From the IMG/VR virus record IMGVR_UViG_3300044568_002423: a stretch of DNA of 64,000 nucleotides; one strand, written 5' to 3'. A program made the position numbers and the translations under genes. The notes beneath the pieces were generated by a model. The model was not told the origin of the DNA, searched no databases, and worked only from the letters and a program-made list of their open reading frames with translations. This document shows positions 1-64,000 of this stretch, piece after piece. The stretch is from a virus. The first letter of the stretch is position 1. Each line of letters opens with the position of its first letter.

Positions 1-16
1 TCGTAAAGGGAAAGAT

Positions 17-2542
17 ATGGCAGGTCAACGTACCGCAATAATTGCAAATGATTACAACGTAATTCAATCAAAACTATCACAAGTGCTGGGCACTGGGTCT
101 GGAGATTTTGGATACGGACAGACAGTGACTAGTTCTCAGTCGATTCCACAAATACCTATCACGGCGGCGAAATGGAATTTATTAAGAGATGATTTATTAA
201 AAGCACGCCAACACCAATCTGGCGCAGATGAAAGTGGCAATATACCAATTTTAACGCATGCAAGTGTGATAGCTGAGGCGTATCGTTCATCAATTAATTC
301 GATGGCAGATTTGGTAACAACTAATCGATTGGTCATTCCGCCAAGTAATCAAGCAACTAGGGATACTATTTTAACTAGTGTGCGAACAACTCCGTGGAAT
401 AATACATTGACGCATACCGTTACTGTTAATTTTTCTAGCACGGCCGCAGCTAGGTATTTTTTTAATACTGGCAGTTCATTAGATATTTCTGCTTCTAGAA
501 CAGGTGGTACGGTTGGTCTTAAGAATAGCTCATGGACTACCATGTTGACAAATATGGGTAGGATTAGTTTACGACATAGTAATTCTGCTGTATCTGGGAC
601 AGGCACAGTTTCATCATCTATTGGATGGACTGATTTAACCACCGTCGATCAACTATTATTTGTAAAATATACAGAAACTCCAACGTATACACCTAATCAA
701 TATGATATATATGTTAAAAGTGGGGTTGATACCGCGCAAATAATATTCACAATAACATTTGCAGATTTGTCCGGATATATTCCAGATCCACCGGAAGGTA
801 TTGATGAGAATATCAATGGTACTTTAACTTCGATCATTGAAGTTTATCGCGCATCTGGAAATAACGTTTCAGTCACATCTCCGTCTGCCCTTGGTGCGTT
901 AAGTGGCGGTGCGGTGGTTCCGGTGTATCATGTATCTCCTAATGTTACAACGGTTAATGAAGGTGGAAGTGTTGTATTCACGGTATCGACGTCTGATGTA
1001 CCTGACAACACCACATTATATTGGACAACGTCTAATACAATGACAACGTCTGATTTTGCCGATAACGTGCTAACTGGTACCGTCATAATAGTTAATGATA
1101 TTGGGACAATTACCAGAACTGTGCGTAATGATTATACAACAGAAGGTGGTGAGACATTTATTCTTTCTATCCGTACCGGGTCGACATCAGGAACAATTGT
1201 CGCGAATAGTGCAGCAGTGGTAATTAATGACACCTCAATTGAAACATACCAAGTTACTGCTAGTACTTCGGCTGTTAATGAAGGTTCTAGTGTAGTATTC
1301 ACTGTCACCACACAAGGCGTGCCTAATGGAACAACCTTATATTGGTCAAATAGTGGCAACACCAGTGCTGCGGATTTTACCGATAGTGCAATAAGTGGGT
1401 CATTTGTCATTAATTCCAATAGTGGCAGTATAACTAGAACATTAACAAATGACTATCTAACTGATCCGGGACAAACTGTCCAACTACAAATAAGAACTGG
1501 ATCAACATCTGGGCCAGTTAAAGTGACTAGCTCATCTGTCGCCGTTAATGACACCTCAGTTGAAACATACCAAATAACACCTGACGTATCATCTGTCAGT
1601 GAAGGTGGTAGTGTCAACTTCACTATAAGCACGGTAGGGGTTCCAAATAATACAACCCTTTACTGGGATACCTCTGGATCTTCTTCTGCTTATGACTTTA
1701 CTTCAGGAACTTTATACGGCACAGTGCTTATAAATGCCAATACAGGCAGTATCACTAGAACTTTAGTAAATGATGGTTTGTCAGAGCCGGCAGAACCATT
1801 TACAATAAATTTAAGGACTGGGTCAACAGCTGGTCCAATTAAGGCAACAAGCTCAGTTGTTACAATAACAGCTAACGGAAGTTTAACTTTCTTAAGTACT
1901 TCACAATGGACTGCACCAGCTGGTACTTATCAAATACAATTTAGTGTAACAGGTGGTAGAGGTGGTCAAGGTGGTTCTGATGTAGTCGCTGGACACGTAG
2001 GGTTCAACGGGTCTACCGTTACTGGAACTGCATCCGTGATACCGGGAACTGTTTATGACATGATTGTCGGTGCTATTGGAGGAAATGGAGCCAATGGTAC
2101 AGGTTCTGGCGGCGGCGCCGGAGCTGCCGCTGGATTAGCTGGATATGCTGGTGGTAGAGGTGGAAATGCGGGATCATATTATAAATCAAATTCAGGCGGT
2201 GGAGGCGGTGGTGGTGCTCCATCATGGATCAGATCTACTGGTGGTTCTGTACTTGTAGTTGCTGGTGGTGGCGGCGGAGGCGGTGGAGCCGGTAGACAAG
2301 GCGGAGCCGGAACACAAACTGGTGGAACTTCAGGTTCTGGGACTGGCGGTCAAGGCGGCACTGGTGGTTTTGATGGAGGCGGCGGAGGAGGCGGCGGCGG
2401 CGGTTATCCACTTGGTGGTGCCGGCGGACCGATTACTGCCCAGGATTATACAGGTTATTCGGGTGCGAATGGGCAATCAACCGGTGGATCTGTAGCAGCA
2501 CCTGGAAATAATTCAACAGCTAATATCGTTATTTCATGGTAA
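17..2542 (+). CDS. Virion/tail fibre-like protein: N-terminal structural domain, 3 Ig/Calx-beta-like repeats, Gly-rich C-terminal domain
   Basis: Three ~105-aa repeats 'VNEG.SV.FTV.T..VP..TTLYW...DF...I.RT..ND', then a polyglycine C-terminus; paralog of the next gene. Confidence 0.75.
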   Translation: MAGQRTAIIANDYNVIQSKLSQVLGTGSGDFGYGQTVTSSQSIPQIPITAAKWNLLRDDLLKARQHQSGADESGNIPILTHASVIAEAYRSSINSMADLVTTNRLVIPPSNQATRDTILTSVRTTPWNNTLTHTVTVNFSSTAAARYFFNTGSSLDISASRTGGTVGLKNSSWTTMLTNMGRISLRHSNSAVSGTGTVSSSIGWTDLTTVDQLLFVKYTETPTYTPNQYDIYVKSGVDTAQIIFTITFADLSGYIPDPPEGIDENINGTLTSIIEVYRASGNNVSVTSPSALGALSGGAVVPVYHVSPNVTTVNEGGSVVFTVSTSDVPDNTTLYWTTSNTMTTSDFADNVLTGTVIIVNDIGTITRTVRNDYTTEGGETFILSIRTGSTSGTIVANSAAVVINDTSIETYQVTASTSAVNEGSSVVFTVTTQGVPNGTTLYWSNSGNTSAADFTDSAISGSFVINSNSGSITRTLTNDYLTDPGQTVQLQIRTGSTSGPVKVTSSSVAVNDTSVETYQITPDVSSVSEGGSVNFTISTVGVPNNTTLYWDTSGSSSAYDFTSGTLYGTVLINANTGSITRTLVNDGLSEPAEPFTINLRTGSTAGPIKATSSVVTITANGSLTFLSTSQWTAPAGTYQIQFSVTGGRGGQGGSDVVAGHVGFNGSTVTGTASVIPGTVYDMIVGAIGGNGANGTGSGGGAGAAAGLAGYAGGRGGNAGSYYKSNSGGGGGGGAPSWIRSTGGSVLVVAGGGGGGGGAGRQGGAGTQTGGTSGSGTGGQGGTGGFDGGGGGGGGGGYPLGGAGGPITAQDYTGYSGANGQSTGGSVAAPGNNSTANIVISW

Positions 2543-2563
2543 TAAAAGGAATTTTAAATATAG

Positions 2564-5107
2564 ATGGCTGGTAAAAATACAAAACCAATAATAAGTGATT
2601 ATAATACCATACAGAAGAATATAGCGGCGGTATTAGGTTCAGGTGGGACTAATCCCGCTACGGATATCGCCGACAATACATTTGGGTATGGCTTATCTGT
2701 GTTGAGTAGCCAGGTATCGGCGTATGCTAAAATTTCAACTAGCCGATGGTCTAATTTGCGGACTGACATATTAAAATCTCGACAGCACCAAACTGGTGCT
2801 ACTGAAGTATTAACGGTCCCAACCCAAGATGTTACAATCGCAGAAACTGACAGGGCAGCATATTCTGCTATGGCCGACTTAGTTGTAGCTAATAGATTAG
2901 TTATGCCTCCAAGCGGTCAAGCAACCAAAACCTCTACACAACATGTACGATCAACAGCGTGGAATAACGATCTGTATGTGTATTTTACTGCCACATTTGC
3001 CGCAGCTGCTGACCCTATGTATTTTTTTAATACTGGTGGGTATTTTGATGTAATTGCTTCTAGAGCAGGTGGTACAGTTGGTCTAAAGAATACTTCTTGG
3101 ACTACTATGTTGACAAATATGGGAACACTGAGATTTAATCGTTATAATACAACTAGGATTGATACCGGGGGTACAACAACAGTCGTGTCCTCAATAGGAT
3201 GGACATCGTTAAGCTCATCACCTCAATTGATATATCAAAAATTAACAGAAGCACCAACCTATTCTCCAAATAAATTTGAAATTTATGTACAAGCAGGGGG
3301 CGGTCCATCTACACAAATTATATTTACCTTATTATATTACGATGCGTCGGGGAACCTAAATCCACCGACCGATATGGATCAGAATGTCGATGGTACATTA
3401 ACTTCTACCTTTGGTATTTACAGAGCAACTGGTGTCAACGTTTCAGTTTTGGCTCCTTCTGTTGCTGCTACTATGGCTGGTGGTGCGCTTGCTCCTGTAT
3501 ATAGCTTATCTCCAAATGTTACATCTGTTAACGAAGCTGCAAGTGTTGTATTCACAGTATCGACATCTAATGTAACTGATAACACCACATTATATTGGTC
3601 CACATCTGGCTCGACAGCTGCGGCTGATTTTACTGATAGTTCGACAACTGGTACTGTCGTCATAGTTAGTAATACTGGGACGATTACCAGAACATTAAGC
3701 GGCGAACATGTAACAGAAGGAAGTGAAACATTTTCTCTTTCTCTCCGTACCGGATCGACAGCAGGCCCTATCGTTGCGAATAGTACAGCATCAGTGACAG
3801 TTAACGATACATCTATTGAAACATATCAAGTTACTGCGCCGGCCTCAGTTGATGAAGGTTCTAACGCAGTATTCACTGTAACCACACAAGGCGTACCAAA
3901 TGGAACAACCTTATATTGGGTAAATGTTGGTGACACCAGTGCTGCGGACTTTACCGATAGTGCAATGAGTGGGTCATTTACCATTAATTCCAATAGTGGC
4001 AGCATAACTAGAACATTAACAAATGACACTACAAGTGATCCTGGCGAGTCGATACAACTACAAATAAGAACTGCATCGACGTCTGGTCCACTTAAAGTAA
4101 CCAGCTCATCGGTCACAGTCAATGATACGTCAGTCGAGGAATACTACATAACAGAGAACGTATCTTCTGTCGGTGAAGGTGGCAGTGTTACCTTCACTGT
4201 AAGCACTGTAGGGATTCCTAATGGGACAACTCTTTACTGGAATACCTCTGGGTCTGTTACTGCGGCTGACTTTACTTCAGGAACTTTATCCGGGACTGTG
4301 GTTAATACAGGCACTATTACCAGGACTTTGTCAAATGATGGCGTTGAAGAAGGTGCTGAATCATTCACGCTCAATTTAAGGACTGGGTCAACAGCTGGTC
4401 CAATTAAGGCAACGAGCGGAACTGTAAATGTTCGGGCTAATGGAAGTTTATCCACGACATCTACTACACAATGGACTGCACCAACCGGAATTACGCAAAT
4501 ACAATTTAGTGTAACAGGTGGTAGAGGTGGTAATGGTGGTTCTGATGTAGTCGCTGGACACGTAGGGTTCAACGGGTCTACCGTTACTGGAACTGCGACT
4601 GTAGTACCAGGTACTACATATAACCTGATTGTCGGTGCTATTGGTGGCAATGGAGCCAATGGCACAGGTTCTGGCGGCGGCGCCGGAGCTGCCGCTGGAG
4701 TAGCGGGATATGCTGGCGGTAACGGTGGAGCTGCGGGATCATATTATAAATCGAATTCAGGAGGCGGAGGCGGTGGTGGTGCTCCATCATGGATCAGATC
4801 TACTGGTGGTACTGTACTTGTAGTTGCTGGAGGAGGCGGCGGAGGCGGCGGAGCCGGTAAACAAGGCGGGGCTGGATCACAAATTGGCGGAACTTCAGGT
4901 TCTGGGACTGGCGGTCAAGGCGGCACTGGTGGTTTTGATGGAGGCGGCGGAGGAGGCGGCGGCGGCGGTTATCCACTTGGTGGTGCCGGCGGACCGATTA
5001 CTGCCCAGGATTATACAGGTCGTTCAGGTGCGAATGGGCAATCAACTGGTGGATCTGTAGCAGCACCTGGGAGTAATGCAACCGCTAATATTGCTATTTC
5101 ATGGTAA
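2564..5107 (+). CDS. Tandem paralog of 17..2542 (virion/tail fibre-like protein)
   Basis: Same architecture; C-terminal DNA nearly identical to the first copy. Confidence 0.75.
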   Translation: MAGKNTKPIISDYNTIQKNIAAVLGSGGTNPATDIADNTFGYGLSVLSSQVSAYAKISTSRWSNLRTDILKSRQHQTGATEVLTVPTQDVTIAETDRAAYSAMADLVVANRLVMPPSGQATKTSTQHVRSTAWNNDLYVYFTATFAAAADPMYFFNTGGYFDVIASRAGGTVGLKNTSWTTMLTNMGTLRFNRYNTTRIDTGGTTTVVSSIGWTSLSSSPQLIYQKLTEAPTYSPNKFEIYVQAGGGPSTQIIFTLLYYDASGNLNPPTDMDQNVDGTLTSTFGIYRATGVNVSVLAPSVAATMAGGALAPVYSLSPNVTSVNEAASVVFTVSTSNVTDNTTLYWSTSGSTAAADFTDSSTTGTVVIVSNTGTITRTLSGEHVTEGSETFSLSLRTGSTAGPIVANSTASVTVNDTSIETYQVTAPASVDEGSNAVFTVTTQGVPNGTTLYWVNVGDTSAADFTDSAMSGSFTINSNSGSITRTLTNDTTSDPGESIQLQIRTASTSGPLKVTSSSVTVNDTSVEEYYITENVSSVGEGGSVTFTVSTVGIPNGTTLYWNTSGSVTAADFTSGTLSGTVVNTGTITRTLSNDGVEEGAESFTLNLRTGSTAGPIKATSGTVNVRANGSLSTTSTTQWTAPTGITQIQFSVTGGRGGNGGSDVVAGHVGFNGSTVTGTATVVPGTTYNLIVGAIGGNGANGTGSGGGAGAAAGVAGYAGGNGGAAGSYYKSNSGGGGGGGAPSWIRSTGGTVLVVAGGGGGGGGAGKQGGAGSQIGGTSGSGTGGQGGTGGFDGGGGGGGGGGYPLGGAGGPITAQDYTGRSGANGQSTGGSVAAPGSNATANIAISW

Positions 5108-5176
5108 TAAAAGGAATTTTAAATAATGCCAATGGAAGTGATTTAACTACTTTCTGGTAGGAAGTATGGATATGAA

Positions 5177-5199
5177 AATGCCGGCAATAAACCGGCATT
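5177..5199. terminator. Hairpin between convergent genes
   Basis: AATGCCGG-CAATAAA-CCGGCATT. Confidence 0.6.
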
Positions 5200-5245
5200 G
5201 TCTAAAATTAATGATTTTGATTGGTTAACAAACAAATTTAATAAT

Positions 5246-5566
5246 TTATAATTTAAGTTTTTTTGACATTTTTTTGATAGCTTTTTCAACATCCTTTTTG
5301 ATTTTATCAGTATCAATTTTGATATCTACCTTGTAGATGTACTGCTCATAAGATTTTATTAGTTCATCTATATTATCTTCAAATTCCACTAATGTAGCAC
5401 GTCTAGTTTTTGCTGGGATTGGTATTTCCCAGCATTCACCGTCGTTAAATCTTAATAATACTGCATCGACATAATTTAGAGGAACTACATTAAGTTCAAT
5501 CTCTCTAAATAATACCGACCATTCATCTACAGTTGTTTCTATCAGCCCTTCATTATGCTGTCGCAT
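5246..5566 (-). CDS. Hypothetical protein (start uncertain)
   Basis: ORF contiguous with the minus-strand operon. Confidence 0.55.
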   Translation of the reverse strand: MRQHNEGLIETTVDEWSVLFREIELNVVPLNYVDAVLLRFNDGECWEIPIPAKTRRATLVEFEDNIDELIKSYEQYIYKVDIKIDTDKIKKDVEKAIKKMSKKLKL

Positions 5567-6167
5567 TCTGTTTTTTACTAATAGTAGGTACCAATTCCTC
5601 GGCTAATCTGCGAAATTTCGCAGCTTCCTTAGCTAGACGATCGGCATCCGACCTATACTTTTTGGCTTGTAGTTCAGGTGATAAAACTTCAACTACTGTG
5701 TCTAAAACTTCTGGTTCATTTACAGACGCCGATGTTGTTTTTATTGGATCTGATTTAACTTCTGTTTTTTCAACTTCTTTACTAGATTTAATAGATAACT
5801 CATCAACCGCAATACCTTGTTGATCAGCTATTATTTGATTAAGTTCAGATAATATAATAGAGGTAGAATTTGTTGGCAATACTTCAACTTGATTTGTTGG
5901 AACTTTCACCAATCTACCCTGAGCATGTAATGCAGGTAACATTCTACTACCATCTGGAAACTGTGTGCGATCTAGTGCTTCAGCAAATTCATCAGCAGAT
6001 TGGCCAGCATTACTTTCAACTAGGTTGATTAAAGCATCATGATAGCTATCTGGCAGATTTTCAGTTGGTACAACTAAACAACTATACGCATCTCCTGGTA
6101 AAGTACGATATGCTATTAGGCATTTTTTACCAGTAGCAATTACTCTACCGACATGTTTAAGTTCCAT
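5553..6167 (-). CDS. Hypothetical phage protein
   Basis: 204-aa ORF, coupled to neighbours. Confidence 0.7.
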   Translation of the reverse strand: MELKHVGRVIATGKKCLIAYRTLPGDAYSCLVVPTENLPDSYHDALINLVESNAGQSADEFAEALDRTQFPDGSRMLPALHAQGRLVKVPTNQVEVLPTNSTSIILSELNQIIADQQGIAVDELSIKSSKEVEKTEVKSDPIKTTSASVNEPEVLDTVVEVLSPELQAKKYRSDADRLAKEAAKFRRLAEELVPTISKKQNATA

Positions 6168-6406
6168 TATGCGGTACCAGACGCTTCTGCTTGTTTAGCA
6201 ATAGCTTCCAAAAATGTAGTTAATTTTGTATATGTTTGACCAACTGCTACCATTTCATTTGGTTTGAATGCACCACGTGAACTAGCAATATCAATTATTG
6301 ACTTCATAGAATTTAAATCATTGATAGTAAGATCTGATGATTGTTGCTCAGGTTGTGGTTGTTCAGTAGGTGTTGCGTCTTGTTGTGGTTCTTTAATATC
6401 AGTCAT
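6167..6406 (-). CDS. Hypothetical protein
   Basis: AGGAG RBS upstream; stop/start overlap with next gene. Confidence 0.7.
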   Translation of the reverse strand: MTDIKEPQQDATPTEQPQPEQQSSDLTINDLNSMKSIIDIASSRGAFKPNEMVAVGQTYTKLTTFLEAIAKQAEASGTA

Positions 6407-6441
6407 GTTATCTCCTTATATATAACTTTTGTTTTGTATAC

Positions 6442-6729
6442 TTATCTTGTGTGAATATGAGGACATGCAATTGTGAAAAAAGTAATTTCTTTTTCACTTT
6501 CAAATCCTATGTTAGTATTATACACTATTGTATTGGTATTGTCAAGTGTTATTCCTTGTCCAATATAATATCTACTATTTAAGTTTTGCATTATCCATCC
6601 ATTGATAATTTTGATTAAATATGGATTGTATTTATTAAGAGTAAAATATTTGAAATGAGGACAAGCATATTTTACTCTCCTCAAATCGTAATAATTAAGT
6701 GAATTAGGAATGCCGTTTTTCAATGACAT
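6442..6729 (-). CDS. Hypothetical protein
   Basis: Start overlaps the stop of the VWA gene. Confidence 0.6.
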   Translation of the reverse strand: MSLKNGIPNSLNYYDLRRVKYACPHFKYFTLNKYNPYLIKIINGWIMQNLNSRYYIGQGITLDNTNTIVYNTNIGFESEKEITFFTIACPHIHTR

Positions 6730-7940
6730 TATGCTAATTCACCAGCACGTTCATAATATGCGTATTCACCAAATGGCGGGACAGTTGTATCATTTCCGTG
6801 AATAATAAATACAGTATCGCAATAATCTTCATCGCCCCATGAACCACATGGATATCCATCTGTAAACATTATAAACTTTTTTGGAGTGATATCATGGTCA
6901 TTCATATATTTCCAGTTAACTGAAAAATCAGTACCGCCACCACCCATTGGTTCATAATTATCAAAGTCATCCATACTATACCCATCAAAATCTTGTTCAT
7001 TATAAACTTCAGTATCGAAACACCATAGCTTAATTTTGAAATCTTGATATTCTTGCATGATGCCTTTAATTTCACTTAGAAAATCAGTAGCTTGTGTATC
7101 AGTTATAGAACCAGACATATCTATCGCAACGCAAATATCTATAGCTTCTTGTACATTGCTTCCGGGTAATACTGCACACATATGCCATGCTTTTCGACTA
7201 GGACGCATCCATGTATAATCACTTTTAATTATGCTTTGAATTTGTTGGCGTAAAATTTCTCGCCAATTCATTTTTGGTTCAACTAACTCTTTGATCATTC
7301 TTTGAATCATAGCTGGTGTATTACCAGCACCAGATGCTTGTGCTGCAGCCATAACTGCTTCCGTTACTTCACTTCGAATTTGGCGCAATTCTTCTTTGGT
7401 ATATACTGGTCTGCCATTTGGATCATTTTTATCACCAGCGCCATCACCATCTTCCCAGTCGATATGTTGATCCAGCAATTCTCCCAATTTATCCAACATC
7501 TCATCATTATGATCTTTTAATATATCATATATTTCTTCGGCACCCATTCCATAATATTTGGTATCATGCAGGATAGTAATACCATCAATAACAGAATTAC
7601 CTATATTATCACGCACAATCTGTCCATTTACACAATAATCAGTCGCAAAGTTAAAGATTTTAGGATGCCTATCATCTCGTCGACTAAAGTGATCAAACGC
7701 ATTATGTAAGATTTCATGTGCCAATACAAATTGAATTTGTGGTATGGACAATGGGGCGAAGAATTCTCTATTAAAAAAGATATGTCTTCCATCAGTAGCT
7801 GCAGTAGTACACCAATCACCACTTTCTTTAATAGTTAATCGAGTTGCTAAATTACCAAAGAATGGGTGTTTTAATAACAAACCAACTCTAGCAGTGATTA
7901 TTTTATCAATAATATTATTTAATACTACATCGTTTGACAT
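6729..7940 (-). CDS. Putative metallopeptidase + VWA-like domain protein (DUF2201-type)
   Basis: HExxH (AHEILH); MIDAS DMSGS; GGGTDF; MFTDGY. Confidence 0.85.
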   Translation of the reverse strand: MSNDVVLNNIIDKIITARVGLLLKHPFFGNLATRLTIKESGDWCTTAATDGRHIFFNREFFAPLSIPQIQFVLAHEILHNAFDHFSRRDDRHPKIFNFATDYCVNGQIVRDNIGNSVIDGITILHDTKYYGMGAEEIYDILKDHNDEMLDKLGELLDQHIDWEDGDGAGDKNDPNGRPVYTKEELRQIRSEVTEAVMAAAQASGAGNTPAMIQRMIKELVEPKMNWREILRQQIQSIIKSDYTWMRPSRKAWHMCAVLPGSNVQEAIDICVAIDMSGSITDTQATDFLSEIKGIMQEYQDFKIKLWCFDTEVYNEQDFDGYSMDDFDNYEPMGGGGTDFSVNWKYMNDHDITPKKFIMFTDGYPCGSWGDEDYCDTVFIIHGNDTTVPPFGEYAYYERAGELA

Positions 7941-7952
7941 ATCTATTCCTAA

Positions 7953-9035
7953 TTAGTTAGTAATTGCAGCTGATATATACTTTCCGTATTTTTTATGAAA
8001 TTCTGAAAAACATTTAATTTCATCTACATCTAATGGCAACTTATATGTATTTAAAGCAAGTTTGGTCCCCATGATGACTAATTCGGTTTCAAAATTTGCC
8101 ATCATAAATTCAAAGAAATTATCTACCTGCTTATTCCAATCCGCATCCTTACGTGATGCTGCATCTTTTAGTTCGTAGCATAATCCAACTGTCAATGAAT
8201 ACATTGCTGAAATTTCTTTATAATCAAGAGTTTTAACTTTGCCTTTCAATATATCAGATGGATTAGGTAGCTTGCCAGCTAATTTTTGATAAGCACCAAA
8301 TTTAATAGCAGTACCCTCACCAACAGAACCAGCAATTAATGTCATCAATGTATCTTCATCGGTGTCATCTTCTGTTAATAATTCACTAACGAAGCTCCAT
8401 GAACGAGGAGTTGAAAATGCTCGTGAACTAGATTTTGGATCAAAATCATATAAGTTCCCCTTTGACCAATTTAAAAATCCAACAATATTTTTATGTATTT
8501 TATTTTCAGTAGCCCATTCAAACCAATCATCAAATGAATGTGTCATTTCTAAATGAATGAAACGATTTGATAAAGGTGCTGGCATTCTATAAGTGACGCC
8601 TTTATCTGATTCACGATTACCAGCTGCAACAATAACAACATTGTCAGGTAAGACATATGTTCCAACTTTGCGATTTAACACTAGTTGATATGCCGCTGAT
8701 TGTACACTTGGTGCTGCAGAATTCATTTCATCTAAAAATAAAATGACCCGTTCAAATTGTGAAGCAAGTAGCAAGCTTGGCAATTCTTCTGGTGGTGCCC
8801 ACTTCATAGTTCCTGTTTTATCATCAAAATATGGAACACCCTTAATATCGGTCGGGTCCCATAAAGACAAACGAACGTCAATTACTAATGAATTAGATTC
8901 AACTCCAATTTGTTTAATAAGATCCGATTTACCAATTCCTGGAGGTCCCCAAATAAAAATAGGACGTTTAACTTTTAACGCTTTATTTAATGCTTTTTTG
9001 GCTGATTTAGGTCCTACTGAACGATTTTCACTCAT
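7953..9035 (-). CDS. MoxR-like AAA+ ATPase
   Basis: Walker A GPPGIGKS, Walker B ILFLDE, AAGN, PLSNRF; adjacent to the VWA gene. Confidence 0.85.
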   Translation of the reverse strand: MSENRSVGPKSAKKALNKALKVKRPIFIWGPPGIGKSDLIKQIGVESNSLVIDVRLSLWDPTDIKGVPYFDDKTGTMKWAPPEELPSLLLASQFERVILFLDEMNSAAPSVQSAAYQLVLNRKVGTYVLPDNVVIVAAGNRESDKGVTYRMPAPLSNRFIHLEMTHSFDDWFEWATENKIHKNIVGFLNWSKGNLYDFDPKSSSRAFSTPRSWSFVSELLTEDDTDEDTLMTLIAGSVGEGTAIKFGAYQKLAGKLPNPSDILKGKVKTLDYKEISAMYSLTVGLCYELKDAASRKDADWNKQVDNFFEFMMANFETELVIMGTKLALNTYKLPLDVDEIKCFSEFHKKYGKYISAAITN

Positions 9036-9072
9036 TTGTATATCTCATATGGTTGTTAAAAAGTAAGATTAA

Positions 9073-9101
9073 ATTATACTTAATGATAATATAATTGTCA
9101 A
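9073..9101 (-). promoter_or_regulatory. Consensus sigma70 (early) promoter
   Basis: TTGACA-17 nt-TATAAT exact. Confidence 0.85.
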
Positions 9102-9152
9102 GTATATTTTAGTTTTTATTTTTTACTGTGTTGTGTTAAGAAGTAAAATTGA

Positions 9153-9181
9153 ATTATACATAAGATTGACATGGGTGTCAA
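9153..9181 (-). promoter_or_regulatory. Second consensus sigma70 promoter upstream of the AAA ATPase
   Basis: TTGACA-17 nt-TATAAT exact. Confidence 0.8.
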
Positions 9182-9580
9182 CTAATAATTATTTTCTATA
9201 TGCTGACGGTCTTTCAATGACTTTATAATACCATATTTTCTAATATCGTCAGAGAATAAATGTAATTCAAAACTCTTCAATTCAGAAAAAACAACAATGC
9301 GTTGATTGGTTAGGTAAAATGGGCAATTGATATACCGTGCTAAAAATATAAGAGTTTGTGGACTAGCATGTATTTCTTCTGTAAAAGGTACATCATATGA
9401 TTTTAGATCAAGTGTACCAATTAAAAAATCCAATCCTTCTTCGGTCAATCTATAATTTGATTTGTCCGATACTCTATTTGATTTCCACCATCTACGTGAA
9501 TAAAATAATACGTTGGCCTCATCAGTACTTTTTTCCCACTGGGTTAAAAAAATTTTAGTGAGAGCATCACGGTTGATCAT
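9182..9580 (-). CDS. Hypothetical protein
   Basis: ATGA overlap with the upstream gene. Confidence 0.65.
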   Translation of the reverse strand: MINRDALTKIFLTQWEKSTDEANVLFYSRRWWKSNRVSDKSNYRLTEEGLDFLIGTLDLKSYDVPFTEEIHASPQTLIFLARYINCPFYLTNQRIVVFSELKSFELHLFSDDIRKYGIIKSLKDRQHIENNY

Positions 9581-9861
9581 TTTACAACAATTCCATTTGT
9601 TAATTTGACTACTTGAAAATCTTTACAATTAAATTGTTCATTTAATTTGTGTGATAAATTATGGGCATGCCCTGGATTCGAAAAACTAGTTTTCTTATAT
9701 TTTGGTCCAGGATAACTAGTAATAGTATTAAAACTCTTTAAATTAAACGCAGCATCTTTATAGAACACAGCCCATACTGCTTCTGCTTCTAAAATCTGCT
9801 CAGTCTTATATGATATCTTATCAAATTTTTCTATTAATACTGTTGGTTTGGGTCTAGCCAT
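9577..9861 (-). CDS. Hypothetical protein
   Basis: RBS AGGA; GATAAATA site upstream. Confidence 0.7.
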   Translation of the reverse strand: MARPKPTVLIEKFDKISYKTEQILEAEAVWAVFYKDAAFNLKSFNTITSYPGPKYKKTSFSNPGHAHNLSHKLNEQFNCKDFQVVKLTNGIVVK

Positions 9862-9889
9862 TATTATACGTTCCTATTAACTACGTATA

Positions 9890-9897
9890 TATTTATC
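9890..9897 (-). promoter_or_regulatory. T4-late-like promoter GATAAATA
   Basis: Same octamer recurs in intergenic gaps before genes. Confidence 0.55.
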
Positions 9898-10146
9898 TTA
9901 TTTTTCGATGCCGAATCCACCGCCGTCCATTGTAACAGAGACCACTTCATTGTCAACTGATTTTTTAAGAGAATTATACATACTTTCATAATCGGTATTT
10001 ATTTTATCCATTATTTCAGCCAGTGCTAAATTCAACAGTCTCGCTTGTTGAATTTGCATTTTAATTTCTCTTTGTTGACCTAACTCAGCTGCGCGTAACA
10101 GCTGAATAAATTGAGTGATTGGGGTTAAGTTTATTTGAGATTGCAT
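9898..10146 (-). CDS. Hypothetical protein
   Basis: ORF in operon. Confidence 0.6.
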   Translation of the reverse strand: MQSQINLTPITQFIQLLRAAELGQQREIKMQIQQARLLNLALAEIMDKINTDYESMYNSLKKSVDNEVVSVTMDGGGFGIEK

Positions 10147-10601
10147 TTAACCTTACTCGCTTCGTGTTTTGACTTAAACGGACCACGGTAATCATATCTC
10201 TCCACGGTTATCAGTTTTGGACAATACGCCAATACCCAATTTTTAAATTTAACCGCATACCATCCGGCACAATGGAAACTTTTACTATGTGGGCTTTTTG
10301 TATATAATGGTAACGTACGTCTTACATCATACATCGCGTTGTATGGTATTGACCTAGTTGGAAATCCATGACAATCAGTACTGTCATCAACTGTGCTGTT
10401 AAGTTCATTATTGTTAATAAAAAAGTTTTCACCAAAGTAAGTAGTCAATTCCTCTTTTTTACTAAACCACCAATCACCATCATGATTGGTTAAAATAAAT
10501 TTATTATTTTCTTGGTGATGTAACGTAGCAACTTTTTCACCAGCTTTCTCAACAACCCAAAATTTTCCATCTATTATTGGCTTTGCGTGTATTTCATCCA
10601 T
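10131..10601 (-). CDS. Hypothetical protein (start probably MDEIHAK at 10601)
   Basis: AGGAG RBS precedes the ATG at 10601. Confidence 0.65.
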   Translation of the reverse strand: MDEIHAKPIIDGKFWVVEKAGEKVATLHHQENNKFILTNHDGDWWFSKKEELTTYFGENFFINNNELNSTVDDSTDCHGFPTRSIPYNAMYDVRRTLPLYTKSPHSKSFHCAGWYAVKFKNWVLAYCPKLITVERYDYRGPFKSKHEASKVKCNLK

Positions 10602-10620
10602 CCCATTCTCCTGTCTGTTT

Positions 10621-10848
10621 TTAACTGACATCTTTGTATAACAAGGTTGCTGCTTCTTCAATGGTTAATGGTATAGCATCTGCGTACCCATGAAAATAGT
10701 CATCTTTTGTTTTAAATCTATAATCAGATACCAATCTGTCATTATAACGAGTAATTATATCAATTTTATAGTTACGACCACTTTTACTAGTTTTACATTT
10801 ACACAATATACCGGAAGGTGGTATATTTTTAAACCATTCGTTATTCAT
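10621..10848 (-). CDS. Hypothetical protein
   Basis: AAGGA RBS. Confidence 0.55.
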   Translation of the reverse strand: MNNEWFKNIPPSGILCKCKTSKSGRNYKIDIITRYNDRLVSDYRFKTKDDYFHGYADAIPLTIEEAATLLYKDVS

Positions 10849-10860
10849 AATAATCCTTTA

Positions 10861-11334
10861 TTATTTTTTGGTAAGTACATTAATTGCTGAAATAAAAACT
10901 GCAAATCCGGAAACTCCATCGACCGTATTTTCTACAATTTTGTATGCTGTTTCAATCGCAACTTTATGTTGTGATTGATATAAACTAATTGCGATATTGT
11001 TTTTCTTATCATATAAGACATTGATAAAATCTTTAAAAACTTCTTCGTCTGGATATCCAGTTAGCTCTTCAAAACCAATACGTTTTAGTTTTAGTATAAG
11101 TTCTTTGTTAGCTTCAACGAAGATATTTTGCTGAAATACTACACAATCAAGTTCTAATGCTGTGGCAAATATTCTGCCATGGTCGGTATTTCTAAAAGCC
11201 CACGCTCGTCCCAATTTGTGTTTGGCTACCCGTTGTTTAATTTTAAATCTATCGATCAATGGAGCAAATGGTTGATATGTTGCTACTGAACGGTTAGTTT
11301 TATTTTTTGGTGGTTGTTCAATTATATTTGACAT
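10861..11334 (-). CDS. Hypothetical protein
   Basis: 157-aa ORF in operon. Confidence 0.6.
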   Translation of the reverse strand: MSNIIEQPPKNKTNRSVATYQPFAPLIDRFKIKQRVAKHKLGRAWAFRNTDHGRIFATALELDCVVFQQNIFVEANKELILKLKRIGFEELTGYPDEEVFKDFINVLYDKKNNIAISLYQSQHKVAIETAYKIVENTVDGVSGFAVFISAINVLTKK

Positions 11335-11363
11335 ATATTATCTCAGTATAGTTAAAATAAAAA

Positions 11364-12020
11364 TTAATGTTTGTCTACTAGTGTCAGGCTAAAATCTATA
11401 CTTTTACCAGTGGTACTTCCTCCAATATTGTCGATATCCTCACCATCATACCTTACAGTTGAGCATAAAAGTGATCCTTCAATGTCATCGTATACGAATG
11501 ATAATTTAGTTGGATCGAACACGGATGTTAATTCTATATCACCTTCAAATAGGGTGCCTTTTTCTCCGGCCTGTCCATAAAATACAACCGTGCCATCTGG
11601 TTGATCGTTGATATAATACTCTTTACTTTCTTCTACTAAAATATCACTCTCTTCTAATACGATAGGATCTAAATTATGTGACCATACTTCATTCTCCTCA
11701 TTATCAAATACAGTAATGTTATTATAGTCAGACATTTCAATGCCACATTCATGAACGATATCACAACATTCATACCATTCGCCTGGGGGAAATGGCATCA
11801 TATCTTCGGGAACCTCAAATGTATTTTCATCATCGGTTGCATACTCCTCCAAATCGATATCATTTTCTTCAAAGTAATCATATATTTCTCGACTAACTGT
11901 CCCCAATACTGATTCACTACCATAACCCCATAATTCAATACGATAGGTGCATGGTGTAAATTTAAGTATTTCAAGAAGTTCCCGTTGTTCTTCGATGGAT
12001 GGTTCTGTATCAATTGTCAT
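11364..12020 (-). CDS. Highly acidic hypothetical protein
   Basis: About 55 D/E vs about 10 K/R in 218 aa; GGAG RBS; own promoter. Confidence 0.7.
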   Translation of the reverse strand: MTIDTEPSIEEQRELLEILKFTPCTYRIELWGYGSESVLGTVSREIYDYFEENDIDLEEYATDDENTFEVPEDMMPFPPGEWYECCDIVHECGIEMSDYNNITVFDNEENEVWSHNLDPIVLEESDILVEESKEYYINDQPDGTVVFYGQAGEKGTLFEGDIELTSVFDPTKLSFVYDDIEGSLLCSTVRYDGEDIDNIGGSTTGKSIDFSLTLVDKH

Positions 12021-12057
12021 ATCTGGTCTCCCAATGTGATTGTAAATTAGTAGAGGT

Positions 12058-12086
12058 ATTATACAATACTAATTTACACTTGTCAA
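12058..12086 (-). promoter_or_regulatory. Consensus sigma70 promoter overlapped by a 12-bp inverted repeat
   Basis: TTGACA-17-TATAAT; TGTAAATTAGTA (12041-12052)/TACTAATTTACA (12067-12078). Confidence 0.85.
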
Positions 12087-12094
12087 GTAAAATG

Positions 12095-12283
12095 TTATGT
12101 TTTTGGTAAGTTGTTTGCTGCTGTAATTAGTTCGAAAACTTCATCCAGTGATGTTGCTAGTATTTTTGAAGTAATCCAGTCATCTTCACTATCGCGACCA
12201 CTGATCTCAACCATAAAACCATTATCGTAACGATATACGGTTAATGATTCTTCTACTTTCGTTAATTTGTTACTTAGTTTCAT
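12095..12283 (-). CDS. Small hypothetical protein (start MKLSNK)
   Basis: AAGGA RBS before 12283. Confidence 0.6.
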   Translation of the reverse strand: MKLSNKLTKVEESLTVYRYDNGFMVEISGRDSEDDWITSKILATSLDEVFELITAANNLPKT

Positions 12284-12302
12284 TATTTTTCCTTTTATTA
12301 TG

Positions 12303-13283
12303 TTATTTGTATCTTGCTTGGAATGGTTCGGCATATAATTGAATATTATCTACCATCTTTTTCATGTCAAATGATTGACAAAATTTCATCATACGAATAC
12401 CTACTTGCGATATTTCTTTTGGTTTGCAATTAAGCTTAACCGTGTCATCTATAATTATTCTAACATCAGCTGGCTGTGCTGTCAAATCAATTAATTTCCT
12501 ATTACGTTCATAATCATCCAATACTCGATGGTCCTTACCATTATGATCAGTCCATCGTTGAAGCATTAGATTATTGTATGAAAATCCCTTATCGTTTCGA
12601 TCACTAAATGCTTCTTGTAATCCAACTTTATTTTTACTACCTTTTGTTCTAACGCCTGGATATGCAGAAAATACGTTATCGGATGTATCACCACGCATAC
12701 ATTTTTCAAATAACATCCATGATGGATTAATTGGTGCTTTAATCTCTCCTGTTTTTTTATCCTTAACTGGCTTTCCCTTAGCATCAAAATAGCCTTCATG
12801 TGTTATATGTTGATCAGACACTCCATTATATTGACTAACATTTTCGTTAATCAATTGATAGAAATCACTATCGGTACTGATAATAATATGTTTTGAAGTT
12901 GGGTGTGCTTGAATAAACCCGGCAATCAAATCATCAGCTTCTAATCGTTCATGTTGTAAAATAGTACAATTAGTTTTTTCATTTAGAAATGTCTTGAACT
13001 CATCAAAGGCTTCCCAGAATACTTTTTCTTCATCCTGTTCTTTGACAGTCATCGCCGATCTTGTTTCTGTTCTATTTCTCTTATATGGTTCGTAGAAATC
13101 TTTCCTCCATGAACGTCCTTCGAGGCATATAACTACGTGTTTCCCATCAAAATCCTGCCATGCTTTTTTAATACAGTTAAAAGTTATGTGAAACGCCATG
13201 CCTAGTTTTATGTCGGCATTGCCTTGTATGGCATGTCTCGCACGATAAAACGTATTAGCTAGATCAACGATAATGTATGTCAT
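12303..13283 (-). CDS. rnh: T4 RNase H-like 5'-3' exonuclease / flap endonuclease
   Basis: IIVD at the N-terminus, WRK..Y..YK.NR, LEADD, ISTDSDFYQL, GDTSDNV. Confidence 0.85.
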   Translation of the reverse strand: MTYIIVDLANTFYRARHAIQGNADIKLGMAFHITFNCIKKAWQDFDGKHVVICLEGRSWRKDFYEPYKRNRTETRSAMTVKEQDEEKVFWEAFDEFKTFLNEKTNCTILQHERLEADDLIAGFIQAHPTSKHIIISTDSDFYQLINENVSQYNGVSDQHITHEGYFDAKGKPVKDKKTGEIKAPINPSWMLFEKCMRGDTSDNVFSAYPGVRTKGSKNKVGLQEAFSDRNDKGFSYNNLMLQRWTDHNGKDHRVLDDYERNRKLIDLTAQPADVRIIIDDTVKLNCKPKEISQVGIRMMKFCQSFDMKKMVDNIQLYAEPFQARYK

Positions 13284-13870
13284 TATATTATTCTCAATTC
13301 AGTACTGTTAAATGAAATATCTTTTTTCCAAACACAATGCATGTATTCAATTGAATCAGTGCCACCAGTATTTAAAAAACGCATTCTTTCAGAATGAACA
13401 TAACAACACATCGGTAAGTTATGTGTCCAGAATGGTTTTCTACCTTTTGACCCAAAGAAGTTTAATCTTAATAACATCACAACGTAACCACCAGTTGCCA
13501 CGTCAGTCAATGCCTTATTGATAATCTCCAACGCAAGATTAAATGGTGGATTGGTAATGATACAATCAGGCGGAGTTGGCATTATTGTTGGCAACGCTGT
13601 AATTAGATAATCATTTCCAGAATGATTTGCTAATGAATCTGTTCTTAAATCAAGAGTTTCAATAGTGGTATACCCATTATTCATCAATGCAGTTGGATAA
13701 CTCATTGGGTTTATGCTGTCTCCTCCCGCACATGGATCTAGTAATATATTCCCAAGTGACCCATAATCTTTATGAAAATTAATAATAAAATCATTAATAT
13801 TCCTTACAGGCGTGACGTAGTAGTCAGCGACATGTGAATCACGTGCTGCTGAACGATTGGTTGAACTCAT
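13283..13870 (-). CDS. DNA amino-methyltransferase (orphan)
   Basis: DYYVTP, SAM motif LDPCAG, catalytic NPPF. Confidence 0.75.
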   Translation of the reverse strand: MSSTNRSAARDSHVADYYVTPVRNINDFIINFHKDYGSLGNILLDPCAGGDSINPMSYPTALMNNGYTTIETLDLRTDSLANHSGNDYLITALPTIMPTPPDCIITNPPFNLALEIINKALTDVATGGYVVMLLRLNFFGSKGRKPFWTHNLPMCCYVHSERMRFLNTGGTDSIEYMHCVWKKDISFNSTELRII

Positions 13871-14371
13871 TTATTTTACCTCGGCTTTTCCACCGGCTAA
13901 CTTGGTTACATTAATATATCCAGATGAACGTTCATCAATATCTTCCACCCCGACTTCTGTCGCGGCATTAATACAAATATCTCTAAACCATCTGGACACG
14001 ATTTCTTCATCGGGGTCACCATCATATCCATACCCTTCAGCTTTCAATTGTACTATAAAGTGGTCATTCCAGTCAAGCTCATAAAATCCATTTCTAATAT
14101 TTTCTTGATTTACCTTGAAACCAACTACATCCACCCATGCTTCTTTCTTCTTATTAGCAATTTCCTTTGATGTAAGCTTTGTTACTTCCTCGGCTTCTTT
14201 TTTAATTCTACGTGCTTCTGCTTCTTCTTTCTTAAGGCGCTTTTTCTCGGCAGCTTTTTCTTTACGGAGCCTATCGGCTTCCTCCTTCAGTAGTCGTGCT
14301 TCTTCTTCCTGTGCCAACAATGCTTCCTTGGCGGTAATTCCAGTTATATCTTTAAAAAATTTCTTAATCAT
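13871..14371 (-). CDS. Hypothetical protein with charged coiled coil
   Basis: E/K/R-rich helix, then a globular C-terminus. Confidence 0.7.
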   Translation of the reverse strand: MIKKFFKDITGITAKEALLAQEEEARLLKEEADRLRKEKAAEKKRLKKEEAEARRIKKEAEEVTKLTSKEIANKKKEAWVDVVGFKVNQENIRNGFYELDWNDHFIVQLKAEGYGYDGDPDEEIVSRWFRDICINAATEVGVEDIDERSSGYINVTKLAGGKAEVK

Positions 14372-14819
14372 TCTTTTTCCTCTTTAACTCTCGATCTTTT
14401 TGAAATTGATGCATATCCTTAATAGCAGTTTTTATCGTCTCGGCATAATTTAACGCTTGTTGTTCAGTCATAATTGTTGTTTGATGATATTTTAAATAAC
14501 CAACTGTCCATAATTTATACGTCAATGAAATTCTAGTGTGTATCCCATTAATAAGTTTTCTGATAGATGAATCAATACTATATAAAAAAGAATTACGTAT
14601 ATATGGTTGATAATTTTCATTTACCAATAACGACCAGTAATCACTCTTTTGAATAGTCCACGTATTCATACCAATAGTCTGTTCATCGACTTCTATTTCA
14701 AAATCTATTTCATCATCAGGGTTACCACAAGAGCATACAACGGTATAAAATTTACTGTCGCCGTAATCGCCTTTTTTTAAAATACCATCTGCTGGCGCTT
14801 GTGCTTTTATTTTAGTCAT
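14364..14819 (-). CDS. Hypothetical protein
   Basis: ORF in operon; CSCG motif. Confidence 0.6.
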   Translation of the reverse strand: MTKIKAQAPADGILKKGDYGDSKFYTVVCSCGNPDDEIDFEIEVDEQTIGMNTWTIQKSDYWSLLVNENYQPYIRNSFLYSIDSSIRKLINGIHTRISLTYKLWTVGYLKYHQTTIMTEQQALNYAETIKTAIKDMHQFQKDRELKRKKND

Positions 14820-14979
14820 TGTTAGTTTTCTCAAGCATTAACAGTTCATATTTGAGATACTTTAGGTATTCACCAAGCATTTCAACACGACGAGCATCAC
14901 CATTATCTATTCTCATGTTTGTCATGTCAGTTTCAACCATTGCTATTTTGTCTTTTAATTCTGCTATTGTTAAACTCAT
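14812..14979 (-). CDS. Small hypothetical protein
   Basis: Overlapping operon ORF. Confidence 0.5.
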   Translation of the reverse strand: MSLTIAELKDKIAMVETDMTNMRIDNGDARRVEMLGEYLKYLKYELLMLEKTNND

Positions 14980-15176
14980 AACTTTTCTTCCAAGTAACAT
15001 ATATCTAAAATTTTATCAAATCCATCTGTATCAAATGTCATAGATGAACTGTTGTCCATCAAGGTATTGCCATTAATCATTTTTTTAATATTGGTAACTA
15101 TAAGTTCAAGTTCCTGATAGGACCCATTAAATTCATTAATAAATTCTGGTGAGAATGCAATATTGACATTTTTCAT
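14976..15176 (-). CDS. Small hypothetical protein
   Basis: ATGA overlaps. Confidence 0.5.
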   Translation of the reverse strand: MKNVNIAFSPEFINEFNGSYQELELIVTNIKKMINGNTLMDNSSSMTFDTDGFDKILDICYLEEKL

Positions 15177-15505
15177 TTAGACTCCTTGATAGCATACCAA
15201 GTTTTAAGACAGGCCAATCTTTCCATATATTCCTCGTTTAATTGTTTAAGTTTTTTGTCTAGTTTTTCCATTTTAACATCTCTAATTGGAATATTCAATA
15301 ATATTTCTATTTTTTCAAGTCTTTCATTTAATGATTGGCCTTTCAATATAATTTCGTCGACATGGACCTTGGGAGTAGCAGTAGATACAGAAGCCCAACT
15401 AGTAGCATTGGCTCCATTGGTTCCATTGGTTCCATAAATTTGTGTGCTGTTTGATCCAATAGGACCAACAGTTATAGTACCATTATTAGTTACAGTTGAC
15501 ATCAT
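15173..15505 (-). CDS. Hypothetical protein
   Basis: AAGGA RBS. Confidence 0.6.
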   Translation of the reverse strand: MMSTVTNNGTITVGPIGSNSTQIYGTNGTNGANATSWASVSTATPKVHVDEIILKGQSLNERLEKIEILLNIPIRDVKMEKLDKKLKQLNEEYMERLACLKTWYAIKESK

Positions 15506-15521
15506 TCAAATCCTTAAAATA

Positions 15522-15552
15522 AAGTTGAGTAGAAGAGGTTTCTACTCAACTT
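15522..15552 (-). terminator. 13-bp stem hairpin
   Basis: AAGTTGAGTAGAA-GAGGT-TTCTACTCAACTT; T-rich downstream on the minus strand. Confidence 0.7.
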
Positions 15553-15559
15553 GTCATTG

Positions 15560-15841
15560 TTACTTTTTAACGTAAGCAGGTTTGTTGTTATTCCAAGGTT
15601 TATTTCCCTGGTAGGGTTTTTTCTCACCATACGGGGGTTTATTTCCCTGATAGGGTTTACGTGGCCGTTTACTAGCTAAAAATGCACCGTATGATTGTGA
15701 GTCTTTACGGTATAATTCAGCTGGGTCAAATTTTCGCAATTCCAATCTGCAAAAATCATGAAATTCTTCTAAATCGGCAAATATTCTTACGATATCTGGA
15801 CGACTTTCAAAGTATGAAAATGTTCGGTAGTTCTTAGCCAT
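15560..15841 (-). CDS. Basic small protein with a repeated KPYQGNKP tail
   Basis: RBS AAGGA; duplicated ~24-nt unit. Confidence 0.7.
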   Translation of the reverse strand: MAKNYRTFSYFESRPDIVRIFADLEEFHDFCRLELRKFDPAELYRKDSQSYGAFLASKRPRKPYQGNKPPYGEKKPYQGNKPWNNNKPAYVKK

Positions 15842-15872
15842 AATAGCTTCCTTTCTCTTGTGGTTGTTAAAA

Positions 15873-15894
15873 ACTACTACATCATTGTAGTAGT
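15873..15894 (-). terminator. Rho-independent terminator-like hairpin
   Basis: ACTACTACA-TCAT-TGTAGTAGT followed by TTTT on the minus strand. Confidence 0.6.
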
Positions 15895-15901
15895 GGTAAA
15901 A

Positions 15902-16210
15902 TTATTTTATTTTTGGCCCATAATACGAAGGCGTAGTATTAGATGTATACATAGTTTCATTATATGCTGGGTGTTGATACAAGGTAGATATGTGAATTTC
16001 ATCAACTTTCTTCTTCATTGTTTCAACCTCATCTAATAGATTACCAAGTGGTCCTTTATTACGGGTGTCAGTTTCCTCAGCATGGACCAATGCTGCTATC
16101 ACTAATAAATTATGAAGACACTTTTTAACAGCAGGATTATTTGAAGTCAATGCTGTGTCAAATAATTCCGCAAATGTTTTCAAATCTACATCATCTGTTA
16201 GTTGTGTCAT
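15902..16210 (-). CDS. Hypothetical protein
   Basis: ORF in operon. Confidence 0.6.
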   Translation of the reverse strand: MTQLTDDVDLKTFAELFDTALTSNNPAVKKCLHNLLVIAALVHAEETDTRNKGPLGNLLDEVETMKKKVDEIHISTLYQHPAYNETMYTSNTTPSYYGPKIK

Positions 16211-16220
16211 ATTTATATCT

Positions 16221-16571
16221 TTATAATATGTGTTGAGATATAACCATACAGCTTATCCAAACCCATACTAAATTAAATGCCACTAGAGTGGGTAATAATT
16301 TTTTATTACTAGCCCATATCAATGACAAACTGGTCAAAAGAGTGAAGCAATATAACCACCATATCTGTATTCCAAATATCAATCCTGGAATAATAATTAT
16401 AGCTTTAGCTGCCCAACTTAAAAATTCAACAGTGTTATAATCAGTCCAATATGATCTGTTAAACCACATTTTAAAACATTCACCTATTCTTTTCCAATTC
16501 GAATGTGTAAAAACTATTATAACTAATACGATCCAAGTGCCAGTAGCTAAAATTACTTGTTCGATATTCAT
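16221..16571 (-). CDS. Small multi-pass membrane protein
   Basis: 3-4 hydrophobic segments. Confidence 0.65.
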   Translation of the reverse strand: MNIEQVILATGTWIVLVIIVFTHSNWKRIGECFKMWFNRSYWTDYNTVEFLSWAAKAIIIIPGLIFGIQIWWLYCFTLLTSLSLIWASNKKLLPTLVAFNLVWVWISCMVISQHIL

Positions 16572-17302
16572 TATTTTACCTGTGCCCTAAATGTATAGTT
16601 ATACTTTGCAATACCGCTATCAACCGTTATCTGTAACGCACCCCCATCATTTATTTTGACAGTTTTGTCACCAAACAGGTTTAATACACTGATTACTAAT
16701 GATTTTGGCCATGCCCAATTTGATTTCAATATACCGGAGACATTTGGATGGAATACAAAATTACCAGCATGGGTATTCAAATCACCGAAGCTTATAACTA
16801 GGTTTCCATCCTGTGTAGTAGTTTGAAATACAGTTTCTTCGGTATGTGCTGATGCTTGGAATTTCAATCGTTGAATATTTGTTTGGGTTGGTTCAAACTG
16901 AACTTGCCAAGTTGTTCCTGAAAAATTAGGATTGCCAACTTGTTTATCAATAATAAATCTATTAATAAATCGATAATCATTTTGAAAGTCACCAGAGGCA
17001 TTTTCAAAATGTAATCCAGTAGGTATTACTTCACCATCACGAGTTTCGGTAAGTAATTTAATAGTTGCGTTATCTTGATATTCTGGGCATTTTAGATGTA
17101 AATCTAACTTATTTAAGTATGTCATGCCAAATACGCCAGATAACTTTGTTAATGGAACATGTGTAATTCCATTCAACATCATTATTTTATCTTCAGATAT
17201 AGCATCAATGATGGTAGATTCTGGAGTAGCGGTAATTCTAATAGCTGGAACTACTCCTAGACTGTGGGTATGTGAGACGACATCTTGTAGAAAATCTTTC
17301 AT
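16571..17302 (-). CDS. Probable sliding clamp (gp45/PCNA-like processivity factor)
   Basis: 243 aa, alpha/beta pattern, directly downstream of PolB; clamp loader present in window; positional inference. Confidence 0.5.
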   Translation of the reverse strand: MKDFLQDVVSHTHSLGVVPAIRITATPESTIIDAISEDKIMMLNGITHVPLTKLSGVFGMTYLNKLDLHLKCPEYQDNATIKLLTETRDGEVIPTGLHFENASGDFQNDYRFINRFIIDKQVGNPNFSGTTWQVQFEPTQTNIQRLKFQASAHTEETVFQTTTQDGNLVISFGDLNTHAGNFVFHPNVSGILKSNWAWPKSLVISVLNLFGDKTVKINDGGALQITVDSGIAKYNYTFRAQVK

Positions 17303-17329
17303 TATTTAATGTTCCTTTAATTAGTGGGT

Positions 17330-17358
17330 ATTATACTATTATTTTATGAGTTTGTCAA
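17330..17358 (-). promoter_or_regulatory. Consensus sigma70 promoter
   Basis: TTGACA-17-TATAAT exact. Confidence 0.85.
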
Positions 17359-17366
17359 GTAGTTTT

Positions 17367-20039
17367 TTAATAACTGAATAAACTATCAATTGATGTTTTT
17401 TCATAAGTATTATGCAAATTCCAATCAAGTACCCCAATCAAATTTGATACTTTCTTGTCAATGATAACTGCTTCCATTTCAGCATGTTCAAATGGTAAAT
17501 CTTTAAACCATTGGGGCAATCTAAATTCATCAACTGGATATGCCACGCTGGTAAATCCAAGTGGATTATTTTTAAGTTTACAAACAATTACTTTGGCGCC
17601 ATCAATAATATTCATTGAATACTTGTCACCATACATTTGTTTTAATACATTCCAGTTAATACTAGCTCGTACATGCCCGGGCATATTTATTTTACCCTTG
17701 ACAGATTCTTTAAGTTGGTATTTGGTAATATTATTGGCTCGTTTTGGTGAACCTTTTTCCCATCCCGGCATTGCTTTAAACTTTGCTCGAAACTCAGTGA
17801 TATGCTGTAAGACTTGTTCTTCTGGGATACCAGTGAGCACTTGTTCTAATACTTCACTTAAAAAGTTTTGTACGAACTCCGGGGTATCACTTCTTTTAAG
17901 ATCCAATCCCATTGCTTTAATTTCACCAGCTTTGCCATTCGTATCTTTACGCTTTCCTTCTTTATCGTATACCAATACTGAATATCGTTTTTTGGTAATG
18001 AATAGTGCCTTACTACCTACAATTTCTCGACCGGCTTTGATAACATCCCCTCTAGAAGGTGGACAATGAAATGAGTTTAACATGAACTGTGAAAACGTAG
18101 TATTAACTTCTTCACCAATTTCATCATATAAATTAGCTATAGATTCTCTCGTCCATTCAACATTGCCAGCAATTATTTCATTTTTTAAAGTAGGATAAGC
18201 GGAGAAATAAACAGAATCGGTATCACAGTAAATGATTGCATCGCCAGTATGATTATATTGTCCAGTTATAATCTCGTTAACTTTTGCCGCCATATGTTTA
18301 TCAATTTGCTTGCCGGTCAGGGTAACGGATTGTCCTATTCTCTTATCATAAAATCGACAGCCTTGGTTAAGTATAGCACCATATAATGAATTTAGAACAA
18401 TCTTTTTAACTAACTGACGTTTATCCCAATATTCTTCCTGTTCCTTATCACCACTGGCGATTGCTTCTTTGAGTTTTTTCTGCATATCCTTACGTTCAGC
18501 ATACCATCGCTTTAACAGTCCTGGGATAATAGCTTCACGATCATAAGCAAATATAGTACCGTTGGCACTTAACATCCATGGTTGATTATTATCAAATATA
18601 AGTTGATATACTCTATCGGCACTAGCTACATCATTACCGCCATCTTCCCAATCAATTGTTATCTCTGTTTCAATTTCTCGATTCATTACTGCTTCATATT
18701 CTAATGACCCGAATAGTTTTTCCCAAGCAGAAGTTATTGACTTACCCTTGGCTTTTTCACCTTGAAGGTAAGCATCGGTCATTGTTTGTCTTAATTGTCC
18801 AACGATTGTTTCTGGACCCATGTTTAATGCACGAATAACTGATGGATAGAGAGAGTTTATATCTAATGACCCAAGCCAATCATGCATTCCTTTTTTAGGA
18901 TAAGCCACGTAAGCACCAGCAGCGCCATCATCTTCCGCAGATTTTCTTTCAGTCCTAACACGATTAGGAACTTGAAATCCCCTACGATGTGCTTCATTGA
19001 TAATAGACTGTTCCGTTACTGCTACTGCTCCCATTGTAGTTGGCAATAGGACGGTACTTTCATGTGCTAGAACATTTGCAATATCCATGAACTTAAGTTT
19101 TTTATCTAGTCTTTCCAACAGCATGGTATCTTGTCTATTATATTCAATAAACTTTTTGAAGTCATTATTGTATAATTGGTCAAGTGTGCCTTCGTACTGT
19201 GTTTTTCTTTCACCTAATTCATATTCAGCAATGGCATCTAACCGATAACTATGTCGTTCCTCATATGTATATTTTCGATATAATTCCAAACTATCTAAGT
19301 GAACTCGTCCAACTAAATCATAAGTGACAGCCGCCTTGCCATACTTTTCATATTCACGACGTTTTGGTAACTGATCCCATAAGCACATGCGTCTAGTATC
19401 ATTTTTACTTAACGCCTTTGTAATTCTATTAACGGTATATGGTATATCAAATCCTTCTGAATTCCACCCGCTAAGTACATCAGAATCTTTAATTAAGTCT
19501 AAGAACGTGTCAAGCATTTCAGCTTCTGTTGTGAACAATAACGTATTGGGAAACTCTGCTACTAGTTCAGTTGCTTCCTCCATGGATAATGTTTTTGGCG
19601 GCACCGCCAAGCAGACTAGTGTGTTTAGCCACTGTAAATATACAGCAATTGCTGTGATTGGCATAAATGCATCATCTGGCGAAGCATATCCACGTTCAGG
19701 GTCAAAATCGACCTCGATATCGTACCACGCTACGTTTAGTTTAGGCGCATCTTTGTTTAGATAATTATCACTTAAACAAACATAAACCGGATTGATGTCA
19801 GATTCAAATATTTGTTTATTGTTATTGATAGATAATTCTTTTCGAAATTCTTTTGAATTTTTACAAACAATCTTGGAAACAGGTTTTCCATATATTGATT
19901 GATATTTACCACGTGGGTCATCCACGTAGAAAGTTCGTTTGACTGGGTATTCTTTAAATATTCTTTCGCCTGATAGGCTTCGTTCAACAAGGTTAACAAT
20001 ATCTGTATCCTTGTCATAATATGCATCGACGTAACTCAT
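17367..20039 (-). CDS. polB: Family B DNA polymerase with 3'-5' exonuclease (T4 gp43-like)
   Basis: ExoI DIE, ExoII WNSEGFD, ExoIII YNRQD, DINSLYPS, KK..LNSLYG, YCDTDS, KKRY. Confidence 0.95.
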   Translation of the reverse strand: MSYVDAYYDKDTDIVNLVERSLSGERIFKEYPVKRTFYVDDPRGKYQSIYGKPVSKIVCKNSKEFRKELSINNNKQIFESDINPVYVCLSDNYLNKDAPKLNVAWYDIEVDFDPERGYASPDDAFMPITAIAVYLQWLNTLVCLAVPPKTLSMEEATELVAEFPNTLLFTTEAEMLDTFLDLIKDSDVLSGWNSEGFDIPYTVNRITKALSKNDTRRMCLWDQLPKRREYEKYGKAAVTYDLVGRVHLDSLELYRKYTYEERHSYRLDAIAEYELGERKTQYEGTLDQLYNNDFKKFIEYNRQDTMLLERLDKKLKFMDIANVLAHESTVLLPTTMGAVAVTEQSIINEAHRRGFQVPNRVRTERKSAEDDGAAGAYVAYPKKGMHDWLGSLDINSLYPSVIRALNMGPETIVGQLRQTMTDAYLQGEKAKGKSITSAWEKLFGSLEYEAVMNREIETEITIDWEDGGNDVASADRVYQLIFDNNQPWMLSANGTIFAYDREAIIPGLLKRWYAERKDMQKKLKEAIASGDKEQEEYWDKRQLVKKIVLNSLYGAILNQGCRFYDKRIGQSVTLTGKQIDKHMAAKVNEIITGQYNHTGDAIIYCDTDSVYFSAYPTLKNEIIAGNVEWTRESIANLYDEIGEEVNTTFSQFMLNSFHCPPSRGDVIKAGREIVGSKALFITKKRYSVLVYDKEGKRKDTNGKAGEIKAMGLDLKRSDTPEFVQNFLSEVLEQVLTGIPEEQVLQHITEFRAKFKAMPGWEKGSPKRANNITKYQLKESVKGKINMPGHVRASINWNVLKQMYGDKYSMNIIDGAKVIVCKLKNNPLGFTSVAYPVDEFRLPQWFKDLPFEHAEMEAVIIDKKVSNLIGVLDWNLHNTYEKTSIDSLFSY

Positions 20040-20057
20040 TATATAATCCTTTATATT

Positions 20058-20079
20058 TTTGTGATTTCCGGCTCACAAA
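20058..20079 (-). promoter_or_regulatory. Putative translational operator hairpin upstream of the polB RBS
   Basis: TTTGTGA-GCCGGAAA-TCACAAA, then AATATA-AAGGA-TTATATA-ATG. Confidence 0.55.
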
Positions 20080-20099
20080 TACCAATATTGATAGCACAA

Positions 20100-20127
20100 G
20101 GTTGAGAGAAGATCATTTCTCTCAACC
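20100..20127. terminator. 11-bp stem hairpin between dsbA-like gene and polB
   Basis: GGTTGAGAGAA-GATCAT-TTCTCTCAACC. Confidence 0.55.
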
Positions 20128-20136
20128 GATTATTTA

Positions 20137-20391
20137 TTAGATATTTTTAGTAATATCTAAGATTGCTTCTACTTCTTCCCATTCTTCATTATGCGTAGTC
20201 CAATTGCCCTTATGAGCAATTTTAATAGCACGGTTGATTACGGATGGTTTTAACATTAATTCTTCCGCTACTGCTTTCACGGTTTCTTTCAATCCTTCTT
20301 GTAAATCTTCTATTTCACGAAGAACAGTGCCGCCTTCGGCGATTAGTCTTTCTAATTTAGATTTTTCTTCTGGGCCATATGCACGACTCAT
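20137..20391 (-). CDS. dsbA: T4 DsbA-like (GapR-like) dsDNA-binding protein
   Basis: Helical pattern and 'EL...K...NR..K..HK.N......EEV....D' resemble T4 DsbA; AGGAG RBS. Confidence 0.7.
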   Translation of the reverse strand: MSRAYGPEEKSKLERLIAEGGTVLREIEDLQEGLKETVKAVAEELMLKPSVINRAIKIAHKGNWTTHNEEWEEVEAILDITKNI

Positions 20392-20425
20392 GATTTCTCC
20401 TTTTTGTTATTAATAATAAAAGTTT

Positions 20426-20454
20426 ATTATACATCATTTTTATAAGTATGTCAA
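20426..20454 (-). promoter_or_regulatory. Consensus sigma70 promoter for dsbA-polB
   Basis: TTGACA-17-TATAAT exact. Confidence 0.85.
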
Positions 20455-20473
20455 GTTTAATATAAATATTTAC

Positions 20474-20899
20474 ATGTCAAATCATAGAATTCCTCCAAAA
20501 CCAGCATATTTTGCCAACGCAGTTCCGGGAACATGTCGCTGGTGTAATAAAAAAATAGGACTAACACCAAAGGGACGAGAAAGTAAAGCAGTATGGCATA
20601 AAGAATGTGTTGAGGAATATAAATTATTATTCTGGCCATCATCCACCCGTAAAGCAGTTTGGTTACGCGACAAAGGTAAGTGTAATCATTGTAATACTGT
20701 TTGCTCTCGTAAGGGAGTTACTAAATGGCATATGGATCACATTGTACCATTGATTGAGGCAAATGGCAATATAAAATATTGGCAACTGGGAAATTTACAA
20801 ACATTATGCAAATCATGTCATATAATTAAGACTTCCAATGAGGCAACTGATCGTGCTACTAAACGTAGAATATTAAAAGAGAAAAGTGGAAAAAAGTGA
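20474..20899 (+). CDS. HNH endonuclease (free-standing, opposite strand)
   Basis: CxxC...DHIVP...GN...NLQTLCKSCH..KT. Confidence 0.85.
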   Translation: MSNHRIPPKPAYFANAVPGTCRWCNKKIGLTPKGRESKAVWHKECVEEYKLLFWPSSTRKAVWLRDKGKCNHCNTVCSRKGVTKWHMDHIVPLIEANGNIKYWQLGNLQTLCKSCHIIKTSNEATDRATKRRILKEKSGKK

Positions 20900-20930
20900 A
20901 AATATAAATATTATATTTTCACAATTTAAT

Positions 20931-21515
20931 TTATGGTGCGGGTAGTGCTTTTTGATCACCAATTATCGCATCATAATGATCCATTGTTAATGTATCGCCT
21001 GTTTCGCTTAATTGAATTAGCATTTCAGTAACATTGTGTAAATCCATATCAGTTTTAGCATCTTCACGAGCATATTCCAATAAACGAATTAATAATGGAA
21101 TATCAACTTTTACAACATCTTGTTCATTGATATCTTCCATTGGTTCATTACTCATTAATCCTGGACCAACACCTCCAGAAAATCCACCTGAATGTCCAGG
21201 AATAGTATGTTCTTTCATTTGGACACGTTCGGCAATAACTTTAGCATATTGATGCATTAGTTGACGACTTTCGGCTTTTTTATTAAGTATTTCTTCTTCC
21301 GCTTCGGCGAAGTATTTTTTAAACAATGAAGGGGTACTTGTGATTTCTTTAATTGGTTCAGCATAATGTTGCATGGCCATTTGTATAGGTAAGCTAACCT
21401 TGTGAGGATTAGCTCCTTCTGTTACTATACTCATGAATTTTTTCATACTAGTAGAATCTTCCACTGACGTAGACGAACCTTTATCTAATGCCTGTAAAAT
21501 CTTCTTCATATCCAT
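20931..21515 (-). CDS. Putative internal head protein
   Basis: Multiple (I/L/V)-x-E-(A/G/S) motifs; late operon. Confidence 0.55.
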   Translation of the reverse strand: MDMKKILQALDKGSSTSVEDSTSMKKFMSIVTEGANPHKVSLPIQMAMQHYAEPIKEITSTPSLFKKYFAEAEEEILNKKAESRQLMHQYAKVIAERVQMKEHTIPGHSGGFSGGVGPGLMSNEPMEDINEQDVVKVDIPLLIRLLEYAREDAKTDMDLHNVTEMLIQLSETGDTLTMDHYDAIIGDQKALPAP

Positions 21516-22957
21516 TATTTTAAACCACTTAACATCTTAATAACTGATAATTCAGCACTTTCATTGATTGATTCTTTTTTAGCCAATGATGCTTTGCGTA
21601 CAGCTGCATCTTTTCGTTTTTTAGCTTTCATCCAATCTGCATTGCCTTTAGCAATCCCACTTTCATCATCTTCTTCATCGGCAGCACTAATGCTATCATC
21701 AGCAGCTTTCATTTTTCCAGATTGTCTTTCAGCGTGTGCTTCATGCCCTGCTTTTGAAAATGGACTTTCTTTCTTCCATGGTTTCAAGTTAAGTTCAGCT
21801 AATTGAGATTCATTGAACTCGCCAGGATGTTTTGCCGCCCATTCTTCTGGTGATGCTACTGGTTCATTAGTATTTAATTGTTGACCAGTTGCAGTAACCC
21901 CGCCTGATTGTTCCAAATGATCTTTTAACCAATTAATTCGATAATCAATTTGTGGTTCCCATTCAGTGCCAGCATATTGTTGTTTCATAGCTAGTAGTTG
22001 TTCTAGTTGACTAGGACCTTCTAACTCGGTATTTTCTTTAACTGCTTCTCTTTTAATGTTTTTCCACATCGCAGCAGCAGCAACAGCTTTTGGATCTTTG
22101 GCGCCGCTTTTCTTAGCAGCTTTTTCTACTTTTTCAAAACCTGGACCTTTTTTACCGATATCTTTACCAGCTTTAGCAGCTTTTACGGTAGCGGATTTCT
22201 TTTCAGCAGATAATCCAGCACTCGGTTTGGCTTCATCTAATTCCATAGATTTTTTATGTTTAACATCGCCAGCCTTAGCTGCCTTTTTCTTATCAGTATG
22301 AACGCCAGCACCACTTGTGGTAGCTTTTGCATTTTTCGCTACAAAATTACGAGGTTTTACAAATTCTTCTTCCTTAGCTTCTTCTACTTTTTTAGATTTA
22401 GTAGCACCTGCGATTTTATCCGCATATGTAATTTTATCTTTAGGTGGAGCAAGAGCGGCAAATTTCTTATTTTTAGCAGAAGTTTCTTTCATACAAGTTT
22501 CTTCTTTCTTTCCAGCCATTTTTTCAGCTTGAAGTTTCTTAAGTTTAGAAACTTTATCTTTAGCTTCCATCAGCATAGAGGACATTGCTTGTTTTTGACT
22601 TTCTGAAAGAACGTCACTGTCAGATAATTTTTGTCCATATTCGCTGATTTTCATTTCATATTCTAGATAATGATATACAGATGCTATATAGTCAGCAGCT
22701 TTAGTGACTTTTGCTTGAACCCATGATTCAAATTGGTCATTGTCTTCTATTTTCTTAAATAATTTGTAGCTATATTGTGCTAATTTAAATAAATCAGCTT
22801 TAACCATCGCTCCTTCATTGTCGATAGAACCATCAGGCAATAATCCAGCAGTTGGTTCAGCAGGCATATCAGCAGAAGGTGCTATTTGTGATGGCATGTC
22901 AGCAGGCATCGCCCCTGACATATCTAATTCGCTAAGTTGTTTGGTTGTACGTTCCAT
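21515..22957 (-). CDS. Putative internal head/core protein, K/A/E-rich
   Basis: Many gp21-type cleavage motifs; C-terminal INESAEL..IKMLSGLK; GATAAATA at 22978-22985. Confidence 0.6.
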   Translation of the reverse strand: MERTTKQLSELDMSGAMPADMPSQIAPSADMPAEPTAGLLPDGSIDNEGAMVKADLFKLAQYSYKLFKKIEDNDQFESWVQAKVTKAADYIASVYHYLEYEMKISEYGQKLSDSDVLSESQKQAMSSMLMEAKDKVSKLKKLQAEKMAGKKEETCMKETSAKNKKFAALAPPKDKITYADKIAGATKSKKVEEAKEEEFVKPRNFVAKNAKATTSGAGVHTDKKKAAKAGDVKHKKSMELDEAKPSAGLSAEKKSATVKAAKAGKDIGKKGPGFEKVEKAAKKSGAKDPKAVAAAAMWKNIKREAVKENTELEGPSQLEQLLAMKQQYAGTEWEPQIDYRINWLKDHLEQSGGVTATGQQLNTNEPVASPEEWAAKHPGEFNESQLAELNLKPWKKESPFSKAGHEAHAERQSGKMKAADDSISAADEEDDESGIAKGNADWMKAKKRKDAAVRKASLAKKESINESAELSVIKMLSGLK

Positions 22958-22980
22958 GTTAAAACTCCGTTATCCTATAT

Positions 22981-23259
22981 TTATCTTCTTTTAATTACTA
23001 TTGCTTCATTAGTAGGAGCACCAAACAGACTGGTTCCTTTGATATCTAATGCATTTTTAGCAGTGCCTTGGGCTGTTTTAGGTTGAACTACTTTTGGTTG
23101 TGGGGGTGCTGTAGTTCCACTTTTTCCAGGAGATCCAATATAAGATTTTTTACCTCTAGCCTTTCCTGGACTTAATTGTGGAGCTGTCACTGTTCCGATA
23201 TTAGCGGAGCTAGTCGCACCAGCAGTAGCTGTTTCACCTAATATTTCTATTATTTTCAT
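22981..23259 (-). CDS. Putative internal virion protein
   Basis: N-terminus MKIIEILGE. Confidence 0.6.
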   Translation of the reverse strand: MKIIEILGETATAGATSSANIGTVTAPQLSPGKARGKKSYIGSPGKSGTTAPPQPKVVQPKTAQGTAKNALDIKGTSLFGAPTNEAIVIKRR

Positions 23260-23268
23260 ATTCTTTCC

Positions 23269-23532
23269 TTAAGGCACATTAGGTCGAGTAAACCATAACT
23301 CGAACCATTCTGGGGTGCCTGCTTTTATATCTTGTTCTCTTTGTATTTTCCCACGGTCATCTGAAAATACTGGTGTTTGATTAGCACGATATTCTTGTAT
23401 TCGTGCGTCAGCGCCTAATCCGCCCATATAAGCAGACAGTTTTAATTCTTGAATTGGATCATCTGGGGCTAGATAGCAATCATCTGGACTGTCGGTGGTT
23501 AAATCGGCTGAGGTAATACGATATTGCTTCAT
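23269..23532 (-). CDS. Hypothetical protein
   Basis: Coupled to upstream gene. Confidence 0.6.
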   Translation of the reverse strand: MKQYRITSADLTTDSPDDCYLAPDDPIQELKLSAYMGGLGADARIQEYRANQTPVFSDDRGKIQREQDIKAGTPEWFELWFTRPNVP

Positions 23533-24248
23533 TATATGCCGTATTTGTTCTTTTTAATCTTTGCTACTGGGCTAGTCTTATATGTATCATCTAATTCTAC
23601 ACTGCGATTTGATGATAGTCTTTTCAATGGTCCTACATCTGTTTGTTTACCAGCAAACTTTACCATTTCCCATTCTTCATCAGTATAGGTAGTTAATAAT
23701 GGATCTCCACCAATATCATTAACTGCTTTGGTTGGAAATTCAGGAGCACCAGCTAATGCTAATCCAAACCGATATGACTTATACGAATCTCCGGCATTAT
23801 TGTTCGCCGCTGGGGTTGTTATTGCCCCTTTTATACTACTTGTAGCAGTTTTTGAAAGTTTTTTAACGCCGCCTTCTTTAAGAAAAGTATCATACATATC
23901 CTGCATGGCTTCTTCTAAATTAAACGCATCTAGATTTTTTTGTGGAGTTTTAGAATTTACATCAGGGGTTGAATTTTGTTTAGTAATTATTCCCACACCA
24001 GCGCATTCCTCATTACGAGGGCGGGTACGTGTTTTAAATTTTCTACCAGTCTTCTTTAATAAATTCCAAGGATTATTCAAGTCATGTCTGCCAGTTTTCT
24101 TTCTAGCAAACATACTCAATTCTTCATCGGCAATTATATCAGACTCTTCTTTTTTACCCATTGGATTGGCTACTTCTTCCAAATTGCCATCATGTTTAAG
24201 GATATTATATAATCCTTCTAAAAGCTCAGTTACTTTAAAACCATCCAT
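23532..24248 (-). CDS. Putative internal virion protein
   Basis: KVTELLEG, NLEEV, NLEEA, FLKEG motifs. Confidence 0.6.
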   Translation of the reverse strand: MDGFKVTELLEGLYNILKHDGNLEEVANPMGKKEESDIIADEELSMFARKKTGRHDLNNPWNLLKKTGRKFKTRTRPRNEECAGVGIITKQNSTPDVNSKTPQKNLDAFNLEEAMQDMYDTFLKEGGVKKLSKTATSSIKGAITTPAANNNAGDSYKSYRFGLALAGAPEFPTKAVNDIGGDPLLTTYTDEEWEMVKFAGKQTDVGPLKRLSSNRSVELDDTYKTSPVAKIKKNKYGI

Positions 24249-24266
24249 CTTAATTATCCTTAATTT

Positions 24267-24794
24267 TTATTCTAGATATTCACCTACTATATCAAAGAAT
24301 TTTAGTACTCTATTATTTATTTTAATTTCAGTATCGGCAGAAATCCCTGCTACTTCACTGAATAATTTCCTATCACCTTGTTGAACTGCCTTCCGTAAAT
24401 CTGTAGCAGAACTTATCCTAGGTGTAGGTTGTTGGCTAATATTATCAAATTTGTAATAACCATGACTTCCAGCAAATCCATTGTATTTTGATAGTTGCGT
24501 GGTTAACCAGTCTTCATCAGTACATATTTTTAATTCAATATGTTCACCAAATTTATCATAAATGGTAGCTGCCAAAGTAAACAAACTTTTCTCTGGAATA
24601 ACATGCTCGGCAATTTCAGGAAGTAATGCTTCCATTGTTTTCAATTTAACATCGTATGGTAGTGGGTTGGTTGGTCCATTGGTAGATGGATTAGTACCCA
24701 CGTAATAGTTGTCAAACTGCGATGCTGTTTCCCATGCTTCTTTATGTCCTTTGTGCGGCGGATTAAACCTACCAAAGCATACACCAATTTTCAT
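24267..24794 (-). CDS. HIGH-superfamily nucleotidyltransferase (cytidylyl/adenylyltransferase-like)
   Basis: FGRFNPPHKGH, NPL, SSAT.LR; ATGA overlap with upstream gene. Confidence 0.85.
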   Translation of the reverse strand: MKIGVCFGRFNPPHKGHKEAWETASQFDNYYVGTNPSTNGPTNPLPYDVKLKTMEALLPEIAEHVIPEKSLFTLAATIYDKFGEHIELKICTDEDWLTTQLSKYNGFAGSHGYYKFDNISQQPTPRISSATDLRKAVQQGDRKLFSEVAGISADTEIKINNRVLKFFDIVGEYLE

Positions 24795-25867
24795 GGTAGC
24801 CACCTATGTCTAGGTACTAACTTAATATTTCCAAATGGTGTGTTACTATACCTAACCCATCCTTCAGAATTACTAGTGGTGATATCACCCGCGGTATCAC
24901 CTAATTGGTCAATTATTGCATTTTTTAATTCTATTATGTATTTAACCAAATTAAACATAATTGTTACACTACCTTGATATTGATTTACACGATTTTTAAT
25001 CTTTATTTGTTGAGTTGGACTAATTTTACTTGATTCCAACCATGATACAAAATCATCACCAACGGTATCTAATTGATGTTGTTTTGCTTTATAATTCATA
25101 TATCTATACAGATAATCCTTAAATGCAGCTACTCCCTGAATAGGTTCAAGGAAACTATCTAATAAATCAGCATTATCAATGATATACTGTTCAACTTCAT
25201 TTATTTTTTTATGGTTTAATACAGGTTGACTGGTAGCATAGTGTGGACCTAATATAATTAACTCATTAGATACAAATTCTGAAAAATCATCCTTTGGTAT
25301 TTGGGCATCGTCCATCATACCAAATTCTGGGAAATAAGCATGTCCTACTACCATCACAGCTGCTTTTTCAATCACCGATCCCAATATAGAATATTGGTCT
25401 ATATGATATCCCGTTTTTTTATTAGGATATAAATTATACCGATTATTTTCTACGCTAGGATGTGATGTAAATAAGGCATCGCCATACACAAATCCAACAA
25501 AATCTAACGGAGTTGCCACATCAAACGCCTGATATAAATTAGCAAATTCTGCTGCGAACTTAATTCGTTCAATCTTTTCCAAGTCAGTCTTTGGATCACC
25601 TGATTGATTAACGATAAAATCAAACAATTCCGCGCCCGAGCATGTCTTAATACCTCTTGCCCAACTATTATGTCCGGACAGGATTAATGGTCCATTAACA
25701 TATTCTCGTCCCCAATAAATTTGTAATCCACCATCCCATTTCATACGAACAGAACTGGCATCTTCATTTATCTCATTGATATGTCGTAATGCTTCTGTTG
25801 CACCAGCGGAACCGTAGAAGAAAGTCAAATCTTCTAAGTGATTAAATGCCCTGCCTAATTTTTTCAT
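24791..25867 (-). CDS. Ligase/capping-enzyme-fold nucleotidyltransferase-like protein
   Basis: Motif I-like MKWDG, motif III-like VYGDAL, motif IV-like SEGWV, motif V-like IKLVPR. Confidence 0.6.
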   Translation of the reverse strand: MKKLGRAFNHLEDLTFFYGSAGATEALRHINEINEDASSVRMKWDGGLQIYWGREYVNGPLILSGHNSWARGIKTCSGAELFDFIVNQSGDPKTDLEKIERIKFAAEFANLYQAFDVATPLDFVGFVYGDALFTSHPSVENNRYNLYPNKKTGYHIDQYSILGSVIEKAAVMVVGHAYFPEFGMMDDAQIPKDDFSEFVSNELIILGPHYATSQPVLNHKKINEVEQYIIDNADLLDSFLEPIQGVAAFKDYLYRYMNYKAKQHQLDTVGDDFVSWLESSKISPTQQIKIKNRVNQYQGSVTIMFNLVKYIIELKNAIIDQLGDTAGDITTSNSEGWVRYSNTPFGNIKLVPRHRWLP

Positions 25868-26517
25868 ATATTATATGTATTTTTTATGTGTTGAGTTTTA
25901 ATAGGATCATGAATTACGCCTTTTAGTAATCTAGATGGAGATCTCATATCATATTCAGTTGCTGTTGGACTGATAATAATTTTAGCTATCTCGTATGGAT
26001 CATTTGATATTAGTGTTCTCTTATCTCGAGTTAACAATCCTCTGTACGGACTAATCATCAAATTGCCAGATGTAAGATTTGCCAAATCACACCATATACT
26101 AACAATTGTTTTTCCTGTTACAGATGAATCATCATAATTGTGGTCATGTAAATATGCTATCGTGGAGGCATTTTCGACTGTCATTAAATCAACTTGAATA
26201 ATTTCATCATCAACTTGGATACCTACATGAACGCTAACGCCGGTTCGTGCGGAAAATAATCCCTTTGATTTAAAATACTCTTCTAATAATTTACGACTTA
26301 ATTTTACTGCTGTTGATGGGAATATTGAAAGTAAATCAGCGCTATCTATTAAAAGATCGATATCTCCACTGATTTCTTTTTTGCCAGCACTGCCAAAAGG
26401 ATAAATGTGTAGTCCTTCTGGTAATACTTCTTTTAGGGTTTTAATTGCTTGGTTGTATTTGTTTTTCGCTATTGGGCTAGCGTTTGGTACTACCTTTCCG
26501 CTCATCGTACTTACCAT
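25864..26517 (-). CDS. Pol-beta superfamily nucleotidyltransferase (start may be 26505)
   Basis: FGSAGKKEISGDIDLLI (GS..DxD) plus third Asp in IQVDLM. Confidence 0.75.
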   Translation of the reverse strand: MVSTMSGKVVPNASPIAKNKYNQAIKTLKEVLPEGLHIYPFGSAGKKEISGDIDLLIDSADLLSIFPSTAVKLSRKLLEEYFKSKGLFSARTGVSVHVGIQVDDEIIQVDLMTVENASTIAYLHDHNYDDSSVTGKTIVSIWCDLANLTSGNLMISPYRGLLTRDKRTLISNDPYEIAKIIISPTATEYDMRSPSRLLKGVIHDPIKTQHIKNTYNI

Positions 26518-26875
26518 CTGTTATTTGTTGACAGACCTCTTCGTGCAATTTATTACAGAGTTCATTACATAACTTATCATCTAATGATTCTGGTAATTCT
26601 CGAATAGGATATTCAGCTAAGTACATATCATAACATTCACGAACTGCTTTGTCAAATATATGTGGTTTGGTTGATTTGTTGGCGTTAATACGATCTACGC
26701 ATTTTAATATACTTGGATGTAAATGTCGACGATATGCTTCATCATTGTTATTCATATAAAATACCAAATCTTCCACAAGATCATAATCAATCTCTCGTTT
26801 CCCCTCATCCCCAATTTGCTTGACAAATCCAATATCTGCAAAATTGCTGTTTTCTAATAATTCTATAATACGCAT
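26477..26875 (-). CDS. Hypothetical, putative virion protein
   Basis: N-terminus MRIIELLE; first gene after a late promoter. Confidence 0.6.
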   Translation of the reverse strand: MRIIELLENSNFADIGFVKQIGDEGKREIDYDLVEDLVFYMNNNDEAYRRHLHPSILKCVDRINANKSTKPHIFDKAVRECYDMYLAEYPIRELPESLDDKLCNELCNKLHEEVCQQITDGKYDERKGSTKR

Positions 26876-26881
26876 AGTTTA

Positions 26882-26920
26882 AGTCCAGTTAATAATATGT
26901 ATTTATCTATTAACTGGACT
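26882..26920 (-). promoter_or_regulatory. 13-bp inverted repeat enclosing late promoter GATAAATA and covering the RBS
   Basis: AGTCCAGTTAATA...TATTAACTGGACT with GATAAATA (26900-26907) in the loop. Confidence 0.7.
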
Positions 26921-26935
26921 ACATTTGTAATTAAC

Positions 26936-29203
26936 TTACAGTACTAATTCGGTATTATCAACCGTTAATGGTTGCTTTGATTTCTTAGGAGCTTTTGGAA
27001 CAGTAGCTAGCGCAATCTTATCATCCACTATGGTAATAGACAACCATCCACCATCTTTCAAATCACCAAATAGCATCATTTTAGCAAGATCTCTTTTGAT
27101 TTCAGCATCAATGACACGTTGTAATGGCCTAGCTCCCATCTTGGGATCAAATCCTTTTTCAATTAACCAATTAATAGCAGTTTTATCTATCTTTATGCGT
27201 ATTGCTTTTTCTTTAACTTGATCACGCAATTCATCGATAAACTTATTAACGATTTTTGTCATGGTTTCTTTACCAAGTTTATTAAAGGTAATGATACCAT
27301 CTAATCTATTTCGAAATTCAGGAGTGAAAAACTTCTTAATTTCCACATCAGTGTGTTCTTTTTCTTGCTTACCAAACCCGATGTTATTCTTCTCAGCTGC
27401 TTGTGCACCAGCATTCGTGGTAAGAATTAATACCAAATTACGACAATCTGCTTGTTTACCATTACTACCAGTAATAAATCCATTGTCCATAATTTGTAGT
27501 AAAACTGTCGACACATCTGGGTGAGACTTTTCAACTTCGTCAAACAACAAGACTGCGTTTGGATTTTCTTGTATTTGAGTAATCAACAACCCTGCGTTGT
27601 CTTCAAATCCAACATATCCAGGTGGGCTACCGATCAATTTACTAATACTATGTTTTTCCTGATATTCACTCATATCAAATCGTAATAATTTAGTACCAAG
27701 ATGCTTAGCAAGTGCTTTTGCTGTTTCTGTTTTTCCACAGCCAGTTGGTCCCATAAATACAAAACTACCAATTGGTTTATTATCAGGTTTTAATCCTGCT
27801 TGCGCTACCATAATTTTATCGACAACTTCTGTAAGAGCACCATTTTGACCATATACTTCATTTTCAAGTTTTTCCTGAAGAGTAGATAGACAATGGCTTT
27901 CTGTTTCCATAACTTGTTCTTCTGGCAGATTAACCATTTTAGCTAATTCATATTGAATTTCTCTTTCTGTTACAATACGAGCCTCTGCCAATTTTAAATT
28001 AAATCGTGAACAAGCACAATCAATCAAATCTATTGCTTTATCTGGTAACTTCTTATCTGCTTGGTATTTAACAGATAACTTAATTGCAGCCTGAAGCGCA
28101 TCATCTTTGATTTTAACATCATGATGAGTTTCATAATATTTTTTAATTCCTTTTAGGATTTTTAATGCCATTTCTTCCGTTGGCTCATCGATAGTAATAC
28201 GTTGAAAACGACGCATTAACGCACGATCTTTTTCAAAATGCTTACGATATTCCTCCCATGTAGTAGAGGCAATTACTTTGATTTTACCTTTACTCAATGC
28301 TGGTTTCATCATGTTAGCAAGATCATTAGCTGAATTTGATGATGATCCAGCTCCGCTAATCATATGTGCTTCATCGATAAATAGAACACATTTACCTTTC
28401 TTCTCTAATGCTTTTATTACTTGTTTGAAGCGTTCTTCAAAGTCACCTCGATATTTACTACCAGCTACCATTGCGGAAATATCTAAATTAAAAACAGTAT
28501 ATTCCTTTAAAAAATCTGGTACAGCACCGTTGACTATATTATAAGCTAATCCTTCGGCAATGGCAGTTTTACCTACCCCGGGATCACCTATTAAAATAAC
28601 GTTATTTTTACTACGACGACCTAACGCAAGTGCGATGTTTTCAAGTTCATCAACACGCCCAATGACGGGGTCGATCTTGTTCTTTTGGACTAATCCATTT
28701 AGATCAGTAGTATATGCCAATAATGCTTTTGTTGCCCGTGGGTCGGTAGTATCAGCTTCTTCAATAACATTCCCAGCAGTTGTGAGATAATCTGCAAATT
28801 TGTCCTTGTCGATGCCAGACTGTGATACGTAAAAGAAAGCCCAGCTACGTTTTTCATTAAGCATCGTTAAAAAGATGTCAGTGATTTCGACTTTTTGCCG
28901 GCTATTAAAAATAACTTGTGTGAATGCTTTGTTTAATAACCTCTCAACTGCAGCTGTTTTTTTAGGGTTGGCAACAGCTGAAGACAGAGTTATGTCATTA
29001 CACTTGTGCTGTAGATGATCCGAGACTAATTTCTTAAGACCATTGGCATCCGCACCAAATTCAAGTAATTGTTCTACAAAATCTTTATTATTAAGCATAG
29101 CAGCTAATATATGTTCGATCGTAATATATTCATGTTGCAATCGTTTGGCTGTTTCAGAAGCTCTACGTAATACTTCTTCAAAATCTGCGCTTGGTTCTAC
29201 CAT
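26936..29203 (-). CDS. clpA: ClpA-like ATP-dependent Clp protease ATP-binding subunit
   Basis: Clp N-domain, two AAA modules (GDPGVGKT, GPTGCGKT), KYRG pore loop, IGF ClpP-docking loop, no ClpB middle domain. Confidence 0.9.
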   Translation of the reverse strand: MVEPSADFEEVLRRASETAKRLQHEYITIEHILAAMLNNKDFVEQLLEFGADANGLKKLVSDHLQHKCNDITLSSAVANPKKTAAVERLLNKAFTQVIFNSRQKVEITDIFLTMLNEKRSWAFFYVSQSGIDKDKFADYLTTAGNVIEEADTTDPRATKALLAYTTDLNGLVQKNKIDPVIGRVDELENIALALGRRSKNNVILIGDPGVGKTAIAEGLAYNIVNGAVPDFLKEYTVFNLDISAMVAGSKYRGDFEERFKQVIKALEKKGKCVLFIDEAHMISGAGSSSNSANDLANMMKPALSKGKIKVIASTTWEEYRKHFEKDRALMRRFQRITIDEPTEEMALKILKGIKKYYETHHDVKIKDDALQAAIKLSVKYQADKKLPDKAIDLIDCACSRFNLKLAEARIVTEREIQYELAKMVNLPEEQVMETESHCLSTLQEKLENEVYGQNGALTEVVDKIMVAQAGLKPDNKPIGSFVFMGPTGCGKTETAKALAKHLGTKLLRFDMSEYQEKHSISKLIGSPPGYVGFEDNAGLLITQIQENPNAVLLFDEVEKSHPDVSTVLLQIMDNGFITGSNGKQADCRNLVLILTTNAGAQAAEKNNIGFGKQEKEHTDVEIKKFFTPEFRNRLDGIITFNKLGKETMTKIVNKFIDELRDQVKEKAIRIKIDKTAINWLIEKGFDPKMGARPLQRVIDAEIKRDLAKMMLFGDLKDGGWLSITIVDDKIALATVPKAPKKSKQPLTVDNTELVL

Positions 29204-29222
29204 TATTATTTCCTATGTTATG

Positions 29223-30050
29223 TTAAATGTTATTAATTTCGTTATTTAATAATATTAATTTATTAATTAAATCGATATTCTTAATTATTGGTGTCTTTAT
29301 TTTTACGATAGAGATAAAATCCCCTGCCTGACCAGTATGTACATTGGTAAATCCACCACCTTGTTTTGCAAATTCAACTCCCGTTTCGACTCCTGCTCTA
29401 ATATCGAGAGAAACTACCAGTCCGGATAGCATCTTGACTTGTTTTTTACATCCAATCATAGCTTCGATTGGACTTATTTCAATGTTAGTATAAACATTAT
29501 TACCTTTTCTTATATAATTACTATCTGGTGTTACATTAATAGTTACATTAAGACTGCCGCGAGGTATTCCTGGTAATGAATCATCACCAAGCCCTTGGTA
29601 TTGTATTGTATCACCGTGTTCAACTCCGGCTGGCACGTTTATAACTATACTCTGATGTTTGCCACTTGGCAAGGTATATTTTGCTTCGAGTTGTTTTCCC
29701 GTATATGAATCTATAAAAGATACTTCACAATTCATATTTAAATCCCTATTACGCCGTACCTGTTGTGGTTGTTGATGTCTAAAGATATCAAATGGATTAC
29801 CACCAAATATATCGTGAAAGTGATGGTGTGCATATGGATTATTGCTATTTCCATATAATTGTTTATTATCATATTCAGCACGTTTGGTCGGGTCGCCTAA
29901 AATATCATAGGCGGCTGAAATATCTTTAAATTTTTCTTGCGAACCACCTTTATCAGGATGGTGTTGATTGGCTAATTTTCGATAAGCTAGTTTAATTTCG
30001 TCTTGTTGAGCGTTTTTATCAACGCCTAATGTTTGATAGTGATCTGTCAT
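29223..30050 (-). CDS. dnaJ: DnaJ-class (CbpA-like, no zinc finger) co-chaperone
   Basis: J-domain HPD motif, DnaJ C-terminal domains. Confidence 0.85.
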   Translation of the reverse strand: MTDHYQTLGVDKNAQQDEIKLAYRKLANQHHPDKGGSQEKFKDISAAYDILGDPTKRAEYDNKQLYGNSNNPYAHHHFHDIFGGNPFDIFRHQQPQQVRRNRDLNMNCEVSFIDSYTGKQLEAKYTLPSGKHQSIVINVPAGVEHGDTIQYQGLGDDSLPGIPRGSLNVTINVTPDSNYIRKGNNVYTNIEISPIEAMIGCKKQVKMLSGLVVSLDIRAGVETGVEFAKQGGGFTNVHTGQAGDFISIVKIKTPIIKNIDLINKLILLNNEINNI

Positions 30051-30086
30051 TGTAATAAAAACCCGTTGAGTAAAGTAATATAGGTA

Positions 30087-30115
30087 ATTATACTACTTTA
30101 CTGCAACTAAGTCAA
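30087..30115 (-). promoter_or_regulatory. Sigma70 promoter for dnaJ-clpA, overlapped by an inverted repeat
   Basis: TTGACT-17-TATAAT; 14-bp IR 30069-30082/30089-30102 (1 mismatch). Confidence 0.75.
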
Positions 30116-30122
30116 GTTTTAA

Positions 30123-30416
30123 TTACTTTTTTTCTGGTACCTTGGTGCCTGCATATTTTTTGTGTTTCTTTTTACCAGGTTTTGCGTCAGGCGCTTTCTT
30201 TTCAGCAACTACTGGAGTGACAACTGGAGCAGGAGCAACTACTGGTGCTACCACTGGAGCAGGAGCAACTACTGGAGCAGCAACTGGAGCAGCAACTGGA
30301 GCGACAACTGGAGCAGCAACTGGAGCAGCAACTGGTGCTGGTTGAGTACTAGTTTCTGATTTGTCACAACCAGAAACTGTTAGTGTAATTAAAAATGCTA
30401 ATAGTAAGTTATTCAT
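30123..30416 (-). CDS. Lipoprotein with Ala-Pro-Val repeats and a basic tail
   Basis: Lipobox VSGC; 12-bp tandem units encoding APVA. Confidence 0.75.
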   Translation of the reverse strand: MNNLLLAFLITLTVSGCDKSETSTQPAPVAAPVAAPVVAPVAAPVAAPVVAPAPVVAPVVAPAPVVTPVVAEKKAPDAKPGKKKHKKYAGTKVPEKK

Positions 30417-30433
30417 TATATTTCCTTATATAT

Positions 30434-30925
30434 TTAAAGTATTGGATCTTCAGCGACTGGCATTATTTTACCAAAACGTCCTGATTCTACTGGTGCTGCT
30501 GCCGGCTGTTGCGGAGCAAAATTTGCTGCTGGAAAACTAGGTGCTGGTGGAGCAAAGCTTGGTGCGGCAGCAGGTGCTGGCATAAAACTTCCCATCATTC
30601 CACCGATGCCTGGAACAGCAGGTGCGGCAGGTGCGTCAACCCCATTTATTTTTTCTTGTGTTCTACCATGTGCGGTAATACCTAAAACAACACCCATTGC
30701 GATATGGTATAAACCACCACCTTGTAGTGTTAATGGTTGCCACATATCTAAATGTTGACCTGGGTTGTAAAATTGTAATAAGTTATACAGGATAGGACCG
30801 ACTACGAAATCAAACAAACATGTTAACATGTAAGTCATTGCCATCATAGGTCTCCAATTTTTGGACATAAAATCCTCGCCTTCTTTTTCCGCGTCGCTCA
30901 TTAAATCATATTTATTTCTTGACAT
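30434..30925 (-). CDS. Holin-like membrane protein
   Basis: WRP motif plus 2 TM segments, GRT.EK; within lysis cassette. Confidence 0.55.
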   Translation of the reverse strand: MSRNKYDLMSDAEKEGEDFMSKNWRPMMAMTYMLTCLFDFVVGPILYNLLQFYNPGQHLDMWQPLTLQGGGLYHIAMGVVLGITAHGRTQEKINGVDAPAAPAVPGIGGMMGSFMPAPAAAPSFAPPAPSFPAANFAPQQPAAAPVESGRFGKIMPVAEDPIL

Positions 30926-30954
30926 TGTTTGCTCCTTAAATTTAGTCAATCTTT

Positions 30955-31218
30955 TTATTTCATTTCATTTATTTTTTTTTGCTCTATATACCATTCTTGC
31001 CAAGCAGCTAACTTGTCCCTGGTTTCATAAAATGTACCATAATTTTTATTAGCATTTTCTAATAAATCACTCAAGTGCTGTTTATCAGCTGGCAATGGAT
31101 ACAATTGTGGAACTGGTTCAAGTAATACCAACGGCGCCTCCGGAAACTTAGCAGTCACTGGTACCGCTGTTGTACAACCAGTTAAACTAATTATCATAAT
31201 AACTAATGCCTTATTCAT
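30955..31218 (-). CDS. o-spanin (Rz1-like lipoprotein)
   Basis: Lipobox LTGC, Pro-rich; follows i-spanin. Confidence 0.75.
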   Translation of the reverse strand: MNKALVIMIISLTGCTTAVPVTAKFPEAPLVLLEPVPQLYPLPADKQHLSDLLENANKNYGTFYETRDKLAAWQEWYIEQKKINEMK

Positions 31219-31220
31219 AA

Positions 31221-31658
31221 TTATCTACCTTCTACTGCCGTATTATAAATCTTCAATGCTACTGGCGGAATAGTACATTCTGCATTAATAATTTCTTTAT
31301 GAGTTTTTATCACATCATGGTTGACAATTACTCGTTGTTTTACTACTTTGATTTTTTCAACCACTTTTTCTTGAATTACTGTATTGACTTGTTGAGATTT
31401 AGCTTCGGCAATAGCTAACTTGCCTTCTACTTCTTCAACCCGTGCTCGCCATACCATTTCAGTAGAATATCCACCTTCAAAGTAAATCCCTAACAATAAC
31501 AACATTGTTGAAATTATTTTAAGAGGAATACGATATTGAAGTATTCCTTTTATATTTTGTAAAAATAATCCCAGCAATGTTCCAGCAATACCAAGCACTA
31601 CGATTACATGAATAATTAATGCCAAGATACTATCTGGTAGAAAGTGTAATAACCACAT
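31221..31658 (-). CDS. i-spanin (Rz-like)
   Basis: N-terminal TM helices, coiled coil, C-terminal Cys; between endolysin and o-spanin. Confidence 0.65.
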   Translation of the reverse strand: MWLLHFLPDSILALIIHVIVVLGIAGTLLGLFLQNIKGILQYRIPLKIISTMLLLLGIYFEGGYSTEMVWRARVEEVEGKLAIAEAKSQQVNTVIQEKVVEKIKVVKQRVIVNHDVIKTHKEIINAECTIPPVALKIYNTAVEGR

Positions 31659-31660
31659 TA

Positions 31661-32287
31661 TTAGCCACCTAACACATGTAAGGCATGATTATAATGTTTA
31701 ATACGATCCGCCAATCCAATAGTACCGCCATTAATACGTTTCGTCAATGTCAAAATATCACCAGCATCTGCCCACTTATTTAAGTTATTAGTTTCCCAAA
31801 ACCAACATGCTGATTGAACAGCACCTTCAAATGTAGCCAAATATTCTGGCATATCTTCAATTGGTGATTCAATTGATTCAGCAAACTTAGTATAATTTTG
31901 TTTTCCAGTTAATTGGATTAATCCACGACCACAAAAACGAAATCCATCGCCTGAAGATTCTGGACCATTTCCCATACGACCACCGTAAACTCGGTTAGCA
32001 ATCATGGCTGGTTGTTGCGCATATTTTGCCGCTAATGCGTCAGTTGGAAAGTATTTTGGAAATACTTTGCGTAACGTAACTGCACGATAGTTTAAATTCT
32101 CTTTAAGGAATTTATAACCACCGCTCTCATGTGCAGTTTGTGCTAAGAAGCCAGCAACTCGTGGCAACGTAGTAATTTCGTAATCTGGTAAAATCATATC
32201 TAATGCTTCAAACCAATTGTTAATATATGGGTTTCCAGTTATGATTTTTCCTAATTTCTCTTCTGTAAAGTTAAACTCAAATGACAT
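31661..32287 (-). CDS. Glycoside hydrolase family 19 endolysin
   Basis: FLAQTAHES, ENLNY, GRGLIQLTG..NY, INGG..GL.DR. Confidence 0.9.
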   Translation of the reverse strand: MSFEFNFTEEKLGKIITGNPYINNWFEALDMILPDYEITTLPRVAGFLAQTAHESGGYKFLKENLNYRAVTLRKVFPKYFPTDALAAKYAQQPAMIANRVYGGRMGNGPESSGDGFRFCGRGLIQLTGKQNYTKFAESIESPIEDMPEYLATFEGAVQSACWFWETNNLNKWADAGDILTLTKRINGGTIGLADRIKHYNHALHVLGG

Positions 32288-33021
32288 TATTTTTTCTCCA
32301 ATGTAACAGCCCACCCGCTGTTTTCAAATATAAATGCATTACCTATTTTGGTAATATTGTAATTTCCAATATACTTTGTGAAGAACATAACTTCTGCTAT
32401 ATCCTTTCCTTCAAGCATAATTGGACCGCTAGCAGCATCATACACGGCATGCTTAGCTCCACTATTGATAATATTGAATGAAACTGGGTCTGCCCATACT
32501 TTCTTAAATGTAATTGTTTCATTCACTACATCAATTTCATCCGCATAGCTTTTAGAAAAGAAATTACTAAAATTATTTAATTGATTTCTCTTGGTGGCAA
32601 TTTCATATGCTTCTTTATCCATAGGGATAGTTTTTTCTAAATTTTCCAAAGTTGCATCCTGGCTTTCAAACCCTTTGAAATATCGAAATCGCATATCAGG
32701 AATACCTGTTAATCGCTCAATGCCTTCTAATAACTCTGCTATTTGCTCAGCAACATGCCTACTACGTTCTAGTTCTATGAATACTTTATAAGTACCATCA
32801 TCTGTCTCACCGGGACTTACGTCAGCGTCTAAAACGAAGTCATAACCCATTTCAACAAAATTTTCCAAATCTTTTGCTGGATCTTCACTATCAACCGTAA
32901 AGCACAATACAACAACGTCGCAATCAGCTCCTATTTTGCTCTTATATGAATCAATATCGAACACCTTCTTAACTAGGCGTCTCAAGTCTGTTGGTCTTAA
33001 ACTTTCTGTAATTGGTTTCAT
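32287..33021 (-). CDS. Hypothetical phage protein
   Basis: 244-aa ORF in late operon. Confidence 0.7.
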   Translation of the reverse strand: MKPITESLRPTDLRRLVKKVFDIDSYKSKIGADCDVVVLCFTVDSEDPAKDLENFVEMGYDFVLDADVSPGETDDGTYKVFIELERSRHVAEQIAELLEGIERLTGIPDMRFRYFKGFESQDATLENLEKTIPMDKEAYEIATKRNQLNNFSNFFSKSYADEIDVVNETITFKKVWADPVSFNIINSGAKHAVYDAASGPIMLEGKDIAEVMFFTKYIGNYNITKIGNAFIFENSGWAVTLEKK

Positions 33022-33023
33022 AA

Positions 33024-33605
33024 TTATATCACCGGTGCTGCTGGTGGCGCACTTCCACTCATTGCTGGTGGCGCCATAGGAGGAGCCATGCCCGGTGCTC
33101 CTGGTGCTCCTGGTGCTCCTGGTGCCATTGGAGCAGGCATAGGAGGTGCTGATTGTTCGGTTGTTTTAGTTTCGCTTTTCATTTTATCCATATAGCCTTT
33201 GTAAATATCAAATGCAACTTTTTTAGGCATTTGTATTTCAACTATCCAAATTGGTTTACGATCCATTTTTCCTTTTTTTGTTCCTGGACGAATATCATCC
33301 GGATCTTTAATCTTGCGTGGTTCTACTAAGTACGATGATTGAAAGCTAACTTTACATCCTATGTCGAGTAATCGTTTGCCACCTACTGGATCAGGCATCT
33401 TGTCTTTATCCCACATAAATCCAACAGTAATCCAATGCCGATCTATTTTTGGTCCATATGCTAATTCACCATCAATCCAATTGGCATAGACATACATGTC
33501 TAATTCGTCCAATACACGTTCAAAGTCTTTTAGTGCCGCTAGACTTGAATTATTTTCATATAAAGTTTGTATGTTTTTTATAACATCGAGTACATCTGTA
33601 GCCAT
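33024..33605 (-). CDS. Hypothetical phage protein with Pro/Ala/Met-rich tail
   Basis: ORF after GATAAATA (33672-33679). Confidence 0.7.
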   Translation of the reverse strand: MATDVLDVIKNIQTLYENNSSLAALKDFERVLDELDMYVYANWIDGELAYGPKIDRHWITVGFMWDKDKMPDPVGGKRLLDIGCKVSFQSSYLVEPRKIKDPDDIRPGTKKGKMDRKPIWIVEIQMPKKVAFDIYKGYMDKMKSETKTTEQSAPPMPAPMAPGAPGAPGAPGMAPPMAPPAMSGSAPPAAPVI

Positions 33606-33735
33606 TATTTTTTTCCTTTCGGGGATCGTATTGTAAAAATAGAATAATAAAATCCTATAATCTTATACTCTTATTTATCTGCTTTAAACCTTAATAGTAA
33701 TAGTTTACTTTTTTTAAAAAACAGTAAATACATGT

Positions 33736-33798
33736 GTAGGACCTATGTAGGTATCAAGGCCGGTTTCTACATGTCCTACCATCTCAATATCGTAGGAG
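33736..33798 (+). promoter_or_regulatory. Structured phoH 5' leader with alternative pairings
   Basis: GTCCTAC (33773-79) can pair with GTAGGAC (33736-42) or with the RBS-containing GTAGGAG (33792-98). Confidence 0.5.
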
Positions 33799-33807
33799 AA
33801 TTACTGA

Positions 33808-34530
33808 ATGAGTAGAAAACAAATGAAAAAACGTTTTACATCAGAAGTTAACATAATAGATTTTCAACCATACCTGCCACAAAAACGTCGGCAAGTTGTC
33901 CTAACTCCAAGAAATAATAGCCAACATGCCTATGTTGACAAATTAAATGACGAGAACAATAGCATAGTATTAGCTATCGGGCCAGCTGGAACAGGCAAGA
34001 CTTTATTGGCTGTACAACATGGAATTAAATTATTCCAAGAAGGAAAAATTGAAAGAATCATTGTGACTAGGCCAGCAGTTTCAGTAGATGAGGATTTAGG
34101 TTTCCTTCCAGGTACATTAAACGAAAAAATGGCACCGTGGACACGACCTATCTTTGATGTCTTCGCAGAGTATTATCAACAACGAGAGATAGCAAAATTT
34201 TTAGATGAGGGGGTTATTGAAATTAGTCCGCTTGCATATATGAGGGGTAGAACATTTAAGAACTCATATATAGTAGCAGATGAAATGCAAAATGCTACCA
34301 TAAACCAAATGAAAATGCTGCTAACTAGATTAGGTGAAAATTCTAAAATGGTAGTTACTGGTGATTTAGCACAAGCAGATCGCCGTACTGATAATGGTTT
34401 GATAAATTTTTGTACGCTTATTTCGCAAGCACCTGGATTAAGACACATTGATCTTGTTCAATTTACCGCACAAGATATAGAAAGACATGCCGCAGTTAAG
34501 GAGGTGTTATATATCTACGGCGATGATTAA
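33808..34530 (+). CDS. phoH: PhoH-family ATPase
   Basis: GPAGTGKT, LGFLPG, YMRGRTF, DEMQN, TRLG, GD..Q.D. Confidence 0.93.
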   Translation: MSRKQMKKRFTSEVNIIDFQPYLPQKRRQVVLTPRNNSQHAYVDKLNDENNSIVLAIGPAGTGKTLLAVQHGIKLFQEGKIERIIVTRPAVSVDEDLGFLPGTLNEKMAPWTRPIFDVFAEYYQQREIAKFLDEGVIEISPLAYMRGRTFKNSYIVADEMQNATINQMKMLLTRLGENSKMVVTGDLAQADRRTDNGLINFCTLISQAPGLRHIDLVQFTAQDIERHAAVKEVLYIYGDD

Positions 34531-34542
34531 AAGATAATTTCG

Positions 34543-34568
34543 AGATGGGATTATTTTTAATCCCATCT
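34543..34568. terminator. Bidirectional terminator
   Basis: AGATGGGATTA-TTTT-TAATCCCATCT between convergent genes. Confidence 0.75.
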
Positions 34569-34576
34569 ATTTACTC

Positions 34577-35509
34577 CTATGCTTCGTAATTTCTCGCAAG
34601 CCGAATCAACACGGCAGCCAAATTAATTTCTGGATCAATAACCAAGGTATGGTCAACTAATCCTTGTTTGATAATAAGAATGGCATTATCTTGTTTCTCA
34701 TCAGTATCCCCGAGCAATTCTAGATTATTATATAACCATCGATAAATTTCTTCCATCTCTTCTGGTCTAGCTTGACTACATATTAGTTTCCTAGCATCTG
34801 TTATTTTACCAGATTTGAATAGATCTACCATTTCAATCTTATAATCTCCTCCAGTAGTATCAATAGCTTGGATGGTCAGTTCGCCATGTAGACTATTCAA
34901 TTCACAATTATTAATACACTTACGCAAATCTGGATAAGATGCGTTAACAAATGTATCTAATGTATCTAAATCAAACTGCACATTTTCGGATAATAAAATG
35001 TTAGCTACTCTTGCGGTAAACTCATTGATATCCACTTTATCAACGTGAATAGACTGACATCGACTATGTATTGCCGGTATTATTCTATTTGGATAATTGC
35101 AAGTAAATATAAATCTGGCATATGCTTGGTAATCCACAATTAAACCACGCAATGCTGCTTGAGCAGACAAAGAAAGGTAATCTGCTTCGTCAAGTAATAC
35201 CACTTTAAACTCACCAAATGGAATCATTTGTATAAAGTTTGTGATTTTATCCCTAACATCGTCAACCGAATTAGTCCTCGATGCGTTTATCTCTAATAAA
35301 TCAAGCGAATTAACACCAATTAGATTAATAAGAACATGGGCTAATGTTGTTTTACCAACTCCCGCACTTCCACTAAACAGCAAATGAGGTATAGATTTAT
35401 CTTCATATACCCATTTATTAATTTGTTCTTTTTGATGTTCATCTTTAAATACAAACCCGTCTAATGTTGTTGGATTATATTTGTCGACCCATAGTTCTTT
35501 AGCTGCCAT
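34577..35509 (-). CDS. Clamp loader subunit (RFC small subunit / T4 gp44-like)
   Basis: LWVDKY.P, GSAGVGKT, EINAS, LDEAD, SRC, DLR. Confidence 0.9.
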   Translation of the reverse strand: MAAKELWVDKYNPTTLDGFVFKDEHQKEQINKWVYEDKSIPHLLFSGSAGVGKTTLAHVLINLIGVNSLDLLEINASRTNSVDDVRDKITNFIQMIPFGEFKVVLLDEADYLSLSAQAALRGLIVDYQAYARFIFTCNYPNRIIPAIHSRCQSIHVDKVDINEFTARVANILLSENVQFDLDTLDTFVNASYPDLRKCINNCELNSLHGELTIQAIDTTGGDYKIEMVDLFKSGKITDARKLICSQARPEEMEEIYRWLYNNLELLGDTDEKQDNAILIIKQGLVDHTLVIDPEINLAAVLIRLARNYEA

Positions 35510-35538
35510 ATAACTTCCGGTTTATGGTTATTGAAAAA

Positions 35539-35560
35539 TAAGCAGGAGAATTCCTGCTTA
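35539..35560 (-). terminator. Rho-independent terminator after groES
   Basis: TAAGCAGGA-GAAT-TCCTGCTTA followed by a T run on the minus strand. Confidence 0.7.
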
Positions 35561-35567
35561 ATATATT

Positions 35568-35957
35568 TTAATACATTGGTTGACTAAAATCAAATGTTTG
35601 TGTTGTTTGTTGATTTGATTGCCCCAAATACGCATCTGTTGGGCATTCATCACTAATCATCATTATAGATTTATTTTCCACACGACGAACTTCTATTTCT
35701 TCACCATCTGGTGTCTTGATCGTAATTCCTCGTGTCCATCTGCCATGTTCTACAAGTATCCAATCACCGACATTTACATCAGTTTGTATTTTACCAACCG
35801 CATATACCTTAGCCCATCTGGGTTTTATCCCTTCACTTTTGCCATTGTCGCTATTGATAATAATACCACTGGCGGTCTTTTGTTCGGCAAAGTTCATTCC
35901 AGTGACCAGTATACCATCTTGAATTGGTGTTAATTTATTACATGTTATAGCAGTCAT
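35568..35957 (-). CDS. groES: GroES-like co-chaperonin
   Basis: P..D.ILV, KTASGII mobile loop, VYAVG, V.VGD.IL. Confidence 0.85.
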   Translation of the reverse strand: MTAITCNKLTPIQDGILVTGMNFAEQKTASGIIINSDNGKSEGIKPRWAKVYAVGKIQTDVNVGDWILVEHGRWTRGITIKTPDGEEIEVRRVENKSIMMISDECPTDAYLGQSNQQTTQTFDFSQPMY

Positions 35958-36262
35958 TATTCACCTAATTGGTCAGTACTTTTGGCTGATGTTTTTATTG
36001 GTCGTGCAACTTGTTCAACAGGTAGATTAGGGACTTCTGCCGCTACTTTGCGAGAACGTATCTCATCTGGAATGTGTTGATCAGAAACGACCGATTCATC
36101 TTTCTTGCGAATAATTTTTCCACCAGGACCTAATTCATCACCTCTGGCATTGACTTTCACATTGCCAACGGCCACTGTTAGTTCATTTTGATTCATTAAC
36201 TTATTCATATCCACTTCTTTACCCTGCATTGAACGGTAAATTGCTTTTTGTTGTTCTTTCAT
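35957..36262 (-). CDS. Hypothetical protein
   Basis: AGGAG RBS; coupled to groES. Confidence 0.7.
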   Translation of the reverse strand: MKEQQKAIYRSMQGKEVDMNKLMNQNELTVAVGNVKVNARGDELGPGGKIIRKKDESVVSDQHIPDEIRSRKVAAEVPNLPVEQVARPIKTSAKSTDQLGE

Positions 36263-36284
36263 TAAATTCTCCTTATTGAGTTAC

Positions 36285-36788
36285 TTATCTTAAAAATTCT
36301 TGCCATTCTAATTTATATTTAATGCTGTGTATTTTATGAACACCTATTAGATATAAGACAAAACTAGCAACACTTGAACCTCTACCAACACCCCATACTA
36401 TGTTATTTTCCATACAGGTATCAACGAAATATTTAAGCCATTGTAATAATCCAGTCATATTTCTAGTAGAAAATTGTTCTAATTCCTCAAATACCCTAGC
36501 TTTTTCCTCCACGGTAGAGCATTTTGATATACAATATGCTTGAATATCAAACTCATAATATTTTGAAGGCATGAACCATTTATTTTGATTAATAGTGTCC
36601 ATTTCTGCAATTGATAAATCTTCCAATATGGGTGATAAAAAATTAGTATTGGTTATTGTTTCGAATTGAGTTATGTCTGGTGAGCGTTCCACCATAAGAT
36701 CGGTAAGTTTCGACGTATGTCCCTGATACAGGAAATTAAATACGTCGACTTCGTTGAATATTGGGTTGTTAAATTTATCTAATCGCAT
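36285..36788 (-). CDS. DNA polymerase III alpha (DnaE) fragment-like protein
   Basis: R..EEL..., WGVGRGSSVASFVLYLIGVH.I..IKY.L....FL; ends before the catalytic DxD. Confidence 0.7.
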   Translation of the reverse strand: MRLDKFNNPIFNEVDVFNFLYQGHTSKLTDLMVERSPDITQFETITNTNFLSPILEDLSIAEMDTINQNKWFMPSKYYEFDIQAYCISKCSTVEEKARVFEELEQFSTRNMTGLLQWLKYFVDTCMENNIVWGVGRGSSVASFVLYLIGVHKIHSIKYKLEWQEFLR

Positions 36789-36797
36789 TCAACTATT

Positions 36798-37028
36798 TTA
36801 GTTGATATTGATCAATTTGTCAAGTCCTTTTTCTCTATTTTCTAACATTTTTTGCCATTCATTTCTACGGCGTTCGGCCAGTTCTTCCTTATAGGTATCC
36901 AATACCGATGCAATTTGATTTTGTAATTCAAAATTATTAGTCATAAAGTATTTCTTTCCTAATTCGCCAATCTTGAATTCAAGCTCCGCATCTTTAAAAC
37001 TAGCTAAGTTGTTAACCAATGGGTGCAT
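36798..37028 (-). CDS. Hypothetical protein
   Basis: Coupled ORF. Confidence 0.6.
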   Translation of the reverse strand: MHPLVNNLASFKDAELEFKIGELGKKYFMTNNFELQNQIASVLDTYKEELAERRRNEWQKMLENREKGLDKLININ

Positions 37029-37588
37029 TAAAATTCACCCAAATACCTAATATAAACATGTGTTCCATGATCATAGCTCCATGCTTCTATAACTCTATGT
37101 TTACCATTTATATTCAATATATTTGGGCTAGGATATGTTCCTTCATATACCATAGTTCCAGCATTTACTGTGGTTAGAGCTGGTGTTCTTGCAGAGACTG
37201 TGTCGCTCTTAAGATGAACTCTTACTAAGGCATATTGATTAATAACTGGCCAATTGTTAAATCGTAAAGTGGCGTTGCCCGTCAGTGTGAATACCTGAAA
37301 GGGACCGTTGTTCAAGTCAATATCGGCAGATGAATTAACTGTTTCAGTGTGAACTGCCCCGTATAATTTATTGTATATACCATTACTAACGGTGGCTCCT
37401 AGTAAATTATTAACTATCCCAGCACCCATTTTAACTGATGTTGTTTGTAAATCTGTTATTTCGCTCTTTGCGATTTCCAATCCAGATTTTATAACGGAGA
37501 AATTATCTCTAAATCCTTGTGTGTTGTTGTCCTGTCCGGCAACTGGGTACGCAGCATCAATTGCTGAAAATTCTATATTACTACTCAT
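37028..37588 (-). CDS. Virion structural protein
   Basis: YPVAGQDNNTQGFRDNF N-terminus; in baseplate operon. Confidence 0.6.
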   Translation of the reverse strand: MSSNIEFSAIDAAYPVAGQDNNTQGFRDNFSVIKSGLEIAKSEITDLQTTSVKMGAGIVNNLLGATVSNGIYNKLYGAVHTETVNSSADIDLNNGPFQVFTLTGNATLRFNNWPVINQYALVRVHLKSDTVSARTPALTTVNAGTMVYEGTYPSPNILNINGKHRVIEAWSYDHGTHVYIRYLGEF

Positions 37589-40041
37589 ATTGTTATCCTA
37601 TCGTTTTTAAATACAAGATATTTATCGCTTGTATCACCATCGACCGCATCTATTATAAATCGGTCGGTGGTGTAATCCAACATCTTAAAATCAAATCCAC
37701 TATACTTGATATTTAAGATAATATCATCAGCCATCCCAACTTTGCAATAACAAAGAGGAACAGCTAAGGTAAACCCTAATTCTGTTTTCGTTCCTGGTTG
37801 AATTGATCTCATCCATAATGGCAAATAATTTCGCTCTGTTTCTCCTACCATCTTCAATCTATCTCGCCAATTTGAAATACTATTTGGGAAATACGTATTG
37901 GGATTTGGATTTGACACCATATAACCACGGCTATCTACAGTTACTAACGGGTTTGGTCTAGGCGCAGCCGGGGCACTTTTAGAGAGTTCATCAAGGGTCC
38001 GGCTCCATAAAGAAGTACTATTATCAACAGTCACCACTGGGGTTTGTAAACCTCGTGTAATCTCCATCGGCAACCTTTTGTTGTTTGGTTCTAATGGATC
38101 AATCATTTCAATGTATATCACTTCATATATTTGATCAGTCGTTCCAGTATTAACAGCAGTTGCTTTTTTAACTGTTCCAAATTGAAATCTTTTTCTTTTA
38201 TGATTAAGTCCCATTGCTCCTACATACTTAGCAGCGTCAGTCGTCTCTATTCCAGCATATACCACCATAGATAATTCTGTCTGTACACCGAAGTTTGAAT
38301 CATTAAGCCTGTATATGCTAGCAGAAGTAAATATCGAATTGTCATTGATGAAATTCTTCCACATATCACGTTGAGAAATTTTCAGTAATGGCTTTGTTCT
38401 TATATTACTATAAGCAATTTGATTCGGGGTAGCTACCAGTATGGTGAATGTACGCTCGATCGCACTGTATCCACTACGATCACGTGCCTCAATGGTGACG
38501 TTGTATAATCTATCAAATGAAATATTACCGCCATCAAACACGGTAGTATTCATAGTGTAATCAAACGTTGTCAGACCGACCGTATTTGTTAAATTATTAG
38601 AAAACTGATTAACAGTTCCAATAATTTCGCCATCTAACGCTAATGTTAACCCATTTGGCAAGCTACCGGCGGTTATTTTATATAACATAACTGCATTTGT
38701 TATTGTACTGGTAGCTTGTACTTTTAGGTTCACGACATAATTTGCATTAATAGATCCTAAATCTGCTGGAGTATTCCACGTAAGAACACTGTCTATTTCC
38801 CCAACCAATTGAACTGTGAATGTCCTAGGAGTATACGCTGAATCTACCCCATCATCACTAAATCTAGTAGCAATTATTGTAAATCTATATGTTTCAGTAA
38901 TAGCCGGTTGATACGGAATTCTACCATATACCTCCGCCGTATCGTAATCAAATGTCATTCCAGGAGGAAACCCATATACTCCCCATTTAGTGGTGTCTAT
39001 AGATAACCCAGAAGTATGTGCCGATATACAGATATATGTTTTATCACCCGCTACTATCAAATCATTAATAGCATACGATGTCAACGGTAGCCACTCCTGG
39101 GTAGCTTCGGCCACACTAAATGTCACTAAATCATTTTTATCATAAGTATCTAAGAATAGTACAAGATAGTTGTTAGCTCTATATAATCCCAAATAACTTT
39201 TGGTGACCCATATGGGCGCTCGTAAATAGGACACGTCTGCAGTAAATATACCCGTAGTGGTGATCATGGTCGCATTATCGGCTCTAAAGTAATCATCGCC
39301 TACTACAAATATACTAAATGTACGTTTGGCTATTGAATCGCCGTCTGTGATTGTAATTGTAAATTGATAATTTCTGTTAAGTTTCTTTGGTCTAAATGCA
39401 GGTAAACTAAAATCAAAATCTACGGTATCGTATATATAACTGTCGTATCCGTTAGTTGACCGTAAACCAAAGTCATATGCCACTACATCGTAGTAACCAG
39501 TATCGTAATTCCCATTTCCGTCCTCGGGTTTTATAGAAATTACTGGTTTTACAAACCCAACTAACCTACCATCTTCAGTTAGAGTCAACCCGGGCGGTAA
39601 TTCACCTTCATCGTCGGCTATAAAAAAACTTAAATGTTGTCCGGTTGCGGTATCATAATCAAATGCTTCTATTTGGTATTCGACATATGTACTATCTAGG
39701 ACAAAATATTGTCTATATAGACCAATGTCCAAGTTTCCTGCTGCGGTGGTAAATGTTGGAGCATCAGCACCTTCAATAGTTATATCAAATGTCCTGTCAG
39801 AAATTTCAAAATTCCTAGTAGCTCTTATACAGAATGAAAAAATAGTCTCTCTTGAAACTTCAAATGGCGTACCAATTATATGATTTCCATTAATTCTAAG
39901 TCCTGGCGGAAGCTCTCCGGAAATAACAGAATATGAAACATCAGTATCATTCTCTACTGGTAATAACTGATTAAAATTACTACGTTCTTGAAATATACCA
40001 AATGAATATCCGGATCGTTGTGTCCATACCGTCAATGCCAT
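37585..40041 (-). CDS. Baseplate wedge-like structural protein with Ig-like repeats
   Basis: Repeated G.LP.GL.L...G.I.G (putative Ig) motifs; CBM5/12-like W...Y segment. Confidence 0.6.
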   Translation of the reverse strand: MALTVWTQRSGYSFGIFQERSNFNQLLPVENDTDVSYSVISGELPPGLRINGNHIIGTPFEVSRETIFSFCIRATRNFEISDRTFDITIEGADAPTFTTAAGNLDIGLYRQYFVLDSTYVEYQIEAFDYDTATGQHLSFFIADDEGELPPGLTLTEDGRLVGFVKPVISIKPEDGNGNYDTGYYDVVAYDFGLRSTNGYDSYIYDTVDFDFSLPAFRPKKLNRNYQFTITITDGDSIAKRTFSIFVVGDDYFRADNATMITTTGIFTADVSYLRAPIWVTKSYLGLYRANNYLVLFLDTYDKNDLVTFSVAEATQEWLPLTSYAINDLIVAGDKTYICISAHTSGLSIDTTKWGVYGFPPGMTFDYDTAEVYGRIPYQPAITETYRFTIIATRFSDDGVDSAYTPRTFTVQLVGEIDSVLTWNTPADLGSINANYVVNLKVQATSTITNAVMLYKITAGSLPNGLTLALDGEIIGTVNQFSNNLTNTVGLTTFDYTMNTTVFDGGNISFDRLYNVTIEARDRSGYSAIERTFTILVATPNQIAYSNIRTKPLLKISQRDMWKNFINDNSIFTSASIYRLNDSNFGVQTELSMVVYAGIETTDAAKYVGAMGLNHKRKRFQFGTVKKATAVNTGTTDQIYEVIYIEMIDPLEPNNKRLPMEITRGLQTPVVTVDNSTSLWSRTLDELSKSAPAAPRPNPLVTVDSRGYMVSNPNPNTYFPNSISNWRDRLKMVGETERNYLPLWMRSIQPGTKTELGFTLAVPLCYCKVGMADDIILNIKYSGFDFKMLDYTTDRFIIDAVDGDTSDKYLVFKNDRITI

Positions 40042-40052
40042 TCTAATTCCCG

Positions 40053-40616
40053 TTAATCAACTTCTGGGACAAATAACCCAAAATTGATATTGTTATTGTT
40101 TGGATCTAAAAAAACCCCCATATCAAGTATGTATCCACCCTCATTTAGATCATATCCGGTTGGTGTTAGAAAATACCCCATATTAATTGATAGGTTGTTC
40201 GATTCGAAAATTAATGCCACCAATGAATTTAATAATGGTATATCTACATTCCATATTTTGGATTCCACACCTCCACCATCAATGGCCTTTATAGTATAAC
40301 CATTAAGACCTAAATCACCACCAAGCATTGGCGCGGTATCTTCTTCAACTCTAGTTACCGCATGTAAATCCACCATAGTGGCAGATGATGTAATGGTGAC
40401 GCTAGCATCCATACTAGTAAGTGTTTTAAACTCTAAATATGGATCAGTAGCATTTTTCTGTGCAAAAATATGCGTACCTGTACCGAGGTTTGTGCCGTTT
40501 GTTACCTCAAATCTAAGTACGTCAAAGTTAGCATTAACTTTTTCAAATGCGGTTCTTAGATCGTCCCCAGTGCCATCATTTGCATAGCTACCTAAATTAA
40601 TTGTCTGTATCGTCAT
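40053..40616 (-). CDS. Baseplate/tail protein with T4 gp9/gp10-like N-terminus
   Basis: INLGSYANDGTGDDLRTAFEKVNANF. Confidence 0.7.
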   Translation of the reverse strand: MTIQTINLGSYANDGTGDDLRTAFEKVNANFDVLRFEVTNGTNLGTGTHIFAQKNATDPYLEFKTLTSMDASVTITSSATMVDLHAVTRVEEDTAPMLGGDLGLNGYTIKAIDGGGVESKIWNVDIPLLNSLVALIFESNNLSINMGYFLTPTGYDLNEGGYILDMGVFLDPNNNNINFGLFVPEVD

Positions 40617-40635
40617 TATAATTCCTTCTTATTAG

Positions 40636-40643
40636 TATTTATC
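40636..40643 (-). promoter_or_regulatory. Late promoter GATAAATA
   Basis: Intergenic, about 20 nt before ATG. Confidence 0.65.
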
Positions 40644-40711
40644 AAGGATTACTAACCGTAGCGATTAGCCAAAGTATACTCTATATTAATTATTGCTAAT
40701 TATGCCCCAGT

Positions 40712-41091
40712 TCATCCGCCCAATGCCTTAACTGCTGCTGCTAATCTGTCGATAGCTACCTGTATTGTAGTAGGAGGAGTTCCTGACCAATCACTCGCAG
40801 TTGTTGGAGAATATGATACTGTTCCGCCAGTAGGCACTGGGCTAGCATCAACCCAACTAGCGTCGAAATATATGTAAAGTCTACCACTGGCAGTGTCGTA
40901 CCATAGGTCACCAGGAACTGGGATGCTTGGTGGCGTAACCCCTTCAGTTACATTTGCGCCACCACCGCCGCCTGCTTCTATTGATGCGTATAATTCTGTA
41001 AAGTTTTGATTTACTTTGTTGAAAGCAGAGCGGATTGGATCTCCGCTCTTATCATTTGGTGAAATACCTATGTTAATTACTTGCTTTGCCA

Positions 41092-41092
<1 letters not shown>
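40712..41092 (-). CDS. Small tail protein with gp9/gp10-like N-terminus
   Basis: INIG..PND.SGD.IR.AF.KVN.NF; P..GDLWYD motif. Confidence 0.7.
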
Positions 41093-51513
<10,421 letters not shown>

Positions 51514-51532
51514 TCAAATCTGATTGTTATGG

Positions 51533-51569
51533 TATTTATCAATAGGGTTTTGTAATCTTAATGTAAATA
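51533..51569. promoter_or_regulatory. Divergent late promoters
   Basis: GATAAATA (-) 51533-51540 and TGTAAATA (+) 51562-51569. Confidence 0.6.
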
Positions 51570-51573
51570 CAAT

Positions 51574-51861
51574 ATGTTTATAAAACAAGATTACGTATCT
51601 ACTGAATATCAACGAATGAGTAAATTAGGAATAATACATACTTATTTTCGAAAAAAAGAGATTATTACGTTTAAATGTGATAGTTGTGGGGAGATTTTTA
51701 CTCGTGAAAGAGGCAATATGGCTGCTAAACGAATATCTAACAATTTCTATCACGTATGTAATAACTGCGATGTTAAGAGATTTGCGCAACAAAAAGGTGT
51801 AGAAAATAAACATGTATGGGATTTACCAGTAAGTAGTCTTAAGACCATAGATCAATTATAA
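51574..51861 (+). CDS. Small Zn-finger protein
   Basis: CDSC...CNNC. Confidence 0.65.
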   Translation: MFIKQDYVSTEYQRMSKLGIIHTYFRKKEIITFKCDSCGEIFTRERGNMAAKRISNNFYHVCNNCDVKRFAQQKGVENKHVWDLPVSSLKTIDQL

Positions 51862-51882
51862 ATAACCAATAGAGGAGATATT

Positions 51883-52227
51883 ATGTTTAAATTTATAAAA
51901 GCATTACTTGGATTTACGGAAGTTGAAACTAAACCAACACCACATTTTAAAAGAGTTAACAAACCAAAAGTACTTGAAGAACCGATTAAGAAACCACGTG
52001 CCAAAAAGATCGCACCAGTAGTAATTGAGGAACCGATTAAGAAACCACGTGCCAAAAAGATCGCACCAGTAGTAATTGAGGAACCGATTAAGAAACCACG
52101 TGCTAAAAAAGTCGTACCAGTAGTAATTGAGGAACCGATTAAGAAACCACGTGCTAAAAAAGTCGTACCAGTAGTAATTGAGGAACCTATTGTTAAAAAA
52201 CGAGGAAGACCAAAAAAATCAGTATAA
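51883..52227 (+). CDS. Basic repetitive (histone H1-like) protein
   Basis: GAGGAG RBS; 17-aa EEPIKKPRAKK repeats; terminal KKRGRPKK AT-hook-like motif. Confidence 0.75.
   Translation: MFKFIKALLGFTEVETKPTPHFKRVNKPKVLEEPIKKPRAKKIAPVVIEEPIKKPRAKKIAPVVIEEPIKKPRAKKVVPVVIEEPIKKPRAKKVVPVVIEEPIVKKRGRPKKSV
51979..52188 (+). repeat. 51-bp tandem repeat, 4 copies plus partial
   Basis: Units start at 51979, 52030, 52081, 52132, 52183; AABB variant pattern. Confidence 0.9.
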
Positions 52228-52228
52228 T

Positions 52229-52253
52229 AAAAAGGGCCTCACGGGCCCTTTTT
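52229..52253. terminator. Bidirectional terminator
   Basis: AAAAAGGGCC-TCACG-GGCCCTTTTT. Confidence 0.8.
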
Positions 52254-52547
52254 TCTATCATCTAGTGAATATATTTCTTCAGTTAATTTTCTAATTGTCA
52301 ATAGCAGTTCCTGAACAAGTACATATTCATCTCGTTGATATTCAATCAGTTTAGTTATAGTATGCATAGTCCAATACCACCAATTATATGATATTATTAT
52401 CATCAATGATATGATCACCCACCAAATCGTTCTAGAATGTAAATTAGTAAACCAATCCCACCAAAATACAAGAATTATCAACCCAGTGAAAACAAAAGAA
52501 CTGGCGAGCATCCATATCTTGCGCTGCCTTATTATTTTTTCATACAC
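52239..52547 (-). CDS. Small membrane protein (2 TM)
   Basis: Two Trp-rich hydrophobic helices. Confidence 0.6.
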   Translation of the reverse strand: MYEKIIRQRKIWMLASSFVFTGLIILVFWWDWFTNLHSRTIWWVIISLMIIISYNWWYWTMHTITKLIEYQRDEYVLVQELLLTIRKLTEEIYSLDDRKKGP

Positions 52548-52549
52548 GG

Positions 52550-54016
52550 TTATTGCCTAGATATTGCCCCGAATGGTAACCATTCCCCTGGAGTTCCATC
52601 CAGTATGCATACCCATCCGATATAACTATTTTCAGTTGGATTTTGGTTCCAACAAATGTCACCCTTCACATAAGTTCCAGTAGTTGGGATACTGGTACTA
52701 TTAATAAACTTCTTATTAGCGAAACTTACATCTCCGCTGACTGATAATCCAACTGTCGGGTCAGGATTGTTAATACCAATCGACATTGGTCCAAATACCT
52801 TGACTGGTATTCGGGTATTTTGTTTGTTTCCTATTACAACTTGGGAAGAATCGGCGTAAAATACATCTGTGTCCTGAACCGATATTGTAATGGTAGTATT
52901 TGATGATATCGTGGAATTTATCTGCAATAGATCGGTAGTCATTAACGAAGAAGTAACCGAAGATAAAGTAGTATGGTTGGCAACCGTTAATGATTCCAAT
53001 ATACCAACTGATGTCAAGGAAGAATGTAGAACAGACTGTCCTAATGTGGAATTATTTAATACAGCGACCCCATTTACCATATATGCCTGGTCAATGCCGA
53101 TGTCAAGTGATTCACTAGTCCATAATCTATCAGGTTCTGGCATCATTACTAATTGTCGAGTATAACCAGAGCCAGTCCATATCAACCCTTTGCCATATAT
53201 GCTTCCATCAACAGCCGCTTTAAATTCCAATGGACTAGATCTTTCCACTCTGGTATCAGTTACAATATTGTCGGCAACGATAGACCCAAATACCCGTAAT
53301 GTAGCGGATTTATTGATTTCATCACCAATCTGTACTTCACCATTATTCTTTATAGTTATTCTTGCGGTATTATCAGTTATGATAGCGACATCATGATTTG
53401 AATATGTACCAATATTTGCCAACCCATATTTTGGACTACCTATAGATATTTCAACATTGTTATCAATGATGCTTATTGAAGAATTTGGTTCATCTGTACC
53501 TATTCCAAGACGATTATATACCGTATTGAAGAATGCAAATTCACCAATATTGGCATCTCCCAATACTGTAAGGGAGTTTAATGACCCAACTGAACGAAGA
53601 TTACTAGAAATGATACTAGAACCTAATGCGTTAGCACTAATAACTTCAGTATTATCAATCTTATAGGAAGAATCTGCGGATAGATCAATATCACTATTAC
53701 ACCATAGTCTATTACCAGTTCGGTATATCAATTGTGTGCTGCCATCCCCATAAGTCCATGAAAATCCCTTGCCATTTAACTCAGCTTCAGTATTAACAGT
53801 CCATTCACCTGGCGTGGCGCTTCCATTCTCGGTAACTATATGTTTAACATTTATGGTATCGGCCGTGATAGTGCCGGCAACTGTTAAATTACTCCGTATA
53901 CTAGTATTCCCAACAATGTCTAATGAACCAGCATGAATTACTGTTCCTTCTAGATATGTTAACGCTAGTTTTGAAATGACGACCTTATCGTCTAATATAT
54001 TAAAAATTTGGCTCAT
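52550..54016 (-). CDS. Virion structural/fibre protein
   Basis: Duplicated GKG..W...S.L.SVG.L.SLTV units; C-terminal GDICWN..P...GWVC...G.PG.W. Confidence 0.65.
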   Translation of the reverse strand: MSQIFNILDDKVVISKLALTYLEGTVIHAGSLDIVGNTSIRSNLTVAGTITADTINVKHIVTENGSATPGEWTVNTEAELNGKGFSWTYGDGSTQLIYRTGNRLWCNSDIDLSADSSYKIDNTEVISANALGSSIISSNLRSVGSLNSLTVLGDANIGEFAFFNTVYNRLGIGTDEPNSSISIIDNNVEISIGSPKYGLANIGTYSNHDVAIITDNTARITIKNNGEVQIGDEINKSATLRVFGSIVADNIVTDTRVERSSPLEFKAAVDGSIYGKGLIWTGSGYTRQLVMMPEPDRLWTSESLDIGIDQAYMVNGVAVLNNSTLGQSVLHSSLTSVGILESLTVANHTTLSSVTSSLMTTDLLQINSTISSNTTITISVQDTDVFYADSSQVVIGNKQNTRIPVKVFGPMSIGINNPDPTVGLSVSGDVSFANKKFINSTSIPTTGTYVKGDICWNQNPTENSYIGWVCILDGTPGEWLPFGAISRQ

Positions 54017-54035
54017 AGTGGGTTCTCTTTTATAG

Positions 54036-54076
54036 TATTTATCCCATGATACTTTAATACCAAAAATCTATAAATA
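54036..54076. promoter_or_regulatory. Divergent late promoters
   Basis: GATAAATA (-) 54036-54043 and TATAAATA (+) 54069-54076. Confidence 0.65.
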
Positions 54077-54097
54077 TGAGATAAGAGGATTTTTTAA

Positions 54098-56278
54098 ATG
54101 TCAGTAGCAATTGCAGATGCATATCGTAATATCATTGTAACCACGGGTTTAATTGGTACCCCAGGGACCACCACATCGACAGAAGTCGGCGGAAGTTTGA
54201 ATATAGATGCTGGATTTGGTATTAGCTTGGTAGCTGATGCTGAAAATAATAAAATCACAATTGTTAATACTGGCAATGGGACCGGCGCGTTAACTACTAT
54301 CACGGATATCAACAGCAATGCTACCTATTACCCTATTTTTACCAGAGCGCCTGGACCGGGTGATATAAATCCAATAACAAGCACATACCAGATGGATTCC
54401 ATGTATTTGGATCAAACAACAACTCCATTAACGTATAACCCATCGACAGGAACTATAACGGTAATAAACCTTGTGTTATCGGGGAATATAGCAATAGGAA
54501 CTGATGCTAATTTCACTGATTGGCCAAATGTTAAAATGGTTAGCAGTCAAGCTGATACTGGACATAGTCACACTTACAATATTGGAGTTGTCGGGGAAGC
54601 CGTTGGAAGCTCTAGTGATAGCAGTAAGTGGGGAGTTGGTATATATGGTAGAGGAAATACTGGGTCTAGTGCGTCTGGATCATCAGCTACTGGTGTTCTT
54701 GGTGATGGAGGAGTATCTAATACTGCTGACATCCAACCGGCAATTGGCGTTCGTGGATATGCAAATGATACACATAGCGGTGGTAGAAACATCGGCCTGT
54801 ATGGTTCAGCAAGTAATTCAGGCGTAAAGAACCTCGCATTGTTAATGGCAGCTGGTGATATAGAAAGTTCTGCTGCGCAAATTTGGACATTAGTCGACAA
54901 TACCGCAAGTGCGTTGAGTATAGATGCCACTGGCAAAACTGGTATATTAAAAATAGTAACAACAGACGCTGCCGAAGGTGTGTCAATGTCCGGAACACTA
55001 TCGGTTACTGGGCATGTTACTGTAGAGGGAATTACCTCCACTGGCGCTACTGGTAGTGGTAAATTTGTATTTGATAACGCACCAACGATTAGTGGTCATC
55101 CAACTATCGAAGGAATTACCTCCACTGGTGCTACTGGTAGTGGTAAATTTGTATTTGATAACGCACCAACGATTAGTGGTCATCCAACTATCGAAGGAAT
55201 TACCTCCACTGGTGCTACTGGTAGTGGTAAATTTGTATTTGATAACGCACCAACGATTAGTGGTCATCCAACTATCGAAGGAATTACCTCCACTGGTGCT
55301 ACTGGTACGGGTAAATTTGTATTTGATACAAGTCCTACCGTTACTGGTATTTCATCAAATACCGTATTAGTAGGAGCAAATGCGAACTTTACAAGATTCC
55401 CCAGTGCTGTAGCAGTTGTCAGTACGGTAGCGGCAAATCAACAAAATGAGACCGGTAATATTGGATTGATTGCAGAGGCAGTTGGTGCTGGGGCAAACAG
55501 AAACGCAGGGTTATATGGGGTTGGTTATACTTCCGGTTCTTTCAGTTGTCAAGGAGTAGTTGGTGAAGGACATGTATCCGCAACTGGAGATACCGCACCA
55601 TCAGTTGGGATCCGTGGATATGCTAATGACACACACGCCGGCGGCACAAACGTTGGTGTATATGCCGATGCTACAGGTTCGGCCATCGCCAACTATGCGT
55701 TATACCTAAACAGTGGTGATATCATTTCAGCTAGTTCTAAAATTTGGACATTAGTTGACAATACAGCATCGGCATTAAGTTTTGATGCTGTAGGCAAAAC
55801 TGGTATTCTTGCTGTCAAAACCACCGATGCCGCAGAAGGCGTAACGATGTCAGGAACACTTTCTGTAACGGGGAACGTTGGGATTGGAGTCGTACCGTCA
55901 GGCACATATAAACTCCAGGTTGCTGGCAGTTTTGCTGCTACTACAAAATCATTCTTAATTGATCATCCCACCAAAGAGGGAATGAAATTACGATATGGTA
56001 GTTTAGAAGGTCCAGAAAATGGTGTTTACATCAGAGGTAGATTGAATGGAAATAATATCATAGAACTACCAGAATATTGGACTAAATTAATAGATGAAGA
56101 TTCCATCACAGTTAATTTAACACCTATTGAAAAACATCAAAAATTATACGTAGTGGATATTGTGGATAATACTGTTATAATTGGTAATGACAATCTACTC
56201 AAAAAAGAAATCAACTGTTTCTATACAGTATTTGCAGAACGTATTGATGTAGAGAAACTTATTGTTGAGATTGAATAA
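54098..56278 (+). CDS. Tail fibre protein with internal duplications
   Basis: Duplicated ~150-aa module, 28-aa tandem repeat, C-terminal KSFLIDHP...SLEGPE domain. Confidence 0.7.
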   Translation: MSVAIADAYRNIIVTTGLIGTPGTTTSTEVGGSLNIDAGFGISLVADAENNKITIVNTGNGTGALTTITDINSNATYYPIFTRAPGPGDINPITSTYQMDSMYLDQTTTPLTYNPSTGTITVINLVLSGNIAIGTDANFTDWPNVKMVSSQADTGHSHTYNIGVVGEAVGSSSDSSKWGVGIYGRGNTGSSASGSSATGVLGDGGVSNTADIQPAIGVRGYANDTHSGGRNIGLYGSASNSGVKNLALLMAAGDIESSAAQIWTLVDNTASALSIDATGKTGILKIVTTDAAEGVSMSGTLSVTGHVTVEGITSTGATGSGKFVFDNAPTISGHPTIEGITSTGATGSGKFVFDNAPTISGHPTIEGITSTGATGSGKFVFDNAPTISGHPTIEGITSTGATGTGKFVFDTSPTVTGISSNTVLVGANANFTRFPSAVAVVSTVAANQQNETGNIGLIAEAVGAGANRNAGLYGVGYTSGSFSCQGVVGEGHVSATGDTAPSVGIRGYANDTHAGGTNVGVYADATGSAIANYALYLNSGDIISASSKIWTLVDNTASALSFDAVGKTGILAVKTTDAAEGVTMSGTLSVTGNVGIGVVPSGTYKLQVAGSFAATTKSFLIDHPTKEGMKLRYGSLEGPENGVYIRGRLNGNNIIELPEYWTKLIDEDSITVNLTPIEKHQKLYVVDIVDNTVIIGNDNLLKKEINCFYTVFAERIDVEKLIVEIE
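55028..55329 (+). repeat. 84-bp in-frame tandem repeat (~3.6 copies)
   Basis: Units at 55028, 55112, 55196, 55280 encoding GITSTGATGSGKFVFDNAPTISGHPTIE. Confidence 0.9.
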
Positions 56279-57006
56279 TGGCAACTAATTATAATTCCAA
56301 AATTATAACTAATGGATTGAGATTATGTTTAGATGCCGCTAATGTAAAAAGTTATCCTGGAACTGGAACAACTTGGTTTGATCAAAGTGGAAATAGTAAT
56401 AATAGCACAATGTATGGGACAGTGCCATATACCACAGTAGGGGGAACTTGTTTTAATTTTGCTACCGTAACAGGTAGTCCTACATCAGCAGCAAGTATGG
56501 GTTTTACATTTGCTTCAAATATGATACCAACAACTGGAAATTTTACACTCACAAGTTGGATTTATAATCCACCAGTATCTGCATCTCAAATTGTATTGTT
56601 TAGTAATGCTGGCGGTGCTGATGGATATAGATATGGTATTTCACTTAGTAATATCTATTATTTAATAAGTGGAGCTAGTAGCGTAGGTTATCAAGAAGGA
56701 TCTATAAATTTTTTATCTACATTAAGTACATCACAGTGGTATCATGTGTCTACTATTTTTAATAGAACTGGCTCGTTAGGTACGCCAACTATATATCTAT
56801 ACCTAAATGGAGTATTTCAAAATAGCATTACTATACCAACATCACAACCAGCATTTACTAATACTGCCCCTGGTATAGTCAGAGCAACTGGTGGTACAAC
56901 TTTATACACCGGAAAACTTGCTAACTTTTTTGCGTATGGAAGAGAATTGACGCCAGATGAAATATTAACTAATTTCAATGCAACTCGTGCGAGATATGGT
57001 ATATGA
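56278..57006 (+). CDS. LamG/concanavalin-A-like domain protein
   Basis: GL.L.LDAAN.KSYPG.GT.W.D.SG, W.HV, LYLNG, NFNA.R.RYGI. Confidence 0.8.
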   Translation: MATNYNSKIITNGLRLCLDAANVKSYPGTGTTWFDQSGNSNNSTMYGTVPYTTVGGTCFNFATVTGSPTSAASMGFTFASNMIPTTGNFTLTSWIYNPPVSASQIVLFSNAGGADGYRYGISLSNIYYLISGASSVGYQEGSINFLSTLSTSQWYHVSTIFNRTGSLGTPTIYLYLNGVFQNSITIPTSQPAFTNTAPGIVRATGGTTLYTGKLANFFAYGRELTPDEILTNFNATRARYGI

Positions 57007-58160
57007 GTCTTAATCATTCTCCATCTATAGTTACTGATGGGTTACAATTTTATTATGATGCAGCTAATAATAAAATTGTAACTACTGGTACTAATCTTGT
57101 ACTATCACCAACCGATATGACAAATGCAACTTATTGGGCAACAGGTGGAGGTAGCCCAGTTATTACAGCAAATGCTACCGTTGCGCCTGATGGAACTAAT
57201 ACCGCATGTTCTCTCATAAATGGGGGATCTATAAGTTTGTGGTATCAAGGATTTACAACTGCCACAATAGGAACAGGTCAACAGTTTTCATCCATATACG
57301 CAAAAGCATATACTAGTAATGTGTTCACATTAAATTCATATTATGGCGGTGATACTGAAGTAAATATCACATTCACCTTAACAGGTAATGGTTCTACTGA
57401 TGCTCCAACCCAATCTATAATTAAATTTGTTGGGAATGGTTGGTATCTTTGCACCATTTTTACACCAGTGAGAGTTAACGGAGGCGGTTCATTTGCGTAT
57501 CGTATCTGGCCTGGTGGTAGAGCAGTCTCAACAACCACTGGTAATTATTTTTGGGGTCCAACTCTTAAAAATAGTTTTACTGATTTAGTTGGTAATAATA
57601 CATTAACACCAAGTGTTCTCGCATATGACTCAGCAAATAATGGTGGAATATCATTTAATGGCACTTCAAGTTATATAATATCTCCAGAAAATGCACTACT
57701 CAATACCCAAACACCTAGTGTTGAAGTTTGGGTTAAAACAAATTCATTAACACAAAATGGGGTATGGTTTGTAAAGGGAAATATAAATGCCCAATATTCC
57801 TTATTTCAAGAGGGTGCTAATATATTGTGGCGCCAAAACGATAGCACTACTATTACCAGTTTAACGGCTCCAATATCAAACATCAATACTACACAATACG
57901 CTCATATTGTAGCAACATATACCAGTGGTGCTAGAAAAATTTATATAAATGGCGTTTTAGTTGCATCCGATACTGCCTCATTTACTATACCTAATGCTGG
58001 CAATGGAGTTTCTATCGGTGTTAGTGGTGGGTATAGCCTTGGTTCTCCAATATATTATTATAATGGTAATATCGCAATAGTAAAGGTATATAACAAAGCA
58101 TTATCAGCAGCAGAAGTAACACAGAATTTCAACGCATTAAGAGGGAGATTTAGCATATGA
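57003..58160 (+). CDS. LamG protein with an inserted jelly-roll/CBM-like domain
   Basis: Same termini as previous gene; insert with APDG, VGNGWY. Confidence 0.75.
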   Translation: MSLNHSPSIVTDGLQFYYDAANNKIVTTGTNLVLSPTDMTNATYWATGGGSPVITANATVAPDGTNTACSLINGGSISLWYQGFTTATIGTGQQFSSIYAKAYTSNVFTLNSYYGGDTEVNITFTLTGNGSTDAPTQSIIKFVGNGWYLCTIFTPVRVNGGGSFAYRIWPGGRAVSTTTGNYFWGPTLKNSFTDLVGNNTLTPSVLAYDSANNGGISFNGTSSYIISPENALLNTQTPSVEVWVKTNSLTQNGVWFVKGNINAQYSLFQEGANILWRQNDSTTITSLTAPISNINTTQYAHIVATYTSGARKIYINGVLVASDTASFTIPNAGNGVSIGVSGGYSLGSPIYYYNGNIAIVKVYNKALSAAEVTQNFNALRGRFSI

Positions 58161-60322
58161 GTTGTTATAGTGGTCCAAACGAAGTGTCAAACAATTTGGT
58201 TGGTTATTTGGATGTGTCAAATAAAAAGAGTTATAATTACAATCTTGCAGCATACACTGATAATCTTTCTGCATGGTCGGTTAATGGAACATTGACAACT
58301 GGTCAAACCGATCCATTAGGAGGGCCAAATGCTGTAAAAGTGACAGCAACTAATACCGATCCTTATATTACTCACACCAACCCAGTTGTTGTTTCAGGAA
58401 GAACGTATAATTTTTCGGTGTGGATGAAAGGTGAAGGAACAGCACTGGGTAAAAACTTTACTTTTTCGGTATATGACGGAACTGCTTGGGTATCTGGATC
58501 GTGGAGTACAAATTTTGTCATAACAAATGGTTGGAAGAGAATATCACAAACATTTACTCCATCCAATTCCGGAACAGCACAAATTAGATTTGATTGTCCA
58601 GAAAGTGGAACACCAGCCATTGGTGATGTTGTATATTTGTATGGTGTTCAATTTTCAGAAGGTTCATCATTATTACCATATATCAGTAATCCAACATTTA
58701 CAACATCAACAAAAATTTTTGATTTAAGTGGAAATAGTTTCAGTGGAATTTTGGTAAATACACCACCATATAGTTCTACAAATAATGGTTATTTAACTTT
58801 CAATGGAACTACCCAAAACATAACAACCACATCAGTTTTGGTTCCTGTAGGAGCAACGGCATACACCGTTTCTGTTTGGTATAATAGATCCAGAAATAAT
58901 GTTGTGGAAGAATTATTATCGCAATGGACAACAGCAAATTCTGGCAATTCTTTCTTTTTTGGATTTAGTAGTTCAGTTGTAAGATTTACGGATAGTTGGA
59001 ATACTATTTCCGTTGCCGGAGCAGGAACAACAGGAACTTGGAACAATTTGGTTGGAGTAAATACAGGAACTAATGCATACATATATCTCAATGGTGTATT
59101 AAGGGCAACCAAAGGTAGTGCTTTAGGTTATACCGGAACTGGGAATTTTATTATTGGAAATCAAAGTCAGAATAATGCAGAGTATTTTCAAGGTAGTATT
59201 GCTAATGTTCAAGTTTATAATGTGGCATTAACAGCTGACAAAGTAAAACAAAACTTCAATGCATTACGAGGGAGATTTGGTTCAACCGTACTTGATGCCG
59301 AATTTACTACACCCGCAACGATGAATGGGTCAACAACTCCGGTGGTAATGTCCGTAGTAACCGTCAATTCAGCTGGTTTATTTGTAGCAGTAGGAGCTGG
59401 TCAGTTTGGTTATCCAAAATATGCTACTTCAACTAATGGATACATATGGACTACACCTGCAGCGATGAACGGATCAACAACTACTACTTATCTCACTGCA
59501 ATCACAGTTAATTCAACCGGTTTATTTGTAGCAGTAGGACGTAATAATAGTGGTTATCCAGTATATGCCACTTCAACTGATGGGTCTACATGGACCACGC
59601 CTGCAGTTATGAACGGTTCAACAACTACTACTTATCTCAATTCAATTACAGTTAATTCATCTGGTTTATTTGTAGCAGTAGGTTGTAACGGTATCGACGG
59701 TATTTATTATCCATCATATGCTACTTCAACTAATGGGTCTACATGGACCACACCTGCACTTATAAACGGTTCAACAACTCCTGCGTCCATGGGCGGAGTT
59801 GCTGTTAATTCAGCAGGACTGTTTGTAGCAGTAGGAACTGATAATACTAACCATTGGCCATTATATGCTACTTCAACTGATGGGTCTACATGGACTACAC
59901 CAGCACGGATGAACGGTTCGACAGGGTGGTATGAAATGAACTCAGTCGCTGTTAATTCAGCTGGTCTATTTGTAGCAGTAGGACAGTTTTATCCTGGTGG
60001 TGCCTACCAATCAGCATATGCTACTTCAACCGATGGGTCTACATGGACTACACCTGCAGTTATGAATGGATATTCAGGATATGGACAAATGACCTCAGTC
60101 GCTGTTAATTCAGCTGGTCTATTTGTATCAGTAGGAACTGACGATAATGCTTATCCAGCATATGCTACTTCAACTAATGGGTCTACATGGACTACGCCTA
60201 TAGTTATGAACGGAACAACCACGGTTGCGACAATGAGCTCAATCACAGTCAATTCAGCTGGTTTATTTGTAACAGTAGGACGTGATAGTAATAGCCTTCC
60301 ATTATATGCTATAGCAAATTAA
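58157..60322 (+). CDS. LamG protein with an inserted CBM-like domain and a C-terminal 7-repeat beta-propeller
   Basis: LamG ends FNALRGRFG, then 7 x ~49-aa 'TTPA.MNG...VNSAGLFVAVG...YATST.GSTW'. Confidence 0.8.
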   Translation: MSCYSGPNEVSNNLVGYLDVSNKKSYNYNLAAYTDNLSAWSVNGTLTTGQTDPLGGPNAVKVTATNTDPYITHTNPVVVSGRTYNFSVWMKGEGTALGKNFTFSVYDGTAWVSGSWSTNFVITNGWKRISQTFTPSNSGTAQIRFDCPESGTPAIGDVVYLYGVQFSEGSSLLPYISNPTFTTSTKIFDLSGNSFSGILVNTPPYSSTNNGYLTFNGTTQNITTTSVLVPVGATAYTVSVWYNRSRNNVVEELLSQWTTANSGNSFFFGFSSSVVRFTDSWNTISVAGAGTTGTWNNLVGVNTGTNAYIYLNGVLRATKGSALGYTGTGNFIIGNQSQNNAEYFQGSIANVQVYNVALTADKVKQNFNALRGRFGSTVLDAEFTTPATMNGSTTPVVMSVVTVNSAGLFVAVGAGQFGYPKYATSTNGYIWTTPAAMNGSTTTTYLTAITVNSTGLFVAVGRNNSGYPVYATSTDGSTWTTPAVMNGSTTTTYLNSITVNSSGLFVAVGCNGIDGIYYPSYATSTNGSTWTTPALINGSTTPASMGGVAVNSAGLFVAVGTDNTNHWPLYATSTDGSTWTTPARMNGSTGWYEMNSVAVNSAGLFVAVGQFYPGGAYQSAYATSTDGSTWTTPAVMNGYSGYGQMTSVAVNSAGLFVSVGTDDNAYPAYATSTNGSTWTTPIVMNGTTTVATMSSITVNSAGLFVTVGRDSNSLPLYAIAN

Positions 60323-60384
60323 TAGGCAACTGCTAATATACCAGTGGTATAAATGTATAAATACAATAAAAACAGGATAAACTA

Positions 60385-61254
60385 ATGGCATTAACAGATA
60401 AAAACATTGTAATTACACCGAATATTGGAGTTGCAACTGATCCTAAAATTGTATTTTCTGGAGCCGATTCATCGACCACAGCACAAAATATTACATTAAC
60501 AACATATCCAACATCTAATGGAACTCTAAGTTTTGATGGTTCTGCTGGTCAATTATTTTCAATTACCAATAGTTTATCCGGTACTATATTTTCCGTTAAT
60601 GATATATCTGGTATGCCAAGTATCGAGGTTTTAGATTCCGGCATTGTTAAACTTGCTCAATATAGCGGTAATATTCTAGTAGGAACCGCGTATGATAATA
60701 GTGGCAATAAATTACAAGTTAATGGTAATATGACAATTAGCAATACCTTAAAACTGGTAGACCAATCAATTCCACCAACTGAGCGTGCTAGAATTAATAT
60801 TAATGGAACGTCTTTAGAATTTCATGTCAATGAAACAACTACTGCTAGACTTTTCATAGATTCTTCCGGAAACGTGATGATTGGAGCAGGAAACTTTTGG
60901 AAATATACACCAACCCCAACTACCCTGAACGCAGGAGCAAACGCAGTTACCGCAGTTCAATTGAAAGGTGAGATTTTTACAACAACAGCAACAACTGCGG
61001 TAACGATGACGTTACCGTTAGCTACAGATTTAGATACTTATTTCTCTGGCGCAGTTGCTGCGGGATTTAACATTGGTTTTGATTTCTATGTCCAAAACAA
61101 TGGAACATCTACTGGTGCAATTACCGTTTCGGTAAATACTGGTATTACAAATGGTGGTATAGCAGGAAACTTAACAGTTGCAATCGGCACTTACGCAAAG
61201 TTTAGATTAAGAAGAACTGCTGCAAATACCTATATTCTCTACAGACTATCCTAA
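60385..61254 (+). CDS. Virion structural protein
   Basis: TATAAATA at 60356-60363; GSAGQLFSIT..SG.IFSVNDISG.P motif; Thr/Gly-rich. Confidence 0.6.
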   Translation: MALTDKNIVITPNIGVATDPKIVFSGADSSTTAQNITLTTYPTSNGTLSFDGSAGQLFSITNSLSGTIFSVNDISGMPSIEVLDSGIVKLAQYSGNILVGTAYDNSGNKLQVNGNMTISNTLKLVDQSIPPTERARININGTSLEFHVNETTTARLFIDSSGNVMIGAGNFWKYTPTPTTLNAGANAVTAVQLKGEIFTTTATTAVTMTLPLATDLDTYFSGAVAAGFNIGFDFYVQNNGTSTGAITVSVNTGITNGGIAGNLTVAIGTYAKFRLRRTAANTYILYRLS

Positions 61255-61257
61255 ATA

Positions 61258-62451
61258 TCAAAGAACTTTTAGCAATATAGTATCTTCGCCAATGCGACCG
61301 TTCATTTTAGTATCGGTCGCATTAATATCATCTAAGAATTTACGTAATTGTACCTTACCGGCTTTCTTAAATTCAGTTAATTTTTCAATTGGTTTACGAA
61401 GTGTTTTTTGAATACTGGTATGTTCATTAAAACCAACAATACTTACTCCTTTAACTGTCAATGGACCAGTCATATCATCAGCGATATATCTTCCAAGCTT
61501 TCTTGTTCGGGTATTATACAACCATAACTCAGTACTGCCTATTATGTCAGTTGGATTTATCGATACCAACTTTAAAGGCTCATGTGTCTTTAGAAATTTC
61601 AATTTTTCAACTAGTTTATCCTTCGGCACTGATTTTTTAACTCGTGGTTTACGAGTAATCTTTGCCTCCTCCATTAACATAATACAAGCGGACTCGATTT
61701 CTTTATAAAAAGTCAATAAACTGGTAATTTGTTTTTTGGTACGATGACTATATCCTTCTTTTAAGTCTTCATCAATCTCACCACCACTAGAAACTTCAAT
61801 CAATTCTGCCAAACCAGACGCATAATACTCTTTTATAACACGCGCATGCGCTGGTTTAGCCTCTTTTCCTTTGAGTAAGTTAAGAACTTTAAATTGTTTT
61901 GGATCAAATGTTTCAGGATTGATCATCCAACTCTCTATGGCATCTTCAATTTCTTCTGTCATGACAAAGGTTGCTTCCCTGACACGCTCCTGAATACTAA
62001 TCACGTTTGTTGGAACTTTTTTTACTTCTTCATCAGTGTCTGTGTCAATATTACCACTTTCAATCACGGCATTGATAGAATTGACTAACCATTCTCTAAT
62101 ATTTCGACCTTCATTAAAATCATCTCGTTGTTCTGGCATACCTTTAAGAAAGTTGCGAGCAATAGAACCCATAGTGGTACTAGAACGCCAATCTTTCGTG
62201 TTCTTAAATGCGGTAATAGTTGCTTTTTCAAACTTATTCACGGTCATCCAATCAACTACCGCGCCTTTTAAATCTTTTACATTTAATAATAGGTTGTAAT
62301 ATTGCATTGATGAATGAAAATGTCGAAGAAACTCCAATGTTGTAAATGATTCATGCCCAGCCCATTCTGGACTTAAATCTTTTCCACGGTTTTCCCGTAT
62401 AGTAACACTTGTAATCTTCTGTTTTTTTGTTTTTTTAACTACTTTTGCCAT
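61258..62451 (-). CDS. Hypothetical phage protein
   Basis: 397-aa ORF; basic C-terminal KTLRKP...NGRI domain. Confidence 0.7.
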   Translation of the reverse strand: MAKVVKKTKKQKITSVTIRENRGKDLSPEWAGHESFTTLEFLRHFHSSMQYYNLLLNVKDLKGAVVDWMTVNKFEKATITAFKNTKDWRSSTTMGSIARNFLKGMPEQRDDFNEGRNIREWLVNSINAVIESGNIDTDTDEEVKKVPTNVISIQERVREATFVMTEEIEDAIESWMINPETFDPKQFKVLNLLKGKEAKPAHARVIKEYYASGLAELIEVSSGGEIDEDLKEGYSHRTKKQITSLLTFYKEIESACIMLMEEAKITRKPRVKKSVPKDKLVEKLKFLKTHEPLKLVSINPTDIIGSTELWLYNTRTRKLGRYIADDMTGPLTVKGVSIVGFNEHTSIQKTLRKPIEKLTEFKKAGKVQLRKFLDDINATDTKMNGRIGEDTILLKVL

Positions 62452-62490
62452 GTGGTCATCCGTTGATTTATACTTAATTAATTATACAAA

Positions 62491-62697
62491 TTAGATAGGT
62501 TTTGTACGAACCGTTTCGTTACTCATCCATGCCTTTTTTATCATACTTGGTTTGTCTGGACGAGCTGAACAGTATCGACAATTTAACTCTGGCGAACATT
62601 TGGTATCTTCCAACCAGGCATTGCATAATTCACAATAATACGAATCGTATTCATAGTTATATTTTCGTTCACTGCCACATTTACACAGATTACTCAT
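62491..62697 (-). CDS. Small Cys-rich protein
   Basis: CKC, CELC, C...C.YC..RP. Confidence 0.55.
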   Translation of the reverse strand: MSNLCKCGSERKYNYEYDSYYCELCNAWLEDTKCSPELNCRYCSARPDKPSMIKKAWMSNETVRTKPI

Positions 62698-62705
62698 TGG
62701 AAATA

Positions 62706-63083
62706 TTAATTACTACGTACTAGATATGGATTTAATTCAGGCGCTTTCCAATCTGCAGGTTTCAATACTTTACCATCAGCACGTTTATTAACTTTACCTG
62801 TTGATGAATCAATTTTAGCAAAATTAGTACCCATAACTTCATCCCACGCACCTTGTGCATCAAATCCTGCTGAATGTATCGCACCAATAGTAACTACTAA
62901 AATATCAATAAGGGCATCTAGTTGTTCAGCACGATCATCTACAATCAATGCTTCTTGTAATTCATCAAATTCTTCCCTAATCAGTGTTAAGTACATATTG
63001 TACTGATCTTCATTGTATGAATCAACAGTTTGATCACACGCTAGCATGAATGTTTCTTGGTCTTTTATAATTTCGATTGTCAT
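62706..63083 (-). CDS. MazG/HisE-like all-alpha NTP pyrophosphohydrolase
   Basis: LIREEFDEL, DALID, V..TNFAK, DGKVLKP..WK.P. Confidence 0.8.
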   Translation of the reverse strand: MTIEIIKDQETFMLACDQTVDSYNEDQYNMYLTLIREEFDELQEALIVDDRAEQLDALIDILVVTIGAIHSAGFDAQGAWDEVMGTNFAKIDSSTGKVNKRADGKVLKPADWKAPELNPYLVRSN

Positions 63084-63094
63084 TTTATTTTCGC

Positions 63095-63307
63095 TTATCG
63101 TTGGTGTTGTATTAAAGGTGGTTGTCCTGGTTTCAAGTGCCAATCATATTCCTGGCAACAATCTACACAGATCTTTTTATCAAATGTTCTTAAAAGTAGC
63201 ATAAGTTGACTACATTTTGGACATCTGTTTTCTGGGTAATCAAGGTTATTAGTTAGGTGTTGGCCACAGGCGTGGCAACTATCGTTGTGAGGTGTTGTGT
63301 CATCCAT
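63095..63307 (-). CDS. Small Zn-ribbon protein
   Basis: Three CxxC pairs; own promoter. Confidence 0.55.
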   Translation of the reverse strand: MDDTTPHNDSCHACGQHLTNNLDYPENRCPKCSQLMLLLRTFDKKICVDCCQEYDWHLKPGQPPLIQHQR

Positions 63308-63328
63308 AACTTATTTTATCCATGATGT

Positions 63329-63357
63329 ATTATATAGTAAAATAATGGTGATGTCAA
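63329..63357 (-). promoter_or_regulatory. Consensus sigma70 promoter
   Basis: TTGACA-17-TATAAT exact. Confidence 0.85.
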
Positions 63358-63371
63358 GTAATTTTGTGTGA

Positions 63372-63403
63372 CAAAAAAGCCGCTTATATTGCTACAAGCG
63401 GCT
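63372..63403 (-). terminator. Terminator directly after pmoC
   Basis: AGCCGCTT-10 nt-AAGCGGCT followed by TTTTT on the minus strand. Confidence 0.8.
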
Positions 63404-63409
63404 AATATA

Positions 63410-64000
63410 TTAAGCTAAGTCTTTTTTCAGAAGTTTAGCAATAGCTTGAACTTCTATGTTTACAACACCTAATACACCCAAAGCAGCCCATCCGAAGAAT
63501 ACGAAACCGTAGTGTAAAGGAGCAACAAACAATTCTTCCATAAACCAGAAAGTGTGACCCCATTCGTTCAAGCCAACATTTGGCAAGATCATGAAAGGAC
63601 CAACTACTGCTACTAAATACTGAAGTGACAAACCTTTTTGATAGGTTGGCAATCTAGTTTTAGCATATAAGAATGCAGCACCACCAGTGATAATATAGAT
63701 TGGATAGCTCAAGTAGAATTCAATAACATGACTTGGTGTAAAGTCAGTGTCACGAACAATAGTTTGATGCCATGTACCATCTTGCTCAGTGAAGTAGCTA
63801 GCGCCATAATAAATAGCGATACCGTACATAACTAACCAAGTCCAATGAGTCATATGTCTTCTTAACTCTTCTCTTGGAGTGATTGACATCACTTTACGGT
63901 CACGAGATTTCCAAAGATAGCCCCACAAAATACCAGCAGTCGATACTTCTAGAACAAACTCAATATAAAGAAAGTTCATCCAATATGTTTCGAATTCAGG
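63410..64000 (-). CDS. pmoC: Particulate methane monooxygenase subunit C (5' end beyond window)
   Basis: PEFETYWMN, ASYFTEQDGTWHQTIVRDTDFTPSH, PNVGLNEWGHTFWFMEELFVAPLHYGFVFFGW. Confidence 0.97.
   Translation of the reverse strand, partial: PEFETYWMNFLYIEFVLEVSTAGILWGYLWKSRDRKVMSITPREELRRHMTHWTWLVMYGIAIYYGASYFTEQDGTWHQTIVRDTDFTPSHVIEFYLSYPIYIITGGAAFLYAKTRLPTYQKGLSLQYLVAVVGPFMILPNVGLNEWGHTFWFMEELFVAPLHYGFVFFGWAALGVLGVVNIEVQAIAKLLKKDLA

What the first reader, a model, noticed from the sequence alone, without database searches (positions are those of the whole stretch)
24267..26517. Late operon combining three unrelated nucleotidyltransferase folds (Pol-beta, KxDG ligase-like, HIGH): candidate undescribed system
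Seen: three translationally coupled genes (ATGA overlaps) carry (i) GS..DxD...D Pol-beta motifs, (ii) KWDG / GD / EGWV / KLVPR matching motifs I, III, IV and V of covalent Lys-NMP ligases and capping enzymes, and (iii) HxGH plus SSAT.LR. They follow a late promoter and lie among proteins with capsid-targeting-like N-termini. Established: these are three independent solutions to NMP transfer. Inference: they form one pathway, for example tRNA/RNA end repair against host anticodon nucleases, NAD+ or nucleotide-cofactor regeneration against NAD-depleting defences, or signal or protein nucleotidylation, possibly delivered in the virion. I cannot match the trio to a named system.
Basis: partly seen in the sequence, partly recalled or inferred. 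Interest (0 to 1): 0.8.

Follow-up and report, generated by a model that had tools for sequence, protein, structure and literature searches.

The report
Phage polymerase-X, ligase-like, NMNAT-like enzyme module
A jumbo phage carries three overlapping genes (a miniature family-X-like polymerase, a new ligase-like enzyme family known only as DUF6267, and an NMNAT-like adenylyltransferase) that recur together and are fused into single proteins in many marine and freshwater phages, which points to an undescribed nucleic-acid break-repair kit.

Summary
Three minus-strand genes are joined by ATGA overlaps, and their motifs are invariant across relatives.

- **Gene 1** folds (pLDDT 94) as the palm plus thumb of family-X DNA polymerases. 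The ASFV Pol X match has Z 10.0 and covers 158 of 176 residues.
- **Gene 2** is Pfam DUF6267. It folds (pLDDT 92) as a covalent-nucleotidyltransferase domain, and the 12 best solved matches are all RNA or DNA ligases (Z 5.3-6.8).
- **Gene 3** is a HIGH nucleotidyltransferase whose nearest solved relatives are NMN adenylyltransferases.

- The genes are adjacent in most of 80 viral contigs.
- All three are present in a complete 364-kb genome.
- 44 of the 148 listed family clusters are natural fusions, including triple fusions and one that adds a HAD phosphatase.

The ligase-HIGH pair is also present in 90 sequenced phage records, mostly T4-like cyanophages, which lack any canonical ligase. Many relatives carry a T4-type capsid-targeting leader, and the cyanophage HIGH protein was found in virions. 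This window's three proteins lack that leader.

The most likely function is gap filling and sealing of broken DNA, but the substrate and cofactor are unproven. No publication on the family was found.

The parts
25864..26505 (-). Minimal family-X-polymerase-like nucleotidyltransferase (213 aa from ATG 26505; the ORF is open from 26517). Catalytic GS...DxD...D.
   Evidence: Invariant G42 S43 S50 D52 D54 D110. AF2 pLDDT 94.3. Foldseek PDB: Pol lambda, beta and mu, E about 1e-6, TM 0.53-0.58 over about 200 columns. VIA: the top 8 are all family-X polymerases, Z 9.6-10.4, including ASFV Pol X 5hr9 at Z 10.0, rmsd 3.3, 158 aligned.
24791..25867 (-). DUF6267 ligase-like covalent nucleotidyltransferase (358 aa). 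Candidate motifs: I RMKWDG (K43), III GFVYGD, IIIa VVGHAYF, IV EGWVRY, V KLVPR. A helical bundle of about 100 aa sits between IIIa and IV. No OB domain.
   Evidence: Pfam PF19782, 41.8 bits against a cut-off of 27. Invariant columns. AF2 pLDDT 92.4. VIA wide: ranks 1-12 are all ligases (NgrRnl 5cot Z 6.8, TbREL1 6.7, T4 Rnl2 6.5, Trl1 5.8, DNA ligases 5.3-5.6), 160-185 residues aligned. BFVD: family members first, then RNA and DNA ligases.
24267..24794 (-). HIGH-superfamily nucleotidyltransferase, NMNAT-like (175 aa from ATG 24794). Motifs GRFNPPHKGH and SSATDLR.
   Evidence: Pfam CTP_transf_like 22.3 against 21. PHROG 'cytidyltransferase' 3e-14. TIGR00125 29.2 against 27.7. A profile search of PDB sequences gives NMNATs as the best matches (MJ0541, NadR, 2qjt; E 7e-4 to 2e-3), over the N-terminal part only.
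26477..26875 (-). 132-aa protein of unknown function at the head of the operon, with a T4 capsid-targeting-like N-terminus (MRIIELLENS). It overlaps the next gene by 29 nt.
   Evidence: Conserved just upstream of the trio in L002/L003 (57% identity) and L001 (31%). Leader motif, compared with T4 IPII and IPIII MKTYQEFIAEA. No Pfam or PHROG family.
23532..24248 (-). 238-aa downstream protein. Its segments occur as C-terminal tails fused to the HIGH enzyme in relatives.
   Evidence: tblastn hits inside the 281-aa HIGH gene of L001 and in L002/L003. The tails of P0440, P0484, P0488 and P0493 align with its AGVGIITKQN... and ...KKNKYGI segments.
22981..23532 (-). Two small downstream genes (87 aa and 92 aa). 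The 92-aa protein has a capsid-targeting-like N-terminus (MKIIEILGET).
   Evidence: ORFs. The 87-aa gene is conserved in L001-L003. Leader.
26875..26920 (-). 13-bp perfect hairpin upstream of the 132-aa gene, with GATAAATAC in its loop. A possible but unconfirmed late-promoter or regulatory element.
   Evidence: Sequence read. Exact TATAAATA is absent here and not enriched in the window.

Best explanation
The three genes encode one functional unit that mends broken nucleic acid, most likely nicked or gapped DNA.

Proposed steps:
1. The family-X-like enzyme (palm plus thumb only, as in ASFV Pol X) adds one or a few nucleotides to a 3'-OH to fill a gap.
2. The DUF6267 enzyme takes AMP onto Lys43 of RMKWDG, passes it to the 5'-phosphate and seals the nick. 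Its inserted helical bundle stands in for the OB or other nucleic-acid-binding domain of known ligases.
3. The NMNAT-like HIGH enzyme serves the ligase's adenylyl chemistry. The simplest version is that the ligase uses NAD+ and the HIGH enzyme remakes NAD+ from the released NMN plus ATP.

In many relatives the enzymes carry a T4-type capsid-targeting leader, so there the kit is probably packed into the head and delivered with the DNA. In this window's lineage the leader sits only on the flanking small proteins.

Shown here: the folds, the conserved catalytic residues, the gene linkage and the fusions. Inferred: the substrate (DNA or RNA), the cofactor, the role of the HIGH enzyme and packaging.
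For: Folds:
- Gene 1: family-X polymerases fill the top of both fold searches over palm and thumb. Other Pol-beta-type enzymes align over the palm only, about 90 residues.
- Gene 2: the 12 best of 48,161 chains are all polynucleotide ligases.
- Both models have pLDDT above 92.

Linkage:
- The trio with 4-nt overlaps is present in three diverged lineages.
- Among 80 IMG/VR loci, the polymerase lies next to the ligase in about 51 and the HIGH gene in about 50.
- In a 100%-complete 364-kb genome all three genes are present, although the HIGH gene lies 120 kb away.

Fusions among the 148 listed clusters at 50% identity:
- 26 Pol-Lig, 5 Lig-Pol, 7 Lig-HIGH, 5 Pol-Lig-HIGH and 1 HIGH-Pol-Lig.
- 12 further proteins have a FxPPHxGH or HxGH motif in a segment the HMMs left unassigned.
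- One fusion reads HIGH + HAD phosphatase (FDLDDTL...ILTAR...YDD) + Pol + Lig, which fits 3'-end healing.

DNA context:
- In cyanophages the pair lies among uvsX, gp41, mazG and nrd genes.
- P-TIM40, S-PM2 and Melnitz have no PF01068, PF01653 or PF09414 ligase. The lack of a g30 ligase in cyanomyoviruses is recorded in PMC2984593.

Precedent: ASFV pairs a minimal Pol X with its own ligase for base excision repair (PMC9353306).

Packaging:
- T4 IPII and IPIII begin MKTYQEFIAEA.
- 84 of 120 ligase relatives begin like MRAREFLKEA and 67 of 98 HIGH relatives like MRLRQLFEAP.
- The cyanophage HIGH proteins begin MRFRQFIIEA or MRFLDFIKEA, and the S-SZBM1 HIGH protein was detected in purified virions (PMC9146016).
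Against: - There is no biochemical evidence for any family member.
- The ligase fold match is only moderate (Z 6.8). The Foldseek PDB search was not significant (best E 0.08). There is no sequence-level link to known ligases.
- Motif V has one lysine, not the usual KxK, and there is no OB domain.
- The best ligase matches are RNA ligases (Z 6.5-6.8 against 5.3-5.6 for DNA ligases), though that gap is near the tool's 1-Z tie margin, so RNA repair is not excluded.
- The complete jumbo genome G001 also has a canonical ATP-dependent DNA ligase, so DUF6267 is not simply the replicative ligase there.
- NMNAT similarity is weak (E about 1e-3, N-terminal part only), and the NAD+ idea is pure inference.
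- About a third of loci lack an adjacent polymerase or HIGH gene.
- The window's own three proteins lack the leader. The cyanophage ligase was not among the virion proteins listed in the paper's main text.
Confidence: 0.5

Rival explanations
1. This is an RNA (tRNA) repair module. The Pol-beta-type enzyme restores nucleotides lost from a cleaved RNA 3' end, as RlaP does. The DUF6267 enzyme is an RNA ligase that reseals the break made by host anticodon nucleases.
For: The best structural matches of the ligase-like protein are RNA ligases: NgrRnl, TbREL1, T4 Rnl2 and Trl1. Pairing of a Pol-beta-type NTase with RNA ligases is a known theme in jumbo phages (PMC7824862), and RlaP adds 1-2 NMP to damaged RNA (bioRxiv 10.64898/2025.12.29.696909). 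A HAD phosphatase fusion also fits RNA end healing.
Against: Gene 1 has no PF10127 (RlaP) match. Its thumb matches DNA polymerases X, not RNA-specific NTases, which align over the palm only. No polynucleotide kinase or P-loop was found in any fusion. No tRNA genes lie in the window. In cyanophages the context is DNA replication genes. RNA ligases lead DNA ligases by about 1 Z, near the tool's tie margin.
Confidence: 0.2
2. In T4-like cyanophages, and perhaps here, DUF6267 is simply the missing replicative DNA ligase that joins Okazaki fragments. The other two genes are accessory.
For: Cyanomyoviruses lack g30 (PMC2984593). Three such genomes have no other ligase domain. The gene lies beside replication genes.
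Against: A complete jumbo genome with the module also has a canonical ATP-dependent ligase. Most jumbo-phage relatives carry a capsid-targeting-like leader, which a replisome enzyme would not need. Host LigA can serve T4-like phages (statement in PMC2984593).
Confidence: 0.12
3. The module works on nucleotide cofactors or modifies proteins or small molecules, not nucleic acid. Examples are NAD+ resynthesis against NAD-depleting defences, or AMPylation or nucleotide-signal chemistry delivered from the virion.
For: The HIGH enzyme's nearest solved relatives are NMNATs, and some sources name relatives NMNAT. The cyanophage HIGH protein is packed in virions. A DUF6267 plus Cu/Zn superoxide dismutase fusion cluster exists, hinting at a stress-protection cargo.
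Against: A palm-plus-thumb family-X architecture and a ligase fold with all nucleotide-binding motifs point to polynucleotide substrates. Known phage NAD pathways use Nampt, Nudix or kinase partners (PMC7824862), and none was detected in the fusion proteins scanned.
Confidence: 0.1
4. The module is an mRNA 5'-capping-like guanylyltransferase plus a tailing polymerase, as in poxviruses.
For: KxDG enzymes include capping enzymes. The vaccinia capping enzyme appears in the fold list at Z 4.6. Poly(A) and poly(U) polymerases are Pol-beta-type.
Against: Ligases outrank capping enzymes throughout. Tailing enzymes align only over the palm of gene 1. No triphosphatase or methyltransferase partner was found in the fusions.
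Confidence: 0.03

Closest known systems
African swine fever virus base-excision-repair pair: Pol X (pO174L, 174 aa) plus ATP-dependent ligase (pNP419L)
   Same: A virus-encoded minimal polymerase X with palm and thumb only is paired with the virus's own ligase. The model of gene 1 aligns with 158 of 176 residues of ASFV Pol X at Z 10.0.
   Different: There is no detectable sequence homology. The ligase here is a different family (DUF6267, with a helical insert and no OB or DNA-binding domain). A third HIGH enzyme is added. No AP endonuclease was identified. This is a phage, not a eukaryotic virus.
Rnl2/Rnl5-type nick-sealing RNA ligases (T4 Rnl2, T. brucei REL1, Naegleria NgrRnl) and ATP-dependent DNA ligases
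   Same: The adenylyltransferase fold is shared (Z 5.3-6.8), as are the order of motifs I, III, IIIa, IV and V and an invariant KxDG lysine.
   Different: No sequence-level similarity. Motif V is KLVPR rather than KxK. A helical bundle of about 100 aa is inserted before motif IV. There is a family-specific invariant N-terminal block, GRxFNHxEDL.
RlaP (PF10127) Pol-beta NTase associated with RNA ligases in RNA-repair operons
   Same: The logic is shared: a Pol-beta-superfamily enzyme encoded next to, or fused with, a ligase.
   Different: Gene 1 does not match PF10127, and its fold is closest to DNA polymerases X.
Cyanophage 'cytitidyltransferase' (T4-GC 190) and its neighbour T4-GC 71 / Pfam DUF6267
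   Same: True homologues of genes 3 and 2. P-TIM40 gp182 scores 434 bits on PF19782, with gp183 next to it. In S-PM2 the two are partly fused.
   Different: Cyanophages show no detectable copy of gene 1. Their HIGH protein is longer (about 360 aa) and carries the capsid-targeting-like leader. Both families remain uncharacterised.
NMN adenylyltransferases of the NadM/NadR type
   Same: The GRFxPxHxGH motif and a C-terminal S..T.LR motif are shared, and these are the best solved sequence matches.
   Different: Scores lie far below every NCBIfam NMNAT equivalog cut-off. The alignment covers only about 55 N-terminal residues.

Membership tests
Covalent nucleotidyltransferase superfamily (polynucleotide ligases and capping enzymes) | Motif I KxDG with the nucleotide-accepting lysine | tested here: met
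   RMKWDG, with K43, D45 and G46 invariant in 26 sequences.
Covalent nucleotidyltransferase superfamily (polynucleotide ligases and capping enzymes) | Nucleotidyltransferase-domain fold | tested here: met
   In the VIA wide search, ranks 1-12 of 48,161 chains are all ligases, Z 5.3-6.8 with 160-185 residues aligned. Foldseek was not significant, so support is moderate.
Covalent nucleotidyltransferase superfamily (polynucleotide ligases and capping enzymes) | Motifs III, IIIa, IV and V in order, with motif V KxK | tested here: inconclusive
   Candidates GFVYGD, VVGHAYF, EGWVRY and KLVPR lie in the right order on beta strands. Motif V has a single Lys (K349), with R353 instead of the second Lys. 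No residue-level structural alignment was available.
Covalent nucleotidyltransferase superfamily (polynucleotide ligases and capping enzymes) | Formation of a covalent enzyme-NMP intermediate | not testable with these tools
   Needs a labelled ATP, NAD+ or GTP adduct assay.
ATP-dependent DNA ligases / capping enzymes (minimal core) | C-terminal OB domain after motif V | tested here: not met
   The protein ends 9 residues after K349 of motif V. The model shows no OB fold, only a helical bundle at 219-322.
Pfam DUF6267 (PF19782) | Score above the gathering cut-off | tested here: met
   41.8 bits against 27. All close relatives are pre-annotated PF19782.
Family X DNA polymerases | Catalytic aspartate triad in a GS...DxD...D palm | tested here: met
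   G42 S43, D52, D54 and D110 are invariant. From memory, GSAGKKEISGDIDLLI resembles Pol beta GSFRRGAESSGDMDVLL with a one-residue deletion.
Family X DNA polymerases | Palm plus thumb architecture | tested here: met
   The top 8 VIA hits are family X at Z 9.6-10.4 with 158-177 residues aligned. Foldseek gave E about 1e-6.
Family X DNA polymerases | Sequence-profile membership (Pfam Pol X palm, thumb or fingers models) and the 8-kDa and fingers domains | tested here: not met
   No Pfam Pol X model matched at E <= 0.1. At 213 aa the protein has no room for the 8-kDa and fingers domains, as in ASFV Pol X. I therefore call it 'family-X-like', not a proven member.
Family X DNA polymerases | Template-directed DNA synthesis | not testable with these tools
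   Needs a primer-extension or gap-filling assay.
RlaP (PF10127) | Match to the family profile | tested here: not met
   No hit at E <= 0.1.
HIGH-signature nucleotidylyltransferases (CTP_transf_like) | (H/T)xGH motif and profile score above the cut-off | tested here: met
   PPHKGH. PF01467 scored 22.3 against 21 and TIGR00125 29.2 against 27.7.
NMN adenylyltransferase (NadM/NadR/NadD equivalogs) | Score above an equivalog cut-off | tested here: not met
   The best score was 20.2 bits against cut-offs of 112-341. NMNATs are only the nearest solved relatives.
T4-type capsid-targeted internal proteins | N-terminal leader of about 10 aa resembling MKTYQEFIAE, ending in (L/I)xE | tested here: not met
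   The window's three enzymes start MSGKVVPN, MKKLGRAF and MKIGVCFG. The leader is present on the flanking 132-aa and 92-aa proteins, and on 84 of 120 ligase relatives and 67 of 98 HIGH relatives.

The most novel reading that the evidence does not exclude
DUF6267 is a new family of polynucleotide ligase that takes its AMP from NAD+. The partnered or fused NMNAT-like enzyme regenerates that NAD+ on the spot. Together with the first phage-encoded family-X polymerase it forms a repair kit that is packed into the capsid through a T4-type targeting leader and injected with the genome. The kit mends sunlight- or oxidant-induced breaks before replication starts. In T4-like cyanophages it is also the long-missing DNA ligase.
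Probability: 0.15. Interest if true: 0.85.

Novelty: new variant of a known kind. Interest (0 to 1): 0.72.

Why it matters
DUF6267 and the neighbouring 'cytitidyltransferase' are common in T4-like cyanophages and jumbo phages, which are among the most abundant viruses in the ocean. The pair has been carried in annotations for some twenty years with no function assigned.

If DUF6267 is a ligase, three things follow:
- It would explain how cyanomyoviruses manage without a recognisable DNA ligase, a question left open in PMC2984593.
- It would add a new branch to the ligase and capping-enzyme superfamily, with an unusual domain plan.
- Together with gene 1 it would give the first family-X-type polymerase in phages. 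A 2022 review of phage polymerases names only ASFV for viruses (PMC8775771).

The natural triple fusions are ready-made single-chain 'fill and seal' enzymes of possible use as tools. If the kit really is delivered from the capsid, it would be a new class of ejected phage protein: genome-repair enzymes rather than anti-defence or takeover factors.

Tried and rejected
- Sequence searches gave no name. PHROGs and NCBIfam had nothing for genes 1 and 2. phmmer against PDB gave only noise for gene 2 and a weak MNT hit for gene 1.
- hhalign of the DUF6267 profile against T4 Rnl2 gave no signal.
- The Foldseek PDB search for gene 2 was not significant, although ligases led the list.
- blastn and tblastn of the window's genes 1 and 2 against 50,697 phage records found nothing at default settings. 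Only a more typical fusion protein (P0284) and a relaxed E-value showed the cyanophage relatives.
- 'DUF6267' and 'cytitidyltransferase' returned no papers.
- The nearest cultured relatives by DNA polymerase, Atu_ph07 and Phosso, lack a detectable DUF6267 gene and show only a weak N-terminal NTase match.
- The HIGH homologue in E. coli jumbo phages stands alone beside a methyltransferase, so not every HIGH homologue belongs to the module.
- The idea that DUF6267 replaces the replicative ligase everywhere was dropped, because a complete jumbo genome has both.
- A P-loop polynucleotide kinase was sought in all unassigned fusion segments and not found.
- Pfam found no family in the other extra fusion segments or in neighbouring genes.
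- The T4 late-promoter consensus is neither upstream of the operon nor enriched in the window. Sigma-70-like and terminator-like sites are at chance level.
- The window's whole genome is not held, so I could not test whether this phage has a canonical ligase elsewhere. None is among the window ORFs I scanned.
Full report
**What the window is.** The 64-kb window belongs to a large T4-related phage.
- Its family-B DNA polymerase (17367-20039, minus strand) is 44-50% identical to those of the jumbo phages Phosso, Atu_ph07 and the 121Q group.
- Nearby genes include a clamp-loader subunit, a 5'-3' exonuclease, PhoH, GroES, DnaJ, a ClpA/B-type ATPase and a 3,472-aa ORF.
- No whole genome is held for the window.

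**The observation.**
- Relatives and the sequence place the true starts of the first and third genes at ATG 26505 and ATG 24794.
- Both junctions are then ATGA overlaps.
- A conserved 132-aa gene upstream overlaps the first gene by 29 nt.
These are real catalytic signatures, not chance strings.

**Gene 1 (213 aa).**
- Sequence searches give only a weak MNT-type hit.
- The AlphaFold model is confident, at pLDDT 94.3.
- Foldseek against the PDB gives DNA polymerases lambda, beta and mu at E about 1e-6 over about 200 columns.
- In an exhaustive comparison with 48,161 chains, the top eight hits are all family-X polymerases at Z 9.6-10.4. They include the 174-aa ASFV Pol X at Z 10.0, rmsd 3.3 A, 158 residues aligned.
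- Terminal uridylyl-, CCA-, cGAS- and MenT-type enzymes align over the palm only, about 90 residues.
- The protein is therefore a palm-plus-thumb, family-X-like enzyme. No Pfam Pol X or RlaP model matches it, so I call it family-X-like rather than a member.
- A 2022 review of phage DNA polymerases names only ASFV as a viral family-X example (PMC8775771). The jumbo-phage survey PMC7824862 does not mention Pol X.

**Gene 2 (358 aa).**
- It belongs to Pfam DUF6267, at 41.8 bits against a cut-off of 27.
- The model has pLDDT 92.4.
- Foldseek against the PDB is not significant, though DNA ligase IV and T4 Rnl1 and Rnl2 lead the list.
- In the exhaustive search, ranks 1-12 are all polynucleotide ligases: NgrRnl 6.8, TbREL1 6.7, T4 Rnl2 6.5, Trl1 5.8 and DNA ligases 5.3-5.6. 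Alignments run from the N-terminal sheets to the C-terminal strands and cover 160-185 residues.
- Against viral models, family members come first, followed by RNA and DNA ligases.
- The invariant RMKWDG, GFVYGD, VVGHAYF, EGWVRY and KLVPR follow the order of ligase motifs I, III, IIIa, IV and V.
- The family departs from known ligases in four ways:
  - motif V has a single lysine;
  - there is no OB domain;
  - a helical bundle of about 100 aa sits before motif IV;
  - there is an invariant N-terminal block, GRxFNHxEDL.
- No sequence-level link to a known ligase was found.

**Gene 3 (175 aa).**
- It passes the Pfam and TIGRFAM cut-offs for HIGH-type nucleotidyltransferases.
- It matches PHROG 'cytidyltransferase' families.
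- A profile of the family finds NMN adenylyltransferases (MJ0541, NadR, Francisella NadM) as the nearest solved proteins. The E-values are only about 1e-3 and the alignment covers the N-terminal motif region only.

**Are the three genes one unit?** Yes, on several lines of evidence.
- *Synteny.* The same three genes in the same order, with 4-nt overlaps, occur on contigs from three lineages whose ligase genes are 50-59% identical to the window's.
- *Adjacency.* In 80 IMG/VR loci, the polymerase lies next to the ligase in about 51, the HIGH gene in about 50, and both in about 25.
- *Co-presence.* In a 100%-complete 364-kb genome the polymerase and ligase are adjacent. The HIGH gene lies 120 kb away, so all three are still present.
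- *Fusions.* A profile search of 1.8 billion representatives found 862 clusters. Among the 148 listed, my HMMs found 26 Pol-Lig, 5 Lig-Pol, 7 Lig-HIGH, 5 Pol-Lig-HIGH and 1 HIGH-Pol-Lig fusions.
- *More HIGH domains.* Pfam and motif checks found further HIGH domains in segments the HMMs left unassigned.
- *A phosphatase fusion.* One protein (P0280) reads HIGH, a HAD phosphatase with a canonical FDLDDTL motif, Pol, then Lig.
- *Origin.* All the contexts examined are phage, and the ESM Atlas clusters are 97-100% viral.

**Wider distribution.**
- A fusion protein used as query finds the ligase-HIGH pair in 90 sequenced phages. These are mostly T4-like cyanophages, plus Pelagibacter and Methylophilales phages.
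- P-TIM40 gp182 scores 434 bits on PF19782 and sits beside the 'cytidyltransferase' gp183.
- In S-PM2 the two are partly fused.
- In these cyanophages the pair lies among uvsX, gp41, mazG and nrd genes.
- P-TIM40, S-PM2 and Melnitz contain no ATP-dependent ligase, NAD-dependent ligase or Rnl2-type ligase domain.
- This matches the published remark that cyanomyoviruses lack a g30 ligase homologue, 'or have distant homologues not yet identified' (PMC2984593).
- The complete jumbo genome G001, however, has both DUF6267 and a canonical ATP-dependent ligase. In jumbo phages the family therefore has a role beyond bulk replication.

**Packaging.**
- T4 IPII and IPIII begin MKTYQEFIAEA. [quoted passage not shown]
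- Of 120 close ligase relatives, 84 begin with a very similar leader such as MRAREFLKEA. Of 98 HIGH relatives, 67 begin MRLRQLFEAP or similar.
- Cyanophage HIGH proteins begin MRFRQFIIEA or MRFLDFIKEA.
- The S-SZBM1 cytidylyltransferase and the protein encoded just downstream were detected in purified virions (PMC9146016).
- In this window the three enzymes lack the leader. Only the flanking 132-aa and 92-aa proteins have it.
- Delivery from the capsid is thus likely for many relatives but unproven here.
- The 'late promoter' could not be confirmed.

**Mechanism.** The best-supported reading is a fill-and-seal repair unit.
1. The family-X-like enzyme extends a 3'-OH.
2. The DUF6267 enzyme seals the nick through Lys43-AMP.
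3. The HIGH enzyme supports the adenylyl chemistry, possibly by recycling NMN to NAD+.

DNA is the more likely substrate, for three reasons:
- the family-X thumb;
- the replication-gene context in cyanophages;
- the ASFV precedent of a minimal Pol X paired with a viral ligase (PMC9353306).

RNA repair of the RlaP plus RNA-ligase kind remains a serious rival. RNA ligases top the fold list, and the HAD fusion suits either substrate. Cofactor or protein modification, and capping plus tailing, are less likely. No step has been tested biochemically.

**Novelty.**
- The parts are known folds, and pairing a polymerase X with a ligase has precedents.
- The ligase family is uncharacterised and structurally unusual.
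- A family-X-type enzyme has not been described in phages.
- The third HIGH partner, the triple fusions and the capsid-targeting leaders have no described counterpart.
- I rate this as a new variant of a known kind, with high interest.
- The scan had noted this same stretch once before (e1-5739631).

Noticed in passing
window 26936-30050 (-) and 35568-35957 (-): The phage encodes its own chaperone set just upstream of the module: a DnaJ (275 aa), a ClpA/ClpB-type double-AAA ATPase (755 aa) and a GroES (129 aa). The DnaJ-Clp pair lies in the same place before the module in L001 and L002.
   Followed up: partly
ESM Atlas cluster; no window coordinates: A cluster of 65 viral proteins fuses DUF6267 to a Cu/Zn superoxide dismutase domain. 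This hints at a link with oxidative stress or at virion cargo.
   Followed up: no
L009 3998-5777 (Synechococcus phage S-PM2, p141/p142): The DUF6267 gene is split. p141 holds the N-terminal half, and the annotated 'cytidyltransferase' p142 holds the C-terminal half fused to the HIGH domain. In the other S-PM2 record (LN828717) one tblastn piece spans both, so a frameshift or sequencing difference is likely.
   Followed up: partly
window 23532-24248 (-) and 21515-22957 (-): The downstream proteins carry short modules such as AGVGIITKQNSTPDVN and ...KKNKYGI (weak DUF3008 and DUF7230 matches). These recur as C-terminal tails on HIGH enzymes of other phages. A modular, possibly protease-processed family travels with the module.
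   Followed up: partly
window 41092-51510 (-): A single ORF of 3,472 aa. I did not examine it.
   Followed up: no
window 6729-9035 (-): A pair of genes: a DUF2201 metallopeptidase/VWA-like protein (403 aa) and a MoxR-type AAA ATPase (360 aa).
   Followed up: no
window 36285-36788 (-): A 167-aa ORF matches only the start of the DNA polymerase III alpha NTPase domain (PF07733, positions 22-94), in a phage that has an intact family-B polymerase.
   Followed up: no
L098 (G001:C1:223978-224535) and L047: The complete 364-kb IMG/VR jumbo phage carries a canonical 444-aa ATP-dependent DNA ligase as well as the Pol-X-like and DUF6267 genes. The two kinds of ligase-fold protein coexist.
   Followed up: yes
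L010 4983-5516 (Escherichia phage vB_EcoM_E9.1): E. coli jumbo phages of the 121Q/PBECO4 group have a stand-alone homologue of the HIGH enzyme (HMM E 3e-28) next to a DNA methyltransferase. No DUF6267 gene was detected.
   Followed up: partly

Follow-up and report, generated by a model that had tools for sequence, protein, structure and literature searches.

A stand-alone pmoC in a large freshwater phage joins a phage-type N-terminal tip to a gene body nearly identical to a methanotroph operon copy

A 64,000-nt stretch of viral DNA (IMG/VR record IMGVR_UViG_3300044568_002423, hereafter the window) ends inside a gene for PmoC. The sole long open reading frame between positions 63410 and 64000 lies on the minus strand, is open at the window end and terminates with TAA at 63410-63412. 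Its 196-residue translation matched the AmoC family (Pfam PF04896) with an E-value of 1.8e-103; the score of 345.6 bits exceeds the cut-off of 26.7, and the match spans positions 52-245 of the 245-position profile. The solved PmoC chains 6cxh_C and 7s4l_C align to the fragment over their residues 55-250 with no gap (E about 1e-125; 3e-125 for 6cxh_C). PmoC carries the CuC and CuD sites, the proposed catalytic centre in current structural work. All six ligands of these sites are kept in the fragment (Table 1), numbered as in 1yew_C from M. capsulatus Bath by an offset from the 196-residue fragment. An earlier note on this DNA had described an intact, stand-alone pmoC with D..WH...H (CuC) and N...H...H (CuD) ligands. 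The location of the six ligand codons and the AmoC profile match bear out the gene and its metal sites, but the whole gene is not visible in the window: the first 52 codons (156 bases) lie beyond its end, so that the window by itself cannot show an intact 5′ end, and the strand had been left unstated. The window gene is confirmed as a genuine pmoC of the gammaproteobacterial, type Ia sort. In a second assembly of the same region, L161, the full gene is a 248-codon open reading frame with no stops and no intron (L161 1351-2097). Phage PmoC has the six ligands in common with the operon PmoC of type Ia methanotrophs (6cxh_C, 7s4l_C), is two residues shorter than these 250-residue chains and, unlike them, is encoded without an adjacent pmoA or pmoB.

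The earlier note had also placed a terminator and phage genes directly after pmoC, and this arrangement was recovered. A hairpin starts 6 bases past the stop codon, resembles an intrinsic terminator and would close the pmoC transcription unit; a predicted sigma-70 promoter beyond it, recognised by its consensus match, would restart transcription of the downstream phage genes, which include members of phrog_25658, phrog_671 and phrog_11903. Homologues of the zinc-ribbon protein (phrog_25658) are also found near pmoC in the related phage contigs L008, L009, L012 and L034. On the other side of the gene, L161 has an AGGAG ribosome-binding site before pmoC and a gene for an NAD-dependent DNA ligase upstream. 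In L161 the 77-base spacer that precedes pmoC showed no recognisable sigma-70-type promoter, and pmoC may be transcribed from a phage-specific promoter or by read-through from the ligase gene. A loose motif for pqqA-like mini-genes near pmoC found none in the window, in L161 or in five relatives. When the PmoA and PmoB proteins of the bacterial contig L081 were compared with the 64-kb window by tblastn, no match was obtained (best E 0.36), in agreement with the earlier reading that neither pmoA nor pmoB lies downstream.

Table 1. Features of the phage pmoC locus and of the introns in related phage pmoC genes. Ligands are given as fragment residue = 1yew_C residue.
Feature	Sequence	Position	Strand	Evidence or remark
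pmoC, 3′ part	window	63410..64000	minus	codons 53-248 of 248 plus stop; Pfam AmoC, PDB match
CuC ligand D74 = D156	window	63779-81	minus	codon
CuC ligand H78 = H160	window	63767-69	minus	codon
CuC ligand H91 = H173	window	63728-30	minus	codon
CuD ligand N145 = N227	window	63566-68	minus	codon
CuD ligand H149 = H231	window	63554-56	minus	codon
CuD ligand H163 = H245	window	63512-14	minus	codon
Terminator-like hairpin and T run	window	63368..63403 (stem 63403-63378)	minus	11 pairs, 5 G-C, loop 4, TTTTTTG
Predicted sigma-70 consensus promoter, TTGACA-17-TATAAT	window	63357-63329	minus	12/12 matches
Cys-rich zinc-ribbon protein, 70 residues	window	63095..63307	minus	phrog_25658 E 4.1e-08; weak Pfam Phage_zn_bind_2
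MazG-like nucleotide pyrophosphohydrolase	window	62706..63143	minus	Pfam PRA-PH E 2.5e-10; phrog_671 E 3.4e-32
Cys-rich protein, 68 residues	window			among the genes downstream of pmoC (lower coordinates)
Phage protein, 397 residues, function not assigned	window	61258..62451	minus	phrog_11903 E 2.4e-58
Group I intron	L017	10497-10754		Rfam match 10487-10707, 87.8 bits
Group I intron	L036	10453-10701		Rfam match 10443-10652, 69.2 bits
Group I intron	L034	10481-10731		Rfam match 10471-10681, 82.9 bits
Group I intron	L033	9721-9973		Rfam match 9704-9923, 93.9 bits
Group I intron, first	L069			Rfam match 10450-10656, 86.6 bits
Group I intron, second	L069			Rfam match 10750-10964, 90.6 bits

The remainder of the window is of phage character. 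Its family B DNA polymerase (phrog_262) is closest to those of jumbo phages of 350-490 kb, and it also codes for a clamp-loader-like ATPase, a 5′-3′ exonuclease, an HNH endonuclease and virion and fibre-like proteins. The window begins at least 97 kb into its piece, which is hence at least 161 kb long. Its GC content is 36.5% and that of its pmoC 38.1%; GC was considered as a sign of foreign origin of pmoC and found uninformative, as host pmoC genes likewise have 38-41% GC. No tRNA genes were found in the 64-kb window. In the related phages L017 (452-2202) and L036 (741-1080), tRNA genes are clustered some 8-9 kb upstream of pmoC. The best explanation of these features is that the window belongs to a large, low-GC, T4-related freshwater phage. 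Large freshwater phages with pmoC only were, as the earlier note stated, a known concept: lone phage pmoC in freshwater lakes has been published, with 22 genomes and pmoC-phage sizes of 159-527 kb (Chen et al. 2020, Nat Microbiol 5:1504, PMC7674155). A tblastn search with PmoC gave no match in the GenBank phage collection, indicating that the published pmoC phages are absent from that collection.

Since the window ends inside the gene, further assemblies of the locus were sought through the exact 397-residue phrog_11903 protein, and three further contigs were found. L161 (JGI 3300042892, 4,602 bases) corresponds to window 60905-64000 with one mismatch in 3,096 bases (99.97%), which lies outside pmoC, and runs 1,506 bases past the window end, so that both pmoC junctions are contained in one contig; the overlapping pmoC sequence is identical in the two. 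L162 (Logan SRR27428643) matches window 60163-63436 at 100% identity, with its end 27 bases inside pmoC. The third contig (3300059473), placed by gene coordinates only, begins about 93 bases into the 3′ end of pmoC. The earlier note had raised a chimeric assembly at ~63.4 kb, bacterial chromosome upstream and a disrupted 5′ end as ways in which its reading could fail, and these contigs speak against each. The junction of pmoC with the terminator recurs in L161, L162 and, by gene coordinates, the third contig, and a chimera is unlikely because further, independent assemblies share this 3′ junction. Upstream, the ligase of L161 shares just 29-32% identity with its counterparts in five candidate host metagenome-assembled genomes (MAGs) and ∼31% with phage ligases; judged by these identities, the DNA upstream of pmoC is not host chromosome. 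The 5′ end in L161 is that of the complete frame described above, preceded by its ribosome-binding site. An exact 42-base pmoC word was absent from IMG/VR and an exact junction word was absent from genome_contigs. In protein clusters, the exact phage PmoC was found on one listed contig, versus 75 contigs for the exact PmoC of L081.

L081, the contig of a Methylococcaceae MAG from a different sample, has pmoC at the head of a canonical pmoC-pmoA-pmoB operon, whose intergenic regions are typical for bacterial loci. The window pmoC differs from that of L081 at 4 of 594 aligned bases (99.3% DNA identity), and over the gene body, compared between L161 and L081, there are seven differences in 720 bases, six synonymous and one a V/L exchange. 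At the amino-acid level, window PmoC is 99.5% identical to L081 and 89-98% identical to 79 other Methylococcales loci; the gene is 85-92% identical in DNA to pmoC of many Methylococcales and Methylobacter genomes. The similarity to L081 ends within three bases past the stop codon, ahead of the hairpin, and the regions upstream of pmoC in L161 and L081 are unrelated. The phylogeny against Methylococcales proposed in the earlier note was computed with IQ-TREE on a MAFFT alignment of 114 sequences and 570 bases. Phage pmoC and L081 emerged as sisters with support of 100/100, separated by a path of 0.009, compared with 0.14 to the next sequence. The suggestion of a type I gammaproteobacterial methanotroph as host is thereby strongly supported: because phage pmoC pairs with a Methylococcaceae operon copy, there is strong sequence-based support for a type I, Methylobacter-like methanotroph (Methylococcaceae) as the host. 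The check by CRISPR spacers yielded nothing, with no spacer-like match in five candidate host MAGs for window 44001-64000. In the same comparison pmoC alone was matched, plus short matches at chance level, and no prophage was found. The ∼99% DNA match points to a very recent gene exchange between phage and host, and at such identity the intactness of pmoC is uninformative on selection in this lineage. A minor observation among the bacterial loci concerns L083 (JAQUQM010000129.1), a 5.9-kb contig with a Methylococcales-type pmoC of 97% amino-acid identity to the window, which is filed in a MAG labelled Dehalococcoidia, probably through a binning error.

The near-identity to L081 does not extend to the start of the gene. 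The phage protein begins MATTTEALT, compared with MAATTESVKTD in L081, and this tip, comprising the first 27 bases of the phage gene and 33 of the host gene, has 7 mismatches and 6 gap columns, a divergence far above the 7 in 720 of the body (Fisher p = 1e-7). A tip motif, MA[AV]T[TI]E[SQ]V[KR], was present in all 80 bacterial loci and in 0 of 79 viral loci, and is absent from the phage copy studied here (L161:1351-1377). The N-terminal tip is therefore a clean signature that separates host from phage copies. Together with the nearly unchanged body, the diverged tip suggests that a resident phage gene was overwritten by a host allele.

The surroundings of pmoC were compared across related phages. 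At least 120 viral contigs in IMG/VR carry pmoC, and 80 of these were compared with 80 bacterial loci. With the L081 proteins as tblastn queries, neither PmoA nor PmoB was detected within 10 kb of pmoC in any of the 80 viral loci; as a positive control, the same search recovered PmoA in 74/80 and PmoB in 70/80 bacterial loci. A complete relative of 372 kb likewise gave no PmoA match in a Pfam family search, a result of little weight as the controls of that search were silent too. Downstream of pmoC, homologues of the MazG-like protein and of phrog_11903 follow in the same order in L003/L006, L008, L009/L016, L012/L039, L017/L018 and L035. This syntenic block has ∼70% DNA identity and 57-69% protein identity to the window (57-67% for the MazG-like protein, 58-69% for phrog_11903). 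In each relative inspected pmoC is preceded by an AGGAG-type ribosome-binding site, and in several it is followed by a hairpin; the NAD-dependent ligase upstream is not common to the relatives. Its conserved position suggests that, in a family of phages, pmoC is a cassette resident at this locus. The pmoC gene of the window is 78-83% identical in DNA to those of the syntenic relatives, whose genes fall in other clades of the tree. In AU tests, for which the groups were named after the first tree had been seen, a single clade was rejected for the syntenic phage copies (p = 3e-7) and for all gamma-type viral copies (p = 2.6e-4). L009/L016, the closest relatives by backbone (phrog_11903 protein 69% identical), encode the gamma-type PmoC that is most distant from the window's, at 84%. 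The pmoC tree and the phage backbone thus conflict at a shared locus. In L009 a gene for a GIY-YIG-type homing endonuclease (phrog_314, E 4.8e-29) is situated directly after pmoC (L009:10621-11421, minus strand).

In several related IMG/VR phages pmoC is split by group I introns (Rfam RF00028, 69-94 bits, all above the gathering score) at no fewer than five sites, most of them in the segment of the CuD ligands (Table 1). For L017, L033, L034 and L036 a splice solution was obtained in which U precedes the intron and G is its last base, restoring a frame of 250-258 codons. No interruption was seen in the matched 588-base part of pmoC in any of the 80 bacterial loci, nor in the window pmoC. Such introns probably explain the ‘fragmented’ phage pmoC genes reported by Chen et al. 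2020 (PMC7674155), and no publication combining pmoC and group I introns was found in the literature searched. L034, one of the phages with an intron-split pmoC, also contains a tmRNA-like gene, scoring below the Rfam beta_tmRNA gathering score and above the permuted-tmRNA one, and a Polynucleobacter-1 RNA motif of 86 bits (3677-4067 and 19155-19298).

Taken together, these data lead us to propose, with a probability of about 0.73, that the window carries a lone pmoC cassette in a large phage of a Methylobacter-like host, that the gene body is a very recent copy from the host operon which most likely overwrote an older resident pmoC by homologous recombination, and that the gene would supply PmoC during infection. 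An ancestral phage would have gained the pmoC cassette, which stayed at this locus. Later, during infection, a host allele would have replaced the gene body by homologous recombination, leaving the phage-type first 9 codons in place. Phage PmoC would be inserted into host membranes and join the PmoA and PmoB of the host, and its near-identity to the host subunit would let the parts fit. Particulate methane monooxygenase could in this way be kept working, providing energy and carbon while phage particles form. A broader form of this proposal, which we put forward tentatively and at somewhat less than even odds, is that phage pmoC is a resident cassette which homologous recombination during infection overwrites repeatedly with the current host's operon allele, a process that would match it to PmoA and PmoB and erase introns and would always spare the phage-specific tip. 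The tip may mark a phage-specific function, which might be, for example, a changed insertion into the membrane or a way for pmoC translation to escape host control.

A 99% DNA identity to the operon copy that ends at the stop codon could also have arisen had a host pmoC been gained very recently by illegitimate recombination, as a neutral and possibly transient hitch-hiker. The changes are too few for any selection signal, the upstream ligase is not shared among the relatives, and the 3′ boundary of identity lies at the stop, where the relatives give little flanking similarity for a crossover, all of which would suit a fresh capture. Such an event is harder to reconcile with several related phages, in which pmoC is followed by the same block of MazG and phrog_11903, or with the first 27 bases, which are far more diverged than the body and are without the motif of all bacterial copies. 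We regard it as unlikely, and less likely than the overwriting of a resident pmoC, because the cuts would have to coincide almost exactly with the start and stop codons, and because the old-looking tip would be left unexplained. The altered tip in all phage copies might instead indicate that phage PmoC does not sustain catalysis and has a regulatory or assembly role like that of bacterial orphan pmoC, or that it interferes with the host enzyme. Bacteria do keep extra stand-alone pmoC copies of unclear role, a parallel raised by Chen et al. (PMC7674155); here, however, the body matches the operon-linked copy and not the orphan one, all six ligands are kept, and other phage pmoC genes were expressed in situ together with late genes (PMC7674155), which renders a non-catalytic role quite improbable. 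Although phage scaffolds are reported often to end at pmoC owing to very similar bacterial copies (Chen et al., PMC7674155), and although L162, the third contig and the window all break within the gene, as would be expected if the assembly graph is tangled by host and phage copies, an assembly artefact in which a host-like body was threaded in from abundant host reads, the true phage pmoC being more diverged or absent, is very improbable indeed, as pmoC is identical in two assemblies, flanked by phage DNA at both ends in L161 and at the 3′ end in the window, with four common differences from L081 where the two overlap, L161 joins the phage-type tip to the body, and two clean path switches at the gene ends would be needed in separate assemblies.

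The proposal of a resident cassette with a recently overwritten body fits within what has been described for pmoC phages. In the study of Chen et al. (PMC7674155) the gamma-type pmoC-phages of Lake Rotsee have a Methylobacter host, and the pmoC-phages keep the ligands, encode PmoC >90% similar to that of coexisting methanotrophs and have diverged termini. The present phage is like them in being large and of low GC, in its lone pmoC, its CuC ligands and its diverged N terminus, and in assemblies that break at pmoC. What is added here is the ∼99% DNA match to a named operon copy, a sharp boundary after codon 9 and the conflict between tree and backbone; the available portion of the text of Chen et al. 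2020 (PMC7674155) contains a hint of allele exchange, in the very similar copies with diverged termini, and describes no within-gene boundary. The known concept of pmoC phages is left unchanged by the present case. For this DNA, the gene fixes the ecology of the whole window as that of a jumbo phage of a lake methanotroph, and its 99% match in DNA to the pmoC of a pmoCAB operon assigns the host unusually directly. In combination with the mosaic tip and the tree-backbone conflict, this match constitutes concrete sequence evidence of an ongoing exchange of pmoC alleles between phage and host.

Cyanophage psbA, which encodes D1 of photosystem II, is comparable in that T4-like phages carry, alone, a metal-site-bearing membrane subunit of an energy-harvesting enzyme of the host; the enzyme and the hosts differ. 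Alleles of psbA are exchanged between host and phage, and some copies contain group I introns. Rapid turnover is established for D1 and not for PmoC. Phages with amoC, according to the available part of a preprint (bioRxiv 10.64898/2026.06.18.733297), are likewise large lake phages with the C subunit alone of a copper membrane monooxygenase; unlike the present phage, they carry a gene of ammonia monooxygenase and have nitrifier hosts.

Some other genes of the window were also noted. Between 26936 and 30050, on the minus strand, a ClpA/ClpB-like double AAA+ ATPase of 755 residues (Clp_N, AAA, AAA_2, ClpB_D2-small) is encoded beside a full DnaJ of 275 residues, and the two look like a phage-encoded chaperone pair; an assignment of the 755-residue ATPase as FtsH was ruled out by its ClpA/ClpB-like domains. 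A single open reading frame of 3,472 codons occupies 41092-51510 on the minus strand. On the plus strand, at 58157-60322, a fibre-like protein of 721 residues combines a Laminin_G_3 domain with about nine tandem BNR-like repeats, which are built on a YATSTDGSTWTTP-like unit and cross-match in the DNA.
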